Assembly (NCBI GenBank): GCA_023435705.1
Contig: JAEYRH010000003.1
Location: forward strand, 202,737-266,736
Direction of reading: 5' to 3'
DNA from: Bacillota bacterium
GTDB taxonomy: Bacteria > Bacillota > Clostridia > Christensenellales > UMGS416
Length of the DNA stretch: 64,000 nucleotides
The notes beneath the pieces are model-generated. The model ran no database searches. It was not told the DNA's origin and saw nothing but the letters and a program-made list of their open reading frames with translations. Made by a program: the position numbers and the translations under genes. Shown here piece after piece: positions 1 through 64,000 of the stretch (position 1 is the first letter of the stretch; the number at the start of each line of letters is the position of its first letter).

Positions 1-715
1 CTCCCACCACCAGCAGCGAAAAATCCGAAGCCATCTTTGCCGTTGCCTGCAGCAGCAGGTTCACGTTTTTCTGCTCCACCAACCGGCCCACGAACAGCAG
101 CAGCGGCCTATCAGGCAAGCCGTATTGCCGCAGGATATCTGCCCTGTTGTCCGCGGTGCGCTCGGTTGGGCCAAAGTCACAGCCATTGGGCATCACGGTG
201 ATCGGCCCGCGATAACCGTATTCCCGCAGCGTTTGGGCAGTGCCGTTGCTCACGGCCCACACCTCATCCACTTGTGAGAAGAACTTGGCCGTATACCAGG
301 CGGCCAGCTTGCCGGCGTTTTCAGAATTGAGGCGCTGGGCAAAGTCGTCGGCATATTTGGAGTGGAATGTTGCCACCAGCGGGATGTCCTTTTTTCTGGC
401 TGTCATCAGCGCCAGCGTGCCGGAGGCAAAGGGGCAGTGGGTGTGCACCAGGTCCAGCGGCATGGTGTCCAGCGTATGGAAAGTCTTAAATGCGATTTCC
501 GGCAAACCCAGCATGTATTCCTTTTCTACCGACATCGGCATCGACGCGAACCGGTAGACTGGGAATTCCGCGTGATCATCCGCCATTGGGTGATTGGGTG
601 TGACCACGCAGCAGCTGCCATGCTTGCGGTTGAGCCATAAGGCGTAGTTGTGCATCACCATCGCCACGCCGTCAGTGACGGGTGGATAGGAATCATTGAA
701 TTGTGCCAGATGCAT
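1..715 (-). CDS. GT4-family glycosyltransferase, N-terminal part only (gene runs off the left edge); tandem paralog of 745..2121
   Basis: My translation of the minus strand from ATG 715..713 (RBS AAGGAGGA 6 nt upstream) gives MHLAQFNDSYPPVTDGVAMVMHNYALWLNRKHGSCCVV...VHTHCPFASGTLAL...LLLFVGRLVEQKN. This is collinear with the first ~240 aa of the neighbouring 458-aa ORF. It is absent from the ORF track because it is open at the window edge. Confidence 0.8.
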   Translation of the reverse strand, partial: MHLAQFNDSYPPVTDGVAMVMHNYALWLNRKHGSCCVVTPNHPMADDHAEFPVYRFASMPMSVEKEYMLGLPEIAFKTFHTLDTMPLDLVHTHCPFASGTLALMTARKKDIPLVATFHSKYADDFAQRLNSENAGKLAAWYTAKFFSQVDEVWAVSNGTAQTLREYGYRGPITVMPNGCDFGPTERTADNRADILRQYGLPDRPLLLFVGRLVEQKNVNLLLQATAKMASDFSLLVVG

Positions 716-744
716 AAGGCATCCTCCTTGGTGCGCCTGCTCTG

Positions 745-2121
745 TCAGCGGTCTTGCCTTTTCACGCCCTGTAGTATCCTGGCTCGGATCACATCCAAAC
801 GCTGCCGGTTTATGGCCTTCAGCGCGGCGGAGCGGCGGTGCGCCAGCCTGTCCAGGCTCTTGGTGGTGAACTTGATGCGCACTACCTGCTTGTTGAAGAT
901 TTCCTGCGCCAGCGCCGCCGGGATGGAATACCGTTTCCTGAGACCCTTTGCTGAAGATTTCTTATCGTGATACTCTGCGATGATGCGCTGGTATTCCACC
1001 GCCACCCGGTCTACGATTTTTTCCCAGGACACATAAACTGTTTCGCGGGCGTTGTCTCCAGCGGCCCGGATGGCGTGAGGATTGGCCAAAAGGTCCTTGA
1101 TCATGTTGCCATAAGCCGCCGGATCCAGCGCAGAGGTGAAACCGTTCACACCGTCGGTGATGCCTTCAGCGGCATTGGTTCCTGTGATCAACGCCGAGGG
1201 GCAGCCACAGGCAGCGGCCTCACGCACCACCAACGGGGCGTTATCATACACAGAGGGCAGCACAAACAGGTCTGCCGCCGCATAGATGCCCCGTAAAGGC
1301 TCCCGCTCGCGGATTGCTCCGGCGAACTTCACACGGTCAGCGATGCCCAACTCATGAGCCAGCTTCTGATAAGGCACAACTCCTTCGCCATCGCCGATAA
1401 TCAACAGGTTGAACTCGGCACCAGCTTTGATCTGCCCCAGAGCCTGCAGCAGGAAAGGCATGTTTTTCTGCTCCACCACCCGGCCCACGAAAAGCAAGAG
1501 CGGTTTGTCAGTCAGGCCAAACTGCCGGAGCACCGCCCTGCGGTTTTCTGCCGTGCGGGTCATGGGTTCAAAATCGCAGCCATTGGGCATTACGGTGATC
1601 GGGCCGCGATATCCATATTCCCGCAGCGTTTGTGCGGTGCTGTTGTTCACAGCCCAGGCTTCGTCGGCCATGGAAAAGAACTTGGCGGTGTAGCGTGCTG
1701 CGATCTTCCCGGCGTTTTCCATCTTGAGCCGCTGGGCAAAGTCGTCAGCAAACTTGGAGTGGAACGTGGCCACCAGAGGCACGTCCTTTTTCACAGCTGT
1801 TTTCATCGCCAGCGTGCCGGAGGCGAAGGGGCAATGGGCATGCACCAGGTCGATGGGCAGCTCGCTTAGCTTTTGGGAAGTGCGGAACGCGATCTGGGGG
1901 AGGCCCAGGCTGTATTCCTTGACCACAAACAGCGGCATGGACGCAAACCGGATCACCGGGAATTCCTCATCATATTCATGGCCCGCGGCCAATGCGTGCT
2001 GGGGGGCGGCCACACAACAACCGCCATGCTTGCGGTTGAGCCATACGGCATAGTTGCGCGTTGTCTGGGCCACACCGTCGGTTTGCGGCGGATATGACTC
2101 ATTGAACATTGCATAATACAT
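745..2121 (-). CDS. GT4-family (group 1) glycosyltransferase, probably a diacylglycerol glycolipid synthase type, with a basic C-terminal tail
   Basis: 458-aa ORF. N-terminus reads NESYPPQTDGVAQTTRNY, with the GT-B features HAHCPFASG, LLLFVGRVVEQKN and LPSVYDNAPLVVREAAACG. RBS AGGAAAGGA lies upstream. Confidence 0.85.
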   Translation of the reverse strand: MYYAMFNESYPPQTDGVAQTTRNYAVWLNRKHGGCCVAAPQHALAAGHEYDEEFPVIRFASMPLFVVKEYSLGLPQIAFRTSQKLSELPIDLVHAHCPFASGTLAMKTAVKKDVPLVATFHSKFADDFAQRLKMENAGKIAARYTAKFFSMADEAWAVNNSTAQTLREYGYRGPITVMPNGCDFEPMTRTAENRRAVLRQFGLTDKPLLLFVGRVVEQKNMPFLLQALGQIKAGAEFNLLIIGDGEGVVPYQKLAHELGIADRVKFAGAIREREPLRGIYAAADLFVLPSVYDNAPLVVREAAACGCPSALITGTNAAEGITDGVNGFTSALDPAAYGNMIKDLLANPHAIRAAGDNARETVYVSWEKIVDRVAVEYQRIIAEYHDKKSSAKGLRKRYSIPAALAQEIFNKQVVRIKFTTKSLDRLAHRRSAALKAINRQRLDVIRARILQGVKRQDR

Positions 2122-2342
2122 TGCGTTTCCTTTCCTGTCGGTCCAAGCTTGGGCACACGGATTAAGGTATGACGCTTGTGACGTTATTATCCAAACTAAT
2201 CATATAACGGAAAAGGGGATTTGAGTATGCTTTTATGACGTTATGAATATCAGCATCATTATTATAATGCGCTTGTGGGAAAATGCAAGAAGGCCACAAG
2301 ACGGAGGACTGCGCGAAAGATGCCGATTTTGCGGCAAGCATG

Positions 2343-2374
2343 AAAAAGCCGCACCGGAGTACCCAGTGCGGCTT
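2343..2374 (-). terminator. Rho-independent terminator after the oxidoreductase fusion gene
   Basis: Stem AAGCCGCAC / GTGCGGCTT with an 11-nt loop. The A-run on the plus strand gives a U-run on the minus-strand transcript. Confidence 0.7.
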
Positions 2375-2385
2375 AGTGCTGCTGG

Positions 2386-4830
2386 CTAAATGAACAGGTT
2401 TGTGTCGGCTGTTTCAGCGGCTGCCAGATAACTGGCAACACCTGCCACCTCCACACCATCGATGAATTCCTCTTTGCGCAGGCTCATCACATCCATGCTC
2501 ATCGTGCAGGCGATGATCCGCACCCCGTTGTGCAGCGCCTGCTGGATGAAGTCTTCCAATGAGGACACATTCTTCTTGCCCATCATGTAGCGGATCATCC
2601 TGGGCCCGATGCCGGCCATGTTCATCTTGGAGATGCCCAACCGCCCCGATCCCCGTGGCATCATCATGCCAAACATTTTGCCCAGCAGATCCTTGCCCAC
2701 CTTCACGCGCTTGGGCTTGCGCAAGGCATTGAGCCCCCAGAATGTGAAGAACATCGTGACCTTCCGGCCCATTGCCGCAGCACCATTGGCGATCACAAAG
2801 GCAGCAAGCACCTTGTCCAGATCCTGGGAAAACACAATGATCGTCTTGTCATTGCCGGTGGCTGTCACCGGTTCGCTGCTGTCCTTTACAGCGCCCTTGC
2901 GGATCACGGCGGTGTAGGCACCGTTCTGATACTCATTGCTCACCAGCGTGTTGCCTGTGCGGGAGCACCAGGGGCCGATGTCGGAGGAAAAGCCCGGGTC
3001 GGTCGCCATTACCTTGACCAGTTCACCGGGTTTTGCAGTTTCCAGCGCCTGGAAGGTGGACATGATCGGGCCGGGGCACTGCAACCCCCTGGCATCAATC
3101 TCCAATATGTGATCACCTTCGGAGTTTTCTGCTTTCACCTGCTCCTTATCCGCGCCGCAGGGCAGGGGAGCCCGCTTGGGCGCGGCAGGGGCCGGTGCTG
3201 TGGCCGTGCGCCAGGTCTTGTAGCCGCCGGTCAGGTTGCGGGCGCGGAACCCATGCTGCAGCAGCATCCGTGTGGCCACATGGCCCCTCAGGCCCACCTG
3301 GCAGATCACCCAGATTTCCTTGTCCTTCGGCAACCGGTCAAGCTGCCCGCGCAGGCTGTCCACCGGGATGTTGATGGCATCCTCGATGGTACCGGCGGCG
3401 TATTCGGCGGTTGTGCGCACATCCAGCAGGAAGGTTTCCTGTTTGTCACGGTCTGCAAAGTCATGCCATTGCACCATCGGCATATCGCCCCGCAGGTGAT
3501 TGGCGGCCACAAAGCCAGCCACGTTCACCGGATCCTTGGCTGAGGAGAAGGGTGGCGCGTAAGTAAGCTCCAGGTGCTCCAGGTCAAACACGGTCATGCC
3601 GGCCCGGATGGCTGTGGCGATCACGTCGATGCGTTTGTCCACCCCTTCAATGCCCACTGCTTGCGCGCCCAGGATTTTGCCGGAGGGCTTCTCGAACAGC
3701 AGCTTCAGCGATAGCGGCGTGGCGCCAGGGTAGTATCCGGCATGGGAGCCGCTGTGGGTATAGACCTTGTCATAATCAACCTTGCGGGCGATCAGCTGGC
3801 GCTCATTGTTGCCCACCATCGCGGCGGCCCAGTCAAACACCTTGATCACCGAGGCGCCCAGCGTGTCGCGATACTCGATGGAGCGGCCTGTGATGTTGTC
3901 TGCCGCGATGCGGCCCTGGCGGTTGGCCGGCCCTGCCAGCGGGATGCGGGCGGCATCGCCGGACATGAAGTCTTTCACTTCCACCGCGTCACCCACAGCA
4001 TAGATGTGCTCGTCGCTGGTGCGCATGCGGCTGTCCACGGCAATTCCGCCGGTAACACCCAGCTTAAGGCCTGCGGAAACGGCAAGCTTGGTCTCGGGCT
4101 TCACGCCGATGCCCAGCACGGCGAAGTCTGCCTCAATGACCAGGCCGCTCGCAAGCTGGATTGCCACACCACAATCGATGTCTTTGGCTCCGGAAATACC
4201 GTCGGAAAGGTGTACAGCCACATTGTTTGCGCTCAGGATAGGGTTCAGCAGCGCAGCCATTTCGCGATCCAGAGGCCCGATGATGTGATCGGCCAGCTCC
4301 ACCACGTCCACCTGCATGCCCAGGTGGGCCAGGTTTTCGGCCACTTCGATGCCAATGTAGCCCGCGCCGATCACCACGGCCCGCTTGGCGCCTTTTGTTG
4401 CCTCAATGATTTTTTGCATATCCGGGATGTTGCGCAGCGTAAAAATCCGCTTGCTGTCCAGGCCGGGCAGCGGCGGGCGGATGGGCTCGGCGCCGGGGGC
4501 CAGCACCAGATAATCATAGCCCTCCTCATATTGCCTGCCGCTTTGCAGGTCGGTGAGCTTCACGGTCTTTGCTGCGGCATCCACAGCCGTGGCCTCTGTG
4601 TTGACGCGCACATCGATGTGGAAGCGGTTGTTGAGGCTTTCCGGTGTCTGCAGCAGCAGATCGTCTTCTTCTTTAATGACTCCGCTGATATGATAAGGTA
4701 AGCCGCAGTTGGCGAACGAAACGAAACTGCCGCGCTCGATCAGGATGATCTGGGCATGCTCGTCAAGCCGCCGCAGCCTCGCCGCAGCAGAGGCACCGCC
4801 GGCCACGCCGCCAATGATTAAAACTTTCAT
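2386..4830 (-). CDS. Four-domain fusion: CoA-disulfide reductase-like FAD/NAD(P) oxidoreductase + rhodanese + TusA/SirA-like + DsrE/DrsE-like
   Basis: Start taken at MKVLIIGGVAGGASAA (GGGGG RBS), not the longer ORF start at 4929. Motifs seen: SFANCGLPYH (redox Cys), ICQVGLRGH (rhodanese Cys loop), GLQCPGPIM (TusA CPxP), MFFTFWGLNAL and IACTMSMD (DsrE/DrsE-like). Confidence 0.85.
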   Translation of the reverse strand: MKVLIIGGVAGGASAAARLRRLDEHAQIILIERGSFVSFANCGLPYHISGVIKEEDDLLLQTPESLNNRFHIDVRVNTEATAVDAAAKTVKLTDLQSGRQYEEGYDYLVLAPGAEPIRPPLPGLDSKRIFTLRNIPDMQKIIEATKGAKRAVVIGAGYIGIEVAENLAHLGMQVDVVELADHIIGPLDREMAALLNPILSANNVAVHLSDGISGAKDIDCGVAIQLASGLVIEADFAVLGIGVKPETKLAVSAGLKLGVTGGIAVDSRMRTSDEHIYAVGDAVEVKDFMSGDAARIPLAGPANRQGRIAADNITGRSIEYRDTLGASVIKVFDWAAAMVGNNERQLIARKVDYDKVYTHSGSHAGYYPGATPLSLKLLFEKPSGKILGAQAVGIEGVDKRIDVIATAIRAGMTVFDLEHLELTYAPPFSSAKDPVNVAGFVAANHLRGDMPMVQWHDFADRDKQETFLLDVRTTAEYAAGTIEDAINIPVDSLRGQLDRLPKDKEIWVICQVGLRGHVATRMLLQHGFRARNLTGGYKTWRTATAPAPAAPKRAPLPCGADKEQVKAENSEGDHILEIDARGLQCPGPIMSTFQALETAKPGELVKVMATDPGFSSDIGPWCSRTGNTLVSNEYQNGAYTAVIRKGAVKDSSEPVTATGNDKTIIVFSQDLDKVLAAFVIANGAAAMGRKVTMFFTFWGLNALRKPKRVKVGKDLLGKMFGMMMPRGSGRLGISKMNMAGIGPRMIRYMMGKKNVSSLEDFIQQALHNGVRIIACTMSMDVMSLRKEEFIDGVEVAGVASYLAAAETADTNLFI

Positions 4831-5088
4831 ATGAGAACCCCCTATATCAACTAGTATGAACGAACCCAATGTTAATGATTTATCAATGTGGATTATGTGA
4901 CCGGGGTTACACTGTGCAGCAGTTTTCATTTCAATTGAGATATTGGGTTCTCAAATATGGGTTTTATCGGTTAATCTGGAACTTTTGGCTTGTTTTCTTG
5001 CTTTTTCATGACTGAATGATTGCAATAACATGAAGAATAAGATAAAATAAACAACTGCAAAACAGATGATATAAAGCGGAGGGATTCG

Positions 5089-5829
5089 ATGTCTGGCCAT
5101 TCCAAATGGGCTACGATGCACAGGAAAAAGGAAAAGATAGACGCAGCAAAGGGCAAGGTTTTCACCAAGCTTGGGCGCGAGATCATGGTGGCGGTGAAAG
5201 AGGGCGGCGGGCCCAATGTGGACGCCAACATGCGCCTGAAGGAGTGCATCAACAAGGCCAAGGCGGCCAACATGCCCAACGACAACATCAAGCGCCTGAT
5301 CGAAAAGGCAGCTGGAGCCGCGGATGGCGCCGGTTATGAAGAGATTTCCTATGAGGGCTACGGCCCCGGTGGCATTGCTGTGATCGTGGAAGTGCTCACA
5401 GACAACCGCAACCGCACCGCGCCTGAAATCCGCCACAGCTTTGACCGGTCCGGCGGTTCGCTGGGCGCGACCGGCTGCGTGGGCTGGATGTTTGACCGCA
5501 AGGGAGTCATCATTGTGGAAGAGCTGGGCAAACTCTCCGAGGATGATTTGATGATGACGGCGCTGGATGCCGGCGCCGAGGATATCTCCGGTGAAGAGGG
5601 CATTTATGAGATATTGACCGCACCGGCGGATATCACCGTGGTGCAGGAAGCGCTGGAAAAAGCCGGCGTTGCGATCGCTTCTTCTGAGGTGATGATGGTG
5701 CCGCAAAACACCACGGCAGTAGAGGGCGAGACGGCTGAGAAGCTGGTAAGGCTGGTGGAGCTGCTGGAGGATAATGATGACGTGCAAAACGTTTATCACA
5801 ACGCCGACATTCCGGAGGAACTGGCATAA
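5089..5829 (+). CDS. yebC: YebC/PmpR-family transcriptional regulator
   Basis: MSGHSKWATMHRKKEKIDAAKGKVFTKLGREI is the hallmark N-terminus of the family. 246 aa. RBS GGAGGGA. Confidence 0.9.
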   Translation: MSGHSKWATMHRKKEKIDAAKGKVFTKLGREIMVAVKEGGGPNVDANMRLKECINKAKAANMPNDNIKRLIEKAAGAADGAGYEEISYEGYGPGGIAVIVEVLTDNRNRTAPEIRHSFDRSGGSLGATGCVGWMFDRKGVIIVEELGKLSEDDLMMTALDAGAEDISGEEGIYEILTAPADITVVQEALEKAGVAIASSEVMMVPQNTTAVEGETAEKLVRLVELLEDNDDVQNVYHNADIPEELA

Positions 5830-5864
5830 GGCAGATGCTTCCAGGGATTTGATCCGTCATATGC

Positions 5865-5897
5865 AAAAAGCCGGGGCGACCCGGCTTTTGTGTTTTT
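5865..5897. terminator. Bidirectional rho-independent terminator between the convergent yebC and 3D-domain genes
   Basis: AAAAA-GCCGGG-gcga-CCCGGC-TTTTGTGTTTTT: a GC stem flanked by an A-run and a T-run. Confidence 0.8.
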
Positions 5898-5940
5898 CAT
5901 CTCACTAAATGAATTGACCTGGCTGTGGGTTGCAGCTGGC

Positions 5941-7329
5941 TTAAGGCCGCGTGTAATTGTATTTCACAATGAACACTTCCACGTTTCTGCGGCGGCCCCA
6001 TTTGTAGCATTCATCCCTGGTGTTCATAAACACGTCGCCCATCATTGAGCTGTCACCTTCGTTTGATCCGGTGTCTTCAGCTACGCAGTATCCATAGCCG
6101 GTCACATACAGCAGTGTGTTGCGCGGGATCGATTTAAAGCTTACGGCAATGGTGCCCGGCTTTTGCAGCGTGCGGGTGAATTGCGGCCACCTTCCCAGCG
6201 CTACCTTGCGGCCGGTGTGGGTATAGGCGGTAATCGTCATATACCGCACTTCCTCAAAGGTGTTGGGCTTCGCCGGGATGACCATGTCTTCCGGTTTTAC
6301 ATGGGCATAAATGCCGGAATACTGGCTGCCGTTGTCATTGTCGCCGGAGCCGCCGGAGTTACCGCCAGATGATCCGCCGGAGTTACCGCCTGAATGGCCT
6401 CCTGAGTTGCCTCCAGAGTTACCACTGGAACTGCCGCCGGAACTGCCGCCGGATGGTTTCGTTACCACACCTGTGCCCTTGAGTATGATCCTGTCCACCG
6501 GGGCCTCTTTGGTAATGGTCTTGATGATGGTGCGGCTGACTTCGATGCCGTTTTTATAGATCACTTCCACCATCTTCTGCCGCACACCCTGCTTGCCGTT
6601 TTGCTTGACTTGCGTTTTACCCTTCAGCAAAGAGCTGCTATTTTGATAAACTGTTTTGTACTTTTCATTTTGGAGCTCGGTTTCGACAACTGTCTCCACC
6701 TTGACATGCTTCACCCGCAAGCCTGCCGTCAGCGCTGTCTCCAATGGCGGGCTGATCTCATCATCCTGATCAAAGCTGATTTTTGCCTGTGCCAGCGCGT
6801 CTTCCACGGAGCCACCCACGATGTATAAAGGTTGCAGCGTTTCACCGCCGCTGTTGATATACACCAGCATCGCGCGGTTTACCACCACAACCATTCCATC
6901 AGACAGCCTGGTGTTTCTGGCGGGCATGACTTCGTCTTTAGGCCCAAGGCGCACATTGTTCTGCTCCAGCAAGTCGCCCACGGTGCGGGCGGTTGTCTTC
7001 ACTGCCATCTTGATGGGGCCGTTCTCAATCCGCACGCTCATTTCCTTGGATTTCGCATACACCATCACGCCCAGAAGGATGCCCACTGACGCGAACAATA
7101 TCAGGCACATCGCCAGCACAATCTTGGCAATGGGCAGGTTGGATGCCATTACCCGGGCAGCCTGCGCCATGTTGCCTGCGGGCAACTGGATCTGGCGGGT
7201 GCGCACTTTCATGCGCTCAGCCAGCCCTGTGCGGCGTCGCAGCAGCATGCCGGGGTCGCTCAAGCGTTTGTGAGCCACCCTGGCGCCGTTGTTGGCCCGT
7301 TTGATCCTGCCTGTTCTGGAGTAATCCAC
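5941..7329 (-). CDS. YabE/RpfB-like cell-wall protein: membrane anchor, DUF348 repeats, G5 domain, Gly/Ser linker, C-terminal 3D domain
   Basis: GTG start with TAGGAG RBS. One TM segment (IAKIVLAMCLILFASVGILLGVMVY). G5-like segment (YKTVYQNSSSLLKGKTQVKQNGKQGVRQKMVEVIYKNG). 3D-like end (ITAYTHTGRKVALG...VAEDTG...DVFM). Confidence 0.8.
   Translation of the reverse strand: MDYSRTGRIKRANNGARVAHKRLSDPGMLLRRRTGLAERMKVRTRQIQLPAGNMAQAARVMASNLPIAKIVLAMCLILFASVGILLGVMVYAKSKEMSVRIENGPIKMAVKTTARTVGDLLEQNNVRLGPKDEVMPARNTRLSDGMVVVVNRAMLVYINSGGETLQPLYIVGGSVEDALAQAKISFDQDDEISPPLETALTAGLRVKHVKVETVVETELQNEKYKTVYQNSSSLLKGKTQVKQNGKQGVRQKMVEVIYKNGIEVSRTIIKTITKEAPVDRIILKGTGVVTKPSGGSSGGSSSGNSGGNSGGHSGGNSGGSSGGNSGGSGDNDNGSQYSGIYAHVKPEDMVIPAKPNTFEEVRYMTITAYTHTGRKVALGRWPQFTRTLQKPGTIAVSFKSIPRNTLLYVTGYGYCVAEDTGSNEGDSSMMGDVFMNTRDECYKWGRRRNVEVFIVKYNYTRP
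6341..6456 (-). repeat. In-frame tandem repeat with ~15-nt period encoding (G/S)-N-S-G-G units inside the 3D-domain gene
   Basis: The plus strand reads ccgccggagttaccgcc... repeatedly. The protein reads SGGSSGGSSSGNSGGNSGGHSGGNSGGSSGGNSGGSG. Confidence 0.85.
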
Positions 7330-7363
7330 GTGTAGCTCCTATTGGTCCGGTGCGTGATACTGT

Positions 7364-7393
7364 ATTATAGTATAGGCCTGTTTATACTGTCAA
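7364..7393 (-). promoter_or_regulatory. Sigma-A type promoter of the 3D-domain gene
   Basis: The minus strand reads TTGACA - 18 nt - TATAAT, about 30 nt upstream of the GTG start. Confidence 0.6.
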
Positions 7394-7600
7394 ATATTGT
7401 GTAGACCCCATGTATCATGCATGCCATCCTCTGGAAATGCAGGAAATAAGCAGCAATCTGTTATGCAGTGCTCTCAAATGAGATGATATGATAAACGCAA
7501 ATGAATGGAATTTTGTAAACTATTTGTAAAGATCACGAGATGATACCAAGCGCGCGGCCAGTGAATTCCGGTCTGGGGTTGCGAAGAAGTGCCGTGCGGT

Positions 7601-8941
7601 TCAATCCGTTTCCATCAACCACAGATAACCCTTTGCAACTGCGTCTGCCATCAGCTGTTCGGTATTGGCAAGTGACTTTTTTGCCTGGTTGAGATAGGCT
7701 TTGGTGTTCAAGCCGTATTGCTCCGGGGAAGCGATCGCCCTGGCCAGCGGCAATATGGTGAAATGGCGTCCGCCGGTCGTATACATATAGGTCCATGTCG
7801 GCAGGTACTGAACCGATTCGATGGTCGCTGTGCCGCCATAGGGCTTGGTGAGGTTCAGCCGCAGGATCATGCTATCCTCAGAGTATTTGAAGCTATAGCC
7901 GGTGCCTTTGAACTCATCCCGCTGGCAGGAGAAAAAGTTGCCCAGGGAATAGGCCACGATCGTCTTGCCGCCGGTCAGGCCATTGGGCAGCAGGTCCACC
8001 TCCTGTAGCCAGTGGGGATGACTGCCGATCACCACATCCACACCGGCTTTGGCCAGCCCGGCTGCCAATTTCTTCTGGTTGGCGTCTGGCGGGCGGCGGT
8101 ATTCCGCACCCCAATGCATGCAGAAGACCACCAGCTCCGCGCCATCTTCGCGCATATGGCGGGCCATAGCGGCCATTTCCTGCAGGTCTGCGTCGATGGT
8201 CTGATTGGAGAATACATTCACAAGGCCCTTCACATCATCGCCCAACTTCTGGTAATCCAGCTTGATGCTTCCATCCTTTGTGCGGGTGCACCACGTGTAG
8301 GCTGCAATTCCGATCTTCACACCCTTTACATCTGCAATCAGATAGGGCTTGTCTTCCGCCTTCTCTCGGATTCCCGTGCAGGCGATCCCCTTGCTTTCAA
8401 GCAAGTCCAGCGTGTGAAAAATGCCTGTGCCCCAGGTGTTGTTGGCATGGTTGTTGGCAGTCTGCAATACGTCAAAACCTGCCAGCTGCAGCGTGTCTGC
8501 CACCTCATCCGGTGCGTTGAAGATCAGGCTTTTCCGCTGGGAATATGGGGGCTTGCCGCCCAGCGTACACTCGAAATTGCCCATAGTCAGGTCGGCGCTG
8601 CCCAGAATTTCGTTGATGTATTGGAAACTGTAGTTGAAATCATAGGTCTTGGTTTTTTTGTCATAAGCCGATAGGATCTCAAAATACTGAAACATGATGT
8701 CGCCCACAGCCATCAGGCTCACGTGTGTGGGCTCCGGTGTTGGGGTTGGTTCCGCTGTCGTGGGCAAGGGGGAGGGGGTGGGCGTTGGCGTGGGTTCCGC
8801 TGTGGCCGTCTGTGCCGCTATAGTTGCGGTTGCCTGTGGTGGGGGCGTGGTTGGCATGGTCGTTTGACCGCTCAACCCATCGCAGCCTGTTAGCAAAACG
8901 CAAAGCGCCACAATCATCATTTTCCGAATCAGCATGTGCAT
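7601..8941 (-). CDS. CapA-family (PGA_cap metallophosphatase-like) lipoprotein
   Basis: Signal peptide with lipobox LLTGC, then a Pro/Thr-rich linker. Then LMAVGDIMFQ..., NFECT, LQTANNHANN and GSHPHWLQE, all typical of the CapA family. Confidence 0.8.
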   Translation of the reverse strand: MHMLIRKMMIVALCVLLTGCDGLSGQTTMPTTPPPQATATIAAQTATAEPTPTPTPSPLPTTAEPTPTPEPTHVSLMAVGDIMFQYFEILSAYDKKTKTYDFNYSFQYINEILGSADLTMGNFECTLGGKPPYSQRKSLIFNAPDEVADTLQLAGFDVLQTANNHANNTWGTGIFHTLDLLESKGIACTGIREKAEDKPYLIADVKGVKIGIAAYTWCTRTKDGSIKLDYQKLGDDVKGLVNVFSNQTIDADLQEMAAMARHMREDGAELVVFCMHWGAEYRRPPDANQKKLAAGLAKAGVDVVIGSHPHWLQEVDLLPNGLTGGKTIVAYSLGNFFSCQRDEFKGTGYSFKYSEDSMILRLNLTKPYGGTATIESVQYLPTWTYMYTTGGRHFTILPLARAIASPEQYGLNTKAYLNQAKKSLANTEQLMADAVAKGYLWLMETD

Positions 8942-9141
8942 CGCCCCGCCTATTTTTGACAGTATATGACAAGAATGTTATAATTATATCATATTCTAAG
9001 AACTTTGCATCCAGTGAATGACAATAACAAAGTCTAAAAATCAATCGCATAACAAAAACATTTGTTCCTGCCAAACCATGACAACCATCTGTCTTGTTTG
9101 AAGTTGTATACTGGGCTCATCAAACAACAGGAGGGTTTCCC

Positions 9142-9414
9142 ATGAGCGAACCGATGATGATTTGTCAGAGCTGCTCGATGCCTTTGACCGATGAAGTGCT
9201 GGGCACAGAGCAAGACGGCAGCAAAAACCATGATTATTGCATGTATTGCTACAAGGACGGCGCCTTTACCGGCGAGCAGACGATGGAAGAGCATATTGAA
9301 ACCTGTGTGCCGTTCGTCTCCAACGGCGATCCGTGGCCGGATGCCGACACTGCCCGCGCGGAAATGAGAAAGCTGTTTCCCACACTAAAACGCTGGAAGG
9401 GTGAGGCAAAATGA
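9142..9414 (+). CDS. Small zinc-ribbon domain protein
   Basis: Start at MSEPMMICQSCSMPL (GGAGGG RBS). It has a CxxC...YCxYC arrangement: CQSCSMPLTDEVLGTEQDGSKNHDYCMYCYKDGAF. Its stop overlaps the next gene's start (ATGA). Confidence 0.7.
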   Translation: MSEPMMICQSCSMPLTDEVLGTEQDGSKNHDYCMYCYKDGAFTGEQTMEEHIETCVPFVSNGDPWPDADTARAEMRKLFPTLKRWKGEAK

Positions 9415-10259
9415 TCGAGATCCCCGAGGCTGCCGTGCTGGCCCGCCAATTGAATGCTGCCGTGCGGGGCAGGGCAATCCTGTCTGCAGAAGCCAACCAC
9501 TCCCCCCACCGGTTCGCATGGTATACCGGCGACCCTGCCGGATATGGCGTGATGCTTTCGGGCCGGCAGATTCTGGGCGCTGTGGGCAGCGGCGGGGCGC
9601 TTGAGCTGAAGCTCTCTGGCGGGCTCACGTTGTTTTTCAATGACGGCCCTACGCTTCGCCTGCACAAGGCCGGCGCCAAGCTGCCGGACAAACACCAACT
9701 GCTGCTGATGCTGGACGACGGCAGTGCGCTCACCGCCTCCATCCAAATGTATGGCGGCGTGACGGCGTTCCCGGACGACCATGTGGAGAATGTCTATTTG
9801 CAAGGTGGCAGGGAGAAGCCCAACCCACTGACAGAAGCGTTTGACCGTGCTTGGTTCGATCGCCTGCTGGCTGGTGAAGGTGTTGGCAACCTGAGCGCTA
9901 AGGCGTTTCTGGCAACCGAGCAGCGGGTCCCAGGCCTGGGCAATGGCGTGCTGCAGGACATACTCTACAACGCACAAATCCATCCCCGCCGCAAGATGGA
10001 AACGCTGAACCCTGATGATCTGGACCGGCTTTATCACAGTGTCAAAAGCACTCTGGCCGAGATGGACTCGGGTGGTGGCCGTGACACAGAGACGGGCCTT
10101 TATGGCTTGCCTGGTGGCTATCAGACGAAGCTCAGCCGTAACACTGTGGGCACTGCTTGCCCCCGATGCGGTTCCACGATCAAAAAGGAGCCTTATCTGG
10201 GCGGCGCCATCTATTGGTGCCCTGGCTGCCAGGCGGAGCCTGCGAAGAAAGGGAAGTGA
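9411..10259 (+). CDS. Fpg/Nei-family DNA glycosylase homolog with Ile in place of the catalytic Pro2
   Basis: N-terminus MIEIPEAAVL, compared with the canonical MPELPEVE. H2TH-like segment AFLATEQRVPGLGNGVLQDILYNAQIHPRRK. C-terminal zinc finger CPRCGSTIKKEPYLGGAIYWCPGCQ. Confidence 0.75.
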   Translation: MIEIPEAAVLARQLNAAVRGRAILSAEANHSPHRFAWYTGDPAGYGVMLSGRQILGAVGSGGALELKLSGGLTLFFNDGPTLRLHKAGAKLPDKHQLLLMLDDGSALTASIQMYGGVTAFPDDHVENVYLQGGREKPNPLTEAFDRAWFDRLLAGEGVGNLSAKAFLATEQRVPGLGNGVLQDILYNAQIHPRRKMETLNPDDLDRLYHSVKSTLAEMDSGGGRDTETGLYGLPGGYQTKLSRNTVGTACPRCGSTIKKEPYLGGAIYWCPGCQAEPAKKGK

Positions 10260-10548
10260 TCCGGCTCCTCATCCCCATCACCTTGTGAAGCGACCACCTC
10301 CCAGCCCCGCTGATAACCCTCATTCTCAACACTGTCTCCCTTGAACAGAACCACTCCCAGCCCTTCTCCCTCATGGGGGGAGGGTTATATTTGTTATATT
10401 GATCGTATTTCCTTCATCATACCTAACCCTATGAGGGTCACGGGGAGAAAAACCGGACAAAATTCTTCGCATTTCCCAAACTTCTTGCAGTCCACTGCCC
10501 ATACAGGTAAAATGATAGATCAGTGATCCGTTGATGGGAGGAAAGACA

Positions 10549-11244
10549 TTGGTCACACTGGAAGGCATTAAGCAGAACGAAGTGATCATGGCCTTGATCC
10601 GCGAGGCAAACAATGTGTTGGCCGCCATCGGCTACACCGAGCACGGCCAACGGCATGTGGGCTTTGTGAGCAATACGGCCTCGGCCATTCTGAAAAAACT
10701 GGATTACCCTGAGCGCACCGTGGAGTTGGCCGCCATCGCCGGTTGGGTGCACGACGTGGGCAACGTGATCAACCGCAAGCATCATGGCATCAATGGCGCC
10801 ACGCTATTGTTCCCGCTGCTGCGCGAAATGGGCATGGAGATGGCGGAGATCGCGAAGATCCTTTCTGCAGTCGGCAACCATGAGGAGGAAAACGGCATGC
10901 CGGTTTCCGACGTTTCCGCTGCGCTGATCATCGCGGACAAGTCTGACGCCCACCGCACCAGGGTGCGCAAGGGCAAGTATGACCCGTATGATATTCATGA
11001 CAGGGTGAACTACTCCATCAAAAAGAATTGGGTGGATGTGGACCCGGTCAAGCGCGTGATCACCTATGCCATGACGATGGACAATTCCTCCTCAGTGATG
11101 GAATTTATGCAGATCTTTCTGCGGCGCATGACAATGTGCGAAAAGGCAGCGGAGTTTCTGGAATGCCGGTTCGACCTGGTTGTCAACGGCGTGGTGATCA
11201 ACAACCAGAGAGCCAATGGCAAGGATGGCCCGGTTGTTAACTAA
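10549..11244 (+). CDS. HD-domain phosphohydrolase
   Basis: H...HD metal motif (GQRHVGFV ... WVHDVGN). I prefer the TTG at 10549, 7 nt after GGGAGG. The ORF track starts at 10531 and an ATG lies at 10534, so the start is uncertain. Confidence 0.7.
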   Translation: MVTLEGIKQNEVIMALIREANNVLAAIGYTEHGQRHVGFVSNTASAILKKLDYPERTVELAAIAGWVHDVGNVINRKHHGINGATLLFPLLREMGMEMAEIAKILSAVGNHEEENGMPVSDVSAALIIADKSDAHRTRVRKGKYDPYDIHDRVNYSIKKNWVDVDPVKRVITYAMTMDNSSSVMEFMQIFLRRMTMCEKAAEFLECRFDLVVNGVVINNQRANGKDGPVVN

Positions 11245-11279
11245 CAGGCAGATGAGATCGCAAGCGGGAGCAGATGCAG

Positions 11280-11951
11280 ATGTTTGGTATTATCGAGAGT
11301 ATCATCAACAATTTCGGGAATTGGATCTTACAACTCCTGTATTGGTTACCGGGGATGTTAATCGGATTTACAGTCCATGAGTTTTCCCATGCACTGGCGG
11401 CTGACCGGCTTGGAGACCCAACACCCCGAATGATGGGCAGGCTTACGCTGAACCCCGTCGCACACATCGATCCAGTGGGCTTCATTACATTGATTGTGGC
11501 ACACTTTGGCTGGGCCAAGCCTGTGATGACAAACCCATCGCGTTACAAGATTAAGCGATATGGATTCGCAATCGTTGGATTTGCTGGTCCATTCTCCAAT
11601 CTTGTACTTGGTATCTTCTTCATGACGATATATTACCTGCTTGCTTTTAATGGCTTGCTCATCGAAGACGGGCCTATCACGATGATACTCTATTATGCCG
11701 CGCTGGTTAATTTCTCCCTGATGGCGTTCAATCTTATTCCGATCCCCCCGCTGGATGGATACAATATCTTGAAGGATATTGTGTTAGTGCGGTTTGTTCG
11801 GTCGCAGACCCTGTGGTCATTTGAGCGGTATGGTACATTGATCCTGCTGGCATTGATTTTTATAGGGCCAACATCCTATATCATTTCAGCTGTCACTACA
11901 TTCTTCTTTAACACCGGATTTCAACTGTTTACGTTGATATTCGGTTATTGA
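11280..11951 (+). CDS. Site-2 protease (M50) family membrane metalloprotease
   Basis: HEFSHALAADRLGD (HExxH) and NLIPIPPLDG motifs, and a multi-TM protein. The ATG at 11280 has better spacing from GGGAG than the ATG at 11274. Confidence 0.8.
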   Translation: MFGIIESIINNFGNWILQLLYWLPGMLIGFTVHEFSHALAADRLGDPTPRMMGRLTLNPVAHIDPVGFITLIVAHFGWAKPVMTNPSRYKIKRYGFAIVGFAGPFSNLVLGIFFMTIYYLLAFNGLLIEDGPITMILYYAALVNFSLMAFNLIPIPPLDGYNILKDIVLVRFVRSQTLWSFERYGTLILLALIFIGPTSYIISAVTTFFFNTGFQLFTLIFGY

Positions 11952-11960
11952 CGAAACGCT

Positions 11961-12710
11961 ATGGCATATCATGTATCGCTTGCCATGTTCGACGGCCCGC
12001 TGGATCTGCTGCTCTACCTGATTTCCAGGGCGCAGGTGGATATCCGCGACATCTTCATTTCAGAAATTACAGACCAATTCCTGGACTACATGGCCGGGCT
12101 GGACGAGCTTGACATGGATCGCGCCAGCGAGTTTTTGGAGATGGCCGCAAGGCTGCTGGAGATCAAGTCCCGCCGGTTGCTGCCCGGTGAGCCTGAGGCG
12201 GAAAAGGATGAGGAAGACCCGGAGCAGCTGCTGATCCGGCAGCTGGAGGAATACAAGCTCATCAAGGCTGCCAGCGCCTCCTTGCAGGAAAAGGCAAAGC
12301 AAGCAGCCAACGTGTATTACCGCCTGCCCATGGAGATTGTGAAGGGCACTGACTTTGACATCACAAATGCCGATGCAGCTTTGCTGGGCCGTGCTTTTGC
12401 GATGCTGCTGGCCAGGGTGCAGGAGGAAGAGGAAGACAAGCCCGAGCGGCACATTGAGCGGGAGAGCTTCACGGTGCAGCAGATGATTTTCCGCATCCAG
12501 GGCATCCTTGCGGAAAGCCGGGCACCGGTTAGCTTCCGGGCCCTGTTTCTTGAGCGGCCAGGCAGGGAAGAGGTCATCACGGCGTTCTTCGCACTGTTGG
12601 AGCTTTTGAAGCTCAACCGCATTGGTATCCGGCAGGACAGCCTGTATGGCGGGATCACCATTGAACCCAGGCAAAAAACCACCGAGGAGGCGGAGCATGG
12701 AGAGGAATGA
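11961..12710 (+). CDS. scpA: Segregation and condensation protein A
   Basis: FDGPLDLLLYLISRAQVDIRDIFISEITDQFL is the hallmark ScpA N-terminus. It is followed by scpB. Confidence 0.9.
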   Translation: MAYHVSLAMFDGPLDLLLYLISRAQVDIRDIFISEITDQFLDYMAGLDELDMDRASEFLEMAARLLEIKSRRLLPGEPEAEKDEEDPEQLLIRQLEEYKLIKAASASLQEKAKQAANVYYRLPMEIVKGTDFDITNADAALLGRAFAMLLARVQEEEEDKPERHIERESFTVQQMIFRIQGILAESRAPVSFRALFLERPGREEVITAFFALLELLKLNRIGIRQDSLYGGITIEPRQKTTEEAEHGEE

Positions 12711-13272
12711 AATACAGGCGGCCATCGAGGCCATCCTGTTTGCGTCTGGTGGCCCCGTGCCCGCATCGGTGCTGGCGGATGCCCTTGGAGTGACTGAGTT
12801 GGAGCTCAGGCCGGCGCTGGAGGAATTGATTGACCGGCTGCGGTTTGATCGCCGGGGCATTCAGATTGTGCGGGTGGAGGATGGCTTGCAGATGGCCACC
12901 AATGCCCTCTACGGTGACTTCGTGCAGGCTGCGCTGGCCCCCCGTCAGAGCAGGCCGCTGTCGCAGTCGGCACTGGAAACGCTGTCTGTGATCGCCTACC
13001 GTCAACCAGTGACTCGCCGCGACATTGAGGAAATCCGCGGTGTAAGCTCCGACTACAGCCTGGAGGTGCTATTGAAGCGCGGCCTCATCTGCGAGGCAGG
13101 CCATGCCGACCGGCTGGGCAGGCCTGTGCAGTTTGCCACCACAGAGGAGTTTTTGCGGTGTTTTGCGTTGGAATCGTTGGAGCAGCTGCCAAGGCTGGAG
13201 CAGCTCAAGCCACCGGATGGCGATCAGGCAGTTGAGCCGGCGGGGGATGAAGACGATTCCGCCAGTGACTGA
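12697..13272 (+). CDS. scpB: Segregation and condensation protein B
   Basis: Start at MERNEIQAAIEAILFASGGPV (GGAGG RBS), overlapping the scpA end by 14 nt. Contains LETLSVIAYRQPVTRRDIEEIRGV. Confidence 0.9.
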   Translation: MERNEIQAAIEAILFASGGPVPASVLADALGVTELELRPALEELIDRLRFDRRGIQIVRVEDGLQMATNALYGDFVQAALAPRQSRPLSQSALETLSVIAYRQPVTRRDIEEIRGVSSDYSLEVLLKRGLICEAGHADRLGRPVQFATTEEFLRCFALESLEQLPRLEQLKPPDGDQAVEPAGDEDDSASD

Positions 13273-13334
13273 ATTCCTCAAGCATGACTCGCCCTGCCAC
13301 TTCGTGGCATCCCCTACAGGAGGGAGTAAATTGC

Positions 13335-13904
13335 ATGATCACTGTCCGTCAGGCAATTGATGCGTTGGAAAACGCACCGGTCATCGCAGCAATCAAATCA
13401 CAGGAGTGTGCGCAAGCCGCTGCACGGTCGCCTGTTTCTGTGGCCTTTGTGCTTGGCGGCAGCATCCTGACCATGGATCGCATTATGGAGGAGCTGACCG
13501 GTGCCGGCAAGCTTGTCTTTTTGCACATGGATTTGATAGAGGGCATCGGCCGGGATGAAGCTGGGCTGATATTCGCTGCGCGGCATTGGCGGCCAACGGG
13601 CATCATCTCCACACGGGCGCAACTGGTAAAGGCAGCCCGAGAGCATGGGCTACTGGCTATCCAACGGGTTTTTCTGCTGGACTCAGGATCGATCAAGAGC
13701 GGAATCCAGCTGATCAGCCAGTGCAGCCCCGACTTTGTGGAGGTCATGCCCGGCGTGATTCCCAAGGCCATAGGCCAGTTCAAAGCTGCCGGCCGGCCGG
13801 TGATCGCCGGAGGGATGGTGACGGAGCGGGCCGAGGTGATTGATGCGCTGGCTGCCGGCGCTCTGGCGGTGTCTACCAGCAGCCGGGAGTTATGGAATGA
13901 GTAG
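13335..13904 (+). CDS. glpP: GlpP-family glycerol-3-phosphate responsive antiterminator homolog
   Basis: MITVRQAIDALENAPVIAAIKS..., FLHMDLIEGIGRDEAG and ISTR are typical of GlpP. RBS GGAGGGAG. No glp genes are nearby. Confidence 0.7.
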   Translation: MITVRQAIDALENAPVIAAIKSQECAQAAARSPVSVAFVLGGSILTMDRIMEELTGAGKLVFLHMDLIEGIGRDEAGLIFAARHWRPTGIISTRAQLVKAAREHGLLAIQRVFLLDSGSIKSGIQLISQCSPDFVEVMPGVIPKAIGQFKAAGRPVIAGGMVTERAEVIDALAAGALAVSTSSRELWNE

Positions 13905-13929
13905 GATAATTTTGGCACAGGAGTGAATT

Positions 13930-14262
13930 ATGGCGCTTGATTTCTCTTCACCATCACCGGAGGGCTATCTCCAAGGTGCGCCCGGTATCCGCCGGAAAAC
14001 GCTGGTCTTTGGCCAGAAGGAGCTTCTCTGTGAGTTCCGCCTGGAAGCCGGCAACCCGTTGCCCCGCCACAGCCACCCGGAGGAGCAGGCCGGTTATCTG
14101 GTGAGCGGCCACATCGTGCTTCACTATAACAATGAGGCCCATGACGTTCTGCCTGGGGCAGCCTGGTGCATCCCCGGCGGCGTTGAGCATTGGGCTGATG
14201 TGCTGGAAGACAGCGTGGCCATTGAGGTCTTCGCGCCGGTGCGGCAGGATTATTTGCCATGA
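13930..14262 (+). CDS. Cupin-domain protein
   Basis: 110 aa, with cupin motifs HSHPEEQAGYLVSG and PGGVEHWA. Confidence 0.7.
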   Translation: MALDFSSPSPEGYLQGAPGIRRKTLVFGQKELLCEFRLEAGNPLPRHSHPEEQAGYLVSGHIVLHYNNEAHDVLPGAAWCIPGGVEHWADVLEDSVAIEVFAPVRQDYLP

Positions 14263-14412
14263 TTACTTGAGAGGAATACAACTTGAAACAGGCAATTGAA
14301 ATTTTGCCGGATACTTTTGGGCTGAGGATCATTTTTCTATTGTTTACTCTTTACTCTGCCGTTAGGGAAGCCTGTATATTTAAAACTATTATATTGTCAA
14401 GGAGGCTTTCCA

Positions 14413-15357
14413 ATGAACGAGTTGGTCAAGATTAAAGACGTATCGTTCCAGTATGACATATCCGCCCGCACACTCCGCTACTACGAGGATATGGGGCTGA
14501 TTACCAGTACACGCAGTGATGATTATGCATACCGCCTGTACGATGAAGCCGCTGTCAAGCGGCTGGAGCAGATTTTGATTCTGCGCAAGCTGAATGTCAG
14601 CATCAAGGACATTCGGCGTGTGTTCGACACCTCCGGCTCCGAGGTGGTGCTGGAAGTACTGGGCAAAAAAGTTGCCGATATTGACAATGAAGTCGCCCTA
14701 TTGCATGAACTGAAAGAGATTGTGCTGGAGTTTATCAGTCAAATTCAAAAGGCGGATTTCCACAAGGACAGCGACGTGAAGCTGCTGTATGAAAAGGCAA
14801 AAGATATTGAAGCACAGATCGTTAATGTTGACTACAATGGCAATCCATCCAACGTGGAACGTTTGCTTGAAGTGACCAAAAAACTGGAGAAAAAGGCGGA
14901 CATACGGATCGTCGAGTTGCCGCCGTGCAGAATGGCGACTTCCGGAGTGAAAAATGGCGACAACCATAAGAGATTTGAAAAAATGTGGAGCAGACTTGAT
15001 AAAAACCGTAAGGATAAGTTCTTCCCGAGGGATTTCATGTGGTATGACGAGGATTCAGGAAAAACGGTTTGGTGGTATGCCATTGAGGAATGGGTAACAG
15101 AGGCGGATACGGCGGGTTTTGAAATTGTTGATTTTGAGGGTGGCTTGTATGCAACCGTGATCGTACCGGACTTTGACTACAGCGAGGCCAAGCGGGCGTA
15201 TGACAGCTTGACAGCATGGATCGCCGAGCACGATAACTTTGCTCTTGATCAACGTCACGGTCACAAAGCGTTGTGGCATGTCACCAGTCCAGACACCCGA
15301 AAACTCTTGGGATACAGGCAAGTCGAGTATTTTTTCGCGATTCGCGTCATCAAGTAA
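14413..15357 (+). CDS. MerR-family transcriptional regulator with a C-terminal GyrI-like effector-binding domain
   Basis: IKDVSFQYDISARTLRYYEDMGLI is a MerR HTH. It is followed by a coiled-coil and a ~150-aa effector-binding-like C-terminus. RBS AGGAGG. Confidence 0.8.
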   Translation: MNELVKIKDVSFQYDISARTLRYYEDMGLITSTRSDDYAYRLYDEAAVKRLEQILILRKLNVSIKDIRRVFDTSGSEVVLEVLGKKVADIDNEVALLHELKEIVLEFISQIQKADFHKDSDVKLLYEKAKDIEAQIVNVDYNGNPSNVERLLEVTKKLEKKADIRIVELPPCRMATSGVKNGDNHKRFEKMWSRLDKNRKDKFFPRDFMWYDEDSGKTVWWYAIEEWVTEADTAGFEIVDFEGGLYATVIVPDFDYSEAKRAYDSLTAWIAEHDNFALDQRHGHKALWHVTSPDTRKLLGYRQVEYFFAIRVIK

Positions 15358-15563
15358 CTGTACCAAATAAGTATAATTCCAAGTAGCCAATTTCCTAATT
15401 TCCTGACACGAATGGTGTATAAACATCCGCATCTTGCCGGGCAATCCCCGACCTTGATGCCAATGCCGCGCATCCACCCATCCGGTGTATTCATGCTATT
15501 TTCCAATTGTGTTTTGTCAGTATGAATGATACCATTATCCAAACCATTGCGGAGGAATCATCT

Positions 15564-15833
15564 GTGAGAGCGATTATTACCGTAGTCGGCCAAGACATGA
15601 TGGGCATCATCGCCCGTGTGTCAGCCATTTTGGCCGCCAATAATGTAAACATCCTTGATATCAGCCAATCGGTGCTGCAGGAGTTTTTCGCGATGGTGAT
15701 GCTGGTGGATCTGGCCAAGTGCGAAGCACCCTTTGCCGATTTACAAGCCAAACTGGAAGAGGGAGGCCGCGAGCTTGGCATGACGGTGCGCATCCAGCAT
15801 GAAGCGGTCTTCCAGGCGATGCACCGGATATAA
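15564..15833 (+). CDS. ACT-domain protein of the UPF0237 family
   Basis: GTG start 7 nt after GGAGGA gives (M)[37 protein letters not shown], about 89 aa. It is paired with the UPF0210 gene downstream. Confidence 0.75.
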
Positions 15834-15861
15834 GGATGCCGCAGAGCGGCAGGGGGAGTTT

Positions 15862-17220
15862 ATGTTAACCCATACCGAAATATTGCAGACCATCCGCATG
15901 ATCGAGCAGGAGAACCTGGACATCCGCACGATCACAATGGGGATATCCCTGCGGGACTGCGCCGATTCTGATGCCAGGGCCTCGCAGCAGAAGGTTTATG
16001 ACAAGATCTGCCGCATGGCAAAGGATCTGGTCGCTGTGGGTGAAGCCATCGAAAGAGAATATGGCATCCCGATTGTGAACAAGCGCATCAGTGTGACGCC
16101 GATCGCTTTGGTCGCGGAAAGCTCCCGTGAAAGCGACATGACCCCGTGGGCCCATGCGATGGACCGGGCAGCCCGCGAGGTGGGTGTGAATTTCATCGGA
16201 GGCTTCAGCGCGCTGGTGCATAAAGGCTATACGGTTGGCGACAGGGCGCTGGTCAACAGCATTCCGGAGGCGCTTGCCCAAACCGAGCGGGTGTGCGCAT
16301 CGGTCAATGTGGCCACAATCCGCGCCGGCATCAATATGGACGCCGTGGCTGAAATGGGCCGCGTGGTGAAGCGATGCGCGGAGCTCACGGCTGACCGGGG
16401 CGCAGTGGCTTGCTCAAAGCTTGTGGTGTTTGCCAACGCCGTGGAGGACAACCCCTTCATGGCCGGTGCGTTCCACGGCGTGGGAGAGCCGGAGTGCGCA
16501 ATCCATGTGGGTGTGTCCGGCCCCGGTGTGGTCAAGCACGCATTGGAGCAGGTGCGTGGCGAGAAATTTGACGTTGTGGCCGAGACGATCAAGCGCACGG
16601 CCTTCAAGATCACACGAATGGGTCAGTTGGTGGCCGAGGAAGCCTCCAGGCGGCTGGGTGTGGAGTTTGGAATTGTGGATCTTTCACTTGCCCCCACGCC
16701 GGCCATTGGCGACTCGGTGGCCGCGATCCTGGAAGAAATGGGTCTTGAGCGCACCGGGGCCCCCGGCACCACAGCGGCGCTGGCGATGCTCAACGATGCG
16801 GTGAAAAAGGGTGGCGTGATGGCCTCCAGCCATGTGGGCGGGTTGTCCGGCGCGTTCATCCCGGTGAGTGAGGATGAAGGCATGGTCAATGCCGTTCTGG
16901 CCGGTGCGCTCACGTTGGAGAAGCTGGAGGCGATGACCTGTGTGTGCTCGGTGGGGCTGGATATGATCGCCATCCCCGGAGACACACCGGCGGAAACCAT
17001 CGCTGCCATCATCGCCGATGAGGCGGCTATCGGTGTGGTGAACCAAAAAACCACTGCTGTGCGCATACTCCCCATCCCTGGCGGCAAGCCCGGCGACATC
17101 GTGGAGTATGGCGGGCTGTTTGGCCGGGCGCCGGTGATGCCGGTGAGCCAGTTTTCCAGCAAGGCATTCATTGACCGCGGGGGAAGGATCCCCGCGCCGC
17201 TGCACAGTTTGAAAAACTGA
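15862..17220 (+). CDS. PFL-like UPF0210 (DUF711) family protein
   Basis: [33 protein letters not shown] matches the typical UPF0210 N-terminus. 452 aa. RBS GGGGGAG. Confidence 0.8.
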
Positions 17221-17261
17221 TTGTATCCATTCTCATCTCCACCCCTTGTTGACCCAACTAG

Positions 17262-17298
17262 CCGCCATTATCAGGATTGTGTCCTGCATGGCGGTTTT
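17262..17298 (+). terminator. Rho-independent terminator after the UPF0210 gene
   Basis: CCGCCAT ... ATGGCGG with an inner CAGGA/TCCTG stem, followed by TTTTCTTGTTGTT. Confidence 0.7.
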
Positions 17299-17393
17299 CT
17301 TGTTGTTCAGCCTGAAGCAGCATAGTGGCTCCGCCCGGGATGCTTTATTGTTGTGCAAATACAGTGCGATAGAATCTGTATCTTAACTACGAT

Positions 17394-17413
17394 TTGTCGA
17401 ATATTGTCGAATA
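17394..17413 (+). repeat. Perfect 2 x 10-bp direct repeat TTGTCGAATA upstream of the first chemoreceptor gene
   Basis: Read directly from the sequence: gatTTGTCGAATATTGTCGAATAtagg, about 165 nt upstream of the ATG at 17579. Confidence 0.6.
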
Positions 17414-17578
17414 TAGGAAATATTTGTTACAACCAATTGAAATCAGGGTATTAAATTTGCAGTAGTAATGAATCGCGGCTCCAATGAATGTTTAGGCACC
17501 AATACCAGTTTGGCAGTTCTGGCAGTCTTCGGCAGCAATCGAACCCGGCACTACAACCGAAAAGTGGAGGATGAAACA

Positions 17579-19933
17579 ATGAAGTTTCTGTTGAACATGA
17601 AGATCATGCCCAAACTGATCGCCGCTTTCCTATTGGTGGCAGCGATCGCTGCGGCTGTGGGCGCTGTTGGTATATTCAACATATCTGATATCAACAGTGA
17701 TTACACAAAAATGTATTACAACACCACAGTTCCGCTCAACGATATGGTCACGCTGTCCGGGATGTGGCAACGATCCAGGCTGGTCATGCGAGACGTCATT
17801 TTGAAAGATGACACGGAGAGCATGAAGGATGAGCTTGAAAGCCTGCAAGCCAAGTTTGATAATGTGGTTGCTGCGCATGATAAACTTGGCAAATCCATAA
17901 CTGACGCTGAAGCCAAGCAGCTATTGCAGGACTTCAAAGCGAAATATGACATCTATCTGCCGCTCAAAGACCGTGTTGTCGCTTTGGCAGTGGAAAACAA
18001 GGATGGAGAGGCCGAACAGCTGATGCAGAGCCCCGAAGTGGATGGGGCTGCCGGGGATGTCACTGATGCGATCTCTGCATTGGGTGATAAGCTCTCCGAG
18101 TTGGGCAGCAAAACAATGGCATCGAACACGTCCGGGGCGAATACTGCTACCTGGATCATGTGGGCGTTGATCGCTGTGGCTGCTTTGCTCTCAGTGGGGC
18201 TCGGGCTGTTGGTCGCGGTTTCAATCAGCAACCCGATCCGCAGGGTGGTGAAAAGCGCCCAAGATATTGTGATGGGTGATTTCAGCACCAATGAGGGTTT
18301 TGGTATAGACAACGGCACTGAAATCGGCCAACTGGCCAAAGCTTTTCAAGATGTAAAAGACGCGATCGGCAGTCTGATTACCGACATCAATCTGCTGGTG
18401 CAGGCCTCAGAAGAGGGCAGGCTGGAAACCCGTGTGGACTCGAAAAAGTACAGCGGTGAATACAGGCGGATCATCGATGGCTTCAACAACAGCCTGGAGG
18501 CCATCCACATGCCTGTGAAGGAAATCACTGTGGTGCTGGACAAAATGTCTGTGAACGACCTGACCATGAAGGTAAACGGCGTATATCGCGGTGATTTCCA
18601 GACAATGATTGACGCAATGAACGGTGTAACGGAGCGGCTTGTCTCCATTCAGACCATATTCATCAATATGGCAAAAGGCGACCTGTCACAATTGGAAGGC
18701 TTCGAGAAAATCGGAAAACGCAGCGAGAATGACCGGATGCTTCCGTCGGTCATCCGGTTCATGCGCATTCTTGAGAACCTTACAGAAGATATCCGCAAAC
18801 TGACTGTGGAAGCATCAAACGGCAATCTGGACGTGCGCGGTGATGCTTCTGAATATGAGGGGAAATATGCGCAATTGCTGCTGGGAATCAACGGTATCAT
18901 CAACGCGATGGCAGAACCCCTGCGTGAATCGGTGTCTGTATTGGGGTCGATGGCTGGCAATGATTTCTCCCAGAGCATAGATGGGGATTATAGAGGTGCG
19001 TTCCTCGAGTTGGCTGAGTCGGTGAATAGTGTAACCGATACCCTGAACCAAACGCTCCACGAAATCAACATCGCGTCTGAGCAGGTGGCATCAGGCACCA
19101 ACCAGGTGGCGGCCGGCAGCCAGGCGCTCAGCCAGGGCGCAACCGAGCAAGCCAGCGCCATCGAGCAGCTCACAGCGTCGCTCAATGAGATCGCCGGCCA
19201 GACCAGGCAGAACGCACTGAACGCCAGCCAGGCAAGCGAACTTTCGAATACGGCCAGAAGCAACGCGATCTCCGGCAATGAGCAGATGCGCAACATGCAG
19301 CAGGCGATGTCTGCGATCAACGAGGCGTCCAACAACATCTCGAAGATCATCAAGGTGATAGACGAAATTGCCTTCCAGACCAACCTGTTGGCACTGAACG
19401 CGGCGGTGGAAGCCGCCCGAGCCGGGCAGCATGGCAAGGGTTTTGCAGTGGTAGCCGAAGAAGTGAGGAGCCTGGCCCAGCGGAGTGCCAATGCTGCAAA
19501 GGAAACCACAGCCATGATCGAGGAGGCCATTCGCCGGGTGAAGGAAGGCTCGAAGATGGCTGACAACACGGCCACGGCATTGAACCGCATTGTGCAGGAT
19601 GTGGAAAAGGCAACGGAGCTGGTGGGTGGCATCGCCAAGGCCAGTAACGACCAGGCTTCCGCTATTGCCCAGGTAAACAAGGGAATCGAGCAGGTGAGCC
19701 AGGTCACGCAAACCAACTCAGCCACCGCTGAGGAGAGCGCCGCCGCCAGTGAGGAGCTCTCCAGCCAGGCGGCCTTGGTCAAGGAAATGGTTGGTCGGTT
19801 CAACTTGAAGCAGCACAACAGGCTCGCCTCGCAGAAGAGCACCAGCCAGGGTAAGCCATCCGCAACTCAAGTTGGTCGGCTTACCGGTAAGCCGCAGATC
19901 GCTCTGAATGATCGTGAGTTTGGCAAGTACTAA
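17579..19933 (+). CDS. Methyl-accepting chemotaxis protein (four-helix-bundle sensor, HAMP plus extra HAMP-like repeats)
   Basis: Start at [14 protein letters not shown] (GGAGGA RBS). Two TM segments. The conserved signalling core is [38 protein letters not shown]. Confidence 0.9.
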
Positions 19934-19960
19934 GCACGATTGGATTCAACAAGCATTCCG

Positions 19961-19986
19961 AGGCCCCGCAGTGCGGGGCCTTTTTC
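19961..19986 (+). terminator. Rho-independent terminator after the first chemoreceptor gene
   Basis: GGCCCCGC-agt-GCGGGGCC followed by TTTTT. Confidence 0.85.
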
Positions 19987-20126
19987 GATTCTGATGAATT
20001 GCCCGCTGGTTCTTTTAGAAGGCACAGGTATTCCTGGTTAAATCGCGTTATTCTTATATATTTGGTTTGTGATCCGTCAATTTTGGGCATTATTTATTTG
20101 AAAGCCTAAGCAAAGGGGAGAAATGA

Positions 20127-22703
20127 ATGAAAAGACGTAAGGGCATTACCATTGCTGTGAAGTTCGCGCTGGTGATTACCGTTGTATTGATGATTTGCAG
20201 CGCGTCCATCGGCGTTCTTGCATATCTTTCGGCCAGTAATGAATCGATGGAGGCGCTGCGGCAGAGACTGCAGAACAAGGTGACGGACAGCGCGGCGCAG
20301 ATCAAGCTTCAGATCCATGAGTACTTTACGTCTCTGGAGGGAATTGCGTTGCGCCCCGATATCGTGGGCATGGACTGGGACACACAAAAGCCTGTGTTGG
20401 AAAAGGAAGCAGCAAGGCTCGGGTTTATGAAAATGGGCGTTTCCAACCTGGATGGCGAAGCAGTCTATAGCAATGGGTCTTCTACCAACATTTCCAAACG
20501 CCAATACTTCCAGCTGGCGGTTGCGGGGAGCACCAACATATCTGACCCGCTGATGAGCACTGCGGAAAACAAGATGGTGCTGGTCATCGCCACACCCATC
20601 AAGGATTCCACCGGTAAGATAACCGGTGTGCTGCTGGCCACATCGGATGACCGATTCCTGAGCAACCTGGTCGGCAGCGTAAAGGAGGGCTCCACAGGTT
20701 ATGCCTTCATGCTCAACAAAAGTGGCACAGTGATTGCCCATCCGCAGCAACAGCTTGTGCTTGAGGCAAACAACAATGCCGACAAGCTGAAAGAGAACGG
20801 CGATTTGGCCTCATTGGTGACCGTGGAGAAGAAGATGATTGCCGGCGAAGATGGATTTGACACGTTTGTGAGCAAAGGTGTGCCATACTTCAGCAGCTTC
20901 ACTGGCATAGAGGGACTGGGTTGGTCAATGGCCGTTGCTGTGACCCAGCAGGAGGTTCTGGAGCCAATGGTGCGCTTGCGTGCAAGCATTGTTATGGCTA
21001 CTTTGATTTCTCTGTTGGCTGGTGTGTTCGCGGCGATCCTGTTCGCCCGTATGCTGGTTATCAAGCCAATTCAAGCAATCACCGCAGCGGCCAGAAAGCT
21101 TGCTTTGGGAGATATTGACGTGACGTTCCAGACTCGCTCAGGCGATGAAATCGGGCAGATGTCAGAGGCATTTGAGTCTATCATAAGGGGCATCCGGCAG
21201 CAGTCAGAAGCAGCGGAGAAAATTGCAAATGGAGAAATGGATGCTGATGTGACCGTGCGATCTGATAAGGATGTGCTGAACAACAGCCTGGAGTCAATGA
21301 TCCGAACGCAGCGGCAACTTTCCAGCCAGTTTGAGACGTTGATCCAAGCATCTTCCGCCGGAGATTTTTCACAACGCGGTGAAGCCGGTATGCTCAGCGG
21401 TCAATATGCGCGCATGCTCTCTGGAGTGAACTCCATCCTCGACGAGGTGGAGGGAGCTCTTGCCAAGATCAAATCGGCGCAGCTTGTGGCTCAAAAGCAG
21501 GCATCATATCAGCAGGCAGAGGTTGGGAAGCTGGTTAGGAATCTGGAGCGGTTGGCTGAGGGCAGCCTTGATTGCGACATGCAGGCCGCACAGCCGGATG
21601 CGGATACGCAGGAGCTTTATGAGGTCTATGACGGCATCAGCCACAACCTGCATCAGAGCGTCAACGCCATCCGTGGTTATATCTCAGACATCACCCATAC
21701 ACTGGGCATGATGTCACAGGGCAATCTGGATGTGCAGATCACGGGTCAATACAAGGGCGATTTTGTGCGCATCAAGGAATCGATCAATGAGATCATCTTG
21801 TCCCTCAACGATACATTGCATGAGATCAACACCTCTGCCGAGCAGGTGGCTGCCGGAACCCAGCAGGTTGCCGCCGGCAGTCAGGCCCTTTCACAAGGCG
21901 CGACTGAGCAAGCCAGCGCCATCGAGCAGCTCACCGCATCACTGATGGAGATTGCTGCGCAGACCCGCCAGAACGCCTTGAGCGCCGCTGAGGCAAGCGC
22001 ACTGGCCCAGACTGCCAAGCAGGACGCAGTCGAGGGTGATGATCGGATGGATCAACTGCAGCGGGCGATGGGCGAAATCAATGAATCGTCTACGAGCATT
22101 TCCCGGATCATCAAGGTCATTGATGAAATCGCATTCCAGACCAACCTGCTCGCGCTGAATGCGGCGGTGGAGGCCGCCCGTGCCGGACAGCATGGAAAAG
22201 GGTTTGCAGTGGTGGCTGAAGAGGTGCGCAACCTGGCGCAGCGCAGCGCCAACGCAGCCAAGGAAACGACCGCTATGATTGAGGGGTCCATCCGCAAGGT
22301 GAAAGAGGGAACGCGCATTGCCAATGACACGGCCCAGGCATTGAACCGGATTGTGGGCGGCGTGCAAAAGGCGTCAGTGCTGGTAGGCGGAATCGCCGAG
22401 GCCAGCGGCAGCCAGGCGCAGGCCGTGGCACAGGTGAACACCGGCATCGATCAAGTGAGTATGGTCACGCAAACCAACTCCGCCACGGCCGAAGAGAGCG
22501 CCGCTGCCAGCGAAGAGCTCTCCAGCCAGGCTGTGATCCTGAAAGACATGGTGGGGCGGTTCACTCTGAGGGGCCAAGCGCCCATCAGCGGTCAGCGAGG
22601 GACTGTTCTGCAAGCCGGTGACGGTAAACACAAATCCAGCGTCACGAGCAACCTGACCAAGCCCAGGATATCATTGGCAGACACGGAATTTGGGAAATAT
22701 TGA
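20127..22703 (+). CDS. Methyl-accepting chemotaxis protein with a dCache-type periplasmic sensor
   Basis: 858 aa. The periplasmic region has Cache-like motifs ([31 protein letters not shown]). It also has HAMP and the same signalling core, [38 protein letters not shown]. Confidence 0.9.
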
Positions 22704-22716
22704 ACGAATTTTTGCT

Positions 22717-22748
22717 GTGGCCCCGAAGAGATGAGTCTTCGGGGCCAC
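22717..22748 (+). terminator. Stem-loop after the second chemoreceptor gene (no clear U-tract)
   Basis: GTGGCCCCGAAG-agatgagt-CTTCGGGGCCAC, a 12-bp perfect stem. Confidence 0.55.
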
Positions 22749-22802
22749 TACTAATTCTTAGTATATACGAAAAACAATACAAGTTTTCTGGTGCTTCAGT
22801 AT

Positions 22803-22831
22803 TTGACAAACAGGCCATCATGCCGTATCCT
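22803..22831 (+). promoter_or_regulatory. Candidate sigma-A promoter of the SulP gene
   Basis: TTGACA - 17 nt - TATCCT, about 40 nt upstream of the ATG at 22872. Confidence 0.45.
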
Positions 22832-22871
22832 ACTGAAAGTTTGCAATAATACATATTTTCCGGAGCGTTAT

Positions 22872-24542
22872 ATGGGAAAAACAGGGTTGACAAGTCTTTT
22901 TCGGCGGGAATTTCAAGGTTATAACGGGCGAACGTTCGCCCAGGACGCGCTGGCTGGCCTCACCGTGACGGCCGTGGCGCTGCCGCTGGCGTTGGCCTTC
23001 GGCGTTGCCTCAGGTGCCACAGCCTCGGCGGGGCTGATCACGGCGATCGTCGCTGGTCTGGTGATCGGCTTGCTCTCCGGTGCGCCATATCAAATCTCCG
23101 GCCCCACCGGCGCGATGAGCGCAATCCTGATCTTGCTTGTGCAAAAATATGGATTGCCCGGTGTGTGGGTGGCAGGGCTCATATCCGGGGCGATCCTGTT
23201 GGTACTGGGCCTGCTCAAGCTTGGAAAACTGATCAGCTATATTCCTTCACCGGTGATTACCGGATTCACATCGGGCATCGCGCTCATCATCGCCATCGGC
23301 CAGATTGATAATTTCCTGGGGATTACAACGCCGGGCTCGGAATCAGCCGCACTGAAGCTGTTTGGCTATTTCAAAGGCGGGTTTATGCCCGATTGGCATG
23401 CGGCAGTGTTTGGCGCCGCGGTGATTGCGATCATGGTGTTGTGGCCGAAGAAATGGCAAGCCCGCTTCCCATCGTCGTTGGCGGCCATCGTGGTGGTGTT
23501 GGCGGCCAATGCGCTGCTCAACTGGACGGTTCCCATGGTGGGCGACATCCCCCGCACGCTGCTGCCGCAGGAAAGACTTGTGTTTTCGTCGATCCCATGG
23601 GCTGATCTTGGAGACCTGGTCGCCCCGGCAATCACGATTGCTGTGTTGGGCATGGTGGAAAGCCTCCTGTGCGGCGCGGTGGCCGGCAACATGACCGGCA
23701 AACTGCTGAAAGCCGACCAGGAGTTGATCGCCCAGGGTGTGGGCAATATGCTGGTCCCATTTTTGGGCGGCGTGCCGGCCACGGCGGCCATCGCCCGCAC
23801 CAGCGTGGGAATCAAGTCTGGTGGGCAGACCCGCATGGTCAGTGTGATCCATTCTGTCGGGCTGCTGGCTTCCATGTTTCTGCTGGCCCCGGTGATGTCG
23901 CGCATCCCGCTGTCGGCACTGGCTGGTGTGCTGATGGTCACCGCCTTTCGGATGAATGAATGGGAAAGCATCCGGTTCATGCTGCACAAGCGCTTCAAGG
24001 CCGCAATCCTTGCCTTTGCCGTGACCATGGTTTGCACGGTGGCGCTGGATCTCACGCAGGCGATTTTGGTGGGCGTGGGCGTATCGGCGGTGTTGTTTCT
24101 CAAGAGCATATCAGACCTGGAGGTGCAGGTGCTGGATGTGGATCCGGAGCGCCTCAGAGAGAAGGGTATTCAAAATGCCGGACTGTGCCGCAATGCAAAG
24201 GTGGCCTATTTGACAGGTCCGGTGTTCTTTGCCGCGGTGGACACGATGAACACTGCGCTCCAGCACCTGGAGGGCACTCACACACTGATCTTGTCAATGC
24301 GCGGTGTGCCGTTGCTGGACATCTGTGGCCTGCAGGCGATGGTCAAGCTGACGGAGAGGATGCAAGGCAGCGGCTGCACGCTGATGTTGGCAAGTGTGCA
24401 GCCACAGGTGATGAAGATGATGGAGCGCGGAGGCCTGCTGGGCATGATCCAGCAGGAGAACATTTTCTGGAGTGCTGATCAGGCCATTGTGGAAGCTGAG
24501 CGGCGGGGCTGCCTATGCTCCCCAATCGCAGAAGGGGCTTAA
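22872..24542 (+). CDS. SulP-family anion transporter with a C-terminal STAS domain
   Basis: Start at MGKTGLTSLFRREFQGYNG. Contains LAGLTVTAVALPLALAFGVASG and multiple TM segments. The STAS-like end reads AKVAYLTGPVFFAAVD...LILSMRGVPLLDICGL. Confidence 0.85.
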   Translation: MGKTGLTSLFRREFQGYNGRTFAQDALAGLTVTAVALPLALAFGVASGATASAGLITAIVAGLVIGLLSGAPYQISGPTGAMSAILILLVQKYGLPGVWVAGLISGAILLVLGLLKLGKLISYIPSPVITGFTSGIALIIAIGQIDNFLGITTPGSESAALKLFGYFKGGFMPDWHAAVFGAAVIAIMVLWPKKWQARFPSSLAAIVVVLAANALLNWTVPMVGDIPRTLLPQERLVFSSIPWADLGDLVAPAITIAVLGMVESLLCGAVAGNMTGKLLKADQELIAQGVGNMLVPFLGGVPATAAIARTSVGIKSGGQTRMVSVIHSVGLLASMFLLAPVMSRIPLSALAGVLMVTAFRMNEWESIRFMLHKRFKAAILAFAVTMVCTVALDLTQAILVGVGVSAVLFLKSISDLEVQVLDVDPERLREKGIQNAGLCRNAKVAYLTGPVFFAAVDTMNTALQHLEGTHTLILSMRGVPLLDICGLQAMVKLTERMQGSGCTLMLASVQPQVMKMMERGGLLGMIQQENIFWSADQAIVEAERRGCLCSPIAEGA

Positions 24543-24874
24543 TCCAAGCCGTTCAGGATGGCAGCTTTGCAATCCGCAGCGACCAACCGGTGCTTCAGGA
24601 TCGCCTGATAATCCGGCGATCGATACCACCGCAGCAGTTCATCCCTGCTCGGAAATTCAATTAGAACGATCCGCCCTGCACCGGGAGCACCCTCCAGTGT
24701 CTCCGGTGATGAATCAACCGCCAGGTATTTTCCGTTGAATCTCGCAAACACCTCGTCCACCTGGGCGAGGTATTTTTCATATTCCGGCTGATCATGGATG
24801 TTGATGCATGCAATAAAATAACAGCTCAGCGCAATCCCTCCCAAACAAAACACGGGTATGCCCGGTTCATGCAT
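24539..24874 (-). CDS. DUF1330-domain protein
   Basis: Start at MHEPG. Contains CYFIACINIHDQPEYEKYLAQVDEVFARFNGKYLAV...ELLRWYRSPDYQAILKHR. Its stop codon overlaps the convergent SulP stop. Confidence 0.65.
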   Translation of the reverse strand: MHEPGIPVFCLGGIALSCYFIACINIHDQPEYEKYLAQVDEVFARFNGKYLAVDSSPETLEGAPGAGRIVLIEFPSRDELLRWYRSPDYQAILKHRLVAADCKAAILNGLD

Positions 24875-24915
24875 CGTATCACCTTTCAATGACCGTTTCA
24901 ATTCCGGCATAGGAA

Positions 24916-24944
24916 ATGCCCTCCCGGCATTGCCGGGAGGGCAT
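24916..24944. terminator. 13-bp perfect stem-loop between secF and the DUF1330 gene
   Basis: ATGCCCTCCCGGC-att-GCCGGGAGGGCAT, directly downstream of the secF stop. Confidence 0.55.
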
Positions 24945-24965
24945 AAAGGCACTCTACTCTTTGGG

Positions 24966-25910
24966 CTACGCGTTCTGTTTGACGTGCTTGAGGCGGTTAT
25001 CCCTCTTGCGGAGTTGCCACATCGCCCACAGGGGCCCGGCGATGCACACGGTGGAATAACAGCCGCTGATCGTGCCGATGGCCATCGGCAGCGCGAAGCG
25101 CTGGATGGAGTCGATGCCGTTGCCGAACGCGAAGATCCACACCAGCGAGATGGACAGGAACACTGCCAGGTTGGTGTTGACCGAGCGGCTCAGTGACTGG
25201 GTGACCGAGCGGTTCACCAGTTGGTCCACCGGCATCTTGGAGTCCAGGCGCGCGTTTTCACGGATGCGGTCATAAATGACAATCGTGTCGTTGATGGAGT
25301 AACCGATGATGGTGAGCGCTACGGCCACAAAGCTGTCGCCGATCGGGATCTTGAACAGCACGCAGGTGAAGAACACCACCAGCAAGTCATGCAGCAATGC
25401 TACCAGCGCCATCACGCCGGCGGAGAGGCCGGAGATCCTGCGGAAGCTGTACCACACATAAAATACGATCAGAATGCTTGCCAGCACGATTGCCAGCATG
25501 CCGTTGCGCAGGAATTGCTTGCCGAAGAAGGGCTCCACCAGGATCGTCTCGGACACAGCCAGGCTGGCGTTTGGGAATTCGGCCTTCAGTGCGTCGTCCA
25601 GCTTCTGCTGCGCGTCGGCATCCAGGCCTTCGTTACCGGCCAGATTTAGCACCAGGCGCTCCTGCTTGGTGAGCAGATCGGTGGTTACCTGGGCATCCAC
25701 CAGACGGTTCAATGTGGTGCCGGCCACCTCGGCAGCGCGCTCGGCATCCACTGTGGTGGTCATGGTGTACTTGAGGATTGCGCCGCCTTTGAACTGGATG
25801 TCCAACTGTACGCCGTTGACAATGATCCCCACGATGCCAGCCAGCATGATCAGGCCGGAAATGATGAAATAAATGTATCGCTTTTCGTAAAACGGGATGA
25901 TTCTCTTCAT
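24966..25910 (-). CDS. secF: Protein translocase subunit SecF
   Basis: MKRIIPFYEKRYIYFIISGLIML..., with the start overlapping the secD stop (ATGA). An alternative start lies at 25922. Typical SecF TM pattern. Confidence 0.88.
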   Translation of the reverse strand: MKRIIPFYEKRYIYFIISGLIMLAGIVGIIVNGVQLDIQFKGGAILKYTMTTTVDAERAAEVAGTTLNRLVDAQVTTDLLTKQERLVLNLAGNEGLDADAQQKLDDALKAEFPNASLAVSETILVEPFFGKQFLRNGMLAIVLASILIVFYVWYSFRRISGLSAGVMALVALLHDLLVVFFTCVLFKIPIGDSFVAVALTIIGYSINDTIVIYDRIRENARLDSKMPVDQLVNRSVTQSLSRSVNTNLAVFLSISLVWIFAFGNGIDSIQRFALPMAIGTISGCYSTVCIAGPLWAMWQLRKRDNRLKHVKQNA

Positions 25911-27184
25911 GCCTTTGACCATCCTTTCGTGTAGAGTCCAGGCTTACGCAGGAACTCAAAGCGGCTCAGCGACTTGATCATGAGCCTGGAAGAGAACACG
26001 CCAGCCAGGAAGTTCATCGCAACACCGATCGCCAGCGTGATCGCGAATGACTGTATCGATCCGGAGCCAAGGAAATAGAGGATTGCGGCTACGATCCACA
26101 CCGTGATGTTTCCGTCAAACACCGAGCTGAATGCCCGCTTGAAGCCCGCGGCAATGGCGGCGTCCAATGTGCGGCCGGCTTTGATTTCCTCGCTGATGCG
26201 CTCAGAAATGATGATGTTGGCGTCCACACCCATGCCGATGGAGAGGATGACGCCGGCTATACCCGGAAGTGTCAGCGTGAGCTGCGGCAGTGAGAGTGCC
26301 AGCAGCTGGCCGGCCAGCTGCATCAGCAGCGCCAGACAAGCCACGAAACCGGGCAGCTTGTAGTATAGCAAGAGGAACAGGCAGATGACGCCGAAGGCCA
26401 ACGCGCCAGCGATCACCATCGTATCCAGTGCGCCGGTGCCCAGCGTGGGGCTGATCGTGGAGTTGTTCTTCGTCTCCAGCGAGAAGGGCAGCGCGCCTGC
26501 GGCGATTTTGTCCGCCAGATTTTTTGCCTCATCATAATTGGCCATGTTATCGATATAGGCTCTGCCGCCTGAAATCTGCGTACGGACGCTTGGGCTGGAA
26601 ATCTCGGTCTCATCCATGTAAATGGACATTATCTGGCCGATCATCTTGCCTGTCGCGTCTGAAAATAGCTTAGCGCCTTCACTGTCAAATTCCAGGTTTA
26701 CCACAAAGCCGCCGGTGTCTGGGTTGGTGCCCGGTTTGCTCAGTGTCACATGGGTGCCGTCCAGCAAGATGTTGCCGCTGGAATCGCGGAAGGTGAGCTT
26801 CGCTGTTTCGCCAAGCTCCTTAATGGCCTTCTGGGGGTCGAAATCTTTCTCGCCCGACTTCCAGGGGAAGCGCACGATGATGTATCCGAATTCCTTGTTG
26901 ACCGTCACATCCCGGTCGAAGATGTTCTTCTGATCCAGGCGGGTCTCAATGACAGACCGTGCTGCTTCCAATTCTTCGGCGGTGGGCAGCCTGCCCAGAT
27001 TCTTCGGCTGGAACACGGCGTCCACACCGCCGCGGATGTCAATGCCGTATCGCATATCAGGTGCGCCTTGCAGCGTGAAGTCATACACACCGAGGGGGAT
27101 CTTCACACCAAACAGCGCGACAGATGCCATCAGCAGGATCACGGCGGCCATGATAAAGAAATGATATCTCTTTACCTTCTTCAT
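25907..27184 (-). CDS. secD: Protein translocase subunit SecD
   Basis: Start at MKKVKRYHFFIMAAVILL (GAGGAG RBS). Contains GIDIRGGVDAVF and LPGIAGVILSIGMGVDANIIISERI. Confidence 0.88.
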   Translation of the reverse strand: MKKVKRYHFFIMAAVILLMASVALFGVKIPLGVYDFTLQGAPDMRYGIDIRGGVDAVFQPKNLGRLPTAEELEAARSVIETRLDQKNIFDRDVTVNKEFGYIIVRFPWKSGEKDFDPQKAIKELGETAKLTFRDSSGNILLDGTHVTLSKPGTNPDTGGFVVNLEFDSEGAKLFSDATGKMIGQIMSIYMDETEISSPSVRTQISGGRAYIDNMANYDEAKNLADKIAAGALPFSLETKNNSTISPTLGTGALDTMVIAGALAFGVICLFLLLYYKLPGFVACLALLMQLAGQLLALSLPQLTLTLPGIAGVILSIGMGVDANIIISERISEEIKAGRTLDAAIAAGFKRAFSSVFDGNITVWIVAAILYFLGSGSIQSFAITLAIGVAMNFLAGVFSSRLMIKSLSRFEFLRKPGLYTKGWSKA

Positions 27185-27286
27185 AATCGCTTTCTCCTCA
27201 CTATCTTTTCGGTTTCGAGTGACTCGGCGGCGCAGCCTGACAGGCACATAACCATGCACGATCTCACCGGAAACCGGGGTTGTTGA

Positions 27287-27706
27287 TCAGATAACGTGCG
27301 GGTTGAGCCAAGGAGGCGCGCGGCAGCTCAGAGCCACGCCTGTCAGGCGGGTCTTGACGGAAGTGGAGGTTGTTGCTGTCAAAAAGTAGAAATTGCAGGT
27401 GATGGAATCACTTGTGGAGATGATCGCTCTTGACGAGTTGCTTGTGGTTTGAGTGGTGCCTTGAAACGCAGGGCTGGCGCAGGTCAGGATCAACCGGCCC
27501 AACCCGGTCAACCCGGAATCTGCCAAGCCGGCGTCTGTGGTGGCCGGGAATCGATCCAGGGCTGTCTGAAGCTGAGTGGTGTGTGCTGCAATGCCGGTAT
27601 CGATATTTGGTTGCACGGCAGCAGTGGGCAGCATCAGCATCAACGCCGCGCTCACCGCCAGGAGAACCATCCACCGTTTCCGATTTGAACCGGTCATCGC
27701 TTGCAT
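27287..27706 (-). CDS. Hypothetical small secreted protein (weak call)
   Basis: MQAMTGSNRKRWMVLLAVSAALMLMLPTAAV looks like a signal peptide. The rest is Thr/Ser-rich and I recognise no family. A plus-strand ORF of similar size overlaps it. Confidence 0.35.
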   Translation of the reverse strand: MQAMTGSNRKRWMVLLAVSAALMLMLPTAAVQPNIDTGIAAHTTQLQTALDRFPATTDAGLADSGLTGLGRLILTCASPAFQGTTQTTSNSSRAIISTSDSITCNFYFLTATTSTSVKTRLTGVALSCRAPPWLNPHVI

Positions 27707-27818
27707 CCGCCGACCTTTCCAGACAAACAAATACAACACATTATAAGGGAATGCAAACAACCGTGTCAAACGCAATAAAAGGAACGAAGAGGTTCTTTTG
27801 ACAAGTCAAATAACTTCG

Positions 27819-28697
27819 TCAATATTTATCTGTGTTTCTGACGGAGTTGGGCGATTTGCCGTAGCAGGCGGTGAAGCAGCGCGTGAAATAGGTGGGGTCA
27901 TTGTAACCCACATGCCGGGAGATTTCAGAGATTTGCATGTTTGTATAGTTCAGCAGATGCCAGGCGGTGTTGAGCCGCTGCCAGGTGATGAACCGCGATG
28001 GCGCCTTGCCGCAGGCTTCTGTGAATATCTTATAAAAATAGGAGCGATTCAACCCCAGGTGGGCTGCCACATCAGATGTGGTGATGTCGCGGGAAATGTT
28101 CTCCCGGATAAAGTCCTTGGCCCGCTCCACATATTGCTCGGTGGAGAGCTTTGGCTGTGTGGGTTCGGTTTGCGGTGCCTTGCTGCTTTCACGGGCCAGG
28201 TGTGACATAAACTGCAAAAACAGCCCATAGCTTTCGATCACGTTCTCTGTGCCGCCTGATTTTGTGGTTTCGATGATCTGGCTCAGGAGGTCACGCTCCC
28301 GCTCGAACTGCTCCACAAACGCAATCACAGGCAAAGTGGGGGACAACGCGGTTTTGGCAATCATGCGCGGCACCGACTGGCCGGTGAAGCCCACCCAGAT
28401 GTACTCCCAGGGCGCTTCATGATCGGCGATATAGTGCACCGGCGTCTCCGGAAACAGCAGGAACCCCTGCCGTTCAGACAGGTTGAACTCCTTGCCGCCG
28501 GTCCGGAGCTTGCCCTTGCCAGACAGAATCAAATGGAATACGTAATGGCCGCGCATGTCTGGCCCCCAGGCATGACCGGGCTTGCACTTTTCATGGCCGC
28601 AAAAGAGCAGCTTGAGGTCGCACAGCTCAAAGTCCTGCACGTCAAACTCGATATCGGCATCACATGGGTTGCGCGGCTGGTTCATTTCATGCTCCAA
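27819..28697 (-). CDS. AraC-family transcriptional regulator (cupin-type sensor plus two HTH)
   Basis: The C-terminus reads ITTSDVAAHLGLNRSYFYKIFTEACGKAPSRFITWQRLNTAWHLLNYTNMQISEISRHVGYNDPTYFTRCF. It is divergent from the GH4 gene. Confidence 0.85.
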   Translation of the reverse strand: MEHEMNQPRNPCDADIEFDVQDFELCDLKLLFCGHEKCKPGHAWGPDMRGHYVFHLILSGKGKLRTGGKEFNLSERQGFLLFPETPVHYIADHEAPWEYIWVGFTGQSVPRMIAKTALSPTLPVIAFVEQFERERDLLSQIIETTKSGGTENVIESYGLFLQFMSHLARESSKAPQTEPTQPKLSTEQYVERAKDFIRENISRDITTSDVAAHLGLNRSYFYKIFTEACGKAPSRFITWQRLNTAWHLLNYTNMQISEISRHVGYNDPTYFTRCFTACYGKSPNSVRNTDKY

Positions 28698-28735
28698 TGC
28701 CTGTGGATCGTAAGTAGTTTAAGGTTCATGTTCAA

Positions 28736-28756
28736 TACTGACTACTGGTTACTGGT
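28736..28756 (-). repeat. Three tandem heptamers (TACTGRY on plus, CAGTANN on minus) in the araC/GH4 divergent region
   Basis: Read directly: TACTGAC TACTGGT TACTGGT. The same unit forms the array at 49953..49994. Confidence 0.6.
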
Positions 28757-28856
28757 TATTATGCAACAAAAGTGCAGCATCTGGCAACAGACGCCACTTC
28801 ACCTCTGCCGCTTTTGGGGTATAATGGTCTGGTATTAGGAATGGGGAGGAAATGTA

Positions 28857-30167
28857 ATGGTCAAGATCGCGTTTATGGGCGCCGGCAGCACGGTGTTTTC
28901 CAAGAATGTGCTGGGGGATTCGATGCTATCCCCGGCGATGCATGACTGTGAGATCGCGCTGTATGACATTGACAGCGCCCGCCTGGACGAAAGCTTCACG
29001 ATGCTGCAGGCGATAAACAAAAACTGCAATGAGAACCGCGCCACGATCCGGAAGTATCTGGGGGTGGCTAGCCGACGGGATGCTTTAAAAGACGCCAACT
29101 TTGTGGTGAACGCCATTCAGGTGGGCGGTTATGACCCCTGCACGATCACCGACTTCGAGATCCCGAAAAAGTTTGGCCTCAGGCAGACCATCGCCGACAC
29201 GCTGGGCATCGGCGGCATCTTCCGCACGTTGCGCACGCTGCCGGTAATGTTTGATTTTGCCACCGACATGGAGGCCGTGTGCCCCAAGGCATGGCTTTTA
29301 AACTACACCAACCCGATGGCGATGCTGACCGGGGCGATGCTGCGGGCCACAAAGGTCAAGACGGTGGGCCTGTGCCACAGCGTGCAGATCTGTGCTTCCA
29401 GCCTTTTGAACGGTGTGGATCTGGAGTATGACGACCAGGTGCAGTGGAAGATCGCCGGCATCAACCACATGGCCTGGCTGCTGGAGATCACGAAGAACGG
29501 TGTGGATCTGTATCCGGAGATCAAGCGCAGGAGCAAAGAAAAGGGCGCCCCTGAGTGGGACAAGGTCCGCCATGAGATCATGCACACCTTCGGCTACTAT
29601 GTGACCGAATCGAGCGAGCACAACGCCGAATATATGCCTTACTTTATTAAGGAGAAGTATCCGGAGCTCATTGAGCGCTACAACATCCCGCTGGATGAAT
29701 ACCCACGCCGCTGTGTCAACCAGATCGAAGGCTGGAAGCGCATGCGCGACAGCCTGGTGAACAACCCCGATCTGGAGCACCAGCGCTCCCATGAATATGC
29801 CTCCTACATCATGGAGGCCATGGTGACCAATAAGCCCTACAAGATCGGCGGCAATGTGCTGAACACCGGCTTGATCACCAACCTGCCGGCCAAGGCTTGT
29901 GTGGAAGTGCCCTGCCTGGTGGATGCCAGCGGCATCGCACCTTGCCACATCGGCGAGTTGCCGGAGCAGTTGGCGGCCTTGAACCGCAGCAATATCAACG
30001 TGCAGCTGCTCACGATCGAGGCAGCACTCACCCGCAAAAAGGAATATATCTACTACGCCGCGATGAACGACCCGCACACCGCCGCTGAGCTTTCCCTTGA
30101 TGATATCAAGGCCATGTGCGATGAGCTGATCGAGGCCCACGGGGATTGGCTGCCAGAGTATAAGTAA
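28857..30167 (+). CDS. Glycoside hydrolase family 4 alpha-glucosidase/alpha-galactosidase (NAD+/Mn2+ dependent type)
   Basis: MVKIAFMGAGSTVFSKNVLGD (Rossmann N-terminus), NYTNPMAMLT, VGLCHSVQ, GINHMAW. 436 aa. RBS GGGGAGGAA. Confidence 0.85.
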   Translation: MVKIAFMGAGSTVFSKNVLGDSMLSPAMHDCEIALYDIDSARLDESFTMLQAINKNCNENRATIRKYLGVASRRDALKDANFVVNAIQVGGYDPCTITDFEIPKKFGLRQTIADTLGIGGIFRTLRTLPVMFDFATDMEAVCPKAWLLNYTNPMAMLTGAMLRATKVKTVGLCHSVQICASSLLNGVDLEYDDQVQWKIAGINHMAWLLEITKNGVDLYPEIKRRSKEKGAPEWDKVRHEIMHTFGYYVTESSEHNAEYMPYFIKEKYPELIERYNIPLDEYPRRCVNQIEGWKRMRDSLVNNPDLEHQRSHEYASYIMEAMVTNKPYKIGGNVLNTGLITNLPAKACVEVPCLVDASGIAPCHIGELPEQLAALNRSNINVQLLTIEAALTRKKEYIYYAAMNDPHTAAELSLDDIKAMCDELIEAHGDWLPEYK

Positions 30168-30230
30168 TCCCCCTCTGTCGCTGTTGCGGCATCCCCCCCT
30201 GCTAAGGGAGGGTGGGGAGGTTGCTTGATC
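30168..30230 (+). repeat. Copy of the module-1 double-hairpin intergenic repeat
   Basis: CCCCTCT-GTCGC-tgtt-GCGGC-ATCCCCCCCT-gcta-AGGGAGGGTGGGGAGGTTGCTTGATC aligns with 33071..33127, 45042..45095 and 47217..47272. Confidence 0.75.
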
Positions 30231-30244
30231 TTGATGTCAATGTA

Positions 30245-30268
30245 GGGGCCGGGCTCAGTACCGGCCCC
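30245..30268 (+). repeat. GGGGCCGG hairpin repeat (one of three copies)
   Basis: GTAGGGGCCGGgctcagtaCCGGCCCC. Near-identical copies lie at 46014..46036 and 49930..49952 in inverted orientation. Confidence 0.75.
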
Positions 30269-30397
30269 TTAACATAAGTACCATTTGCCAATACTTACCG
30301 CTTCAGCAACCCCAATCGCTTCTTCTGTCATATTGTGATATACACCCATGAATAATATAATGATGTATTGGTATTCAATCCATTCCGGAGGCAATCC

Positions 30398-31432
30398 ATG
30401 AAGACCATGCAAGCCATTGTGAAGCAGCAGCCCGGCCTGGGCGTTGTATTGACTAAAGTGCCGGTGCCGGAGGCGCGCGCCGGCGAGGTGCTGATCCGCA
30501 TCAAAAAGACTGCCATCTGCGGCACCGATCTGCACATCTATAACTGGGACCCCTGGTCGCAGCAGACAATCAAAACACCAATGGTAATCGGCCATGAGTA
30601 TGTGGGCGTGATCGAGCAAGTGGGAGACGGTGTGCACGACCTGAAGCCCGGCATGCTGGTGAGCGGCGAGGGCCACATTGTGTGCGGCCGCTGCCGCAAC
30701 TGCCTTGCCGGCCGCCGGCACCTCTGCCCCAACACCGTGGGTGTGGGTGTGAACCGCAATGGAGCCTTTGCCGAATATCTGTGCCTGCCCGCAACCAACG
30801 TGTGGGTGTGTGATCCGAAGATTTCTGAGGAGCTCTACAGTATTTTTGACCCCTTCGGCAATGCCGTGCACACGGCACTCTCCTTCGACGTGCTTGGCGA
30901 GGATGTTTTGATCACTGGCGCCGGGCCTATCGGCTTGATGGCCTGCGCGGTCGTGAAGCACGCCGGGGCCCGCAACATTGTGATCACCGATGTGAACCCT
31001 ACCCGCCTCAAACTGGCCGAACAAATGGGCGCCACCGTGGCGCTGGATGTCTCAAAGAGCACTGTGCGCGACGCGATGAAGGCGCTGGGCATGAAGGAAG
31101 GCTTCGATGTGGGTCTGGAAATGTCCGGCAACGGAGCGGCTTTTTCCGACATGGTGGACAACATGTTCAACGGCGGGCGAATCGCGCTGCTGGGCATCCA
31201 CAAGCCGGACACGCAGGTGGACTGGAACAAGATCGTGTTCAAGGGCTTGCACATCAAGGGCATTTATGGCCGGGAAATGTTTGAGACGTGGTACAAAATG
31301 ACCACACTTTTACAAAGCGGCCTTGATATCTCGCCGGTGATTACGCACCGCTTCGCCTACACCGATTTCGCCAAGGGTTTCGCGGCGATGCTGGGCGGCG
31401 AGTGCGGCAAGGTTGTGCTGGAGTGGGATTGA
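30398..31432 (+). CDS. tdh: L-threonine 3-dehydrogenase (zinc-dependent MDR family)
   Basis: Start at MKTMQAIVK (GGAGG RBS). Contains [40 protein letters not shown]. It is paired with kbl downstream. Confidence 0.88.
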
Positions 31433-31681
31433 TTTTTTGCTTCTCCGGTATCCTTCGGGGGTTCCGGGGGTTTGCAAGTTTCCCCTCGGATTTGCGGAAA
31501 TCAGGGCGTATAAGCCGAGGGACTGTTTGAGGAGGGCGAAGCCCGACGAGTTGTCCGAGGCTAGCCCTGATGATGGTAAATCCGAGGTCTTAGGAACTTG
31601 CCTCCCCCGGGGCTTTTGTTTACTTTTGGCCGCCAAAAGTAACATGCATCAAGTGGGTAAGTTGATTATCAGGAGGTATCC
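31433..31681 (+). repeat. Hairpin-rich GC-rich spacer between tdh and kbl, with partial similarity to the module-2 repeat
   Basis: Contains CCCTCGG...CCGAGGG, GGGC-gaa-GCCC, CCGAGG three times, CTTGCCTCCC (the module-2 start), and the palindrome CTTTTGGC/GCCAAAAG. Confidence 0.55.
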
Positions 31682-32866
31682 ATGAACCACGCATACGAAA
31701 TCTACACCCAGCAACTCGAAGAAATCAAAGCCTCCGGCCTCTGGAAGACCGAGCGCATAATCGAAAGCCCGCAGAATACTTGGATCTCTGTGGGCGGCCG
31801 GCGGGTTTTGAACCTGTGCGCCAACAATTACCTTGGATTGTCAGACCATCCGCGCCTGATCGAAGCCGCAAAAAGCAGCTATGAGCAATGGGGCCACGGC
31901 CTTTCCTCTGTGCGGTTCATCTGCGGCACGCAGGCGCTGCACAGGCAGCTGGAGGAAAAGCTTGCCGCTTTCTTGGGTATGGAGGATGCCATACTCTACT
32001 CCTCCTGCTTCGACGCCAACGGCGGCCTGTTTGAGACACTTCTCACCGAGCAGGACGCAGTGATCTCCGACGCGCTGAACCATGCCAGCATCATCGACGG
32101 CATCCGCCTGTGCAAGGCCCAACGCTATCGGTATGCGAACAATGACATGGGAGACCTGGAGGCAAAGCTCAGGGAGGCTGACTCTGCTGGCGCACGCATC
32201 AAGCTGATCGCCACCGACGGCGTGTTCTCGATGGATGGCTTCATTGCCAATCTAAAGGGTATCTGTAACCTGGCAGACCGTTATGGGGCGCTTGTGATGG
32301 TGGACGACTCCCACGCCGTGGGTTTTATGGGCAGGCAGGGCAGGGGGACTCCCGAATACTGCGGCGTGACGGGCCGGGTGGATATCCTCACCGGCACCTT
32401 CGGCAAGGCGCTGGGCGGTGCTTCAGGCGGCTATACGGCGGCTAAAAAGACCGTGGTGGACTTGCTACGGCAGCGCAGCCGGCCCTATCTGTTTTCCAAC
32501 ACGTTGGCCCCGGCCATCGCCGCCGCCACGCTGGAGACGCTGAACCTGCTCACTGAATCCACCGGGCTTCGCGACCGGCTGGAGGAAAACACCCGCTATT
32601 TCCGCGTCGGCATGAAGGCATTGGGCTTTGACATTCCTGAAAGCGAGCACCCCATTGCGCCGATCATGCTTTATGATGCGCAGCTTGCGCAGGCCATGGC
32701 TGCCCGCATGCTGGAAAAGGGTGTGTATGTGGTTGGCTTCTTCTTCCCGGTGGTGCCCAAGGGCAAGGCCCGCATCCGCACGCAGATATCAGCCGCGCAC
32801 AGCATAGAGGATTTGGATTTTGCGATGAAGGCGTTTGAGGAGTGCAAGCGTGAGATAGGGATATAG
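31682..32866 (+). CDS. kbl: Glycine C-acetyltransferase (2-amino-3-ketobutyrate CoA ligase)
   Basis: 394 aa, alpha-oxoamine synthase family. Contains [50 protein letters not shown]. Confidence 0.88.
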
Positions 32867-33250
32867 TTACCCCATCCCCTTACCCCTTCCCCGAATTACA
32901 ATACGGCAACCGTCGGGCTTTCGGAGGGGAAGGGGAGTATCAGCAGGGCTTCGCCCTGCACCCACTGTCCCGTAGTGGTTGGGCTCCAGGTCGCAGGGGC
33001 GAGCAGCATTCGCAGAATGCATCCAGCCCGTCCTAGCCCGTCGTTCCAACCCGTCCCCGGCCCTGAAACTCCCCCTGTCGCCTCCGGCGACATCCCCCTC
33101 AATAGAGGGACAAGTATAGCTTGATCGGAGCTTCCTTGCCTCCCTCTATATCACCCCTTCTAGGGGTGACACCGCCGAAGGCGGTGGGGGTCAATGAGGG
33201 AGGTGGCGGCGAAGCCGCCGGAGGGAGTTTTCCGGTTTACATCTTCCCCC
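32867..33250 (+). repeat. Composite hairpin-dense repeat block between kbl and recJ (modules 3, 1 and 2 with a nested insert)
   Basis: At least eight perfect GC-rich stems. Examples: CCCCTTCCCC/GGGGAAGGGG, CAGGGC-ttc-GCCCTG, GTCGCC-tcc-GGCGAC, TCACCCC/GGGGTGA, CACCGCC-gaa-GGCGGTG, GGCGGC-gaa-GCCGCC. Homologous to 47160..47390. Confidence 0.8.
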
Positions 33251-33320
33251 GCATTTGGTATATTGTTTTCAATTCTTCGAGTCCTTTCACCTGTTTTCCC
33301 TTCGGGGAGAGGGAGCCGTT

Positions 33321-35828
33321 TTGCTGTTCCGATACCTGAAACGAAACCTGGGCGCCGAGCCGCAAGAGGCGGAGGCGCTTGCCCGCGAGCTGGGCGTGAT
33401 GAAGCCCACGGCGGAGATCCTGATCGGCCGGGGTGTGACCACGACTCAAGCTGGCCGCGCCTTCTTCGACCCCGGCATGGAGCGCCTGCGCGACCCGTTG
33501 GGCCTGATGGGCATGGGTGACGCAGTGAAGCGGATCAAAAGGGCCATCGCGGCCCATGAGAAGATCATCGTTTACGGCGATTATGACGTGGACGGCGTGT
33601 GTGCAACTTCCATTTTGGTTGAATATCTGACAGGCCTGGGAGCAGATTGCGACTATTACATCCCCAACCGCCATACAGAGGGTTATGGCCTGAACCGGGC
33701 GGCAGTGGAGTCATTCGCCGGGGCAGGGCTATTGGTGACGGTGGATTGCGGCGTGACCAACGGTGCGGAGGTAGCCCGCGCCCGCGAGCTGGGCATGGAT
33801 GTGATCGTGACCGACCACCACGAATGCCCCGATGTGCTGCCGGACTGCACAGCTGTCGTGAACCCCAAGCGGCCAGGTCAGGCATATGGCTTCTCCGGGC
33901 TTTGCGGTGCGGGCACGGCGCTGAAGCTGGTGCAGGCGCTGGGCAGGCGGGAGGCGGTGGAGCAGGTGCTGGACCTTGCGGCGCTGGCCACCGTGGCCGA
34001 CATTGTGCCGCTCACCGATGAAAACCGCGCCATCGTGCGCATGGGAATTGACCGCATCCAAGACGGAGAAAGGCCTGGCATCCAGGCGCTGAAGGAAGTC
34101 TCCGGGCTTGCCGGCAAGCCGGTGAAGGCCGGTAACATCGCGTTCATGCTGGCCCCGCGCATCAATGCCGGCGGGCGGATGGATTTCTCCCGCAAGTCGG
34201 TGGAACTGATGCTGACTCAAGACGCAGCAAGGGCCAGAGAGATTGCGGCGGAGCTCAACGACGACAATGCCGACCGTGTGCGTGTGGAAGAGGGCATTTT
34301 GGAGCAAGCCGTTGCGATGATTGAGCGTGGCTACTCTTTTTCGAAGCGCAGGGCCATTGTGCTCTATCAGCCCCATTGGAACACCGGCGTTACCGGAATT
34401 GTGGCCTCCAGGATTGTGGAGCGTTACCACCGGCCCACGTTCCTCTTTGGCGACGGTGAGGGGGCCTGTTACGGCTCCGGCCGCAGCGTGCCGGGCGTGC
34501 ACCTGTTTCAGGCGATGAAGGCCTGCTCTCAGTGGTTCCTGCGCTACGGTGGCCACGAGCAGGCTGCGGGCTGCGCTTTGCTGCCGGAGCATGTGGAGTT
34601 GTTTGCTGCCGAACTGGACAGATTCCTTACAGAGACTTATTCAGAGGACGTGTTCCTGCCGCTCCGGCAATATGACGCCCAACTTGCGGTTACTGAGCTA
34701 ACCATTGGCTTGGCGGAGGATATGGACAAACTGGAGCCCTGCGGCTTCGGCAACCCCCGCCCGGTCTTTTTGCTGAGGGATGTTGAGCTTGCCGGGCTGG
34801 CCCGCACCAAGGATGAAAAGCACCTGCGGATGCGCTTCGGAGGCGGATCCGGTGTGGAGGGCATTGCCTTCCGGCAGGGCGGCATGTTTGAAGCGCTCCA
34901 AGGTGCCTCAGCCTGCGACGCGCTGGTGGTGCCCGATGTGAACGACTGGATGGGCCGGCAGCGGGTGCAGGCTGTGGTGGAGCACATCCGCCCCGCTCAA
35001 GGGGAGGCCGGCGCAAGGGCTTTGATCGGTCAGGCCAGAGGAGCAGCGCAGGCGGCGCTGTTGAGGTTGCCAGAAGGGAATGTGCCTGCGGCGCCGCTTG
35101 ATTGGCAAACTGGTGTGTCCGCATTTTTGGATGCAGTGCGATGCTCTTGCTGGGGCGCCATGGCCCTTTGCCTGACTGAGACAAGCGCCACAGGCTTGCT
35201 GGAGGCGCTGCGGCATAGCGGGCTGTTGGAGCGGGTGTATGCCGGTGTGGGCGCTGCCCATCAGGCTGCCCGCCGTGAAAACGCGCTGGTGCTCGCGCCT
35301 GACCTAAAGGCTGTCCCTCTGGAGGGGTATGACCGTGTTTTCCTGTTTGACGGCCCCATTACCGGCGGATTGGCAAGTCATATCACCGGAAGATTGAACA
35401 ATGCCGGAAACTGCATTATAATTAGCGGTAACTCTGGTGGCGGCCTGCTGCCCGGTGATTTCTGCCGGGAAGAATTGCTCCGGGTTTTCCGGCTGATGAA
35501 GGTGGCTTTGCTCTCAAAGGTAGGCCCGGCAGGCCCCGCCGATTGGCGTTGGCTGGAGCGGGATGGCATTCCGCCGTGGCGTGCAGAGGTTTCGGCCCGG
35601 ATATTTACCGAGCTGGGGCTTTTGCTGGAACTGGACAAACCCATTTGGCTGCGGCCGGCGGAACCGGCTGCAAAGGCAGACCTCAACGACAGCTTGATTT
35701 ACAGGCGGTTGACCGAAACGATCAGGAGGTGCGGCGATGAATCTGAAGGACAAAGTGCGCTTGATACAGGACTTCCCGATGCCCGGCATCCGTTACCGGG
35801 ATATCACGACGCTGCTGAAGGACGGTGA
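33321..35828 (+). CDS. recJ: Single-stranded-DNA-specific exonuclease RecJ with a long C-terminal extension
   Basis: DHH motifs: IIVYGDYDVDGV, VTVDCG, VIVTDHH, and DHHA1 GGHEQAAG. Start uncertain: I chose TTG 33321 after GGGAGAGGGA, while the ORF track starts at 33255. Confidence 0.8.
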   Translation: MLFRYLKRNLGAEPQEAEALARELGVMKPTAEILIGRGVTTTQAGRAFFDPGMERLRDPLGLMGMGDAVKRIKRAIAAHEKIIVYGDYDVDGVCATSILVEYLTGLGADCDYYIPNRHTEGYGLNRAAVESFAGAGLLVTVDCGVTNGAEVARARELGMDVIVTDHHECPDVLPDCTAVVNPKRPGQAYGFSGLCGAGTALKLVQALGRREAVEQVLDLAALATVADIVPLTDENRAIVRMGIDRIQDGERPGIQALKEVSGLAGKPVKAGNIAFMLAPRINAGGRMDFSRKSVELMLTQDAARAREIAAELNDDNADRVRVEEGILEQAVAMIERGYSFSKRRAIVLYQPHWNTGVTGIVASRIVERYHRPTFLFGDGEGACYGSGRSVPGVHLFQAMKACSQWFLRYGGHEQAAGCALLPEHVELFAAELDRFLTETYSEDVFLPLRQYDAQLAVTELTIGLAEDMDKLEPCGFGNPRPVFLLRDVELAGLARTKDEKHLRMRFGGGSGVEGIAFRQGGMFEALQGASACDALVVPDVNDWMGRQRVQAVVEHIRPAQGEAGARALIGQARGAAQAALLRLPEGNVPAAPLDWQTGVSAFLDAVRCSCWGAMALCLTETSATGLLEALRHSGLLERVYAGVGAAHQAARRENALVLAPDLKAVPLEGYDRVFLFDGPITGGLASHITGRLNNAGNCIIISGNSGGGLLPGDFCREELLRVFRLMKVALLSKVGPAGPADWRWLERDGIPPWRAEVSARIFTELGLLLELDKPIWLRPAEPAAKADLNDSLIYRRLTETIRRCGDESEGQSALDTGLPDARHPLPGYHDAAEGR

Positions 35829-36252
35829 GGCCTTCGCAACACTCCTGGACAGGATGCATGAGCACCTGAAGGACAAGCGGATTGACATCGTGGCCGGCCC
35901 CGAAGCCCGCGGATTTATGATCGGTGCGCCGCTGGCCTATCTTCTGAAGGCCGGCTTTGTGCCGGTGCGACGCCCTGGCAAGCTGCCGGCAGAGGTGTTC
36001 CGCTATGAATACCAGATTGAGCAGGGTCGCAGTGACACACTGGAAGTGCACAGAGACGCCGTGCAGCCCGGCCAGCGTGTGGTCGTGGTGGATGACTTGC
36101 TCGCCACCGGCAGCACCGCCCTTGCCACCTGCCAGCTGCTGGAGAAGATGGGCGCGGAGATTGTGTGTGTGTGCTTCGCGATGGAGATGACGATGTATTC
36201 CGGCAAAGAGATCCTGCAGGGGTATGATGTCTTCTCTGCGATTAAGTTCTAG
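35737..36252 (+). CDS. apt: Adenine phosphoribosyltransferase
   Basis: MNLKDKVRLIQDFPMPGIRYRDITTLL and VVVVDDLLATGST (PRPP motif). RBS AGGAGGTG. The start lies 92 nt inside the recJ reading frame. Confidence 0.9.
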   Translation: MNLKDKVRLIQDFPMPGIRYRDITTLLKDGEAFATLLDRMHEHLKDKRIDIVAGPEARGFMIGAPLAYLLKAGFVPVRRPGKLPAEVFRYEYQIEQGRSDTLEVHRDAVQPGQRVVVVDDLLATGSTALATCQLLEKMGAEIVCVCFAMEMTMYSGKEILQGYDVFSAIKF

Positions 36253-36269
36253 AGCAGACGAAATGAGGC

Positions 36270-36297
36270 AAGGCGGGGATGCTCCCCGCCTTGTTGC
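36270..36297 (+). terminator. Rho-independent terminator after apt
   Basis: AAGGCGGGGA-tgc-TCCCCGCCTT followed by GTTG. Confidence 0.65.
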
Positions 36298-36373
36298 GAA
36301 TCACCGGGAGTTTCTCACCCCTGGATCATGGGAATAATACAATAAAAGCATCCATCCCCCAAAGGAGATTTCA

Positions 36374-38524
36374 GTGAACGGGTTCATCGACAGAATTCGA
36401 AAGGAAGCAGCAGGCAAGCTGGACGTCAGCCTGATCGAACGGGCTTATGAATTTGCCGGGGCAGCCCATGAGGGGCAGGCCCGCCAGACTGGCGAGCCTT
36501 ATTTCATCCACCCCTGCCAGGTCGCCACGATCCTTTTGGATATGGAAATGGACGCCACGACGATCGCGGCCGGCCTCCTGCATGACACTGTGGAAGACAC
36601 AATTGTTACGCTGGATCAGATCAAAGAAAAATTCGGGCCGGAAATTGCCCTGATTGTGGACGGCCTGACCAAGATCAGCAAGGTGGAGTTCAGCAGCAAT
36701 GAGGAGCGGCAGGCCGAGAGCATCCGCAAGATGCTGCTGGCAATGTCGCAGGATATCCGCGTGATCATGATCAAGCTGGCCGACCGCCTGCACAACATGC
36801 GCACTCTTGATGCCTGCCCCCGGGAGAAGCAAGTTGCTGTGGCCCGCGAGACCCGCGACATTTATGCGCCACTGGCCCACCGCCTTGGTATCTTTAAGAT
36901 CAAGATAGAGCTGGAAGACCTGGCGCTTCGCTATTTGGATCCTGAAGGTTATGCCGAGGTGGCTCGTGAGTTGGAGGCAACGGTGGCCAACCGGCGGGCG
37001 GAGATCGACCTGGTGATCGCGCAGATCCGCGAGCGGCTGGTAGATGCGGAAATCACTGCCACCATCGAGGGCCGCCTCAAGCATTACGCCAGCATCTATC
37101 GCAAGATGAAGGAGCAGCACAAAACGCTGGAGCAGATTTACGACCTTTCTGCTGTGCGTGTGATTGTGGACTCTGTGAAGGACTGCTATGGCGTGCTGGG
37201 CATTGTGCACACGCTGTGGCGGCCGTTGCCGGGCCGGTTTAAGGACTACATCGCCGTGCCCAAGGCCAACCTCTACCAGTCGCTGCACACCACGGTGATT
37301 GGCCGGGCCGGTGCGCCGTTTGAGGTGCAGATCCGCACCTGGGAGATGCACCGCACCGCTGAATACGGCATCGCGGCCCACTGGAAATATAAGGAAGACG
37401 GCACAGACAACACATTTGACAATAAGCTCGCATGGCTGCGCCAAATCCTGGAGTGGCAAAACGAAACGCGGGACGCTCATGAGTTCATGGACTCGTTGAA
37501 GCTCGACCTGTTTTCCACCGAGGTGTTTGTGTTCACGCCCAAGGGCGATGTGGTGGATCTGCCCAAGGGTGCCACGCCGGTGGATTTCGCCTATATGATC
37601 CACAGTGCGGTGGGCAACAAGTGCGTGGGCGCCAAGGTCAACGGCAAGATGGCCATGCTCAACGCTGAGCTCAAAACCGGCGACATCGTGGAAATCATCA
37701 CCTCCAACACCAGCCGGGGGCCAAGCCGCGACTGGCTTAATATCGTGAAAACACCCCAGGCCCGCAACAAGATCCGCGCCTGGTTCAAAAAGGAATACAA
37801 GGACGAAAACATCGAAAAGGGCCAGGACATGCTGGAGGAGGCTGCCAAGCGCTCCGGCGTTCTTCTGGGCGACCTTTTGAAGCCCGAATGGCTGCAGAAG
37901 CTATATAAAAAGTTTACGCTAAGCTCCGTGGAGGATATGTACGCCGCAGTGGGTTATGGGGGCCTCACCACCGGGCAGGTGCTGCAGCGATTGCTGGCCG
38001 AGCACCGCCGCGAGCAGAAGGCCAAGCAAGCAGAAACGGCGCCTGCCACTGAAAGCAAGGCGCAGAGAAAGCCACCGTCCAGCAGGGGCATTATTGTGAA
38101 GGGGCACAAAAACATGCTGGTGCGCTTCGCCCAGTGCTGCAACCCGGTGCCTCACGATGAGATCGTGGGCTTCATCACCCGGGGTCGGGGTGTGTCTGTG
38201 CACCGCCGCGACTGCCCCAGCATCATTGACCTGATGAACGACCCCAGCCGGTTCATTGACGTGGCCTGGGAGGATGATGCCAGCTCGGCCTACCGCGCCC
38301 GCCTGCACCTGAGTGCCTATGACCGCCCGGCGCTCATTGTAGACATCTACAAGGCCATCGACACCGTGGATGCTCACATGATCGAGGTAAACGCCAAAGT
38401 GACCGCCAAAGGGGTGGCCAACATGGCGATGCTCATTCAGATTAAAGATAAGGTGCAGCTGGAGGCATTGATTCGGGCCTTCCGCAAGATACCCGAGATG
38501 ATTGATGTGTATCGGGGGACGTGA
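36374..38524 (+). CDS. relA: Bifunctional (p)ppGpp synthetase/hydrolase (RelA/SpoT homolog)
   Basis: 716 aa. GTG start after AAAGGAGA. HD hydrolase motif (HDTVEDT), synthetase motif (YQSLHTTV), then TGS and ACT-like C-terminal regions. Confidence 0.92.
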   Translation: MNGFIDRIRKEAAGKLDVSLIERAYEFAGAAHEGQARQTGEPYFIHPCQVATILLDMEMDATTIAAGLLHDTVEDTIVTLDQIKEKFGPEIALIVDGLTKISKVEFSSNEERQAESIRKMLLAMSQDIRVIMIKLADRLHNMRTLDACPREKQVAVARETRDIYAPLAHRLGIFKIKIELEDLALRYLDPEGYAEVARELEATVANRRAEIDLVIAQIRERLVDAEITATIEGRLKHYASIYRKMKEQHKTLEQIYDLSAVRVIVDSVKDCYGVLGIVHTLWRPLPGRFKDYIAVPKANLYQSLHTTVIGRAGAPFEVQIRTWEMHRTAEYGIAAHWKYKEDGTDNTFDNKLAWLRQILEWQNETRDAHEFMDSLKLDLFSTEVFVFTPKGDVVDLPKGATPVDFAYMIHSAVGNKCVGAKVNGKMAMLNAELKTGDIVEIITSNTSRGPSRDWLNIVKTPQARNKIRAWFKKEYKDENIEKGQDMLEEAAKRSGVLLGDLLKPEWLQKLYKKFTLSSVEDMYAAVGYGGLTTGQVLQRLLAEHRREQKAKQAETAPATESKAQRKPPSSRGIIVKGHKNMLVRFAQCCNPVPHDEIVGFITRGRGVSVHRRDCPSIIDLMNDPSRFIDVAWEDDASSAYRARLHLSAYDRPALIVDIYKAIDTVDAHMIEVNAKVTAKGVANMAMLIQIKDKVQLEALIRAFRKIPEMIDVYRGT

Positions 38525-38557
38525 GCTTTCGGTCAAAACTGTGATTTATGATACAGA

Positions 38558-38587
38558 GAATGCCCCTCCCGCTCGGGAGGGGCATTC
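38558..38587. terminator. Bidirectional 14-bp perfect stem-loop between the convergent relA and propeller-lipoprotein genes
   Basis: GAATGCCCCTCCCG-ct-CGGGAGGGGCATTC. Confidence 0.75.
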
Positions 38588-38600
38588 TTCAACTGTTTAA

Positions 38601-39731
38601 CTATTTCAACTTTGTTGTCGCAAGGCCTTTCCAACCTTCCACCTCGCAGGCTCCTTCTTCATTACTTCCGGTTGAAACTGCAGTGCCATCTGCTTTCAGG
38701 CCAACCACATGGCCTGACCCGGCTGTGATGGCGATGATGTTTGTCCAATCCTGTATGTTGCCTTCCCCAAACATGTTCTGCCCGGCGGCCACCACTGTGC
38801 CGTCTGCTTTCAGCCCATAGGAGCAGTACCCTCCGACGGCGATGGCGATGATGTCGCTCCAGGATTCCACATTGCACTCACCATCGTTGTTGTATCCGGT
38901 GGCAACCACGGTGCCGTCAGCCCTGAGCCCCAGCACGGTTCTTTCATTCGCCGCGATGGCTACAATTTTTGTCCACTTGCTCACGTTGCATTGCCCATAT
39001 TGATTGTTTCCTGTGGCAACCACTTTGCCATCCTTTTTCAAGCCAACTCCGAATCGTTCGCCGGCTGCGATGGCTATAATGCCCTTCCAGTTTTTTACCT
39101 TGTTGGGGTCAGAGCTCTTGTAATCGATGCCGTTTGACAAGACTGTTCCGGCAGCTTTCAACCCTATCACGGTATCATTTCCACCGGTTGATACCGCGAT
39201 GATTTTCTTCCACTTTTTCAGCGTGCGGCTCAAATAGCTTCTCTGCGATCCTGAGACCACAACGGTGCCATTGGATTGCAAGCCCACGACGTGAACATAT
39301 CCGGCTGATATTGCGACAATCTTGTTCCATTTGGCTGTGTTGATCCCATACTCCTTGTTGTTACCCGCTTGGACAACTTTCCCATTCTTGGTGATGGCAA
39401 ACGAGAAGTTCCCTGCGGCAATATTGCCCGCAAGCAGCCGGCGCGAGGCCTGCAATTTTGCCAAATCTGGTTTTGCCGTGGGTGTGGGTGTTGGCGCAAG
39501 CGTTGGAGATGCGGTGGGCTCCTGTGTCATTTCCAGCGTTTTGGTTGGAGCCACAGTGGGCAATAAGCTGGGAGCAGCCGTGTGTGAAGCGGTGGGAGAG
39601 GGGCCCATAGTTGCCGTTGGGGTGGGCTTCGCCACAGCGGGTTGGCACGCCGAAAGGAAGCAGGCGGCCAGCAGCAGAAATGCCGTCAATGCTGATGTTA
39701 GCATGGTGGATCTCTTTGACTTTGCACTCAT
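38601..39731 (-). CDS. Lipoprotein with about seven RCC1-like (RCC1_2-type) beta-propeller repeats
   Basis: Signal peptide plus lipobox (FLLLAAC), then a Pro/Thr-rich linker. Seven ~38-aa repeats follow, of the form W-x-x-I-[IV]-A-I-[AS]-x-G...GL[KR]xDGTVVxxG. It is full-length homologous to the C-terminal half of 39788..41869. Confidence 0.8.
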   Translation of the reverse strand: MSAKSKRSTMLTSALTAFLLLAACFLSACQPAVAKPTPTATMGPSPTASHTAAPSLLPTVAPTKTLEMTQEPTASPTLAPTPTPTAKPDLAKLQASRRLLAGNIAAGNFSFAITKNGKVVQAGNNKEYGINTAKWNKIVAISAGYVHVVGLQSNGTVVVSGSQRSYLSRTLKKWKKIIAVSTGGNDTVIGLKAAGTVLSNGIDYKSSDPNKVKNWKGIIAIAAGERFGVGLKKDGKVVATGNNQYGQCNVSKWTKIVAIAANERTVLGLRADGTVVATGYNNDGECNVESWSDIIAIAVGGYCSYGLKADGTVVAAGQNMFGEGNIQDWTNIIAITAGSGHVVGLKADGTAVSTGSNEEGACEVEGWKGLATTKLK

Positions 39732-39787
39732 GATTTCACCTCATATTCTTCTAGACTGTCTGGGCATTGGTGAGAAGTCAATTTGAT

Positions 39788-41869
39788 TTATTTCAGCCTT
39801 GTCGTTGCGAGTTTATTCCAACCGTCCACTTCACAGGCCCCTTCTTCGTTTGACCCGACTGCTACCGCGGCGCCATCGTGCCGCAGGCCAACCACATGCC
39901 CTGATCCGGCTGAGATGGCGATGATATCGGTCCATTTGTCTGTGTTGCGCTGGCCTAAATGGCCATCGCCCGCGGATATGACCGTGCCATCTGCCTTCAA
40001 CCCATAAGAACTGAAGTCACCCACGGCAACTGCTACGATGTCACGCCAGGCTTCCACGCTGCACTCTCCGTCGATGTTGTAACCTGTGGCCACCACCGTT
40101 CCGTCAGCCTTTAATCCTAGCACCGTCCTCGAGCTTGCCGCGATGGCAACGATATCTTTCCACTCGCCTACGTTGCATTGTCCATATTCATTGTTGCCTG
40201 TGGCCACCACCGTTCCGTCTGCCTTTAGCCCTATTCCAAACCCTTCACCGGCTGCGATGGCGACAATGTCTTTCCAGTTCTTTACTTTGTTTGGATCCGC
40301 GCTATCATAAAATATCCCGGTGGATACTACGGTGCCATCTGCTTTCAGGCCCATGATCACATCGTTGCCGCCAGCAGCTATTTCAACGATATTTTTCCAC
40401 TCTTTGGTATTCCTCTCAAAATCTGGCCTGCCGTGCCCGCCGGTTACGACTACGGTGCCATCGGAGCGCAATCCGGCAACGTGTACGAATCCTGTGGATA
40501 TAGCTACCATCTTGCTCCACTTGCTTGTATCGATTTGGTATTCCTTGATATTCCCAGCCTGGTGGACCTTCCCGTCTTTTGTGACGGCAAACGTGCAAAT
40601 CCCTGCAGCGATATTTCCTGCGATTAACCGACAGTTGGCTTGTAATTGGGATATGTCGGGATTCACCGTTGGTGCAGGGGTCGGGGTGGGTTCCGATGTT
40701 GGGGTGGGTGCGGCAGTTTGCGCAGGCGATGCTGTTGGTGTTGGCTTTGCCGATGCGACCAACTCCAGATCGGCAGAAGCCGGCTGCGCAGTGGTGGGTT
40801 GGCAGGCTGTGGTGAAGCAAGCCACAAGCAGGAGAATTGCCGTGATCACTGCAGCCAGCCGCGTAGAGGTGCTGGATTTTTCGCTCATAAAAACACCCCT
40901 TATTCTTTTTTCTGCGCTGGTCCTGTTGTGTTCCATTCCCATACCCATTACAGGCTTTACGCTTCCTGGCTGGCTGAAGAGCATCAGCAGTGTTGAGGCA
41001 TACTGCCTTTTTTCGTCATTGCCCATCTTTTTGACCACAGTGCTGTCACAAGACACTTCCATGTCCTGCTGCATTTGATGGGCAGCGAGCCAAACAACCG
41101 GGTTGAACCAATACACACATCTCAATACCATCAGCAACAAGGAAATGATGTGATCACCCCTTTTGTAGTGGGATAGCTCATGGCGGAAGATATGCTCCAA
41201 TGTCTCGGGATTGCGATGGCTCTCGCTTGGCAGCAACAGTATCGGTGCAACGCTGATGGAAAGAGCCGGTGTGGAGATGCCATTCAAGATTACAGGCCTT
41301 GGCCCATGGCGAATCCCCAACTCCAGCTTGAGCCTCTCAAACAGGCGCCGCTCTGCGGAGGGCAATGGCTGCTTGTTGCGCAGGATCGATGCGGAGAGCC
41401 TGAGGTGAACAAACGCGAACCAAGCGCATACCGAGATGATACCGACAAACCATATGGCTGGCAGCACATGCTCCAGATCCCGGGACCACCAACCTGGATC
41501 CGTATTGCGATTAACTTGTGGTATTGCCGGAGCATTCACCGGCATCGACTCATCTTTCGTAACGTTTTTCATTGTATTGGTGGCGGTTTCTTGTGAATTG
41601 GCAACTGGCAGAGCGTTGTTATGATTGGTGTGCTCGCTGCCAGCCTGCAACAATTGAGTGACTTGTTGTGTTTGTTGTGGCAGAGTGATCAGGTGGAACC
41701 CACCTTCGATGGTAACGGGCATTAACAACCGCAACAGCAGAAGGAACCACACTCCATATTGCATCGCGGCTGACATCTTGTTGCGAAACAGCGTGCGAAA
41801 GAGCAGGATTGCCAGATAAAGAACGGCAGAATAGACAGTAATCTCGGCAAGCGCCTCAAGAACCCTCAT
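39788..41869 (-). CDS. M56-family (BlaR1/MecR1-like) membrane zinc metalloprotease fused to an extracellular RCC1-like seven-repeat propeller
   Basis: Start at MRVLEALAEIT (GGGAG RBS), overlapping the blaI-like stop by 14 nt. Multi-TM N-terminus with FRHELSHYKRGDH (HExxH) and YWFNPVVW. Then a TM/lipobox-like segment (LLLVAC), a PT linker and seven propeller repeats. Confidence 0.85.
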   Translation of the reverse strand: MRVLEALAEITVYSAVLYLAILLFRTLFRNKMSAAMQYGVWFLLLLRLLMPVTIEGGFHLITLPQQTQQVTQLLQAGSEHTNHNNALPVANSQETATNTMKNVTKDESMPVNAPAIPQVNRNTDPGWWSRDLEHVLPAIWFVGIISVCAWFAFVHLRLSASILRNKQPLPSAERRLFERLKLELGIRHGPRPVILNGISTPALSISVAPILLLPSESHRNPETLEHIFRHELSHYKRGDHIISLLLMVLRCVYWFNPVVWLAAHQMQQDMEVSCDSTVVKKMGNDEKRQYASTLLMLFSQPGSVKPVMGMGMEHNRTSAEKRIRGVFMSEKSSTSTRLAAVITAILLLVACFTTACQPTTAQPASADLELVASAKPTPTASPAQTAAPTPTSEPTPTPAPTVNPDISQLQANCRLIAGNIAAGICTFAVTKDGKVHQAGNIKEYQIDTSKWSKMVAISTGFVHVAGLRSDGTVVVTGGHGRPDFERNTKEWKNIVEIAAGGNDVIMGLKADGTVVSTGIFYDSADPNKVKNWKDIVAIAAGEGFGIGLKADGTVVATGNNEYGQCNVGEWKDIVAIAASSRTVLGLKADGTVVATGYNIDGECSVEAWRDIVAVAVGDFSSYGLKADGTVISAGDGHLGQRNTDKWTDIIAISAGSGHVVGLRHDGAAVAVGSNEEGACEVDGWNKLATTRLK

Positions 41870-42248
41870 TTTGCTCTCCCTTCTTGGCCAGCTGCTCCAG
41901 CAGCTTCGCCAACTCCTCCTGGTCTTTGCTGGATAGCCCACTTTCTTTGATCATGCACACCAACAGCTCTTTTGTGGAAGTTTCGGTAACCTTTTGCAGC
42001 AAGCCTCTGCTCTCGTTGAGGATGCACTGATCCTTTTCCACCAGAGGGAAATAGTAGTTGTCTCTGCCTCTGGTTTCAAAGCCAACAAACCCTTTTTCGT
42101 TGAGCTTCCGCAAATAGGAGGCATAAGTGCGGTAGCTCCAGTTCAGAGACCCTTTCATCGTTTCGATCACGCCGGAAAGTGTCTGTGGAGACTTTTCCCA
42201 CAGGGCAGACATCACGGCCCATTCGGATTTGGTGAGCGTATCAGGCAT
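41856..42248 (-). CDS. BlaI/MecI/CopY-family winged-helix transcriptional repressor
   Basis: MPDTLTKSEWAVMSALWEKSPQTLSGVIETMKGSLNWSYRTYASYLRKLNEKGFVGFETRGRDNYYFPLV. ATG at 42248 lies 6 nt after GAGGTG. The ORF track starts at the in-frame GTG 42257. Confidence 0.85.
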   Translation of the reverse strand: MPDTLTKSEWAVMSALWEKSPQTLSGVIETMKGSLNWSYRTYASYLRKLNEKGFVGFETRGRDNYYFPLVEKDQCILNESRGLLQKVTETSTKELLVCMIKESGLSSKDQEELAKLLEQLAKKGEQNEGS

Positions 42249-42302
42249 GCATTTCACCTCTTTGCCAGCATGCGAAAGCTGTTTGTGATTGTTGGAATAA
42301 TC

Positions 42303-42342
42303 CTATGATTGTAAGTATAATCATAGCAGATGGCGTTGTCAA
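42303..42342 (-). promoter_or_regulatory. Promoter of the blaI-like operon, overlapped by a perfect inverted repeat (candidate operator)
   Basis: The minus strand reads TTGACA (42342..42337) - 17 nt - TATACT (42319..42314). The inverted repeat CTATGATT-N8-AATCATAG (42303..42326) covers the -10 box and the predicted start site. Confidence 0.65.
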
Positions 42343-42466
42343 TAGCGCTTTTTTTATTTCTACCCAAATGGTCGGTGTTCTTTTTGCTGGCGGAAAAGCC
42401 TCTTTCCTTCCTGGCAGATGTTGGTGTATGATGTGTTCACAACAAGCTTGAGCAAACGGAGCTCCC

Positions 42467-42916
42467 ATGCGCGCAGTGATCCAGCGTGTCAAATCCGCCA
42501 GAGTGGACGTAGCAGCCCAGACCATCGGCCAGATCGGCCACGGCCTGCTGGTCTTTCTTGGCGTGGAGATGGGAGACGGTGAGAAGGACCTGGAATACAT
42601 CTGCACCAAGCTCATTGGCCTGCGCATCTTCGAAGACGATGAGGGCAAGATGAATCTGGCTTTGGGCGATGTGGACGGCAGCGCATTGGTGGTCTCACAG
42701 TTCACGCTGTTGGGTGACGCACGCCATGGCCGCCGGCCCAGCTTTTCCAATGCCGCAGCGCCCGAGGAGGGTGAGCGGTGGTATCTGGCCGCGGTGGATT
42801 TCCTCCGCCGTGCTGGCATTGAGGTGCAGACCGGGCAATTCCGGGCCGATATGGAGGTTCACCTCGTCAACGATGGGCCTGTCACCATTCTACTGGATAG
42901 CAGGAGGGCCTTTTGA
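42467..42916 (+). CDS. dtd: D-aminoacyl-tRNA deacylase
   Basis: MRAVIQRVKSARVDV...VSQFTLLGD...RPSF...MEVHLVNDGPVTILLDS. 149 aa. Confidence 0.92.
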   Translation: MRAVIQRVKSARVDVAAQTIGQIGHGLLVFLGVEMGDGEKDLEYICTKLIGLRIFEDDEGKMNLALGDVDGSALVVSQFTLLGDARHGRRPSFSNAAAPEEGERWYLAAVDFLRRAGIEVQTGQFRADMEVHLVNDGPVTILLDSRRAF

Positions 42917-43545
42917 TGGCCGTAAGTAAAATTATCCCTGTGCCCACCGGTCGCAACGATGGCCGCAGCTATCTATTGGTCTGCAAGGAGACCGGCACCG
43001 CTGCTGCCGTCGATGTGGACATCAACGTGGAGCAATTGCTGCAAGCTGCAGCGGCGGAAGGCGCCGCAATTCGCCACATTCTGCTGACCCATTGCCACTT
43101 TGACCATGTGTCAGGTTCTGACGAGTTGAGGGAGCGCACTGGTGCGCAGGTATCGATCCACAGCCTGGACCGGCCTGGTCTCAACGATCCGATGCGCAAC
43201 ATGTCCGGCCCTTTCCGGCAGAAGCCCATCACCGGGCGGCATGTGGATTTGGAGCTGGACGAGTGCAGCACAATTGCGATTGGCAACCTTGTTGTGAAGG
43301 TGCTGCACACACCTGGGCACACGCCGGGCTCCTGCTGCTTTTGGGTGGGGGACGACCTTTTCACCGGTGATACATTGTTTCGAGGCGGTTACGGCAACAC
43401 CGGGTTCCCCGGTGGTGACATGCAGGCGCTGATGCTTTCGATGGCGCGGCTGTTGTCTATGGATGAGCACATCGCCATTTACCCCGGACACGGTCAGCCC
43501 AGCACCATTGGCCGGGAGCGGGTGATGAACCCGATCAGCATATGA
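42913..43545 (+). CDS. MBL-fold metallo-hydrolase (glyoxalase II-like)
   Basis: LLTHCHFDHVSG (HxHxDH motif) and LHTPGHTPGS. Start and stop overlap the neighbouring genes by 4 nt each. Confidence 0.85.
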   Translation: MMAVSKIIPVPTGRNDGRSYLLVCKETGTAAAVDVDINVEQLLQAAAAEGAAIRHILLTHCHFDHVSGSDELRERTGAQVSIHSLDRPGLNDPMRNMSGPFRQKPITGRHVDLELDECSTIAIGNLVVKVLHTPGHTPGSCCFWVGDDLFTGDTLFRGGYGNTGFPGGDMQALMLSMARLLSMDEHIAIYPGHGQPSTIGRERVMNPISI

Positions 43546-45005
43546 TCCAGTTTACGACGAACCAACCGGGCTTTTACAACGACATGGCCGATGTGATCCG
43601 GCTCTTCTTCGGCATGGAGAAGGTCTCAGCCGAGGAATCCGGCGTGGAGCTTGCCATTGACCACCGCTTTGAGGAGCGGCAGGGGCAATGGGTCGAGCGA
43701 TGCGAGCTCATCCGGCTCGGCCAAGCCTCCATCGCCCGGGAAATGTCCTTCGATGCGGTGCAGAGCGCTGACAGCTTGCTGGTGGAGCGGCTGAAGAAGC
43801 GCAATGCCAAGTTGTGCCTTTATGCGCTGTTGAAGCAGGATCGAGGTTTCTCCCCGCCATGGGGATCACTCACCGGCATCCGGCCTACCAAGCTGGCCCG
43901 GCAGCTGCTGGATGAGATGGGGCAGGGCAGCCTGCCCGCAGTGGTGGAAGCGCTGCAGACTATATTTGATGTATCGGAACCCAAAGCCCGCTTGGTGGGT
44001 AACATCCTCAGCGCGCAGCAAGGCATCCATACCTGGGGTGACAGCGCCCATTACGATGTCTATATCGGCATCCCGTTCTGCCGCACCCGCTGCCTCTACT
44101 GCTCGTTCTTCAGCGCCGACATGCGCAAACCCAAGCTGGCCGATGCTTATGTGGAGGCGCTGCTTCGTGAAATCGCCGCATTTGGCGCAGTGATGGGCGA
44201 GCAGGGCAGGCGCTGCCGAGCCATCTATGTGGGGGGCGGCACACCTGTGGCCATCCCCACCGAGCAGCTGCGGCGGGTGCTGGACAGTGCGCAGCATGCC
44301 TTCCCCGGTGCAATGGAATTCACTGTGGAGGCCGGCAGGCCGGACAGCGTGACTGCTGAAACCATGGCCATGCTCAAAGCTATGGGTGTAGGAAGGGTGA
44401 GCATCAACCCGCAGACGATGAACACCCGCACGCTCCGGGCTATTGGCCGCGACCACACGCCGGAGGAAGTGCTGGAAGCCTTCGCCATGGCTCGTGCCGC
44501 CGGAATCAGACAGATCAACATGGATCTCATTGCTGGCTTGCCCGGTGAAAATGCCGATGGCATGGCCGCCACACTGGATGCGCTGGCGCCCCTTGATATG
44601 GACAATCTGACAGTGCACACCCTGGCGATCAAGCACTCCTCCCGCCTGAATGAGCGTTTGGGCGAATACCCGCTGCCCGCCGATGTGGAGGCCGCCCGCA
44701 TGGTGGAGCTGGCCCACACATTTGCAGCAGGGCGAGGGATGGTGCCCTACTACATGTATCGCCAGAAGTATATGGCCGGCAACCTGGAAAATGTGGGATA
44801 TGCCCTGCCCGGTACGGCGTGTGTTTATAACATTGACATGATGGAGGAGACCCACGATATCGTGGCACTGGGGGCCGGGGCTGTGTCAAAACGCATGTTT
44901 TATGAGCAGACCCGCCATGAGCGCTTCCCCAATCCAAAGAACATTGAGTACTATATCGGTAAGATTGATGAGATTATACGAGATAAAGCAGAGTTTTTCC
45001 TGTAG
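43542..45005 (+). CDS. hemZ: Radical SAM coproporphyrinogen dehydrogenase-like protein (HemZ type)
   Basis: YIGIPFCRTRCLYCSF (CxxxCxxC radical SAM cluster) and the HemN-like C-terminal region. 487 aa. Confidence 0.8.
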   Translation: MIQFTTNQPGFYNDMADVIRLFFGMEKVSAEESGVELAIDHRFEERQGQWVERCELIRLGQASIAREMSFDAVQSADSLLVERLKKRNAKLCLYALLKQDRGFSPPWGSLTGIRPTKLARQLLDEMGQGSLPAVVEALQTIFDVSEPKARLVGNILSAQQGIHTWGDSAHYDVYIGIPFCRTRCLYCSFFSADMRKPKLADAYVEALLREIAAFGAVMGEQGRRCRAIYVGGGTPVAIPTEQLRRVLDSAQHAFPGAMEFTVEAGRPDSVTAETMAMLKAMGVGRVSINPQTMNTRTLRAIGRDHTPEEVLEAFAMARAAGIRQINMDLIAGLPGENADGMAATLDALAPLDMDNLTVHTLAIKHSSRLNERLGEYPLPADVEAARMVELAHTFAAGRGMVPYYMYRQKYMAGNLENVGYALPGTACVYNIDMMEETHDIVALGAGAVSKRMFYEQTRHERFPNPKNIEYYIGKIDEIIRDKAEFFL

Positions 45006-45041
45006 CCCATCCAGAGAGACTCCTCTCTGCTCCTAAAGAAA

Positions 45042-45095
45042 TCCCCCCTGCCCCTATGGGGGCATCCCCCCTTATCAAGGGAGGGTTGGGATTAG
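45042..45095 (+). repeat. Copy of the module-1 double-hairpin intergenic repeat
   Basis: CCCCCC-TGCCCC-tat-GGGGCA-TCCCCCCTT-atc-AAGGGAGGGTTGGG aligns with the copies at 30168, 33071 and 47217. Confidence 0.7.
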
Positions 45096-45128
45096 GCACT
45101 ATCTGACTACTATTGAAGGTGAATCAAT

Positions 45129-45938
45129 ATGCCCAATCAACTCGAATACACTTATGCCAAGTTGATCCAACTAGCTTCCACCCTGCCCGGTGTGCAGTCC
45201 ATCGGCCGAAGCGGCGGAAGGGCGCTGCCGGCATCTCCAACTGATGGCGACATTGACATCTTCCTGTATTGCGATGAAATTCCATCGCGTGACGCCCGGA
45301 AAGCCATACTTGACAGCGTGAGCGCTGAACTTGACACCGCTGCAAAAGTCGGCGTGTTCAGCGGCGGCCGCTGGGGCGTTGGTGACTTTGCCAGCATCCA
45401 GGGTGTGGAGACATGGCTCATGTATTTCACCTTGGAGCAGGCTGCCGCCGAGGTGGATGCTGTGCTGCGTGGAGAGCAGCCGGACCGGGAGGGCGGCTTC
45501 TATCCTACGGGCCGCTGCGCGATGTACTTGGGCATGGAGGTGCTGCTTGACCGGAGTGGGTTCCTGCGAGGAATGAAAGAGAAGATCGCTCATTATCCGG
45601 AGGCGCTTGCCGAAAAGCTTGTGCGGCACCATTTATCTGCACTAAACGACACCGAAGACCTTGAGCGCGCTGTGGCCCGCAAAGACCCGCTGCTCTACCA
45701 CTTTGCTCTGGATATTGCCTTGGATCATTTCCTGCAGGCGCTGTTTGCCCGGAACCGTGTGTTTTTCCCCAGCCGGAAACGGTCACTGGAGCATATCGCC
45801 GGTTTTGCGTCCAAGCCAGCGGATTGTGAGCAAAGGATCCTGGATGTGATCCGTCTTGGGAGCACCGCAGAGGGGATTGGGCAATCCTGCGACATGTGGA
45901 GCGGTTTGACAAGCGACCTCAAGGTATTGTGCCATTGA
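45129..45938 (+). CDS. Nucleotidyltransferase-fold (Pol-beta superfamily) protein, possibly DUF4037-like
   Basis: GRSGGRALPASPTDGDIDIFLY fits the G[SG]-x(9-13)-DxD NTase signature. The C-terminal half is helical. The family assignment is tentative. Confidence 0.5.
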   Translation: MPNQLEYTYAKLIQLASTLPGVQSIGRSGGRALPASPTDGDIDIFLYCDEIPSRDARKAILDSVSAELDTAAKVGVFSGGRWGVGDFASIQGVETWLMYFTLEQAAAEVDAVLRGEQPDREGGFYPTGRCAMYLGMEVLLDRSGFLRGMKEKIAHYPEALAEKLVRHHLSALNDTEDLERAVARKDPLLYHFALDIALDHFLQALFARNRVFFPSRKRSLEHIAGFASKPADCEQRILDVIRLGSTAEGIGQSCDMWSGLTSDLKVLCH

Positions 45939-46013
45939 TGATAGGCTGCGCCTGAGCCACCAGATAATGGCCCCGATCAATAAAATGTGGCCGAGATGAA
46001 GATATCAGGTAGC

Positions 46014-46036
46014 GGGCCGGGACGGAGCCCGGCCCC
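46014..46036 (-). repeat. GGGGCCGG hairpin repeat (copy co-oriented with the upstream coat F gene)
   Basis: The minus strand reads CAGTAGGGGCCGGGCTCCGTCCCGGCCCGC, nearly identical to the minus-strand reading at 49930..49955. Confidence 0.75.
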
Positions 46037-46065
46037 TACTGTTTTGTGGTCCGCGACCGGATATG

Positions 46066-46530
46066 TTACTGCGCGTTGTACATGCCGTGGCTTTGCATAT
46101 AATTGAAGAGCCCCTCGCCGTGCTGTTGTTCTTCCTTCTGGATGTGGTTGAGGGCGTTGCGCATATCGGCGTTCTTGAATTCGAAGATCGCAGTGTCATA
46201 TGCGCCGGACACAAACTTTTCGGTCATCAGCATGTCATTGCAGAGGGCAGCGTCATCCTTGTTGTTCATGCCGTTTGTTGCGGTGGGTTGTGGGGCGGGC
46301 TGGGCGTTCTGCTGGCCTTGCTGGTTCATCGCGGGCACGTTGCCGGAGAGCATTTGATTGACCGAGTTCAGGTGTGTCTGCTCCTGGCTTGCATAATTGT
46401 TGAACAGCTGCTTTAGCTGCGCATCCTTGGCCTGGTTGGCGTAGGCGCTGTATTTGTCCACGCAGAGCTGCTCGTGCTTTTGCTGGTCCTGCAACAACGA
46501 TCTTTCTTTTTGTGTTAAACTTACTGCCAT
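46066..46530 (-). CDS. Spore coat protein F-like (Coat_F domain)
   Basis: LTQKERSLLQDQQKHEQLCVDKYSAYANQAKDAQLKQLFNNYASQEQTHLNSVNQML. RBS GGAGGT. Confidence 0.75.
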   Translation of the reverse strand: MAVSLTQKERSLLQDQQKHEQLCVDKYSAYANQAKDAQLKQLFNNYASQEQTHLNSVNQMLSGNVPAMNQQGQQNAQPAPQPTATNGMNNKDDAALCNDMLMTEKFVSGAYDTAIFEFKNADMRNALNHIQKEEQQHGEGLFNYMQSHGMYNAQ

Positions 46531-46604
46531 ATTCCATTACCTCCTGCCGATAGGGTTGGCAGAAGGTGGGGGGATTATGCGAGGATTAGGAGAGGAGCAA
46601 ACGT

Positions 46605-47117
46605 ATGGTGATAGAAACTGAGAGACTGATCATCCGGCCGTTTGAGGAATCCGATCTTGAGGAATTCATGAGGCTTCTGGACATCCCGGAGGTGGAGGGC
46701 TGGCGGATGCAGAAGCCCCGGGCAAAAGAATTCCTGGACTGGCAAATATCAAACTATCAGGCGATGGACATTGTGCATGGCGCAGTTTGCATGGGCGTGT
46801 TTGACAAGGCCACCGGCAGGGTGCTTGGTGCTGCAGGCGCCGGGGAGCATGATGATCTGCATGAGCCAGAGCTGTTCTACAACATGTTGCCTGAAGCAAG
46901 GGGTAGGGGGTATGCCAAGGAGGCCGCGCGGGCGGTCACGGAGTGGGCTTTTGCCAATTACGATATACCCCGCCTGATCGCAACGGTGGAAGTGGGGAAT
47001 GTGGCGTCTCAGAGGGTTGTGGAAAGCTGTGGGTTTGAGTTTGTGGAGGAGAGGGAGTTGCTGGTGCATATCACGGGGGAGAAGTATGTATTCCGGTATT
47101 ATATAAAGTATCAGTGA
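46605..47117 (+). CDS. GNAT-family N-acetyltransferase (RimJ/RimL-like)
   Basis: MVIETERLIIRPFEESDLEEF... and RGRGYAKEAARAVTEWAF (acetyl-CoA motif A). Confidence 0.8.
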   Translation: MVIETERLIIRPFEESDLEEFMRLLDIPEVEGWRMQKPRAKEFLDWQISNYQAMDIVHGAVCMGVFDKATGRVLGAAGAGEHDDLHEPELFYNMLPEARGRGYAKEAARAVTEWAFANYDIPRLIATVEVGNVASQRVVESCGFEFVEERELLVHITGEKYVFRYYIKYQ

Positions 47118-47159
47118 AACATGGATCAGGTTGGACAACTACAGTTGGATAGGGGACTA

Positions 47160-47390
47160 CTTGCCTCCCTCTTGAGGGAGGTGCCGCCAAAAGCGGTGGA
47201 GGGAGTTTCACGAACTCACCCTGTCATCTTCGATGACATCCCCCTCAGGAGGGGGACAAGTGTAGCTCGATCAATCTGTTCGTTGACGAGCTTGCTTCCC
47301 TCTTGGCCCCCCTTGCTGCATCCGCAGCTGTCCCCCCACAAGTGTGTGGGGGGAAGGGTAGGTGGCAACAAAGCCGCCGCAGGGAGTAAA
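47160..47390 (+). repeat. Composite repeat: module 2 + module 1 + a second, diverged module 2
   Basis: 47160..47208 reads CTTGCCTCCCTC-tt-GAGGGAGG...GGAGGGAGTTT. 47217..47272 is module 1. 47283..47390 is collinear with 33128..33232 and includes the stem CCCCCCACA-agtg-TGTGGGGGG. Confidence 0.8.
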
Positions 47391-47425
47391 CAAAAGAACA
47401 GCCACGTTGAAGCGCAGCTGTTCTT
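47388..47425 (-). terminator. Rho-independent terminator after gpmI
   Basis: Minus strand: AAGAACAGC-loop-GCTGTTCTT followed by TTTGTTT. Confidence 0.75.
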
Positions 47426-47439
47426 GAAACCTAACAAGG

Positions 47440-48981
47440 CTATTTGACGACCAAGCTCTCCCCGCTCATCTCCTGGGGCTTCTCCATCCCCATCACATCC
47501 ATGAGCGTCGGCACAATATCACTCAGCCTTCCATTCTCCTTGAGCTTCGCATTTTTGTTCTGCTCGCTCACCAGGATGAACGGCACCGGCCCGGTGGTGT
47601 GCGCCGTGAACGGCTCGCCGGTAATGGGATCTACCATCATCTCGGCGTTGCCGTGGTCAGCCGTCACAATGGCCTGGCCGCCGGTGGCGAGGATCGCGGA
47701 GATGACTTTGCCCACGCACTCATCCACGGCATGCACGGCCTTCCACGCGGCGTCGAAGAACCCGGTGTGGCCCACCATGTCGCAGTTGGCGAAGTTCAAT
47801 ATCATCACATCATACTTGCCGGACTGCACCCGCTTCACAGCCTCGTCGGCCACCTCATAGGCGCTCATCTCCGGCTTCAGGTCATAGGTTGCCACTTTGG
47901 GGGAGGCGATCAGCGCCCGGTCTTCGCCGGGGAAGGGCTCTTCCACGCCGCCGTTGAAGAAGAACGTGACATGGGCGTACTTCTCCGTCTCGGCGATCCT
48001 GAGCTGGGTCATACCCCGGTCTGCCAGCACCTTGCCGAACACATTATCCAGGCTCTGAGGGAAGAACGCGATCTCCAGGTTTGTGAACGTGGCGTCATAC
48101 TGCGTCATGGAAACGTAGTGCACCGGCTTGTAGCCGCCGTCACGCTCGAAAGCGGCGAAGTCCGGCTCAATGAAGGCGCGGGTGATTTCGCGGGCGCGGT
48201 CCGGCCGGAAGTTGAAGAAGATGATCGAGTCGCCAGCTTCCACGGTCGCCACGGGCTTGCCACCTTGCATGATCACGGTGGGCTGCACAAACTCATCGTT
48301 TTCGCCCTTGTCATAGCTCTGCTGCATGGCTTTCACCGCGGATACGGCAGTGCTGCCCACACCGGCTGCCATGGCATCGTAACCGCGCTTCACGCGGTCC
48401 CAGCGGTTGTCGCGGTCCATGGACCAATAGCGGCCCATCACCGTGGCAATCTTGCCCGTGCCAAGCTTCGCCATGCGGGCTTCCAGGTCTTCAATGTAAC
48501 CCTTGCCCGAAGCCGGGGGCGTGTCGCGGCCATCCATCAGGCAATGCACAAACACATCTGCCAGGCCGTTGCGGCGGGCAAGCTCCAGCAGGCCCTCCAG
48601 GTGGTCAATGTGGCTATGCACGCCGCCGTCGGAGACCAGGCCGATCAGGTGCAGCTTGGTGCCGCGGTTTAGCGCGTTTTTCACCGCTCCCAGCAGGGCG
48701 GGGTTTTGAAAGAACGTGCCCTCGCGGATCTCCTTGGTGATGCGTGTGAGCTCCTGATAAACCACGCGGCCTGCGCCGATGTTGGTGTGGCCCACCTCGC
48801 TGTTGCCCATCTGGCCGTCGGGCAGGCCCACGTTCATGCCGCTGGCGCCGATCTGCGTGAAGGGGTATTCGGCCATGAGCCGACCCACGTTGGGGATGTT
48901 CTCCGGCACGATGCAGTTGCCATTGCGCTCAGCGCGCAGGCCGAAGCCGTCCATAATGATAATCGCGTTGGTTTTTTTCAT
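47440..48981 (-). CDS. gpmI: 2,3-bisphosphoglycerate-independent phosphoglycerate mutase
   Basis: 513 aa. Contains IIMDGFG, GNSEVGHTNIGAGR, LIGLVSDGGVHSH, ADHGNAE. Confidence 0.93.
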   Translation of the reverse strand: MKKTNAIIIMDGFGLRAERNGNCIVPENIPNVGRLMAEYPFTQIGASGMNVGLPDGQMGNSEVGHTNIGAGRVVYQELTRITKEIREGTFFQNPALLGAVKNALNRGTKLHLIGLVSDGGVHSHIDHLEGLLELARRNGLADVFVHCLMDGRDTPPASGKGYIEDLEARMAKLGTGKIATVMGRYWSMDRDNRWDRVKRGYDAMAAGVGSTAVSAVKAMQQSYDKGENDEFVQPTVIMQGGKPVATVEAGDSIIFFNFRPDRAREITRAFIEPDFAAFERDGGYKPVHYVSMTQYDATFTNLEIAFFPQSLDNVFGKVLADRGMTQLRIAETEKYAHVTFFFNGGVEEPFPGEDRALIASPKVATYDLKPEMSAYEVADEAVKRVQSGKYDVMILNFANCDMVGHTGFFDAAWKAVHAVDECVGKVISAILATGGQAIVTADHGNAEMMVDPITGEPFTAHTTGPVPFILVSEQNKNAKLKENGRLSDIVPTLMDVMGMEKPQEMSGESLVVK

Positions 48982-48990
48982 GTTATCCTC

Positions 48991-49737
48991 TCAGAAATGC
49001 ACCACGGCATTGAAATCGGCGGCTTTCAGGCTGGCTCCGCCGATGAGGCCGCCGTCGATGTGCTCCATTGCCATGAGCTCTTTGGCGTTGGCGGGGTTCA
49101 TGCTGCCGCCGTATTGAATGCAGACAGCCTCGGCCACTTCCGCTCCAAACTGCCGCTTCACCTCATCGCGGATGATGCCGTTGACCTCGTTGGCCTGCTC
49201 TTTGGTGGCGGTCTTGCCGGTGCCGATGGCCCAAATTGGCTCATAGGCGATCACGACGGTCTTCACCTGCTCGGCGGTGAGACCCTCCAACGCGGCTTTG
49301 GTCTGGCCGCGCACCAGCGATTCGGTGACGCCCTGTTCGCGCTGCTCCAGTGACTCGCCCACGCACACGATCGGGATCAGGCCCGCTTCCAACGCGGCTT
49401 TGGTCTTCAGGTTCACGGTCTCGTCGGTTTCGGCGAAATACTGCCGCCGCTCCGAGTGGCCCAGGATCACATATTCCACGCCCACGGCCTTGAGCATGGC
49501 TGCTGAGATTTCGCCGGTGTAGGCACCGCTTTGTTTGAAATGCATGTTCTGCGCGCCCAGGCGGATGTTGGTGCCCTTAAGGGCGGCAGCCGCAGCAGGC
49601 AGGCACACGAAGGGCGTGCATACCACCACGGTGCATGGGGCGTCCTTGACCAGGGGGATTAACTCATTGATGAGCTGAGTGGCTTCTTCAGGGGTTTTAT
49701 TCATTTTCCAGTTGCCGGCGATGATCGGTGTACGCAT
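48991..49737 (-). CDS. tpiA: Triosephosphate isomerase
   Basis: [33 protein letters not shown]. Confidence 0.93.
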
Positions 49738-49796
49738 GGGGTTTTATCTCCAATCAAGTCGAAATTTCGATACACAGTATACACTCTCCCAGTTCC

Positions 49797-49994
49797 GTTG
49801 GGAACTAGTAGCGGGTGGGTATGGGCTGGATGCACACTGCGTATGGCTTGGCGTGGCCTTCGGCCACTGCCTGCCCAAGCAACCCGGCTGCTCATATATG
49901 CATCCAAAAACTCTGCCCTAATAGGAAACGGGCCGGGACTGAGCCCGGCCCCTACTGATTACTGACTACTTGGTACTGACTACTGTTTACTTGC
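49797..49994 (-). repeat. Repeat block in the pgk-tpiA spacer: heptamer array, GGGGCCGG hairpin and a module-3-like segment
   Basis: 49953..49994 holds six tandem heptamers, TACTGAT TACTGAC TACTTGG TACTGAC TACTGTT TACTTGC, the last running into the pgk stop. 49930..49952 is the hairpin GGGCCGGG-actgag-CCCGGCCC. 49797..49844 shares TGCATCCAGCCC plus flanks with 33008..33051. Confidence 0.75.
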
Positions 49995-51177
49995 TCATCA
50001 GCACGGCCACGCCGGGAAGCTCACGGCCTTCCAGGAACTCCAGCGACGCGCCGCCTCCGGTGGAAACATGGGTCATCTTGTCAGCCAGGCCAAAACCTTC
50101 TACTGCTGCTGCCGTATCGCCGCCGCCAACAATGGTGACGCCGGGGTTGTTTGCCATTGCCTTGGCAACCTCGCGCGAGCCAACTGCAAAATGGGAGAAT
50201 TCATTTACGCCCATGGTTCCGTTCCAGATGATGGTCCGGGCTTTTTTGATCTCTTCGACAAAGATGGCCTGCGTCTCGGGCCCGATGTCCATTCCTTCCC
50301 AGCCATCGGGGATCTCGCGGCTGTGGAATGTGGCGCGCAGGGCATCGTTACTGAATTCCTGGCTGGCCTCGTTGTCGACGGGAAGCAGTAGCTTCACACC
50401 TTTCTTCTCAGCGGTCGCCATCACTTCCTTGGCATACTCAATCCGGCTCTCGTCCAGCAGCGACTTACCGATGGAGCCGCCCAGCGCCTTCTGGAACGTA
50501 TAGGCCATGCCGCCGCCAATGATGAGTGTATCCACTTTATCCAGCAGGTTGGATACGACGCCGATCTTGTCCTTGACCTTGGCGCCGCCCAAAATTGCGA
50601 CGAAGGGATGGGCCGGGTTTTCCAGCGCGCCGCCCATCACTTCGATTTCCTTCTTCATCAGGAAACCGGCCACGGCGGGCAGATAAGCCGCCACACCGGC
50701 GGTGGAGGCGTGGGCGCGGTGGGCCGTGCCGAACGCGTCATTCACATAAATTTCTGCGAGAGAGGCCAATTGCCTGGCAAACTCCGGATCGTTCTTTTCT
50801 TCACCGGGCTCAAAGCGCACATTTTCGATCATCATCACCTGGCCGTCTTTGAGCTCAGCGGCCATCTTCTGCGCGTTGGGGCCTACCACATCGGAAGCCA
50901 GCGGCACAGGCTTGCCCAGAAGCTCAGAGAGGCGATCTGCGCAGGGCTTTAATGTGAACTCCGGCTCCACCTTGGCCTTCGGGCGGCCCAGGTGTGTGCA
51001 GAGGATGAGCCTGGCGCCGTTGTCCAGCAGGTACTTGATCGTCGGCAGCGCACCTTGAATGCGGTTGTCGTCGGTGATCTCGCCCTTTTCGTTCTGCGGC
51101 ACGTTGAAGTCAACGCGCGCGAGCACTTTTTTGCCCTTTACCTGGATGTCTTCAATCGTCTTCTTGTTCAGCGCCAT
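49987..51177 (-). CDS. pgk: Phosphoglycerate kinase
   Basis: Start at [27 protein letters not shown] (AAGGAGAG RBS). Contains HLGRPK and [13 protein letters not shown]. Confidence 0.93.
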
Positions 51178-51230
51178 AGCTTTCTCTCCTTGCAATTATT
51201 CAAACAGGCATTGCCTGTTTTTAAACTATG

Positions 51231-52262
51231 TTATTGTTTGGAATCGAGCAGAACGCATACACCGGAAGCCACGGCCTCGTCCAGTATCATTGCCGTGGGC
51301 TTGCAGCCCCTGGCAACAGCCAGCACTGCTTCGGCCTTGATAGAGCCACCGGCTACCAACACCCGTTTTTTCACCGCTTGCAGGCTTTCGAGCTCCAAAC
51401 CCAGGCCGCTGGCCGCGTAGACCATGTTGCCCCTTCGGTCGAAGTAATAACCAAGCGCCTCAGCAACTGCGCCTCTGGCCCGGATTCGGGCCATCACGTC
51501 TTGCGGCAGGTTGCGCCTGCGGGCCATCTCGTCGGAGCGGCCCACGCCAAACAGCAGCACATCGGCGCGGCGCACGCTGTCCAGCCACTCGTTGAAGCGC
51601 CCGTCTGCCATCACTGGCAACGCGTCGCTGGGCATGTCGTCGGGCCAGTGCAGCAGTTTGTGCCGGGCACCCATGCCGCGGGCAAGCCGCGCGGCTACGG
51701 TGTTGGCTTGGATCTCCATTTCCTCACCCAAGCCTCCCCTAGCCGGCACCACCATCAAGTTTGGCAAACCACGGCCCGTCATTTGCGCCTGTGAGGCCAC
51801 GCCGGCCATGGTGGATCCGCCCATAACTGCCAATGTCATACCGTCCTTTAACAGAATGGATAAGTATTGGATTGTCTTGCGGTAAAGCGCCCTGCGGCTG
51901 ACCTGGTCGCTCACTGAGTCTCCAGACACCACCATCACGCTGGGGATGCCGGTCTCAGTGTGGATGCGCACAGCCAAAGGCTCGGCAAAGAGCAGATCCA
52001 GACCACTGCGGATCTCATTGAGCACGTCAGTGCCCTCTTCAGTCAGATGCATGCCGTCTGGTGCGAAGAGAATGAGGCCGAGGTCTTTCAGGCGGTCAGC
52101 TTCACCACGCACGGCCCGCTCAGGCAGGTCCAAGTGGCTTGCCAGCGCCCGGCGGCCCACCGGGGCCATCAACGCCACGGCTTCCAGGATTTCGAAACGG
52201 GTTCTGGCGGTGTCCACCATCTCCGGAACCAGCCGCCGGAATTGCGACAACACGGTGTTCAA
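51231..52262 (-). CDS. cggR: SorC/CggR-family sugar-binding transcriptional regulator (central glycolytic genes regulator type)
   Basis: TTG start after GGAAGGTGGTGA. Winged-helix N-terminus plus sugar-phosphate-binding domain (VMGGSTMAGV, VVPARGG). It sits directly upstream of pgk-tpiA-gpmI. Confidence 0.8.
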   Translation of the reverse strand: MNTVLSQFRRLVPEMVDTARTRFEILEAVALMAPVGRRALASHLDLPERAVRGEADRLKDLGLILFAPDGMHLTEEGTDVLNEIRSGLDLLFAEPLAVRIHTETGIPSVMVVSGDSVSDQVSRRALYRKTIQYLSILLKDGMTLAVMGGSTMAGVASQAQMTGRGLPNLMVVPARGGLGEEMEIQANTVAARLARGMGARHKLLHWPDDMPSDALPVMADGRFNEWLDSVRRADVLLFGVGRSDEMARRRNLPQDVMARIRARGAVAEALGYYFDRRGNMVYAASGLGLELESLQAVKKRVLVAGGSIKAEAVLAVARGCKPTAMILDEAVASGVCVLLDSKQ

Positions 52263-52279
52263 AGATAGGTCACCACCTT

Positions 52280-52318
52280 CCGGGACGTTTTACGCCCAGT
52301 GCCAACTTTTCGTCCCGG
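52280..52318 (-). promoter_or_regulatory. Candidate CggR operator in the cggR leader
   Basis: The minus strand reads CCGGGACG-aaaagttggcactgggcgtaaaa-CGTCCCGG: 8-bp inverted arms, each carrying the CGGGAC hexamer found in the B. subtilis CggR operator. Confidence 0.5.
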
Positions 52319-52322
52319 ATAA

Positions 52323-52351
52323 ATTTTACCATACTGAAGTGTATCTGGCAA
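52323..52351 (-). promoter_or_regulatory. Sigma-A promoter of the cggR operon
   Basis: The minus strand reads TTGCCA - 17 nt - TAAAAT, with TGG immediately upstream of the -10 box (extended -10). Confidence 0.55.
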
Positions 52352-52373
52352 CGGGAATGTTATCAGAAAGTAA

Positions 52374-52400
52374 AGAAGCGGAAATGAGCAATCCGCTTCC
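52374..52400 (-). terminator. Rho-independent terminator after the S41 peptidase gene
   Basis: Minus strand: GGAAGCGGA-ttgctcat-TTCCGCTTC followed by TTTACTTT. Confidence 0.7.
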
Positions 52401-52419
52401 TTACGATGACGATGCCCTG

Positions 52420-53748
52420 TTAATCTGCAGCAACCTGATAGAGCTTCTCCATCACTCCGTCTCCCGTCTCTGTGATTTCAGTGGGGTAATCGGGTTGCAA
52501 TGCGCTTACGTCATCCTGTGTTTGGTCTGGCCGAGAAAACTGCTTGTATGTGACTGAGAACGCCAAAGCTGAGTTTGGCATCTGAAAAAGCAACACATCG
52601 CCATAGGCACTGGGTCGGTTGCCCGGCGGCTGGCCGATCACTTGGCACAAGCCATTGTCTCTGAGGATGACTGCGAACCACATTGCCGAGCTGAATGTGC
52701 CACGGCTCGTTAATACATATACGTCGCCATCGAACTCCAGATCGCCGATTCGAGGGTTTTCCGTTTTCTGCGGTTTGCTGTCTGTCAGAAACGGCCCCAT
52801 GCGCATCCGGGCCCCAAAACTGGTAAAGCTGTTTACCGGTAAATAACGCAAAAACTCATTTGCAACACCGGAGTTGCCGCCCCCGTTGTTGCGCAGATCC
52901 ACAGCGATGGAATGCACACCGGCTGCCTTCACATCGGTGAAGAATTGCCTGACCACATCCTTGTAGTGCTGATTCAGGTTGCATTGGTTCAGTGTCAGGA
53001 TACCGAGGCTGCGATCCCGATCAATTTCATAACGCACAAAGTCCGGTGCGGTATCACCACTCTCAGGAGGCTCAACGAAAGGAAGGTCTATCGGTTTGTC
53101 ATCTCCCTCAAAAAGCACCGGCACAACGCCATTGGTCTGTACGCCAAGCCAGGCAAGCTTCTCAGCAGACCGTATGTAGGCGGGGAAGTTATGGTCAGCC
53201 CACAGAATATTCTCATAGGAATACATCGCCAGGAATCGGTCATAAAGATCTTCCACATCTATGCCCCCGATGGACACAGGCCTTCGGCCGGCATAAGGCT
53301 CTGTCTGGCAAACCAATGTTCCAGTGGAAGTAACAATGAATTGTTGTTCCAACCGCTTGGTAGATTCTGCTGTGGAATAAAAGCTGACCGATGTGTGCGC
53401 GTCACCAAGATGCTTCACAATCCGGCTGCCAGCTTGCCAAACATCCAGCACTGTCGGCGACTGCGGCAAGCTATCAAGCTCTTTTGCCAACTGCTGCTTC
53501 ACAGTATCCGGCAGGCCGTGGATTGCCGCTACATGCCTCTCCTCAACCCTCGCCGCCAGAAAGCGCAAGTCCTCCTGCGCCTGTTCCCGTGTGAGTGTTT
53601 GACCGATGGGCAGTGTCTGCGCAAGCGATGCCCTGCTTTTTGTGCCCCGATATGGATCAAGCAGCAGATACCAAACGGCTGCCAGCACAGCAAGGGCTCC
53701 TGCGGTGATGGCGATACCAATGAGCAGTCTTCTGACAAAACGTTTCAT
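52420..53748 (-). CDS. S41-family (tail-specific/C-terminal processing type) serine peptidase, membrane anchored
   Basis: N-terminal TM segment (LLIGIAITAGALAVLAAVWYLL). Contains AVDLRNNGGGNSGVANEFL and YVLTSRGTFSSAMWFA, both S41-like. Confidence 0.7.
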   Translation of the reverse strand: MKRFVRRLLIGIAITAGALAVLAAVWYLLLDPYRGTKSRASLAQTLPIGQTLTREQAQEDLRFLAARVEERHVAAIHGLPDTVKQQLAKELDSLPQSPTVLDVWQAGSRIVKHLGDAHTSVSFYSTAESTKRLEQQFIVTSTGTLVCQTEPYAGRRPVSIGGIDVEDLYDRFLAMYSYENILWADHNFPAYIRSAEKLAWLGVQTNGVVPVLFEGDDKPIDLPFVEPPESGDTAPDFVRYEIDRDRSLGILTLNQCNLNQHYKDVVRQFFTDVKAAGVHSIAVDLRNNGGGNSGVANEFLRYLPVNSFTSFGARMRMGPFLTDSKPQKTENPRIGDLEFDGDVYVLTSRGTFSSAMWFAVILRDNGLCQVIGQPPGNRPSAYGDVLLFQMPNSALAFSVTYKQFSRPDQTQDDVSALQPDYPTEITETGDGVMEKLYQVAAD

Positions 53749-53878
53749 ATAATCTCCTCTGAGTGATCGGTATATCCAGATTTTAGCATTGTCATATTGG
53801 TAAATCCAGACTGCACTTGTCTAAAGCACCGCCGCCCATGGTATAATCCCGGCATGACATCTTAATTGAGGAGATATC

Positions 53879-54733
53879 ATGACTCAACGGATTACGCTGC
53901 AAGCCCCTGCCAAGCTGAACCTCACGCTGGACATCACCGGCATTGCTCCCAACGGCTATCACACGCTGGATATGGTGATGCACACGGTGTCTCTCTGTGA
54001 CACGGTGACAGTGGAGCCGGCGGATGAAATCAAGCTGGTCTGCCCCGATTGGCTGCCCAACGGCCCGAAGAACCTTGCATGGCGGGCGGTGGAGCTCTTG
54101 CGGGAGCACGCGGGGGTGAGGCGGGGGGCGCTGATCACCTTGGAAAAGCGCATCCCGGCTCAGGCCGGCATGGGTGGCGGCAGTGCTGATGCGGCGGCGG
54201 TGCTGAAGGGCATGAACGAGCTCTGGGGGCTGGGCCTGACCGTTGGTGAGTTGTGTAAAATTGGCCTTGCCCTGGGTTCTGATGTGCCATTTGCGGTGGC
54301 AGGCGGCACGGCGAGGGTCAGCGGAGTGGGGGAGGAGATCGAGCCGATCGTTGGAATTAAGCCACTTTGGTTCCTGCTGGCAAAGCCTGATGGCGGTGTG
54401 GACACGGCGGAAGCCTACCGCTTGTATGATGAGCTTGGCGCGGCGGTCAGGCCGGACAATGACCGGCTGATTGATGCAATGCGGTGTGGAGATCTTCGGG
54501 GCATGGCGCGATTTGGCGGCAACGCACTGCAAAAAGCCGCCATCAAGTTGTTGCCTCCCGTCGGTGATTTGCTCAACCGGTTAGGCGAAACTGGTACTGC
54601 ATATGCCGCGATGACAGGCAGCGGTGCAGCAGTGTTTGCTGTGTTTGAAACGGAAGGGGAGGCCCAAGCGGCTTGTGCGCAGCTGCACGGCGCTGCGTGG
54701 AAGGCAGTTGCCCGCTCATTGGATGTGATGTGA
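53879..54733 (+). CDS. ispE: 4-(cytidine 5'-diphospho)-2-C-methyl-D-erythritol kinase
   Basis: APAKLNLTLDITG..., IPAQAGMGGGSADAAAVL (GHMP kinase motif). 284 aa. Confidence 0.9.
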   Translation: MTQRITLQAPAKLNLTLDITGIAPNGYHTLDMVMHTVSLCDTVTVEPADEIKLVCPDWLPNGPKNLAWRAVELLREHAGVRRGALITLEKRIPAQAGMGGGSADAAAVLKGMNELWGLGLTVGELCKIGLALGSDVPFAVAGGTARVSGVGEEIEPIVGIKPLWFLLAKPDGGVDTAEAYRLYDELGAAVRPDNDRLIDAMRCGDLRGMARFGGNALQKAAIKLLPPVGDLLNRLGETGTAYAAMTGSGAAVFAVFETEGEAQAACAQLHGAAWKAVARSLDVM

Positions 54734-55293
54734 TGGAAGGATGTCTTATCATCCACCCGATGGATTCCGTATGCGCGAGTGAAATCATGCAGTGGGCATA
54801 TGATGGGCCTTATTCCCGGTATAACCTGGGCAGCGGAGACATGGATGAACTGCTGAACGGCTCCTATTTCGCTGCCTTTGACCATCTGGAGAAACTTATC
54901 GGCTTTTTTTGCTTCGGCATGGCTGCTCAAGTGCCTGCCGGCAATCGGCTCGGTCACTACTACGAGGATAGCCTGCTGGACATCGGTCTTGGTATGGCCC
55001 CTCCGTTATGCGGCCAAGGCAGGGGGCTCGCGTTTCTGCGGGATGGGATGAAATGGGCATATCATAAATTCCGGCCAAAAGGATTCCGGCTCACGGTGGC
55101 TGCCTTTAACCACAGAGCGATACTCGTGTATGAACGGGCGGGATTTGAGAAGGCATCGCTGTTTGAATGCGACACCGGTGGGCAAGTGACTGAATTCTGG
55201 GTAATGCGGTGCCAAGAGTATAATCAGAAGGATCAACACACTGGATCATCCACCTCATATACCGTCGCGCCTACTAACCCCGGCCCGCCATAG
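54733..55293 (+). CDS. GNAT-family N-acetyltransferase
   Basis: The start ATG shares one base with the ispE stop (TGATG). Contains CGQGRGLAFLRDGMKWAY (motif A) and AILVYERAGF. The last 61 nt overlap the 3' end of the convergent DegV gene. Confidence 0.7.
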   Translation: MEGCLIIHPMDSVCASEIMQWAYDGPYSRYNLGSGDMDELLNGSYFAAFDHLEKLIGFFCFGMAAQVPAGNRLGHYYEDSLLDIGLGMAPPLCGQGRGLAFLRDGMKWAYHKFRPKGFRLTVAAFNHRAILVYERAGFEKASLFECDTGGQVTEFWVMRCQEYNQKDQHTGSSTSYTVAPTNPGPP

Positions 55294-56096
55294 ATGCTCA
55301 GAGCCGGACACAGGTGTGATACATAAGACTCACAGACTGTGGCAATTTTCTTAATGTTTTCCAGCAGCTCATTTGCGTCTTCCGCCGCAGCGGCATGCAC
55401 CACAGCGATATTGATGCGCTTGCCGGCGTATTTTTCTTGAAAAGTCGAAACCATTTTCTGAACGGTTCGCTTGAAGCCCTTTGCTTTGGACACAGTGTGG
55501 CAGAGGCCATCCATGCCGAAGGTGATGATGGGTTTGATGTCCAGCAGGCTGCCCATGGCGCCTTCCACAAAGCCCAGCCTGCCGCCGCGCACCAGGAAAT
55601 CCAGGTTTTTGATCACAAACATTGTGTCCATACGGCTGCGGATCTGCGTGACTCTCTCCACAATGGCCTTGAGGTTACCGGATCGCTCGGCCTCACGGGC
55701 AGCTTCCAGCACCAGAAACCCCAGCGGCACAGAGACAGTGCTCGTATCCACCACCTCGATGCACATTCCCTCATATTGTTGGGCCAACAAGCGCACGAAG
55801 TTGCAGGAGCCGGACAGGCCGCCGGATATGGACAGATACACAGCGTCTGTATACCCCTCCGCTTTGAGACTGTCAAACACGGCATGCACATCATCCGCCA
55901 AAGGCAGCGTGGTTTTTGGCACTTCGTCAGCAAAGCGGTCGATCACCTGCTCGGCGGTGATGTCGATGCGGTCACGGTACTCATGAGTCTTATATACAAT
56001 CCGCAGCGGCACAAACCGGATGCGGTGCTGCTCCAGAAGGCCATTGGGAAGGTCACAGGTGGAATCGGTTACGATCGCGATTCTCCTGTCCGGCAT
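55233..56096 (-). CDS. DegV-family fatty-acid-binding protein (FakB-like)
   Basis: IAIVTDSTCDLP..., VYLSISGGLSGS. 287 aa. Tandem paralog of 56148..57011. Confidence 0.88.
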   Translation of the reverse strand: MPDRRIAIVTDSTCDLPNGLLEQHRIRFVPLRIVYKTHEYRDRIDITAEQVIDRFADEVPKTTLPLADDVHAVFDSLKAEGYTDAVYLSISGGLSGSCNFVRLLAQQYEGMCIEVVDTSTVSVPLGFLVLEAAREAERSGNLKAIVERVTQIRSRMDTMFVIKNLDFLVRGGRLGFVEGAMGSLLDIKPIITFGMDGLCHTVSKAKGFKRTVQKMVSTFQEKYAGKRINIAVVHAAAAEDANELLENIKKIATVCESYVSHLCPALSIYGGPGLVGATVYEVDDPVC

Positions 56097-56147
56097 GTTA
56101 CCACCACTTTCTTACTTAAGGTTTATACCTTGGTTAGCGTAATCAGG

Positions 56148-57011
56148 TTATGCTTTTGATTCCATGATTTCATAAGTGATGATCCCCAACAACCCCGGGC
56201 CTGTGTGGATGCCAAGCGCCGGGCTAACCTGTGTGACCAAGGATTCGCACACCGTCGCGAACTGCCGCACTTCATCCAGCAGGGCATTTGCCTCAGGCAG
56301 TGAGGAGCCATGCACAACGGCCACATTGATGCTCTTTCCGTTGTATTTCTCCTTGACCATAGACAGCATCTTTTGCACAGAGTTCTTGAATCCGCGCACC
56401 TTCGCCATGGAGTGGTAAACGCCGTCCAGCCCTACGCCTATGATGGGCTTGAGGTCTATCAGCATACCCAGTGTGCCTTCCACTTTGCCGATACGCCCGC
56501 CCTTTCTCAGATATTCCAGCGTTTTTATTACAAATAGGGCATCCATTCTGGAGCGAATTTTTTCAATCTTTGCAAGCACGGCTTGCGGGTCACCTGTGCG
56601 GTTGGCCTCCCGTGCGGCCTCCAGCACGAGGAAGCCAAGCCCCATGGACAGTGTGCGGGTGTCCACCACTTCGATGTGGAAGCCGGTGTATTGCTGGACG
56701 AGAAGCCTTATGAGGTTGTATGAGCCGGATAACCCTGCTGAGATTGATAGATAGACCACATCGGTGTAGCCTTCCGCCATCAGGCCATCCAGAATTTCCA
56801 TAACGTCCTGCGGGAGCGGCAGCGATGTCTTCGGCACCTCCTGCGCCAGCAGTTCATAAACCTTTTCGGCGGTGATCTCCACCCTGTCACGATATTCGCG
56901 GGTTTTGTACACAATGCGCAGTGGCACCACATGGATGTGGTTCTCCAGCAACAGGCTGTCCGGCAGGTCACAGCTGGAATCGGTTACAATCGCGATTTTG
57001 CGATTTGCCAT
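56148..57011 (-). CDS. DegV-family fatty-acid-binding protein (FakB-like)
   Basis: IAIVTDSSCDLP..., VYLSISAGLSGS. 287 aa. Confidence 0.88.
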   Translation of the reverse strand: MANRKIAIVTDSSCDLPDSLLLENHIHVVPLRIVYKTREYRDRVEITAEKVYELLAQEVPKTSLPLPQDVMEILDGLMAEGYTDVVYLSISAGLSGSYNLIRLLVQQYTGFHIEVVDTRTLSMGLGFLVLEAAREANRTGDPQAVLAKIEKIRSRMDALFVIKTLEYLRKGGRIGKVEGTLGMLIDLKPIIGVGLDGVYHSMAKVRGFKNSVQKMLSMVKEKYNGKSINVAVVHGSSLPEANALLDEVRQFATVCESLVTQVSPALGIHTGPGLLGIITYEIMESKA

Positions 57012-57029
57012 GGATTTTCCTCTATTCTC

Positions 57030-57096
57030 TTACGCAATTTGTATATTTGCGTAATGTGGTATTTAAAACTATATTATCGTCTCATAATACCACATT
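57030..57096. promoter_or_regulatory. Two perfect inverted repeats in the DegV / DUF1836 divergent region (candidate operators)
   Basis: TTACGCAA-N9-TTGCGTAA (57030..57054), immediately followed by AATGTGGTATT-N22-AATACCACATT (57053..57096). Confidence 0.55.
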
Positions 57097-57141
57097 CAAC
57101 GGTCAGGTTCAAGTTGAGACACCGCCATTTCCTGTTAATAA

Positions 57142-57170
57142 TTGAAATATGGTTTTGATTACAATATAAT
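57142..57170 (+). promoter_or_regulatory. Candidate sigma-A promoter of the DUF1836-smpB transcription unit
   Basis: TTGAAA - 17 nt - TATAAT, 25 nt upstream of the ATG at 57195. Confidence 0.55.
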
Positions 57171-57194
57171 AGCTTGTGAGGAGTGTTATCATTC

Positions 57195-57806
57195 ATGGAT
57201 CATAAAGACAAAATCCTCGAACTGGCCGAATCAGCGTTTGAATGGAACCTCATCCAGCTCAAGGACATTCCCCGCATCCCTTTGTATATGGAGCAGCTCA
57301 CATCCTTCTTTGATGAAGCGCTGGCAGGAGCCCGCCGGGATGAGGCTGATAAAATCCTCACCAAGACCATGATCAACAACTACACCAAGGAAGGCACGCT
57401 GCCCCGGCCAAACGGCAAGAAATACAGCCGTGAACATATGATCAGGCTCATGTATATCTTCATGCTCAAACAGGTGCTGAGCCTGCAGGACATTAAGCGT
57501 ATGTTTGACCTGATGGAGTCGGACAACAACATCGAAACGATCTATGGCACCTATCTGGAGATGGTGGGAGATTACCGCGAGCAACATCTTGAAAACCTCA
57601 AAGCCAGAATGGCTAATGTGGAATCCAAACTTGTGGAAAAGGGCATCTATACCGACGAGAATTTCGAGATGATGCTGATGCTGCTCACGATCACTGAGGC
57701 CACTGCGGGCAAGATGCTCGTGTGGCGCATACTGGACCAGCTTTCCGAGCAGCTTCAGCTGGAGAAGGAAGCGGCCAAAGACAGAGAAAAGGAAACCAGG
57801 AAATAG
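57195..57806 (+). CDS. DUF1836-like protein
   Basis: Contains [45 protein letters not shown], which I recognise as DUF1836-like. Start at MDHKDK; the ORF track begins at GTG 57183. Confidence 0.65.
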
Positions 57807-57808
57807 CA

Positions 57809-58276
57809 ATGGCGGAACATCTGGAAAAAACCTTGGTGCACAACCGGCGGGCGCGCCATGAATATTTCTTCGAGGAGCTCTTCGAGACCGGCATCGAGCT
57901 GTCTGGCACCGAGGTGAAGGCACTGCGCCTTGGCCAGGCCAACATGGGTGACAGTTACGCTCAGGTGAAAGACGGCGAGCTGTGGCTCCACAGCATGCAC
58001 ATTAGCCCATATGAAAAGGGCAACATTTACAACCGCGAGCCTTTGCGCAGCCGCAAGCTGCTGATGCACAAGCGGGAGATCCGCCGCCTGGGCGGGCAGG
58101 TGCAGAAGCAGGGCTATTCGTTGATCCCGGTGAGGTTGTATTTGAAAGCCAACCGCGTGAAGGTGGAGCTTGCGCTGGCAAAGGGTAAAAAGCTTTATGA
58201 CAAGCGCGAGGACGATGCGGATCGCGATGCCAAGAGGGATATGGAGCGGGCGCTCGCGCGGCGAAATGACGGATAA
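57809..58276 (+). CDS. smpB: SsrA-binding protein SmpB
   Basis: Start at [23 protein letters not shown]. Contains [13 protein letters not shown] and [10 protein letters not shown]. Confidence 0.92.
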
Positions 58277-58294
58277 ACTCAGACTTCCATGACA

Positions 58295-58328
58295 GGGCGG
58301 TTCCACGAACCGCCCGTTGCATTTCATT
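58295..58328 (+). terminator. Rho-independent terminator after smpB
   Basis: GGGCGGTTC-cac-GAACCGCCC followed by GTTGCATTTCATT. Confidence 0.7.
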
Positions 58329-58389
58329 GATTGAAATTGTTCATCAAAGATACATCTCGCGAATCCTTGGGTGTTTCCCTAATTTACTC

Positions 58390-58418
58390 TTGTATTCATT
58401 TATATTCTCCGATATAAT
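58390..58418 (+). promoter_or_regulatory. Candidate sigma-A promoter of the TrpB-like gene
   Basis: TTGTAT - 17 nt - TATAAT, leaving a leader of about 77 nt before the ATG at 58502. Confidence 0.55.
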
Positions 58419-58501
58419 ATTCACTACCCCATGAAAGGCGAAGCTCCGCATAGGCGGCGCTTGCCAGGGGAAAATGAGATGAGCAGAGGAGAGCTGAGAC
58501 C

Positions 58502-59869
58502 ATGTCTAAAAACCAGATTCCCAATGTCACCTATTTAACCGAAGACGAACTTCCCAGAAATTATTACAACATCGTGGCCGACATGCCCAATAAACCCCAG
58601 CCGCCGCTGAATCCTGCGACGATGCAGCCGATCGGGCCAGAGGATCTTGCCGCCATCTTTCCAATGGGCCTGATCGAGCAGCTGGTTACGCCGGAGCGCT
58701 ACGTGCCCATCCCCGACGAGGTGCTGGAAGCCTATAAGACCTATCGCCCCTCGCCGCTGATTCGTGCCTACCGCCTGGAGAAGGCGCTTGGCACGCCGGC
58801 GCACATCTACTACAAGTATGAAGGCGTTTCCCCCAGCGGCAGCCACAAATTGAACTCGGCATTGCCACAGGTGTATTACAACAAAAAGGCCGGCATCAAG
58901 CGGCTCACCACTGAGACCGGTGCCGGCCAATGGGGCACAGCGCTCTCTATCGCCTGCAAGATGATGGATTTGCCCTGCGAGGTCTATATGGTGAAGTGCT
59001 CTGCCCAGCAGAAGCCTTACCGCAAGCTCATCATGGAGACCTATGGCGCCAAGGTTTATGAAAGCCCCACAAACCTCACCAATACTGGCCGAGCCATCCT
59101 GGCTGAAGACCCGGAATGCACCGGCAGCCTGGGCATCGCGATCTCAGAGGCGGTGGAAGTTGCAGCGACCAATGCTGACACGAATTATTCTCTGGGCAGC
59201 GTGCTCGACTTTGTGTGCCTGCACCAGACGATCATCGGCCAGGAGGCCATCAAGCAGATGGAAAAGGTGGGGGAATACCCCGATGTCGTGATTGCCTGCT
59301 GCGGTGGCGGCAGCAACTTTGCTGGCATTTCGTTCCCCTTCCTGAAGGAAAAGCTGGAGGGGAAGCGTGACACCCGCTTCATCGCCGTGGAGCCCACTGC
59401 CTGCCCCACATTGACCCGTGGCACCTATGCCTACGACTTTGGCGACACCGGCAAGCTCACGCCCATGGTGCAGATGTATACGCTGGGCAATGGGTTCCTG
59501 CCCGAGAGCATCCATGCCGGCGGCCTGCGGTATCATGGTGATTCGGGCCTGGTCAGCCAGCTGTACCACGAGGGATATATCGAAGCTGTCGCGGTGGATC
59601 AAAACCCTGTGTTTGAGGCGGCTACGTTCTTCGCCCACCACGAGGCGATCCTGCCGGCTCCCGAATCGTCCCACGCGATCCGCGCTGCCATCGACGAGGC
59701 GCTGAAGTGCAAGGAAACCGGTGAGGAAAAGGTGATCCTCTTCAACCTGAGCGGCCACGGTTATTTCGACCTGGCAGCCTATGACATGTACAACAGCGGC
59801 AAACTCAAGGATATCCCGCTTTCCGAGCAGACGTTGAATGACGGGTTGGCGACGATCCCACAGGTTTGA
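58502..59869 (+). CDS. TrpB-like PLP-dependent enzyme (long TrpB2-type tryptophan synthase beta homolog)
   Basis: 455 aa. Contains YKYEGVSPSGSHKLNSALPQ (PLP lysine), TETGAGQWGTALS, CCGGGSNFAG. No other trp genes lie in the window. Confidence 0.85.
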   Translation: MSKNQIPNVTYLTEDELPRNYYNIVADMPNKPQPPLNPATMQPIGPEDLAAIFPMGLIEQLVTPERYVPIPDEVLEAYKTYRPSPLIRAYRLEKALGTPAHIYYKYEGVSPSGSHKLNSALPQVYYNKKAGIKRLTTETGAGQWGTALSIACKMMDLPCEVYMVKCSAQQKPYRKLIMETYGAKVYESPTNLTNTGRAILAEDPECTGSLGIAISEAVEVAATNADTNYSLGSVLDFVCLHQTIIGQEAIKQMEKVGEYPDVVIACCGGGSNFAGISFPFLKEKLEGKRDTRFIAVEPTACPTLTRGTYAYDFGDTGKLTPMVQMYTLGNGFLPESIHAGGLRYHGDSGLVSQLYHEGYIEAVAVDQNPVFEAATFFAHHEAILPAPESSHAIRAAIDEALKCKETGEEKVILFNLSGHGYFDLAAYDMYNSGKLKDIPLSEQTLNDGLATIPQV

Positions 59870-59892
59870 TTCAGAGTTTCAACCAGACGTTG

Positions 59893-59929
59893 TGGCAGGG
59901 GTGCGGTAAGATGGGCCCCTGCCATTTTT
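59893..59929 (+). terminator. Rho-independent terminator after the TrpB-like gene
   Basis: TGGCAGGGG-loop-CCCCTGCCA followed by TTTTTGTG. Confidence 0.8.
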
Positions 59930-60004
59930 GTGATTATGCTTCTTCCCGGTATGCCAAAATGGCCCCAACCATTGTTGGAGCCACTTCAATCCGTATGATG
60001 GGAT

Positions 60005-60262
60005 TTATGCCTTCGCGAGTTGTTTGGCAAGCCGCGCCTTTTTGCGGTTGGCAGCGTTCTTGTGGATCACACCCTTGGAGGCAGCCCTGTCCACGGCGCT
60101 GGCGGCATTGGCAAGCATGACATTGGCATTGGCGTCTTTATTGGCGACAGCGGCGTCAAATTTCTTCAGCACCGTCTTGACACCAGACTTCACGATGCGG
60201 TTGCGTAGATTGTTCCTCTCGCCAACGAGCACCCTCTTTTCTGCGGACTTGATGTTCGGCAA
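60005..60262 (-). CDS. rpsT: 30S ribosomal protein S20
   Basis: TTG start 7 nt after AAGGAGGTG gives (M)PNIKSAEKRVLVGERNNLRNRIVKSGVKT...AANRKKARLAKQL. The longer ORF in the track (to 60385) is an artefact. Confidence 0.9.
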   Translation of the reverse strand: MPNIKSAEKRVLVGERNNLRNRIVKSGVKTVLKKFDAAVANKDANANVMLANAASAVDRAASKGVIHKNAANRKKARLAKQLAKA

Positions 60263-60300
60263 GAATCTCACCTCCTTTGGGTTTTGTTGCAAGCTGTGAT

Positions 60301-60329
60301 ATTTTAGCATGATATTGGGCTCTATGCAA
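60301..60329 (-). promoter_or_regulatory. Sigma-A promoter of rpsT
   Basis: The minus strand reads TTGCAT - 17 nt - TAAAAT, with TGC just upstream of the -10 box (extended -10). Confidence 0.55.
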
Positions 60330-60492
60330 GCAAATATCGAGAAAATTTGGTTTAACGGTGCAAAATAAAGGCACATGGCAAACAAGTGGAAAATCCGGGC
60401 AATGGGATCGTTTCCTTTTAGCTGCTGGTGTGTATAATGGTATCAAAATTTCATTACGCAATCATTCATCATTCATAGGAGGGTTCTCATCT

Positions 60493-61005
60493 ATGCAAGG
60501 TAAGCTGACAAGGAAACTGGTGTTGAGTGGGCTCTTTGCCGCGCTGATCTGCGTGGTGACATTGTTTGTTAAGTTCCCGGTGCCGGGGCCTTCCGGCGCT
60601 TATGTGAACGCTGGAGACGGTGTAATCTATGCTTCGGCGTTGGCGCTGGGCGGGCCATGGGCTGCCGCAGCTGCCGGTATCGGTTCAATGCTCGCGGACT
60701 TCTTGGTTGGGTATCCCATCTATGCTCCGGCAACGCTGATCATCAAAGGGTTGATGGGTCTGGTGGTTGGCGCGGCGCTGCATGGCCGCAAAGCAGGCTT
60801 TGCCCGGATGCTGCTGTTTATGGTGCTGGGCTCGGTGATGATGACTGCGGGTTATGGTCTCTATGAGCTGATTGTGTATGACTACACGGTGGCGCTGGCC
60901 AACCTGCCCTATAACCTGATCCAGGCCGGTGGTGGCGTGGCCATCGGGTTGTTGCTGGCCCTGGTGGTGAAGCGGGTGGTCCCGGATTCTTGGATTGATG
61001 CCTAA
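60493..61005 (+). CDS. ECF-transporter S (substrate-capture) component-like membrane protein
   Basis: Start at MQGKLTRKLVLSGLFAALICVVTLFVKFPVPG (GGAGGG RBS). About five TM segments. Contains VNAGDGVIY and MLADFLVGYPIYAPATLIIKGLMG. Substrate unknown. Confidence 0.7.
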   Translation: MQGKLTRKLVLSGLFAALICVVTLFVKFPVPGPSGAYVNAGDGVIYASALALGGPWAAAAAGIGSMLADFLVGYPIYAPATLIIKGLMGLVVGAALHGRKAGFARMLLFMVLGSVMMTAGYGLYELIVYDYTVALANLPYNLIQAGGGVAIGLLLALVVKRVVPDSWIDA

Positions 61006-61031
61006 CAGGAAGAGTTAAAGGATCGAACACA

Positions 61032-61064
61032 GCCCGGTAGCCGGTCTCGGTTTACCGGGCTTTT
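61032..61064 (+). terminator. Rho-independent terminator after the ECF S-component gene
   Basis: GCCCGGTA-loop-TACCGGGC followed by TTTT. Confidence 0.8.
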
Positions 61065-61145
61065 CATTTATGTTACAATCCAATTACCACTATGGAACAA
61101 TTTAGCATTCTCCTGAGTCCAATGCAATGAATGGGGTGGGGAGAT

Positions 61146-62951
61146 ATGAAACTACATCAGTTTGCGCCCATGCTTTTGATCGCGGCATTGATCCTGTTGG
61201 CATCCTGCTCCGGGCAGACGCAACTGCCATCAGCACCAGCGACGGCTGTGGGCTCTCTGGAGCCGTCTGTTGTGGTTTCTGCAGCGTCCAGCTTGCCAAC
61301 AACGCCAGAGGAGAGCGAAAGCCCCACTGCGGAGCCTACGCCCACCATATGGGAGATGGCGACGCCGGGGCCGGTGCCAACGGAAAGGGCGAAGGATGCC
61401 CCGCTCACAAAAGATGATTATTTCATCATCGACAAGAACTGGGTTAATGTCATTGGTGACTGGAACAATGACTTTTTTATAGATGAACTGGAAGGTTATC
61501 GATATGGTGTGATCGATATTCATGGCAACATCATTGTGCCATTCACCTCATTCAACATAGACCCAATTGTGTTATCTCCTGTGAAAAACGAGCCTGGAAA
61601 TGAGAAGCTCTTCTTCTTTGCCCTTGACTTCATTTCGGTAAACGGTAAGGCTATCCGTGATTCCGGTTATTTGTATTTGCCCAATGGGAGTAAGGCTTCA
61701 CCGGATCGTTACAATTGGCTAGATACATACCAGAAGAACCGCATTGTTGCCGAGCGAACCGATACTGGACTATGTGGCATCATGGATGCAAACATGAACC
61801 AGATCGTTCAATTTAAGTATCTGGACATGGTCGTGTTTGCGGACTGGATTGCAGCCACGAAAAAGAAAGCTGACGGCAGCTATTGGATTGATTTTTTTGA
61901 TAAAAAGTGCAAGGTAGTCAAGTCACTCCATGTGGGCAGCGACAATATTGAATACCTGGATCAAGATCTCCTGATGGCCAAAGGCCAAAACGGTAAGTGG
62001 GGCTTCATAGACAAGAGCTTCACTTGGTGTGCCGAACCGAAATGGGATGGAATTGATATTGAGTCGTCCTGGGATGAAGACTTTGGGCCTGGCTATGCCA
62101 TGACTCGAAATGGAAGGAGGTACAACGTCAATAAGTATGGGAAGCAGTTTATTCCTGATGGTTATAAACCGGAAGACTGTTATATGCTTTGGCCGATTAA
62201 CACATACCAAGATCATTACGTTTATATGTGCGAATCTACGGATGAAATCGGTAATAGGACAAAGGGTGTTGTTTTTGATGATACAGGCAGGATACTTTAT
62301 GTACCAGCCCAGAATGATTACGGCTTATCTCTTTATGAGAATGGCATATTAGAAGATGGCTCTGTTCTATATGATTTGAAAAGTAAACAAGTAATATATC
62401 ATAACAAGTATCCAGGCAGTGCTTTGGATGTAGCTGATGGTATCTTTGTTGATGATGGATGTGCTTATGACTTAACTGGGAAACGTTTGTATTCAACCAT
62501 CAAAGATATTCTTAGTATAGACCTAAAGAACAAAGTGATCTTATGTGATGATGGCAATACCGTCTATACTATGGACGGTAAAAAACTGCCATTACCCACG
62601 TGCGAGAGAATTGAATGTATTAGCCCAGAGCGCTTTATCGTTCACCTTCAGAATGGTTTAACGGGAATTTGTAATGAGGAAGGAAAATGGATCACTGCAC
62701 CCAATGGTTATTATACCGATTTTAGTTCGTGGTTATGTTGGCCTGTTTTCACTTTCCCACAGGATAACACATCCGGGCAATGTGGTGTTTACAGCCTTGA
62801 CGGACAGATCATATACGATGCGATCTTTACCTACATTGAACCAATCCGTGATCGTTATTATGAAGTGTATTACCAAGGTATCCATGGAGTCATCGATGAT
62901 AAAGGGAATTGGATTTGGCATCATGACATTCTCAATACAATAGAAGGCTAA
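61146..62951 (+). CDS. Lipoprotein with WG-type (KWG-like) beta repeats
   Basis: Start at MKLHQFAPMLLIAALILLASC (lipobox LLASC), then a PT-rich linker. Repeats include YRYGVIDIHGNIIVPF, GLCGIMDANMNQIVQFKY, GKWGFIDKSFTWCAEPKWD, GLTGICNEEGKWI, GIHGVIDDKGNWIW. Confidence 0.75.
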   Translation: MKLHQFAPMLLIAALILLASCSGQTQLPSAPATAVGSLEPSVVVSAASSLPTTPEESESPTAEPTPTIWEMATPGPVPTERAKDAPLTKDDYFIIDKNWVNVIGDWNNDFFIDELEGYRYGVIDIHGNIIVPFTSFNIDPIVLSPVKNEPGNEKLFFFALDFISVNGKAIRDSGYLYLPNGSKASPDRYNWLDTYQKNRIVAERTDTGLCGIMDANMNQIVQFKYLDMVVFADWIAATKKKADGSYWIDFFDKKCKVVKSLHVGSDNIEYLDQDLLMAKGQNGKWGFIDKSFTWCAEPKWDGIDIESSWDEDFGPGYAMTRNGRRYNVNKYGKQFIPDGYKPEDCYMLWPINTYQDHYVYMCESTDEIGNRTKGVVFDDTGRILYVPAQNDYGLSLYENGILEDGSVLYDLKSKQVIYHNKYPGSALDVADGIFVDDGCAYDLTGKRLYSTIKDILSIDLKNKVILCDDGNTVYTMDGKKLPLPTCERIECISPERFIVHLQNGLTGICNEEGKWITAPNGYYTDFSSWLCWPVFTFPQDNTSGQCGVYSLDGQIIYDAIFTYIEPIRDRYYEVYYQGIHGVIDDKGNWIWHHDILNTIEG

Positions 62952-62967
62952 TAAAGAGGTGGAATCT

Positions 62968-64000
62968 GTGAAACATATCAAGTTATGGGTTATTATGCTT
63001 TCAATGGTACTCTTGCTTGCTGCATGTTCTTCAGCTGCAATCCCAACACAGGCAAGCTCATCGTCAGCAACCACCGCAGCGACTCCCAGCCAGATTGTGA
63101 CGATAGCACCAACGCAACAATCCATAGAGCCAGAAACTACGGAGGCGCTGACAATAACATCTTCACCCGCTCCGACTCTGATCCCGGTGCCGACAACAAG
63201 TATCATTGACGGCTTGCCGGATCCAGTTGAGTTTTGGTCTTCATTGAATTTTGACTTAAAACAATACCCCAGAGTAGACGGCTCCACGGCAAACCTACCA
63301 TTGGGAGTTTACATCCGGGCAGTAACCACCGGTCAGTCTCTTGAGGCTTGTGAAAAAGTTACAAAATTCACAACTACAGGGCCGTCGTACATTGCGCTGG
63401 CGAGATGGGAGACTGATTTGATCCTGGCATATGAGGCACCGGAAGAAGTCAAGGAAGATTTGGCGCAAATGGGAGCAAAGCTTACCATGAAACCCATCGG
63501 CATGGATGCGCTTGTATTCCTTACCAACAATAGTAATCCTGTCAAGAGCCTGACCCACAAGCAAATTGTTGATATCTATACAGGAAGGATCAAGAAGTGG
63601 AATCGGGTCGGTGGAGATAACATAGATATCATTCCATATCAACGGATATCCAACTCCGGCAGTCAGGCACTCATGCTCAAACTCGTGATGAAGGGCACGC
63701 AGATCATGGATGCTCCCACTACATTGCAGCCTGGCTCCATGAGCGGCCTTGTTGATGCCATCGCCTCTTACGACAACACCCGCAACGCTCTGGGTTACTC
63801 CGTCTACTACTACGTGCGAAACATGTATCAAATGCCGGGGATCAAGCTGCTTGCCGTGGATGGCGTGGCCCCCACCAATGAGACCATCGCCAGTGGCAAA
63901 TATCCCTACATCAACCCTTTCTATGCTGTGATCCGTGTAGATGAGCCAAAGGGCTCGCCAGCCCACCAGTTGTTTGATTGGCTGACCGGTGAGGAAGGGA
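62968..64000 (+). CDS. PstS-family (PBP-like 2) substrate-binding lipoprotein, 3' end beyond the window
   Basis: My translation from GTG 62968 (RBS AGAGGTGG) gives VKHIKLWVIMLSMVLLLAACSS (lipobox), then a Ser/Thr/Pro linker. It continues with RVDGSTANLPLG, LTHKQIVDIYTGRIKKWNRVGG, YQRISNSGSQ, ALGYSVYYYV, LLAVDGVAPTNETIASGKYPY. It is absent from the ORF track because it is open at the right edge. Confidence 0.75.
   Translation, partial: MKHIKLWVIMLSMVLLLAACSSAAIPTQASSSSATTAATPSQIVTIAPTQQSIEPETTEALTITSSPAPTLIPVPTTSIIDGLPDPVEFWSSLNFDLKQYPRVDGSTANLPLGVYIRAVTTGQSLEACEKVTKFTTTGPSYIALARWETDLILAYEAPEEVKEDLAQMGAKLTMKPIGMDALVFLTNNSNPVKSLTHKQIVDIYTGRIKKWNRVGGDNIDIIPYQRISNSGSQALMLKLVMKGTQIMDAPTTLQPGSMSGLVDAIASYDNTRNALGYSVYYYVRNMYQMPGIKLLAVDGVAPTNETIASGKYPYINPFYAVIRVDEPKGSPAHQLFDWLTGEEG

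Follow-up and report, generated by a model that had tools for sequence, protein, structure and literature searches.

The stretch of DNA analysed here (the window, 64 kb long, on whose plus strand all coordinates are given) holds at least nine copies of a repeat unit of ~50 nt, five on the plus strand and four on the minus strand, or about one copy per 7–10 kb, and all nine lie between genes. By its genes (tdh/kbl, MCPs, SecDF, recJ–relA and scpAB) the window is part of a bacterial chromosome, and only housekeeping genes match a phage collection; conserved motifs of 20–30 nt before genes had at first been read as phage-type promoters, and the window as a phage genome, an identity that was rejected. 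Chemotaxis genes and a Coat_F gene are present as well, on which ground an assignment to Akkermansia, prompted by GC content, was dropped. The window was scanned with a covariance model (CM R1) built solely from copies of other genomes, which gave eight matches at E ≤ 1.5e-4, on both strands, and one more, to a decayed copy, at E 0.05. The four plus-strand copies described in the first-pass annotation were all found by this model (E 1.4e-11 to about 3e-5). The layout confined to the plus strand that it proposed has to be abandoned, since inverted copies are found at 47158–47211, 33133–33233, 47326–47392 and 15810–15864, and a fifth plus-strand copy at 13282–13332. Similarly, the 'module 2' that it listed as a separate repeat is the same unit on the opposite strand, by covariance model and nhmmer alike.

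Read on its C-rich strand, the unit has the order 5'-AA, a lead (CTCCCTCC), a GC-rich hairpin (hairpin 1), A, a pyrimidine arm (CCTCCCTC), a loop, a purine arm (GAGGGAGG) and C-3', which on the G-rich strand becomes CCTCCCTC-N2-5-GAGGGAGG-T-hairpin 1-GGAGGGAG-TT. The two arms pair to form hairpin 2, an 8-bp Watson–Crick stem closed by a loop of 2–5 nt, and the connector leading from the purine arm to the third strand consists of the single T/A and hairpin 1 (14–22 nt, with a stem of 5–10 bp). Because the lead mirrors the pyrimidine arm, it is parallel to the purine arm. The 3' flank has the consensus C-A/T-A/T-G/T (CAAG or CTTTG), with no T run. Minimum free energy folds, computed with Watson–Crick pairs only (ViennaRNA, whose model does not cover triplexes), leave the lead unpaired.

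The top covariance model match of the window is the former module 2 (47158..47211, minus strand; 55.5 bits, E 6e-14), an intact, inverted unit of type 1 whose reverse strand is also matched by the nhmmer model of module 1 (E 7e-4). On the plus strand it reads CCTCCCTC (47164–47171), a TT loop, GAGGGAGG (47174–47181), T, hairpin 1 (47183–47197), the third strand GGAGGGAG (47198–47205) and TTT. It is joined by a near-intact type 2 unit on the plus strand (47209..47262; 47.1 bits, E 1.4e-11), with the lead CTCACCCT (47215–47222, one A for C), hairpin 1 GTCATC-TTC-GATGAC (47223–47237), a spacer A (47238) and hairpin 2 (47239–47256), the last made of the pyrimidine arm TCCCCCTC (47239–47246), an AG loop and the purine arm GAGGGGGA (47249–47256) and followed by the tail CAAG. 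Its DNA fold shows two hairpins and an unpaired lead (z −3.25). A third, decayed unit follows in inverted orientation (47290..47392, minus strand; repeat family D15), scoring 13 bits (E 0.05) on 47326–47392; on the plus strand it reads CTTCCCTC (47296–47303), a loop insert with two hairpins (47304–47352), GAAGGGTAGG (47353–47362), an imperfect hairpin 1 GGCAAC-AAA-GCCGCC (47364–47378) and GCAGGGAG (47379–47386). Together these units make up a three-unit mosaic (47158–47392) in the spacer between an acetyltransferase gene and the iPGM gene.

A second mosaic, of two units (33063–33233), contains the feature from which this study started. This type 2 copy (33063..33116, plus strand; 43.9 bits, E 1.1e-10) has the lead CTCCCCCT (33069–33076), hairpin 1 GTCGCC-TCC-GGCGAC (33077–33091), A (33092), the pyrimidine arm TCCCCCTC (33093–33100), an AATA loop, the purine arm GAGGGA (33105–33110) and the tail CAAG. 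Its hairpin 1 had been placed one nucleotide too far downstream (33078–33092), whereas the positions given for the other three (30177–30190, 45049–45064 and 47223–47237) are correct. Non-pairs are marked in its helix 2 in the covariance model alignment, and the copy is partly decayed, two G of GAGGGGGA having been lost from its purine arm. The tail reported as common to the copies at 33.1 and 47.2 kb, GACAAGT[A/G]TAGCT[T/C]GATC, is indeed there (family D18, 82% identity over 60 nt). The partner, with which the copy forms a tail-to-tail dimer, is an inverted type 1 unit (33133..33233, minus strand; 56.0 bits with a loop insertion allowed) that on the plus strand reads CCTCCCTC (33139–33146), a 49-nt insert in the hairpin 2 loop (33147–33195), GAGGGAGG (33196–33203), T, hairpin 1 GGCGGC-GAA-GCCGCC (33205–33219), the third strand GGAGGGAG (33220–33227) and TTTT; its DNA fold reaches −30.5 kcal/mol (z −5.5). 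The insert contains two hairpins of its own (CACCCC..GGGGTG at 33152–33168 and CACCGCC-GAA-GGCGGTG at 33170–33186), but the lead and the purine arm within it do not correspond, and it was thus not counted as a nested unit.

The copies at 30.2 and 45.0 kb form a divergent subfamily, A. The first (30163..30220, plus strand; 24.4 bits, E about 3e-5 on 30163–30218) starts 1 nt past the stop codon of a GH4 gene and consists of the lead TCCCCCTCT (30168–30176), hairpin 1 GTCGC-TGTT-GCGGC (30177–30190, with one G.T pair), A, the pyrimidine arm TCCCCCCCT (30192–30200), a GCTA loop and the purine arm AGGGAGGG (30205–30212, with one conserved C.A mismatch), after which come T and a second purine run, GGGGAGG (30214–30220). 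It aligns with the second (45035..45091, plus strand; 25.1 bits, E 2e-5 on 45035–45090) and with a locus of another genome, L046:2024-2130(-). The second has the lead TCCCCCC (45042–45048), hairpin 1 TGCCCC-TATG-GGGGCA (45049–45064), the pyrimidine arm TCCCCCCTT (45065–45073), an ATC loop, the purine arm AAGGGAGGG (45077–45085) with the same C.A mismatch, and, after TT, the run GGGA (45088–45091). Two further copies have lost part of the unit or decayed. One (13282..13332, plus strand; 22.0 bits, E 1.5e-4), with the lead CTCGCCCT, hairpin 1 GCCAC-TTC-GTGGC, A and TCCCCTAC..GGAGGGAG, sits between scpB and a glycerol-3-P antiterminator gene, and lies upstream of the probable true start of the latter because the Pfam domain begins at residue 33 of the longest ORF. 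The other (15810..15864, minus strand; 23.8 bits, E 4.7e-5) is truncated, with the lead AAACTCCCCCT and hairpin 1 GCCGC-TCT-GCGGC kept and hairpin 2 lost, upstream of a DUF711 gene whose Pfam domain likewise runs from residue 33 of the longest ORF. With several copies decayed and both members of subfamily A carrying a C.A mismatch, constraint within the window is weak.

Outside the window the unit occurs in intergenic spacers of many gut anaerobes, on either strand, with hundreds of further copies in many genomes, which bears out the expectation that a genuine repeat would recur beyond the four copies first noted. The covariance model gave 182 matches at E < 1e-3 in 730 kb (from Oscillospiraceae, Acutalibacteraceae, Negativicutes and other gut MAGs), and a loose-pattern scan of a genome collection at least 115 loci; among the matches listed in that scan, the hosts are mostly Oscillospiraceae, Acutalibacteraceae, Clostridia and Negativicutes, and some cross-phylum hosts may be binning errors. 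One locus, L110, comes from Negativibacillus massiliensis Marseille-P3213T, and a consensus type 1 unit is found at L088:2924-2978. In tandem gene pairs orientation relative to the genes is unbiased (31 sense, 30 antisense), and 21 copies occupy convergent spacers against 13 in divergent ones. Among paired units, inverted arrangements predominate (34 tail-to-tail and 11 head-to-head, against 4 in tandem), the halves usually being of different types; the dimer form measures 100–170 nt and ends in imperfect inverted repeats, AACTCCC...GGGAGTT. Half-units standing alone are also frequent (35 loci with one copy), and larger, near-identical mosaics of ~200 nt occur at least four times in one MAG. 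The four original copies are members of a dispersed, non-coding, REP/BIME-like family.

Searches for a known identity or a mobile origin were negative. There was no match in the window to Rfam 15 at the gathering score, and in E-value mode the window copies and eight repeat-rich loci returned sub-threshold chance matches, mostly to eukaryotic miRNA and snoRNA families. No transposase turned up in a Pfam scan of 24 ORFs (from the window and two repeat-rich loci, most of them flanking repeats), no target-site duplication is evident in the aligned flanks and no consistent neighbouring gene was found beside the copies. Nor did a strain without an insertion come to light, exact-protein look-ups retrieving the same strain or nothing. 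A defined cargo was discarded because the genes between repeats (at loci L092 and L086 and beside the window copies) are unrelated, including type I R-M, DUF559, EamA, methyltransferase, RecJ and iPGM genes. An intrinsic terminator was dismissed too, there being no T run 3' of the unit and no bias in orientation. A literature search with CACCTCCCTC and similar strings produced no relevant match. Of the two natures that the first-pass annotation had offered, 'REP-like or structured RNA', the REP-type dispersed repeat holds, while the structured RNA finds no favour in the absence of Rfam matches or in the 31 to 30 orientation.

The claim of compensatory change in hairpin 1 was confirmed on an alignment of 150 family members. 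Four of its six pairs show changes on both sides, pair 18/57 for example occurring as AU (69), GC (41), CG (17) and UA (13), and over both hairpins 94.1% of Watson–Crick cells are paired. The covariation score is 0.358 versus 0.113 in shuffled alignments, a value that none of 500 shuffles equalled, and the two hairpins together contain 290 double-change cells as opposed to 85 ± 7 in shuffles. As the stems are preserved by paired substitutions, selection acts on structure rather than on primary sequence, as had been surmised from four copies.

The lead, which had been regarded as a plain C-rich flank, turns out to be a third strand that covaries, in parallel register, with both arms of hairpin 2. 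In a scan for hairpin 1, A, pyrimidine arm, loop and purine arm that left the lead unconstrained, the 8 nt 5' of hairpin 1 were compared with the purine arm. The purine arm GAGGGAGG is accompanied by the lead CTCCCTCC in 44 of 50 copies, GAGGGGGA by CTCCCCCT in 16 of 19, GAGGGGGC by CTCCCCCA in all 6, GAGGGGGG by CTCCCCCC in 4 of 5 and GAGGGAGA by CTCCCTCT in 2 of 2; rarer combinations are GGGGGAGG with CCCCCTCC (1 copy), GGAGAAGG with CCTCATCC (2 copies) and GGAGAGGG with CCACTCCC (1 copy). Between lead and purine arm, mutual information is concentrated on the diagonal expected of a parallel register, amounting to 0.66 bit at one and 0.96 bit at the other of the two positions that vary (6 and 8), at which the lead and both arms covary. 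In the 28 genomes with at least two types, 101 of 112 units are concordant, compared with 55 ± 5.3 (maximum 75 in 10,000) in within-genome shuffles, which control for host lineage and not for subfamily descent. When the matched positions are treated as pseudo-pairs, double-change cells number 69 in the parallel register versus 19 ± 3 in shuffles, none of 500 of which reached the observed figure, although such counts are inflated because units are copied whole and their three segments co-inherited. The six state combinations seen at positions 6 and 8 all obey a C.G / T.A (A.C-G) rule and coexist within single genomes, and parallel-matched leads are also found in diverged families with unlike purine arms (GGAGAAGG, GGAGAGGG, GAAGGGGG and TGGGGAGG). 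Since only these two of the eight positions vary often, changes elsewhere being rare, the number of independent triple-compensated events is modest (at least three, with six type combinations).

Could the lead simply compete with the pyrimidine arm for the purine arm by Watson–Crick pairing, so that one hairpin excludes the other as in attenuators? The lead is nearly mirror-symmetric (CTCCCTC), so that it can also pair with the purine arm in antiparallel fashion, in 93.9% of cells. This register does not covary, however, its score (0.074) being that of shuffles with a single double-change cell. The change at position 6 breaks pair 12/126 in 46 sequences and weakens pair 8/130 in 43, the best register shifts between types (5–8 bp), and a switch fits poorly with the lack of orientation bias and of a consistent downstream gene. 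An antiparallel helix as the conserved structure was therefore rejected, and we hold a regulatory switch to be very improbable, but the pairing predicted from these sequences may represent an alternative conformer.

A more economical alternative is a plain REP- or MITE-like double hairpin, in which the lead would be a terminal inverted-repeat or recognition sequence and its match to the purine arm would stem from subfamily descent, from an H-DNA mirror repeat in duplex DNA or from a protein reading both pyrimidine tracts. The dimers with their imperfect terminal inverted repeats, the mosaics repeated within one MAG and the restriction of frequent variation to two positions are all in line with it, and co-inheritance of the three segments is what it would predict for units that copy as blocks. 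Nevertheless, we find it rather unlikely. It sits badly with six combinations that follow one rule side by side in single genomes and with diverged purine arms that keep parallel-matched leads. Moreover, the halves of dimers being usually unlike, the match of each lead to its own purine arm is better than the pairing between the two ends, and a symmetric protein dimer would be expected to favour repeats in direct or inverted arrangement over mirrored ones.

Taken together, the architecture, the copy family, the covariation of two helices and the three-way covariation in parallel register describe a family of ~50-nt units that, judging from sequence, is probably built to fold, when single-stranded, into a hairpin-clamped intramolecular triple helix. 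Hairpin 1 would be the stiff turn in the chain that allows the outer segment, the lead, to lie along the purine arm in the major groove of hairpin 2. In the scan with the lead unconstrained, 98 of 102 units follow the triplet rules with at most two non-triplet positions, and the intact window units have triplets at 8/8 (47158–47211, minus strand) and 7/8 (47209–47262, plus strand) positions. Counted on the G-rich strand, there are 575 G*G-C, 174 A*A-T, 17 T*A-T and 11 T*C-G triplets. They can be set beside the purine-motif rule, A(T)*A-T and G*G-C (Holder et al. 2015, PMC4666352). The strand order, Y-R-R, is that of a purine-motif triplex, and the lead A that faces an A-T pair is a misfit to the pyrimidine motif. 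Hairpin 1 of the G-rich strand is closed by C-GNA-G in 46 of 102 units (C-GAA-G in 33 of them), a triloop known to be exceptionally stable in DNA mini-hairpins. The triplet types and these triloops speak for the G-rich DNA strand as the one that folds, in the purine motif; from the same data we infer both the triplex itself and the strand that would form it, transiently, once the duplex has been opened by replication, transcription or supercoiling.

The choice of a G-rich DNA strand bears on two other readings. One places the fold in RNA, the C-rich transcript forming a pyrimidine-motif triple helix (C+.G-C, U.A-U) that would protect 3' ends from exonucleases or terminate transcription. REP elements and the ENE/MALAT1 triple helices are precedents for the stabilisation of 3' ends; the four copies noted first all lie on the coding strand of flanking genes, one of them directly after a stop codon, and copies are more numerous in convergent than in divergent spacers. 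RNA is also able to form intrastrand triplexes of the pyrimidine type (PMC4666352). Against this, copies between co-directional genes are evenly divided in orientation, most copies are in inverted dimers, no T/U run follows the unit (CAAG or CTTTG instead) and no Rfam family matches. Six of the eight triplets would need a protonated C at neutral pH, where protonation is unfavourable, and a lead A facing A-T and C-G does not fit the pyrimidine motif, all of which makes an RNA element improbable. The other reading assigns the G tracts, GAGGGAGG and GGAGGGAG, to a G-quadruplex in which hairpin 1 would form a long loop, or the C-rich strand to an i-motif. Each unit does have four short G (or C) tracts, and quadruplex folding can compete in G-rich triplex sequences, but the TMECO repeat proved by NMR to be a triplex and not a quadruplex (PMC4666352). 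For a quadruplex the pyrimidine arm and the mirrored A would be dispensable, whereas in the family both show conservation and covariation, and long G runs number only two in type 2 units; we consider this reading extremely unlikely.

If the purine-motif triplex does form, it may act as a roadblock to polymerases or helicases, as a recombination hotspot or as a recognition site for a mobilising enzyme. The family probably spreads and persists in intergenic spacers, in the form of single units, inverted dimers or mosaics. The window copies are mostly decaying passengers rather than regulators of their neighbours, and nothing hints at regulation by the repeat of the genes that flank it in the window (GH4/tdh–kbl, recJ–relA, radical SAM, acetyltransferase/iPGM). 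A bolder proposition, which we advance tentatively and with less confidence than its contrary, is that the three-way covariation is evolutionary evidence of selection on an intramolecular DNA triplex, the hairpin-clamped purine-motif triplex being the functional form, a structure to be recognised or processed by machinery that handles single-stranded DNA (mobilisation, replication-fork handling, recombination).

The closest known systems are the BoxC/PIT/TMECO repeats of E. coli and other Proteobacteria, with which the unit shares Y-R-R blocks on the G-rich strand (the first two complementary, the third mirroring the second), a core of the GAGGG type, an intergenic location without strand bias and inverted pairs of unlike units. 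BoxC/PIT/TMECO have been known for 25 years, and their importance in cells has been argued from sequence potential and in vitro folding. TMECO/BoxC elements are always intergenic, unbiased in strand, arranged in inverted pairs of two types, next to no functional class of genes, highly conserved and of no known function, and in vivo DMS footprinting of growing E. coli cells did not reveal a stable triplex (Holder et al. 2015, PMC4666352). The differences are nonetheless clear. The TMECO consensus is CCCTCNCCC-N3-6-GGGNGAGGG-N3-GGGNGAGGG (PMC4666352), with 9-nt arms (CCCTCNCCC/GGGNGAGGG) and a 3-nt loop where the present family has 8-nt arms (CCTCCCTC/GAGGGAGG) and a covarying hairpin of 14–22 nt (5–10 bp), and the two, though alike in composition, are not homologous by alignment. 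With such a second connector, the unit falls outside the short, unstructured loops that define the BoxC/PIT/TMECO kind; subfamily A, with its short-loop GGGAGG run after the purine arm, comes nearer to the BoxC layout. Hosts differ as well, being mainly Clostridia, Negativicutes and other gut anaerobes here and Proteobacteria or Cyanobacteria for BoxC/TMECO. Earlier searches admitted loops of 0–10 nt (Hoyne et al. 2000) or 1–6 nt (ITxF; Holder et al. 2015, PMC4666352), so that a hairpin-connected family was undetectable by them. On triplex repeats our literature search found no substantive paper beyond Holder et al. (2015, PMC4666352), which makes no mention of Firmicutes or hairpin connectors. 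The kind, an intrastrand triplex repeat, is already known; a hairpin-connected family of it appears to be new.

Other repeats resemble the unit in parts. Like the REP/BIME elements of Enterobacteria and Pseudomonas, it is a short GC-rich palindrome of several types, in alternating orientation and intergenic mosaics, with compensated stems. REPs, however, are single imperfect hairpins of 20–40 nt without a third strand and are linked to RAYT (TnpA-REP) transposases, whereas the present unit has a third strand, no sequence similarity to them and no RAYT among the 24 ORFs scanned. With MITEs (Correia/NEMIS, ERIC, RUP, BOX) it shares multi-copy, non-coding, intergenic dimers of 100–170 nt with imperfect terminal inverted repeats, and near-identical mosaics at several loci of one genome; unlike them, it has no recognised target-site duplication, is common as single half-units and, its halves being unlike, does not form one long hairpin. 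With H-DNA mirror repeats and designed R-loop-Y-loop-Y oligonucleotides it has in common mirror symmetry and the triplet rules (C.G-C, T.A-T or G.G-C, A.A-T), but here a single DNA strand contributes all three segments in cis, with a hairpin as connector, and the family is natural, multi-copy and covarying.

What is new, then, is covariation of three strands over many genomes in the register of a triplex, the type of argument that established RNA secondary structures. The loop of a triplex can be replaced in nature by a stable hairpin, which implies that catalogues limited to loops of 6–10 nt or less undercount such motifs. The range of intrastrand triplex repeats widens to Clostridia, Negativicutes and further dominant anaerobes of the gut and rumen, in which they are frequent. 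In practice, the units should be masked when searching for regulatory RNAs, and in gut MAGs they are likely places for polymerases to stall, assemblies to break and rearrangements to arise. Should the bolder proposition be true, a repeat selected for its triplex would have spread over gut anaerobes of several phyla and phage-like contigs, and the long-doubted existence of bacterial triplexes in vivo would become directly testable in the cultured Negativibacillus massiliensis.

Upstream of hairpin 1, the repeat unit carries a C-rich lead that the first-pass annotation treated as a plain flank of the two hairpins; this was wrong, since the lead appears to be a third strand, and it is the main feature that was missed. 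The family consensus reads nnnn-AA-CTCCCTCC-(G...C hairpin 1)-A-CCTCCCTC-loop(2-5)-GAGGGAGG-C-(A/T)(A/T), where the pyrimidine arm (Y) and the purine arm (R) together make hairpin 2. Hairpin 1 has a stem of 5-10 bp, most commonly a TTC loop, and 70 distinct sequences in 102 units. In 150 aligned members, covariation is seen in both helices, with 94.1% of cells paired and 290 two-sided changes against 85±7 after shuffling. The covariation score is 0.358 versus 0.113 (none of 500 shuffles reach it), and slid controls give 0.04-0.09. Compensatory change in hairpin 1, proposed from four copies, is thus borne out and extends to hairpin 2.

The 8 nt upstream of hairpin 1 mirror the pyrimidine arm and so lie parallel to the purine arm, matching its G with C and its A with T. 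When all loci were searched for hairpin 1-A-Y arm-loop-R arm, leaving the upstream sequence free, purine arm GAGGGAGG was found with lead CTCCCTCC in 44/50 cases, GAGGGGGA with CTCCCCCT in 16/19, GAGGGGGC with CTCCCCCA in 6/6, GAGGGAGC with CTCCCTCA in 3/4, GAGGGGGG with CTCCCCCC in 4/5 and GAGGGAGA with CTCCCTCT in 2/2. Rarer and more diverged families obey the same rule (GGGGGAGG/CCCCCTCC, GGAGAAGG/CCTCATCC and GGAGAGGG/CCACTCCC), as do GAAGGGGG/CAACCCCC and TGGGGAGG/GCCCCACC. Position 8 of the model alignment has the (lead, Y, R) combinations (C,C,G) 94 times, (T,T,A) 26 times and (A,G,C) 19 times, and position 6 has (T,T,A) 101 times and (C,C,G) 41 times; mutual information between lead and purine arm lies on the diagonal only (0.66 and 0.96 bit). 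Across the 28 genomes with at least two types, lead and purine arm are concordant in 101 of 112 units; permuting the leads inside each genome gives 55±5.3 (maximum 75 in 10,000). If lead and purine arm are treated as pseudo-pairs in the parallel register, 69 cells show double changes versus 19±3 after shuffling, and none of 500 shuffles is as high.

Because CTCCCTC is mirror-symmetric, the lead can also pair antiparallel with the purine arm, and 93.9% of cells are paired in that register. This conventional helix was rejected: its covariation (0.074) equals that of shuffles, and changes at position 6 break one pair in 46 sequences and weaken another in 43. Covariation in the parallel register and none in the antiparallel one is therefore the constraint of an intramolecular triple helix, in which, judging from sequence, hairpin 2 would be the Watson-Crick duplex, hairpin 1 the connector and the lead the putative third strand. 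Minimum free energy folds leave the lead single-stranded beside the two hairpins.

The C-rich strand has the order third strand-Y-R of the pyrimidine motif (C+.G-C and T.A-T triplets), and the G-rich strand the order Y-R-third strand of the purine motif, which is that of TMECO, the proteobacterial intrastrand triplex repeat. Triplet types, protonation and the hairpin-1 loop all favour the G-rich DNA strand as the candidate folding species. Opposite a purine-arm A, the lead has T (174) or A (17, in 9 types), never C or G, and at inverted Watson-Crick pairs (C on the purine arm) it has A (11); read on the G-rich strand, these are A*A-T, T*A-T and T*C-G. The last is a tolerated triplet at C-G inversions, and in the pyrimidine motif a third-strand A fits neither the A-T pair nor the C-G inversion. 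That motif would also require protonated cytosine in 6/8 triplets, protonation being unfavourable at neutral pH. On the G-rich strand, 46/102 hairpin-1 loops are C-GNA-G (GAA 33, GCA 8, GTA 5), which we take to be an unusually stable DNA mini-hairpin loop; we know of no special stability in RNA for C-UUC-G, the C-rich reading. The published purine-motif rule is A(T)*A-T and G*G-C, such triplexes do not form in RNA, and the same protonation argument was made for the C-rich TMECO strand (Holder et al. 2015; PMC4666352).

By crude ORF calls, 31 units between co-directional genes are sense and 30 antisense; gene pairs that converge have 21 units between them and those that diverge 13. This unbiased orientation counts against a strand-specific RNA role, and Rfam yielded no matching family in either gathering-score or E-value mode; of the original proposal, selection on structure stands but the structured-RNA option is not supported.

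Re-reading the window recovered the four plus-strand copies and their hairpins 1: GTCGC-tgtt-GCGGC (30177-30190), GTCGCC-tcc-GGCGAC (33077-33091), TGCCCC-tat(g)-GGGGCA (45049-45064) and GTCATC-ttc-GATGAC (47223-47237). Coordinates were accurate except at 33.1 kb, where 33078-33092 was off by one. All four are intergenic, as described, lying respectively between a GH4 glycosidase gene and tdh, kbl and recJ, radical-SAM and DUF4037 genes, and convergent acetyltransferase and iPGM genes. The tail GACAAGTrTAGCTyGATC is indeed common to the copies at 33.1 and 47.2 kb, which are 82% identical across 60 nt (D18); those at 30.2 and 45.0 kb are 74% identical across 58 nt (D19).

A supposedly separate repeat, 'module 2', proved to be the same unit inverted: the four-copy profile also matches the reverse strand of 47159-47209, and the reverse complement of 47160-47209, GAAACTCCCTCC-ACCGCttttGGCGGC-A-CCTCCCTC-aa-GAGGGAGG-CAAG, equals in layout GAAACTCCCCCT-GTCGCCtccGGCGAC-A-TCCCCCTC-aata-GAGGGA-CAAG at 33065-33114. 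A covariance model trained solely on copies from other genomes finds nine members in the window: an intact type 1 (47158-47211, minus, 55.5 bits), a unit with a 49-nt insert in its hairpin-2 loop (33133-33233, minus, 56.0 bits), a near-intact type 2 (47209-47262, plus, 47.1 bits), the 33.1 kb copy with two G missing from the purine arm (33063-33116, plus, 43.9 bits), two subfamily A units (45035-45090, plus, 25.1 bits; 30163-30218, plus, 24.4 bits), a lead with hairpin 1 only (15810-15864, minus, 23.8 bits) and two decayed units (13282-13332, plus, 22.0 bits; 47326-47392, minus, 13 bits). Several copies are thus decayed, the one first singled out included, and plus-strand orientation holds for the four listed copies but, given the minus-strand members, not for the family. 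Inverted mosaics comprise two units at 33 kb and three at 47 kb. The hairpin-2 loops of two inverted units hold inserts of ~50 nt (33147-33195 and 47304-47352), each formed by a pair of additional GC hairpins, of which one has a C-GAA-G loop, and not themselves triplex-type units; this loop seems to tolerate or attract insertions. A fifth plus-strand CATCCCCC (36353-36360), upstream of relA and directly before a GGAG ribosome-binding site, is not matched by the model even at E up to 10 and so falls outside the family; by itself the octamer shows no enrichment over the window (7 observed, 4.4 expected).

The window (GC ~56%; genes including MCPs, Coat_F, scpA/B and recJ-relA) is bacterial chromosome, not phage, probably from a motile, spore-forming member of the Bacillota. 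Most of its large direct-repeat families stem from RCC1 repeats (Pfam), 114 nt (38 aa) long, within two adjacent minus-strand genes at 38601-41941, the second fused to a BlaR1-type M56 peptidase domain. There are also two paralogous pairs, one at 45-2121 (45-344/1442-1741 and 582-715/1988-2121, 72-75% identity) and a tandem pair of methyl-accepting chemotaxis protein genes at 17468-22703 (~70% identity at 19041-19340/21802-22101).

The search for further copies returned many, in the window and in other genomes. A loose-pattern scan of the genome collection gave at least 115 loci, ~80 of the 115 matches listed being true units, and the covariance model gave 182 matches at E<1e-3 in 730 kb. Hosts among the matches listed include Oscillospiraceae, Acutalibacteraceae, Ruminococcus, Faecalibacterium, Faecousia, Lachnospiraceae, the cultured Negativibacillus massiliensis and, in the Negativicutes, Pelosinus, Phascolarctobacterium and Schwartzia; a few MAGs labelled Synergistaceae, Thermoguttaceae, Armatimonadota, Peribacteria and Proteobacteria are also listed, and misbinning may account for some of these labels. 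On 19 IMG/VR viral contigs there are 24 stretches (L118-L141) with the exact type 1 pattern, five copies being on one 34 kb contig (IMGVR_UViG_3300031555_010700); these could be a cross-taxon vehicle or host flanks of prophages.

Unit pairs at most 150 nt apart are tail-to-tail with purine arms facing (34), head-to-head (11) or tandem (4), usually with halves of unlike type, such as type 2 with type 1 at 33063-33233. In the termite-gut Oscillospiraceae MAG Th196P3bin36, a ~200-nt mosaic (terminator-like hairpin, conserved spacer ending in TTATA, type 2(+)/type 1(-) dimer and GGGCGGG..CCCGCCC hairpin) is present at four or more loci (L048, L050, L062, L070, L104) with ~90% identity, and so looks recently amplified. 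In the window and at two repeat-rich loci, the genes adjoining or between the units are unrelated and include no transposase.

The closest described system is the BoxC/PIT/TMECO repeat. TMECO has the pattern CCCTCNCCC-N3-6-GGGNGAGGG-N3-GGGNGAGGG, occurs 3610 times in 262 proteobacterial genomes, is always intergenic without strand bias and is often paired inverted, type A with type B; it forms a very stable purine-motif triplex in vitro (CD and NMR), although in vivo DMS footprinting detected no stable triplex. It acts neither as a promoter nor as a terminator, and rearranged loci are associated with it (PMC4666352). The hairpin-connector family is alike in logic and behaviour but differs in sequence, arm length, host range and, chiefly, in its connector: TMECO has a loop of 3 nt there, this family a covarying 14-22 nt hairpin. 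The family is therefore grouped with BoxC/TMECO and BIMEs by how it works, not as a member. Two published triplex genome searches limited loops to 10 or 6 nt, with Firmicutes unmentioned (PMC4666352), which places the family outside those catalogues.

Subfamily A (the 30.2 and 45.0 kb copies and L046:2024-2130(-) from another genome) may link the two layouts. It has a conserved C.A mismatch, A standing in the purine arm where both pyrimidine strands carry C (this (C,C,A) triple recurs five times in the 150-member alignment), and an extra GGGAGG run 2 nt past the purine arm (arm and run together span 30205-30220 and 45077-45091), so that the strand with the 5' pyrimidine lead also has a Y-R-R layout with short loops, like that of BoxC. 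Downstream of the 30.2 kb copy is a hairpin without a T run, GGGGCCGG-gctcagta-CCGGCCCC (30245-30268); a similar one is kept beside the L046 unit, which makes the repeated block at that locus ~107 nt long and thus larger than the module first described. A chance catch of the scan pattern, L006:7607-7753(-) from a deltaproteobacterial Desulfosoma MAG, has two tandem short-loop motifs of BoxC/TMECO layout, CCCCTCTCCCCC-tcca-GGGGGAGAGGG-tc-GGGGTGAGGGGG.

Our best guess is that a transient triplex in single-stranded DNA would act as a roadblock, a recombination site or the recognition site of a selfish repeat. Units of the family are spread widely, one host is in culture, and the comparative case they make for a bacterial triple helix is unusually clean.

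Follow-up and report, generated by a model that had tools for sequence, protein, structure and literature searches.

The window, i.e., the whole 64-kb stretch of DNA that was analysed, carries small structured repeat units in its intergenic spacers, clustered near 33 and 47 kb and occurring as solo units elsewhere. A unit is about 46 nt long and is read on one strand as an ACTTG head, an 8-nt pyrimidine arm (x), a short loop, a purine arm (x'), a hairpin (h), and an 8-nt purine tail. In the 33-kb cluster, a type-1 unit on the plus strand (33135..33227; module 2 of the preliminary description) was recognized from its sequence, its membership in the direct-repeat family D15, and a class II scan match at 33139-33227. 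It has a CTTG head, arm x CCTCCCTC at 33139-33146, arm x' GAGGGAGG at 33196-33203 (both arms had been placed one base too high), hairpin h TGGCGGC-GAA-GCCGCCG at 33204-33220, and the mirror tail GGAGGGAG at 33220-33227, followed by TTTT. The motif CTTGCCTCCCTC..GAGGGAGG..hairpin..GGAGGGAGTTT is common to 33135-33231 and 47160-47208. At 33 kb the arms are separated by a 49-nt insert (loop 1, 33147-33195), which contains two perfect hairpins, TCACCCC/GGGGTGA (33151-33157 and 33163-33169) and CACCGCC-GAA-GGCGGTG (33170-33186), as previously described. The insert forms a complete unit of its own, oriented like the outer one (33151..33193, plus strand) and reading TCACCCC - TTCTA - GGGGTGA - CACCGCC-GAA-GGCGGTG - GGGGTCA, with conserved copies elsewhere; the covariance model R1, built from other copies, matches it at 33151-33190 (23.1 bits, E 1.6e-4).

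A minus-strand type-2 unit with a partly decayed x arm (33069..33115; 41.6 bits; inverted-repeat pair I1) faces the outer unit head-to-head, the two being separated by a 19-nt linker (33116-33134). A further class II motif on the minus strand (32870..32932), found by a sequence-agnostic class II scan and by sequence, is BoxC-like in form, loop 1 being long and loop 2 short (GGGGAAGGGG-TAA-GGGGATGGGG).

The 47-kb cluster lies beyond a terminator-like hairpin of a minus-strand gene. Its simple type-1 unit (47159..47205, plus strand; 52.3 bits) reads ACTTG-CCTCCCTC-TT-GAGGGAGG-TGCCGCCAAAAGCGGTG-GAGGGAG and is identical in Logan contig L108; about 9 nt away, in tail-to-tail arrangement, is a type-2 unit (47215..47261, minus strand; 47.5 bits). 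The small second hairpin pairs in both copies despite its different sequence (GGCGGC-GAA-GCCGCC vs. GCCGC-CAAAA-GCGGT), in agreement with the preliminary description. The third, diverged copy reported there (module 2') is real and does hold a different inner element; it corresponds to a decayed type-1 unit on the plus strand (47290..47386; third copy of family D15, 72%; also evident from sequence), with x CTTCCCTC, x' AAGGGTAGG, tail CAGGGAG, and an h of GGCAAC-AAA-GCCGCC with two A.C mismatches. The unit in its loop 1 (47307..47354, minus strand), detected by a strict architecture scan and the class II scan, has the opposite orientation and reads CCCCCCACA-CACTT-GTGGGGGG-ACA-GCTGC-GGAT-GCAGC-AA-GGGGGG.

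Among the solo units, all on the minus strand, two are members of family D19 and share a G-run subtype (CCCTCCCTT / AAGGGGGG / GGGGGGA). One of these (45044..45086; 24.9 bits) precedes the ATG at 45129 by 40 nt; the other (30169..30221; 15.3 bits) directly follows the stop codon of the upstream gene and, according to a spacer alignment, is missing from the orthologous spacer in L134. In the third (13288..13331; 28.2 bits, E 4.7e-6, also evident from sequence), the x arm has GGAGGGAG as its plus-strand complement, which is found 8 nt ahead of the ATG at 13336, and the unit so doubles as the ribosome-binding site of that gene.

A dispersed family of paired repeats in Clostridia

The 33-kb and 47-kb repeats belong to one dispersed family of intergenic DNA repeats that is widespread in gut Clostridia. 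The family pattern is matched three times in the window, vs. 0.00 times in 100 shuffles, and the three simple units have covariance-model E-values of 2.5e-13 (47159..47205), 7e-12 (47215..47261), and 4.3e-10 (33069..33115). Outside the window, the pattern was found at more than 107 genome loci, nearly all from Clostridia, and model R1 identified 206 units in 0.81 Mb of pattern-bearing loci, with E-values down to 1e-19, and none in 131 kb of unrelated loci; the modules thus do occur elsewhere, as had been anticipated. The range extends across the Oscillospirales, with matches also in Lachnospiraceae and Selenomonadaceae assemblies, and viral contigs did not match the pattern. Identical 55-nt units occur beside unrelated genes in different genomes. 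That there is no family at all, the units being unrelated G+C-rich terminator hairpins whose resemblance is due to chance or compositional convergence, has a practically negligible probability: the arms, as runs of C/T and G/A, are indeed low in complexity and spacers often contain hairpins, but such E-values, the clean background, the conserved head, the shuffle controls, and the identical 55-nt units argue against it.

Pairing within the units is maintained while their sequence changes. The 33-kb and 47-kb regions fold as single strands with z = -7.7 in nearest-neighbour folding, which models Watson-Crick and G.U pairs only. Paired cells amount to 96%, against 84% in shuffles and ~61% when slid, and both sides have changed in 10 of 14 pairs. 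Hairpin h, which occupies loop 2 (13-43 nt, median 21), is hypervariable yet well paired, with 76 distinct hairpins among 89 units and a variable part that is 90% Watson-Crick paired. Its loops are of the GNA or AAA kind (GAA in 26, AAA in 13, GCA in 8, and never TTC, among the 89 units), and a T.G wobble is conserved at its foot (83 G.T vs. 6 A.C). For annotation, the units are a nuisance, as they give rise to spurious ORFs and C-terminal extensions and break MAG assemblies.

Most units form inverted doublets of two types (CCTCCCTC and TCCCCCTC), whose partner tails can pair together; the doublets are head-to-head or tail-to-tail, both type-1/type-2 and type-1/type-3 combinations were seen, and whole doublets are conserved between loci and genomes. 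This organization bears on the shuffled module order noted earlier, in which module 1 preceded module 2 at 33 kb and followed it at 47 kb. The order is as it was read, but the two modules are one unit on two strands: module 1 (33064-33116, 47213-47272) has the sequence of the module 2 type in reverse complement (74% complementarity in pair I1, and model matches on opposite strands), and the shuffled order is therefore that of one family in alternating orientation. The description of a mosaic, self-nesting family comparable to BIME/REPIN holds in this sense. By contrast, the nested 49-nt unit is not an insertion specific to the locus, because a nested doublet like that at 33 kb occurs three times, at 81-85% identity and with the inner unit conserved, in the genome of another species (MAG OH_CBlB_68). 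Homologous nested copies in L094 and L047 show compensatory change in h. The 33-kb copy is a member of a propagated subfamily whose nested form is copied whole.

The spacers, whether orthologous or at the same locus, are not invariant among relatives. Strains differ at the same locus in carrying 0, 1, or 2 extra 47-nt partial units, and in a swapped hairpin; between species, units are present or absent and vary in type and orientation. The species comparison used the GH4-ADH spacer, a neighbour of the 33-kb spacer, since the kbl orthologs (86% identity) lack synteny with recJ and the 33-kb spacer is therefore not comparable. A metagenome scan with RecJ for orthologous spacers yielded relatives at 54% identity or less only, and exact-protein look-ups returned no record for the kbl protein and P0001 and the identical strain only for the GNAT protein.

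The mirror tail and a predicted triplex

A tail agrees with the mirrored purine arm of the same unit at 7.43 of 8 positions when the register is held fixed, whereas the best direct repeat in any register reaches 6.57 of 8. The mirror fit is the better one in 146 units and the direct fit in two, and the rule is obeyed by 16 of 16 arm types, of which about 6 to 16 are independent, a small number that we count against the triplex reading. Triple covariation is seen at three sites, and a frequent A-to-T variant of the tail corresponds to an allowed T-A*T triad. The layout of the unit, with a pyrimidine domain, a complementary purine domain, and a 3' mirror (reverse-Hoogsteen) domain, is that of a class II (purine-motif) intrastrand DNA triplex motif as defined previously (PMC4666352), and a sequence-agnostic scan for this architecture found five loci in the window vs. 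0.04 in shuffles. The loops depart from the short-loop definition of class II (1-6 nt in ITxF; 0-10 nt in Hoyne et al.), as loop 2 is a hairpin and loop 1 at 33147-33195 is 49 nt long; given such length limits, existing triplex finders would miss the Clostridial units. We infer that the hairpin-loop variant may also fold into a triplex. Since the arms are of low complexity, x could also form 6-7 Watson-Crick base pairs with the tail, which we count against the triplex reading.

The inner unit at 33 kb (GGGGTGA ... GGGGTCA) fits a direct repeat equally well, and this too is counted against the mirror and triplex reading.

Two other readings of the tail were considered and rejected. In the first, the tail would be a target-site duplication of x' flanking an inserted hairpin, but the direct-repeat register varies between types and the mirror register is constant. 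A G-quadruplex cannot be the general rule, since G-tracts are too few in the GAGGGAGC/TGAGGGAG type (27 units).

The units might instead act in RNA, as cis elements such as stabilizing or terminator hairpins in untranslated regions, or as a switch in which x pairs with x' or with a Shine-Dalgarno tail; the link to DUF559 described below would then arise only because a unit is the leader of that gene. The tail does serve as the ribosome-binding site of DUF559 and of two genes in the window, and the conserved T.G wobble, the GNRA/GNA-type loops, and the T-run after the tail in the window copies would all be at home in a transcript. However, the units occupy all three spacer types in both orientations, including divergent and convergent spacers, and those in tandem spacers show no clear orientation bias (11 in the same and 16 in the opposite orientation, on rough ORF-based gene calls). 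The partners of a doublet lie on opposite strands, and the 47-kb units lie past the terminator-like hairpin noted above. The tail follows the mirror rule, while an alternative pairing would require a direct-repeat rule, and purine-motif triplexes do not form in RNA (PMC4666352). Rfam gave no gathering-score match in the window or in 18 loci, and only chance-level ones at E up to 10. Overall, we regard an RNA-level function as unlikely. A dedicated role as 5' leaders was rejected outright, because the distances to start codons are not fixed and all spacer types and both orientations are occupied.

A candidate partner nuclease

Protein clustering around the units found no transposase family; the only recurrent neighbours were DUF559 (a small Vsr-like nuclease) and spurious ORFs that span repeat arrays. 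All of the Clostridial DUF559 lineages that were examined (12/12) have a unit no more than ~190 nt away from the gene, in most cases either immediately upstream or with units flanking it on both sides. These include six lineages found from the DUF559 protein, all of which (6/6) have a unit close upstream: in five, a unit in G orientation ends 5-45 nt before the DUF559 start codon, and the sixth (P0245) has only an inverted unit ~100 nt upstream, plus a pair downstream. In the six lineages found from the repeat pattern, a unit is within ~190 nt of DUF559, and units are on both sides in five. The gene fills exactly the space between the two tails of a doublet, the tail of the unit being its ribosome-binding site (GGAGGGAGAGAAA-ATG), and is found at one fixed, conserved locus per species across many samples. 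A similar arrangement is present in E. coli, where ycjD (DUF559) has its stop codon inside a degenerate element, the inverted partner of TMECO no. 9; TMECO no. 9 itself sits 168 nt downstream. DUF559 proteins as far apart as those of Clostridia, E. coli, and Neisseria all retain the residues D, E-x-D, and H.

That DUF559 occupies one locus per species fits a RAYT-like partner, and fits equally a gene that uses the repeat as leader and terminator.

The preliminary description had proposed a search for a cognate enzyme gene. DUF559 does track the repeats, while the IS200/RAYT-like gene that had been suggested was not seen with an approximate query. The DUF559-repeat link is one of association, and the nuclease may act on the units; the 64-kb window itself contains no DUF559 gene, which we count against the partner reading. 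With these points taken together, we give an even chance to the reading in which the units are DNA-level, REPIN-like repeats of class II triplex layout with DUF559 as candidate partner nuclease. A unit would act as single-stranded DNA, during replication, repair, or transcription, with the hairpin stem read by the tail via C-G*G, T-A*A, and T-A*T triads. The folded doublet would be the substrate or landmark of a DUF559 (Vsr-like PD-(D/E)xK) nuclease encoded elsewhere, between or beside units, and nicking followed by repair or recombination would lead to units being copied, deleted, converted, or rearranged. Such a scheme would parallel REPIN-RAYT with a different enzyme class. The copies in the window would be non-autonomous passengers of spacers, with possible side effects such as use of the purine tract as a ribosome-binding site. 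As an idea only, gene-less tail-to-tail doublets might be internal-deletion derivatives of a DUF559-bearing doublet, as hinted at by the arrangement and by a shared AGAGAAAATG at one locus.

Another explanation, which we consider improbable, is that DUF559 is a selfish homing-type endonuclease gene or a mere lander, the units being its target or landing site and spreading and varying through recombination in the host, through slippage, and through template switching at hairpins. The clade of DUF559 and Vsr includes a group I intron homing endonuclease (PMC3424549), and the position of the gene exactly between doublet tails, the slippage-like tandem gains and losses of 47-49 nt between strains, and the in-frame stop in the DUF559 copy of OH_CBlB_68 would all be compatible with it. 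Against this, each DUF559 protein stays at one conserved locus per species in many samples, and slippage alone fails to explain near-identical doublets at unrelated loci and in different genomes.

A wider form of the partner-nuclease reading, possible but doubtful in our view, is that class II intrastrand-triplex repeats have DUF559 proteins (E. coli YcjD and its relatives in Clostridia) as their cognate, structure-specific nucleases, the Enterobacterial and Clostridial branches then belonging to one ancient system. A literature search on the motif, on REP in Oscillospiraceae, and on DUF559 with repeats gave nothing direct, the lead having come via the E. coli BoxC sequence. Because DUF559 adjoins the repeats in both lineages, it offers a definite candidate partner, open to testing in E. 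coli (ycjD and TMECO) as well as in cultured hosts, namely Sporobacter termitidis and Pseudoflavonifractor phocaeensis. Under the wider reading, there would be a repeat-plus-enzyme system analogous to REPIN-RAYT, built on triplex-hairpin DNA and a PD-(D/E)xK nuclease, which would also account for the genomic instability that has been described for TMECO loci.

Comparison with known repeat families

Like the units described here, MITE-like and mosaic repeats such as pneumococcal BOX/RUP and the Neisseria Correia elements are modular, nesting or mosaic, strongly folding, and located in spacers. MITEs, however, are characterized by terminal inverted repeats with target-site duplications, which were not identified for the present units, and no IS-family transposase is associated with the units, whose defining feature is the mirror purine domain.

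With REP/BIME/REPIN-RAYT (Bertels and Rainey, 2011, PMC3116915), the units share being short, structured, and intergenic, with two types in alternating orientation, doublets and clusters, copy-number and presence polymorphism, and a single-locus repeat-flanked gene alongside many gene-less doublets. We nevertheless find it very improbable that they are ordinary REP/REPIN sequences driven by a RAYT (an IS200/IS605-like Y1 transposase) elsewhere in the genome. The inverted doublet organization would suit this, as would a separate family of GTAG-headed palindromes in the window, from which it follows that a RAYT may be present in the genome. However, REP is an imperfect palindrome of 20-40 nt with a GTAG head, whereas the units have an ACTTG head, no GTAG, and a three-domain layout of hairpin, hairpin, and mirror tail. 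In REPIN-RAYT the flanked gene encodes an HUH Y1 transposase, and here the recurrent neighbour is the PD-(D/E)xK DUF559 nuclease. A tblastn search of 0.99 Mb of unit-bearing DNA with an approximate IS200 TnpA query, a weak test, found no IS200/RAYT-like ORF at E < 2. The REP kinship first suggested is thus not borne out in the unit itself, and the closest known family is BoxC/TMECO triplex repeats.

E. coli has been known since the 1990s to carry BoxC/PIT/TMECO repeats, which fold into triplexes and mark unstable loci. Like the Clostridial units, they have three successive domains on one strand, in which a 5' pyrimidine arm is followed first by a purine arm and then by a purine domain that mirrors it (triads C-G*G, T-A*A, and T-A*T), and the arms of both are G/C-rich, of the CCCTC/GAGGG type (Hoyne et al., 2000; Holder et al., 2015, PMC4666352). 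Both are intergenic without strand bias (here on rough gene calls) and have two types in inverted pairs (TMECO A/B), and in both the loci vary between strains and a DUF559 gene adjoins (ycjD and TMECO no. 9 in E. coli). TMECO show local instability (PMC4666352). Holder et al. reported no association with mobility, which we count against our preferred reading of partnered, REPIN-like repeats; that paper named no enzyme, origin, or mode of spread for TMECO and did not mention DUF559. The TMECO consensus, CCCTCNCCC-N3-6-GGGNGAGGG-N3-GGGNGAGGG, was absent from all 152 non-E. coli loci and matched only E. coli L153 and L154; the window units, with their CCTCCCTC / GAGGGAGG arms, do not conform to it. 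Triplex formation by TMECO has been shown in vitro (PMC4666352), and that of the Clostridial variant is a prediction. The arms are 8 nt in the Clostridial units vs. 9-10 nt in BoxC/TMECO, the ACTTG head is conserved, loop 1 may hold a complete nested unit, and loop 2, which is 3 nt (TTA or CCG) in BoxC/PIT/TMECO, is a hypervariable hairpin of 13-45 nt. The Clostridial units represent a variant of the BoxC-type layout in which the short second loop has given way to a hairpin, and they show that the three-domain design is also present in gut Clostridia, in a richer, nestable, and hairpin-bearing form.

A single family of repeat units in the window

The window contains a family of ~46-nt units that, read 5' to 3' on the G-rich strand, consist of an ACTTG head, a pyrimidine arm x (8 nt), loop 1 (2-8 nt), a purine arm x', a hairpin h that begins TG and ends CG or CA, and a purine tail. 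The element at 47160-47208 reads CTTG-CCTCCCTC-TT-GAGGGAGG-TGCCGCCAAAAGCGGTG-GAGGGAG-TTT. Its arms recur at 33 kb (CCTCCCTC at 33139-33146 and GAGGGAGG at 33196-33203), separated there by 49 nt (33147-33195) harboring two perfect hairpins. The hairpin after x' differs in sequence between these copies with pairing kept, and a third copy (47290-47386) is decayed and carries another inner element. The preliminary description of these sequences was borne out on inspection, except that its arm positions at 33 kb were each one base too high. It had also recognized two modules in shuffled order; however, "module 1" (33064-33116) and "module 2" (47158-47210) are 74% complementary in an inverted-repeat search, and R1, a covariance model built from 12 units, picks up both on opposite strands. 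The module order is therefore the alternating orientation of one family, with units running minus then plus, head to head, at 33 kb and plus, minus, plus at 47 kb. The doublets are made up of two main types in alternation (CCTCCCTC/GAGGGAGG/GGAGGGAG and TCCCCCTC/GAGGGGGA/AGGGGGAG). Additional units, all on the minus strand, were matched by R1 at 13288-13331, 30169-30221, and 45044-45086, and an architecture scan found a copy resembling the E. coli repeat BoxC, with a short loop 2 (GGGGAAGGGG-TAA-GGGGATGGGG; 32870-32932, minus).

A chance origin of these repeats, to which we assign practically no probability, is excluded by four kinds of test: the family pattern has three matches in the window vs. 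0.00 in shuffles, simple window units have covariance-model E-values of 2.5e-13 to 4.3e-10, a sequence-agnostic architecture scan found five loci vs. 0.04 in 100 local shuffles, and single-strand folding of the 33-kb and 47-kb regions gave z = -7.7 each. R1 found 206 units in the pattern-matched loci listed and zero in 131 kb of unrelated loci. The unit structure is under constraint, as pairing holds in 96% of cells (84% when shuffled, ~61% when slid) and both sides change in 10 of 14 pairs. Hairpin h has 76 versions among 89 units, its variable part being 90% Watson-Crick, and its loops on the G-rich strand are GAA, AAA, or GCA, never TTC.

The nested repeat is real. R1 matched the inside of the outer loop (33151-33190; 23.1 bits, E 1.6e-4) though it holds no information from the insert, which is thus a full unit with arm sequences of its own (TCACCCC / GGGGTGA / hairpin / GGGGTCA). 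Both a strict architecture scan and a class II scan identify the element inside the third copy (47307-47354) as a unit, oppositely oriented. The 49-nt insert had been read as a local insertion; its nesting stands, but its local origin does not, because the whole 33-kb doublet with its inner unit recurs three times in the MAG OH_CBlB_68 at 81-85% identity (twice at locus L094, once at L047). Among nested doublet copies, the head-to-head linker is 20 to 37 nt, and the outer hairpin shows a compensatory change from GGCGGC/GCCGCC to GGCAGC/GCTGCC. The window and OH_CBlB_68 locus L030 share a single aligned coding stretch, with only ~72% identity. Hairpins nested within h are present at other loci, e.g., L017 and L094.

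Several other features were observed in the window. A half-unit at 15823-15858 (+), comprising a hairpin (TGCCGC-AGA-GCGGCA) and a GGGGGAG tail, occupies the very short spacer that separates two genes running in the same direction, and its tail, 4 nt 5' of an ATG, forms an apparent ribosome-binding site. A good match to a sigma-70-like promoter (33236-33264, +; TTTACA-17-TATATT with extended TG) follows the 33-kb unit a few bases beyond its tail and T-run; the recJ-like gene downstream probably starts with a TTG at 33321, which GAGGGAG precedes. A second, unrelated repeat family has a REP-like form, GTAG plus a G+C-rich palindrome (GTAGGGGCCGGGCTCAGTACCGGCCCC), at 30242-30270 (+), 46014-46039 (-), and 49927-49955 (-), with further copies in L134, in the orthologous spacer, and at eight other loci (pattern GTAGGGGCSGG). 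A third repeated module of 34 nt, at 33007-33040 and 49812-49845 in inverted orientation (76% complementary), shares spacers with the triplex-type units. The large gene region at 38600-40550 (- strand) has a 114-nt (38-aa) periodicity with at least nine diverged repeats (families D4-D7), and probably encodes a repeat-domain surface protein. Three 300-nt pairs with 70-75% identity (45-344 and 1442-1741; 19041-19340 and 21802-22101; 38602-38901 and 39789-40088) indicate tandem paralogous genes or domains.

Distribution and turnover among Clostridia

A degenerate pattern matched more than 107 stretches in GTDB species genomes. Among the matches listed, nearly all are in Clostridia, and they include Oscillospiraceae, Acutalibacteraceae, Faecousia, Gallimonas, two "Bacillota" MAGs with many copies, the cultured Pseudoflavonifractor phocaeensis, and a few records from Roseburia, Agathobacter, and Selenomonadaceae. 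About ten matches in other phyla have neither hairpin nor tail and look like chance. At four loci of low-GC Acutalibacteraceae and Clostridia MAGs (L034, L038, L060, L072), a ~300-nt block comprising an identical 55-nt unit, a tail-to-tail partner, and an upstream GGGGCTGTAAAAAACAGCCCC hairpin adjoins unrelated genes in different genomes; the 55-nt unit is 100% conserved and the flanks ~75% identical.

The units occupy all three kinds of spacer. A role at the RNA level, in which the tail would serve as a ribosome-binding site, would fit the wobble pair at the foot of h and the T-run, but we consider it unlikely: by rough ORF-based gene calls, units are not clearly biased in orientation with respect to the genes around them, and the distance to start codons has no fixed value, both of which argue against a dedicated RNA leader.

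In ten strains of one species, the same DUF559 protein (a Vsr-like PD-(D/E)xK nuclease family) is encoded beside glyQS, and the spacers measure 111, 158, or 205 nt, corresponding to 0, 1, or 2 extra 47-nt partial units; in one strain, the orthologous downstream unit has a different hairpin. A second species shows a 49-nt gain or loss. The GH4-ADH spacer is syntenic in the window and two relatives (~80% nucleotide identity), and its units differ among the three genomes in presence, type, and strand, so spacers are not invariant among relatives. The earlier reading as a BIME-like mosaic was right in spirit, though not in its two modules, its local insertion, or its likely enzyme.

A DUF559 gene beside the units

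Leaving aside genes of ABC type and spurious ORFs that run across repeat arrays, ORF clustering at unit-bearing loci yielded a sole recurring family, a ~120-aa DUF559 protein (PF04480, E 4e-28); a classic RAYT system is very improbable. All six pattern-selected DUF559 loci have a unit within ~190 nt of the gene, five of them on both sides. Six further lineages, found protein-first (46-93% identity, including Sporobacter termitidis DSM 10068), all have a close upstream unit. In five, the start codon follows 5-45 nt after the end of a G-orientation unit, which is usually the inner one of two head-to-head units; the sixth (P0245) has only an inverted unit ~100 nt upstream, plus a downstream pair. 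In several lineages, an inverted unit lies at the 3' end of the gene or supplies its last codons. In the best-sampled cases, the Shine-Dalgarno sequence is the unit tail (GGAGGGAGAGAAA-ATG) and the inverted unit itself makes up the last 16 codons (..SLPQSASQTAPSSEGAE). Each DUF559 protein is found at one locus per species. The gene could be of the homing type, or could simply exploit the repeat as its leader and terminator; a published classification groups DUF559 with Vsr and a homing endonuclease in a single clade (PMC3424549). We regard this reading as quite unlikely. The 64-kb window contains no DUF559 gene.

In E. coli K-12, the stop codon of the DUF559 gene ycjD lies within a degenerate BoxC hairpin, the inverted partner of TMECO no. 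9, which is 168 nt downstream; such proximity is expected in ~0.2% of genes by our estimate (18 TMECO loci in 4.6 Mb). The Clostridial, E. coli, and Neisseria proteins all retain D50, E61, D63, and H67 without variation, and the nearest solved structure is 3HRL (uncharacterised). As far as the searched literature shows, this cross-phylum adjacency is undescribed, and it is directly testable.

Other observations concern these loci. In K-12 (L154 758-802), a perfect 17-bp hairpin follows sapF upstream of ycjD, and its 3' arm contains the GTG start and GAGG, so that the ycjD ribosome-binding site is also buried in a stem. The DUF559 gene of OH_CBlB_68 (L008 6485-6920) is embedded in a six-unit cluster and has an in-frame TAG in the conserved ERKLWY motif, reflecting either a pseudogene or an assembly error. 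Downstream of the S. termitidis DSM 10068 gene (L155 1095-1591), at least seven units alternate with a 171-nt period, and the called 317-aa ORF reading through them is probably spurious; unit arrays likewise give false ORFs in Gallimonas.

The mirror rule and a design shared with E. coli triplex repeats

In every arm type, the tail mirrors x' in a single fixed register (GAGGGAGG / GGAGGGAG, GAGGGGGA / AGGGGGAG, GAGGGGGG / GGGGGGAG, GAGGAAGG / GGAAGGAG, GAGGGAGC / TGAGGGAG), a rule based on a small number of low-complexity arm types. A direct copy of x' was rejected, as the mirror scores a mean of 7.43/8 vs. 6.57/8 for the best direct repeat in any register, and beats it in 146 units vs. 2; the window's inner unit can be read either way. 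It is possible that x pairs alternatively with the tail (6-7 bp).

The class II intrastrand (purine-motif) triplex is defined by three domains on a single strand, namely a pyrimidine arm, the complementary purine arm, and a purine domain mirroring the latter (PMC4666352). The T-A*T triad, which this class permits, matches a frequent A-to-T variant of the tail. The sequence at E. coli ycjD is BoxC, described by Holder et al. (2015; PMC4666352), for whom BoxC, PIT, and TMECO are the same element with 23 copies in MG1655. These are intergenic without strand bias, type A always has a type B partner in inverted orientation, triplex formation was demonstrated by CD and NMR, and local rearrangement is higher at TMECO loci; a mobile-element link is absent, no enzyme is named, and purine-motif triplexes do not form in RNA (PMC4666352).

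The data establish the structural constraints, the mirror rule, the polymorphism, and the adjacency to the gene; we infer the folding of the Clostridial variant and any enzymatic step. We give about even odds to DNA-level, REPIN-like repeats whose folded single strand is a substrate or landmark of the candidate DUF559 nuclease. In such a fold, the tail might dock onto the hairpins as a third strand, or partners might pair through their tails; nick-and-repair could then lead to copying, conversion, tandem gain or loss, and local instability.

The TMECO pattern had no match outside E. coli among the compared loci. The Clostridial unit shares the three-domain design of BoxC/TMECO; by contrast, its loop 2 is a hairpin, its loop 1 can host a whole unit, and its consensus is different. 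As judged from sequence, the element is a hairpin-bearing, nestable variant of the BoxC/TMECO triplex repeats.

Follow-up and report, generated by a model that had tools for sequence, protein, structure and literature searches.

What might a BlaI/BlaR1-type proteolytic switch sense, and to what end, when its membrane protease displays a beta-propeller and the only other gene that it accompanies encodes a second copy of that propeller? The question is raised by a minus-strand unit of three genes in the 64-kb window (the whole stretch of DNA analyzed), which runs from a BlaI-type repressor (41856..42248) through an M56-propeller membrane protein (39788..41869) to a lipoprotein (38601..39731). 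All three ORFs match the coordinates of a first-pass annotation made from the sequence, and Pfam searches recovered the domains that it had expected, namely Penicillinase_R, Peptidase_M56 and RCC1_2; as it had also claimed, the sensor lacks a penicillin-binding domain, with no match to the transpeptidase model (PF00905). The genes, which it described as tightly packed, show a 14-nt overlap of the repressor 3' end with the M56 start and a 56-nt gap before the lipoprotein gene (39732..39787, minus strand), which bears the RBS GAGGTG and in which promoter and terminator predictions both came up empty. Upstream of the repressor, a sigma-70-type promoter (42314..42342, minus strand) with -35 TTGACA (42342..42337), a 17-nt spacer and -10 TATACT (42319..42314) is the top-scoring one within 38300..42700, matching 11 of 12 consensus positions, and the same TTGACA-N17 layout is found upstream of the closest BlaI homologs. 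Downstream of the third gene, a terminator-like hairpin (38557..38588, minus strand; 14-bp perfect stem, 4-nt loop, -31.7 kcal/mol, z -6.9) separates the convergent relA and lipoprotein genes. The stem claimed earlier thus stands, but a terminator scanner did not call it and the U-tract after it is weak, which counts somewhat against the switch proposed below. Given the overlap, the short gap with its RBS, the absence of predicted internal promoters or terminators and the location of the one strong hairpin past the lipoprotein gene, a single transcription unit is plausible, and the three genes would be co-transcribed.

The 130-aa repressor is a winged-helix protein of the BlaI/MecI type (Penicillinase_R, E 2.6e-26) that aligns with MecI (1OKR, E 4e-11) and scores under the cut-offs of the NCBIfam BlaI, MecI and CopY models. 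A Cys-Met pair lies opposite the Asn-Phe cleavage site of MecI and BlaI; this site is hence not conserved, which also counts against the switch. Overlapping the -10 element is a dyad, CTATGATTATACTTACAATCATAG (42303..42326, minus strand), with the core ATGATTATA-CT-TACAATCAT at 42305..42324, and a second dyad, ACAATC-ATAG-GATTAT (42312..42297, minus strand), overlaps the first. Near-identical dyads occupy the same promoter position at ten other loci (L036, L042, L007, L025, L013, L004, L018, L008, L012 and L028), which encode BlaI proteins of 59-70% identity, and a shared consensus, ATGATTATA-NN-TAYAATCAT, lies over the -10 in about 10 closest-BlaI promoters. In the window the site occurs only once at <=3 mismatches, against a chance expectation of 0.06. 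Since both sequence and position are conserved among the closest BlaI homologs, the palindrome reported earlier is predicted to be a real operator to which the repressor binds.

The second gene begins with a BlaR1-type membrane zinc-protease module (aa 1-330; 40880..41869, minus strand; Peptidase_M56, E 1.8e-50 over aa 7-323). Its HELSH (aa 230-234; 41182..41168) and EVSCD (aa 271-275) motifs align with HEYAH and EVEAD of the Staphylococcus aureus BlaR1 active site (8EXP), which counts in favor of a functional switch; the AlphaFold2 model is confident at aa 1-55 and 128-355. An invariant RIRGVFM precedes TM4 (aa 332-359; 40793..40876, minus strand, from hydropathy), which ends in the clade-wide motif LVACFTTACQP, kept in 37 M56 genes irrespective of ectodomain. 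Conservation of TM4 and of the juxtamembrane motif throughout the parent M56 clade likewise speaks for the switch. An extracellular stalk follows (aa 360-405; 40655..40792, minus strand), Pro/Thr-rich in composition and disordered by pLDDT (<50), and the remainder (aa 406-693 plus the stop codon; 39788..40654, minus strand) is an RCC1_2 propeller (E 5.6e-29). Its seven blades of 38-41 aa start at aa 412, 451, 491, 532, 570, 608 and 646, the first without the leading Trp, and are closed by a C-terminal strand; AlphaFold2 yields seven blades of three strands each, with pLDDT 94-98 across the propeller. Foldseek places BLIP-II (1JTD/3QI0) on top (E 4.7e-19, 29-30% identity, TM 0.75-0.77), and a profile comparison matches BLIP-II with E 6.8e-17. 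The seven-bladed propeller proposed earlier is thereby borne out, and the label RCC1-like can be made more precise: in the modeled fold and by profile the closest solved relative is BLIP-II.

This kinship, together with a transducer family that controls beta-lactam resistance, raises the possibility that serine beta-lactamases or PBP-fold proteins are the ligands of both propellers, such that sensing of the enzyme would induce a membrane-anchored inhibitor. We regard this as quite improbable, even though BLIP-II is the best match of both copies by fold (E 1e-19, TM 0.75-0.80). Within a very large family, of which 4566 matches were scored in our search, no other short-blade bacterial protein has been solved, so the best match may mean only membership of the same subfamily; the identity of 26-30% reflects mostly the repeat framework, and the invariant Trp of the BLIP-II xWG motif is replaced by Thr, Ser, Ala or Val. 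Moreover, no serine beta-lactamase gene was found near the operon, and the neighboring MBL-fold gene, adjoining dtd, encodes a small hydrolase. Ser/Thr kinases, FecR-type anti-sigma factors and zinc-ribbon or TIR/TPR proteins bear close homologs of the propeller on the outer side of the membrane, which by homology marks it as a module that is reused for extracytoplasmic sensing or binding.

The third gene encodes a 376-aa lipoprotein (38601..39731; RCC1_2, E 2.7e-34) with a signal peptide (aa 1-28), the lipobox L26-S27-A28-C29, a P/T stalk to about aa 88 and a propeller (aa 89-376) whose AlphaFold2 model (pLDDT 85.9) again retrieves BLIP-II first in Foldseek (E 1.4e-19), the ACR4/CR4 ectodomains being among the further hits. 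Its entire length aligns colinearly with M56 aa 328-693 (61% identity, E 3e-153), starting at the Met that precedes TM4 and continuing through the final residue, which confirms it as a full-length paralog of the stalk and propeller. The gene arose when the 3' half of the M56 gene was duplicated, TM4 now serving as the signal peptide and FTTAC being optimized to the lipobox FLSAC. Since genes are commonly duplicated in part and the pair in the window is old (dS saturated), the lipoprotein might be a duplicated fragment that lies downstream by chance and has an unrelated role. This is very hard to credit, as the gene has an uninterrupted ORF, an RBS of its own and the improved lipobox, and is under purifying selection: dN/dS is 0.09 against the sensor copy and 0.09-0.21 over all propeller copies compared. 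Against it, too, the one further lineage with the fusion has retained the arrangement, there with a pair of free copies.

That lineage contributes the only other M56-propeller locus (L001), where blaI and the fusion are accompanied by two free copies at spacings of 52-54 nt. The question raised earlier, whether free copies consistently adjoin the fusion, is answered in favor of conserved adjacency, with n=2, as the fusion was located in only two lineages; this small number counts against the switch. No dyad is found directly upstream of the L001 blaI, while an operator-like site lies 5.7 kb upstream, before a gene for a large LRR surface protein, an arrangement that likewise weighs against it. 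Sensor and free propellers are mutual closest relatives in each genome (68% and 72-76% identity within, 60-65% across), and 15 alignment columns are genome-specific as opposed to only 2 that distinguish sensor from free copies; together with the L001 gene order and the purifying selection, this favors a coupling of sensor and free copy. Such similarity is as compatible with mutual binding as with a shared ligand, and to that extent counts against the switch as we formulate it. Indeed, the lipoprotein might bind the sensor propeller directly as a feedback inhibitor or a required co-receptor, with no ligand of its own, a possibility consistent with this co-variation, with the equal anchor position and stalk length of the two proteins, and with BlaR1 being active as a dimer (PMC9834060). 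It nevertheless strikes us as improbable: self-association of propellers is unsupported, BLIP-II binds its foreign protein target as a monomer, and the two free copies of L001 would be superfluous for a stoichiometric partner.

The nearest M56 relatives are M56-DUF6034 and M56-VanW proteins of Christensenellaceae and related Clostridia (37-47% identity), and this parent clade repeats the theme of an M56-X protein beside a free X, where X is DUF6034 or VanW: in 32 of the 145 sampled systems a free lipoprotein paralog of the ectodomain lies next door. The free copies of M56-DUF6034 are often upstream with other motifs, so that adjacency does not always imply BlaI control, a further point against the switch. 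Ectodomains of sister M56 proteins are wall-related (VanW, NlpC/P60 with PG_binding_1, PF09992), and close propeller homologs are joined to LysM, PG_binding_1 and PASTA domains. In this light, the propeller might monitor the state of the envelope by binding a component of the cell's own wall, such as peptidoglycan, a wall enzyme or a secondary wall polymer, and the switch would tune a structural or scaffolding surface lipoprotein without a foreign ligand or a neutralizing function, as CenIR, whose regulon is envelope-related, seems to tune envelope genes. A role in cell-wall remodeling has been proposed for BLIP-II itself (PMC9146315). Though worth entertaining, this seems to us unlikely: neither the sensor nor the lipoprotein has a wall-binding domain, the LysM and PG_binding domains of the fused homologs are perhaps mere anchors while the propeller binds something else, and the operon, which interrupts recJ-apt-relA-dtd and has a different genomic context from that of L001, gives the impression of an accessory cassette and not of a part of core envelope homeostasis.

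A proteolytic derepression switch with non-beta-lactam sensing is likely, and we consider it somewhat probable overall that the operon is an autoregulated version of the BlaI/BlaR type with a replaced sensor and the free copy as its effector. At rest, the repressor would occupy the dyad over the -10 of the single promoter, while the membrane protein would present its BLIP-II-like propeller outside on the disordered stalk of ~45 residues. Binding of a ligand that is not a beta-lactam, and probably either a protein or a polymer of the cell envelope, would signal through TM4 to turn on the cytoplasmic M56 zinc protease, which would inactivate the repressor, presumably by cleavage. The operon would then be transcribed, its sole cargo beyond the switch being the lipid-anchored stalk and propeller. 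As the closest relative of the sensor, this free copy most likely recognizes the sensor's ligand at the cell surface; as the effector it would sequester or neutralize that ligand and thereby exert negative feedback on the sensor.

Several features are shared with BlaR1/BlaI and MecR1/MecI of S. aureus and Bacillus licheniformis: a Penicillinase_R repressor, a 4-TM M56 gluzincin whose HEXXH and EXXXD motifs lie between TM3 and TM4 and whose sensor is outside after TM4, a palindromic operator over the promoter and, as proposed here, autoregulation. The BlaR1/MecR1 sensor domain is also kin to the induced beta-lactamase or PBP, the very logic that we propose. However, that sensor is PBP-like or class D beta-lactamase-like rather than BLIP-II-like, and the M56 protein of the operon scores 133 bits against the NCBIfam BlaR1 cut-off of 400. 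The operator is ATGATTATA-NN-TATAATCAT instead of TACAnnTGTA, the Asn-Phe site of BlaI/MecI has no counterpart, and the output is a co-directional lipoprotein paralog in place of a divergent beta-lactamase or PBP2a. The M56-DUF6034 and M56-VanW systems have in common with the operon the motif RIRGVFM...CFTTACQPTPE, the BlaI subclade and the operator, but differ in ectodomain fold and in free copies that in many cases are located upstream, under separate promoters or with other regulatory motifs. BLIP-II of Streptomyces exfoliatus shares the exported seven-bladed propeller with three-stranded blades of ~40 aa, but is soluble, actinobacterial and transducer-free, whereas the propellers of the operon are membrane-attached and do not conserve its xWG Trp residues. 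Propellers, RCC1-like or other, also serve as extracytoplasmic sensors of single-pass or multi-pass transducers in receptor kinases, such as bacterial STK-RCC1_2 fusions, Mycobacterium tuberculosis PknD (with a propeller of the NHL type) and plant ACR4/CR4, the output there being a kinase and not a protease-repressor pair.

The earlier remark that no characterized system of this type is known is overstated. Most of the BlaIR-like family does without a beta-lactam-binding domain: about 15,000 M56 proteins are spread over 254 architectures, with a transpeptidase domain in only about 6%. One member of this majority, Clostridioides difficile CenIR, which represses an adjacent downstream exported protein 500-fold and so offers a precedent for the switch, has been characterized (PMC13492132, 2026). 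CenIR, the BlaIR systems of M. tuberculosis and M. abscessus and PvmSR of Pseudomonas aeruginosa resemble the operon in lacking such a domain. Yet CenR ends in a short, disordered stretch and a sensor is missing from the mycobacterial and Pseudomonas proteins, in contrast to the large folded propeller found here, and CDR_0474, the CenIR output, bears no relation to its sensor, while the output of the operon is a paralog of the sensor itself. The operon is a rare, uncharacterized variant of a large and mostly unexplored family of non-beta-lactam BlaR-like switches, to which it adds the BLIP-II kinship of a sensor, a conserved predicted operator, an origin of the cargo by partial duplication, a fusion located in only two lineages and the recurring theme of an M56-X protein beside a free X.

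The three minus-strand reading frames of the operon lie where the first-pass annotation had placed them, and Pfam searches of their products returned the three families it had expected, Penicillinase_R, Peptidase_M56 and RCC1_2, with no transpeptidase match in any of them. The repressor (41856..42248) covers the full Penicillinase_R profile (E 2.6e-26, 92.7 bits, profile positions 1-115 of 115). Its gene lies directly upstream of, and overlaps by 14 nt, the sensor gene (39788..41869), whose product combines Peptidase_M56 (E 1.8e-50, aa 7-323) with RCC1_2 (E 5.6e-29). A 56-nt gap (39732..39787), which contains a ribosome-binding site and in which neither a promoter nor a terminator is predicted, separates the sensor gene from that of the lipoprotein (38601..39731; RCC1_2, E 2.7e-34), and the latter is followed by a 14-bp hairpin (-31.7 kcal/mol, z -6.9) with a weak U-tail. 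Elsewhere in the 64-kb window we found no further M56 or BlaI genes; the window contains no Rfam families and gave no meaningful match to the PADLOC defence models. The exact sequence of the lipoprotein is missing from a collection of 15 billion proteins that includes both of its operon partners, and in L002, one of the fetched loci, the gene call for the lipoprotein has no Pfam match on record despite a clear RCC1_2 match. Such an annotation gap would hide the paralogy from database-driven surveys.

The M56 domain of the sensor scores 172.2 bits against a Pfam gathering cut-off of 31 and spans profile positions 3-293 of 296. Its HELSH (230-234) and EVSCD (271-275) align respectively with HEYAH and EVEAD of Staphylococcus aureus BlaR1 (8EXP), and HEXXH together with EXXXD is cited as the active-site signature of BlaR1 (bioRxiv 10.64898/2026.08.03.742534). 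Four hydropathy segments (approximately aa 3-28, 40-58, 134-160 and 332-359), which are also helices in the AlphaFold2 model, place the protease between TM3 and TM4 and the propeller after TM4, presumably outside the cell if the orientation follows that of BlaR1. The sensor thus has in common with BlaR1 and MecR1 the Peptidase_M56 domain, the HEXXH and EXXXD motifs and an adjacent BlaI-type repressor, but their penicillin-binding sensor domain is replaced by an RCC1_2 propeller: neither a transpeptidase nor a class D-like domain was found in the protein, which lacks a PF00905 match. The NCBIfam model blaR1_generic reaches 133 against a cut-off of 400, with only profile positions 6-326 of 585 matching, and the BlaR1, MecR1, BlaI, MecI and CopY models gave partial matches only, all below their cut-offs. 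Along its whole length the repressor aligns with MecI (1OKR, E 4e-11); the scissile Asn-Phe bond of MecI (Asn101-Phe102) falls on Cys-Met (...ELLVCMIKE...). The repressor does not belong to the CopY subtype, as its TIGR02698 score of 68 falls short of the cut-off of 122, and the C-terminal cysteine cluster that forms the metal site of CopY is absent from its tail.

The RCC1_2 matches of the sensor and the lipoprotein (99.6 and 116.5 bits against a Pfam cut-off of 22) correspond to seven blades of 38-41 aa and a closing C-terminal strand. AlphaFold2 models of the lipoprotein (pLDDT 85.9, with 94-98 in the propeller blocks) and of the full sensor (pLDDT 83.8) share one layout, in which a helix (N-terminal in the former, TM4 in the latter) is followed by a disordered Pro/Thr stalk, then by a short helix and seven three-stranded blades. 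In Foldseek searches of the PDB the first match for both models was BLIP-II, the beta-lactamase inhibitory protein of Streptomyces exfoliatus (lipoprotein: E 1.4e-19, 26-27% identity, TM 0.78-0.80 normalised to BLIP-II; sensor: E 4.7e-19, 29-30% identity, TM 0.75-0.77), which superposes with an rmsd of about 3.1 A over 250-262 columns; UVR8, RCC1, HERC and the ectodomains of the plant receptor kinases ACR4/CR4 scored well below it in both searches. A five-sequence profile likewise placed BLIP-II first by sequence (E 6.8e-17 versus 8e-7 for HERC1), and a single-sequence search of the PDB with the lipoprotein recovered weak RCC1 and HERC matches only and did not find BLIP-II. Hence, Pfam, AlphaFold2 and Foldseek all bear out the earlier reading of these repeats as an RCC1_2-type propeller, for which BLIP-II-like is the sharper label. 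A rival reading of the system, which we consider very unlikely, is that the propeller is a genuine binder of a beta-lactamase or a penicillin-binding protein. The closed seven-bladed fold is common to both, but the similarity is at the level of the framework only, and the Trp of the xWG motif of BLIP-II blades is replaced in the window propellers. The match does not establish beta-lactamase binding, both because of this loss and because, apart from BLIP-II, no short-blade bacterial member of this very large family has a solved structure. Close members of this huge family are fused to Ser/Thr kinases, FecR, zinc ribbons, TIR/TPR, LysM, PG_binding_1, PASTA and dockerin domains, and the propeller is therefore a widely reused extracytoplasmic module. 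Another rival, which we also hold to be less likely than the model proposed below, is that the system monitors the status of the envelope.

Fusion of this propeller to an M56 module is rare. Its closest M56 relatives (37-47% identity) are encoded in MAGs of Christensenellaceae and other Clostridia, and where the window protein has its propeller they have DUF6034, VanW, NlpC/P60 with PG_binding_1, PF09992 or nothing recognisable. Among the matches listed, module and propeller occur together in only two proteins, the window's own (P0001) and one from an uncultured Christensenellaceae MAG (P0002; 48-52% identity). No further fusion was found in a word-indexed search of 5.8 billion proteins, in the best 150 matches of an exhaustive search of 1.84 billion representatives, in the GTDB species genomes besides the contig of L001 (the only other M56-propeller locus), among the matches listed from a JGI metagenome scan, or by tblastn over 158 fetched loci. 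The other top matches among the 1.84 billion representatives were multi-propeller giants, and a Pfam check of ten mid-sized candidates from that search recovered an M56 domain in none; more distant fusions may rank below these 150 matches. We saw the fusion in no more than two lineages of the Christensenellaceae type, both of them uncultured or poorly known, and its direct biological reach is therefore limited.

At L001 blaI is followed by the M56-propeller gene and then by the genes of two free propeller lipoproteins, which are preceded by spacers of 54 and 52 nt; the predicted consistent adjacency of a free copy therefore holds in both M56-propeller loci, which amounts to two cases. In the window the operon runs antisense to its neighbours relA (36374..38524) and dtd (42467..42916), between which it is placed, within an otherwise co-directional run of recJ, apt, relA, dtd, MBL-fold and radical SAM genes (33255..45005), and shows a slight dip in G+C (0.52-0.55 versus about 0.57-0.61 in the flanks). 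It has the look of an element inserted among conserved, clustered housekeeping genes. The L001 operon instead adjoins a gene for a BspA-LRR/Flg_new surface protein. Since the settings differ between the two genomes, the unit behaves as an accessory cassette. In both genomes a gene for an MBL-fold (Lactamase_B) hydrolase occurs near the operon (window 42913..43545, at 0.7 kb; L001 657..1490, at 6 kb), which is probably a coincidence of housekeeping context.

The best promoter site in the region of the operon, TTGACA-N17-TATACT (42342..42314), is overlapped at its -10 element by the dyad CTATGATTATACTTACAATCATAG (42303..42326). We extracted the upstream regions of 76 blaI-like genes from the fetched loci. 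Where the BlaI homologue is among the closest (59-70% identity), the promoter layout is that of the window and the dyad is almost unchanged, for example TATGATTATACTTATAATCATA in L036 and ...TATAGTTATAATCATA in L025, with near-identical versions in L042, L007, L013, L004, L018, L008, L012 and L028; more distant BlaI subclades use CTACAATTGTAG, the classical TACAnnTGTA box. A palindrome overlapping the repressor's own promoter is thus shared with the BlaI, MecI and CopY repressors, although the sequence of the window dyad differs from the classical box. Because the dyad is kept in the promoters of the closest homologues, we take the predicted operator to be real. At up to 3 mismatches it is unique in the 64-kb window (0.06 sites expected by chance), no other copies having been found there, and the predicted regulon within these 64 kb is therefore the operon itself. 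The spacer between the sensor and lipoprotein genes (39732..39787) has no TACA..TGTA box, just a small palindrome, AGACAGTCT. The two L001 spacers that precede the free propeller genes (10086..10139 and 11208..11259) each contain a TACA..TGTA-type palindrome (TACATGTA; TACACATGTA), the classical BlaI/CopY type of box. Further, L001 has at 1919..1956 a TTGACA-N17-TATAAA site with an operator-like dyad on its -10 element (AGGATTATAAATGTAATCAC, 3 mismatches to the window operator), upstream of the gene for a 1511-aa surface protein with BspA-type LRR and Listeria-Bacteroides repeats. This gene is followed on the same strand by that of an fn3/Ig protein, blaI, the M56-propeller gene and the two free copies, and in that genome the giant surface protein may be part of the regulon.

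The lipoprotein is colinear with aa 328-693 of the sensor (61% identity, E 3e-153). The juxtamembrane and TM4 region with which this homology begins, RIRGVFM-x2-KS-...-LLxACFTTACQP, is conserved throughout the parent M56 clade whatever the ectodomain: in 37 M56 genes (the window and 36 others, from loci L003-L049) the motif R[IV]RG[IV]FM...CFTTACQP[TV]PE is nearly invariant (window 40793..40897, M56 aa 325-359), and in all of them the end of TM4 resembles a lipobox. The same motif recurs as the signal-peptide end (...ACQPTPE) of free DUF6034 lipoproteins. The window lipoprotein starts at the exact homologue of the clade-invariant Met (Met328 of the M56 protein) and keeps LLLAACFLSACQP, with FTTAC of the M56 protein changed to FLSAC, a canonical lipobox. 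By inspection, its signal peptide comprises a basic n-region (MSAKSKRS), a hydrophobic segment (aa 8-35, with an AlphaFold2 helix at aa 6-27) and the lipobox L26-S27-A28-C29, which fits [LVI][ASTVI][GAS]C. Given the start at the invariant Met and the retained TM4 motif, the free copy is a partial duplicate of the 3' half of the M56 gene, and the former TM4 is now a lipoprotein signal peptide. The Met328 codon, where the homology to the lipoprotein begins, is preceded at a distance of 7 nt by an SD-like AAGGGG (window 40886..40910). We rejected an internal translation start at Met328 as a clade-wide feature, for the SD-forming Arg-Gly codons vary, CGC GGC being the commonest; the AAGGGG is probably due to chance because these codons are not conserved in relatives.

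Propellers are more alike within a genome (68% identity in the window genome, 72-80% in L001) than between genomes (60-65%), and 15 alignment columns are genome-specific versus 2 that separate sensors from free copies. The dN/dS ratio is 0.17-0.21 in L001 (dS 0.67-0.89) and about 0.09, with saturated dS, in the window, whose sensor/lipoprotein pair has a third-position identity of only 44%. We rejected the idea that sensor and free copy have recently undergone gene conversion, as long identical tracts are absent (longest exact matches 20-29 nt); the longest exact match between the two L001 free copies is 56 nt. These patterns point either to duplication independently in each lineage or to homogenisation of the copies, either of which implies selection for a matched pair. 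Such a pair would most likely share a ligand; that the sensor and its partner interact directly is a rival reading that we consider improbable.

Both M56-propeller loci fit a wider pattern in which an M56 protein is found together with a free paralogue of its ectodomain. From the fetched loci we sampled 145 M56 genes whose ectodomain is 150 aa or longer. For 32 of them the locus also encodes a free paralogue of the ectodomain that lacks an M56 module, and for 24 a second M56-fused paralogue is nearby. Most free copies are DUF6034 lipoproteins ending in ...ACQPTPE, and Pfam confirms both DUF6034 and VanW copies. In L044 an M56-DUF6034 protein and its free counterpart are 70.6% identical over 469 aa, with CFTTACQPTPE still present, and the M56-VanW gene of L013 has a free VanW neighbour (56% identity). 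Many free copies in the sampled loci lie upstream of blaI with other motifs, such as direct repeats of TTACAACTTGA, one of them adjoining a histidine-kinase gene; because of this position and these motifs, adjacency in the sampled loci is no proof of BlaI control. The TTACAACTTGA repeats precede free DUF6034 genes in L083 (~2340..2466), L097 (~830..958) and L012 (~3880..4003), and in L083 the end of the preceding reading frame resembles that of a histidine kinase (…GVGKGTTVRVRFQ); control by a two-component system instead of BlaI is conceivable for these copies. In genomes of the Christensenellaceae type (L008, L009, L012, L028 and L044), two to four blaI-M56 pairs with different BlaI subclades stand in tandem, and each pair has its own dyad type (ATGATTA..TAATCAT, CTACAATTGTAG, TCTTAT..ATAAGA or ATTACTAT..TAGTAAT). 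Free DUF6034 genes are interleaved with these pairs, and the MAG CAZDZY has at least 4 M56 loci. Literature searches on DUF6034, on Peptidase_M56 with RCC1 and on RCC1_2 returned no relevant paper.

About 15,000 M56 proteins are distributed over 254 architectures, only ~6% with a transpeptidase domain, and 96% are near a BlaI (PMC13492132). In Clostridioides difficile CenIR, a BlaIR-type system without a beta-lactam-binding domain whose signal is unknown, CenI represses a downstream exported protein 500-fold (PMC13492132). That BlaR-like switches can respond to other signals than beta-lactams is therefore established as a general idea. New here are the BLIP-II-like sensor (neither RCC1 nor propellers are mentioned in the CenIR paper, PMC13492132), a cargo that is the sensor's own paralogue, the evidence on the origin of that paralogue and the wider pattern of M56-linked ectodomains next to free ones. 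We propose that the operon is an autoregulated switch in which a signal would lead to proteolysis of the repressor and hence derepression; that its output would be a lipid-anchored copy of the sensor's own ectodomain, binding the same ligand as the sensor; and that this copy would act as an effector, at the same time exerting negative feedback on the sensor. We lean modestly towards this chain as a whole, and hold the switch itself with greater confidence. That the lipoprotein has no functional link to the switch at all is a rival that we consider very unlikely.

A more specific and, in our estimate, improbable scenario is that the propeller is a BLIP-II-type binder or inhibitor of a foreign secreted protein (for example an enzyme, a toxin, or a surface protein of a phage or competitor), so that the cell would sense with a copy of its weapon. 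Contact with the M56-tethered receptor would induce lipid-anchored copies, which would then cover the membrane and neutralise their target, and repeated re-copying of the 3' half of the sensor gene into the effector gene would keep the specificities of detection and neutralisation matched. The TM4-derived signal peptide and the within-genome similarity in two lineages would be traces of such re-copying, with parallels in the DUF6034 and VanW systems. If this scenario were general, the free paralogues would serve as guides to what many non-beta-lactam BlaR-like sensors bind.

The operon is of value mainly as a way to learn what non-canonical BlaR sensors detect. The propeller is a well-folded, soluble-type binding domain that the same operon also makes in free form, and both versions should therefore be purifiable and usable as bait for the ligand. 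More broadly, the repeated duplication of ectodomains into neighbouring free lipoproteins suggests a general rule by which the sensor would be the effector in tethered form; this could be tested across the family.
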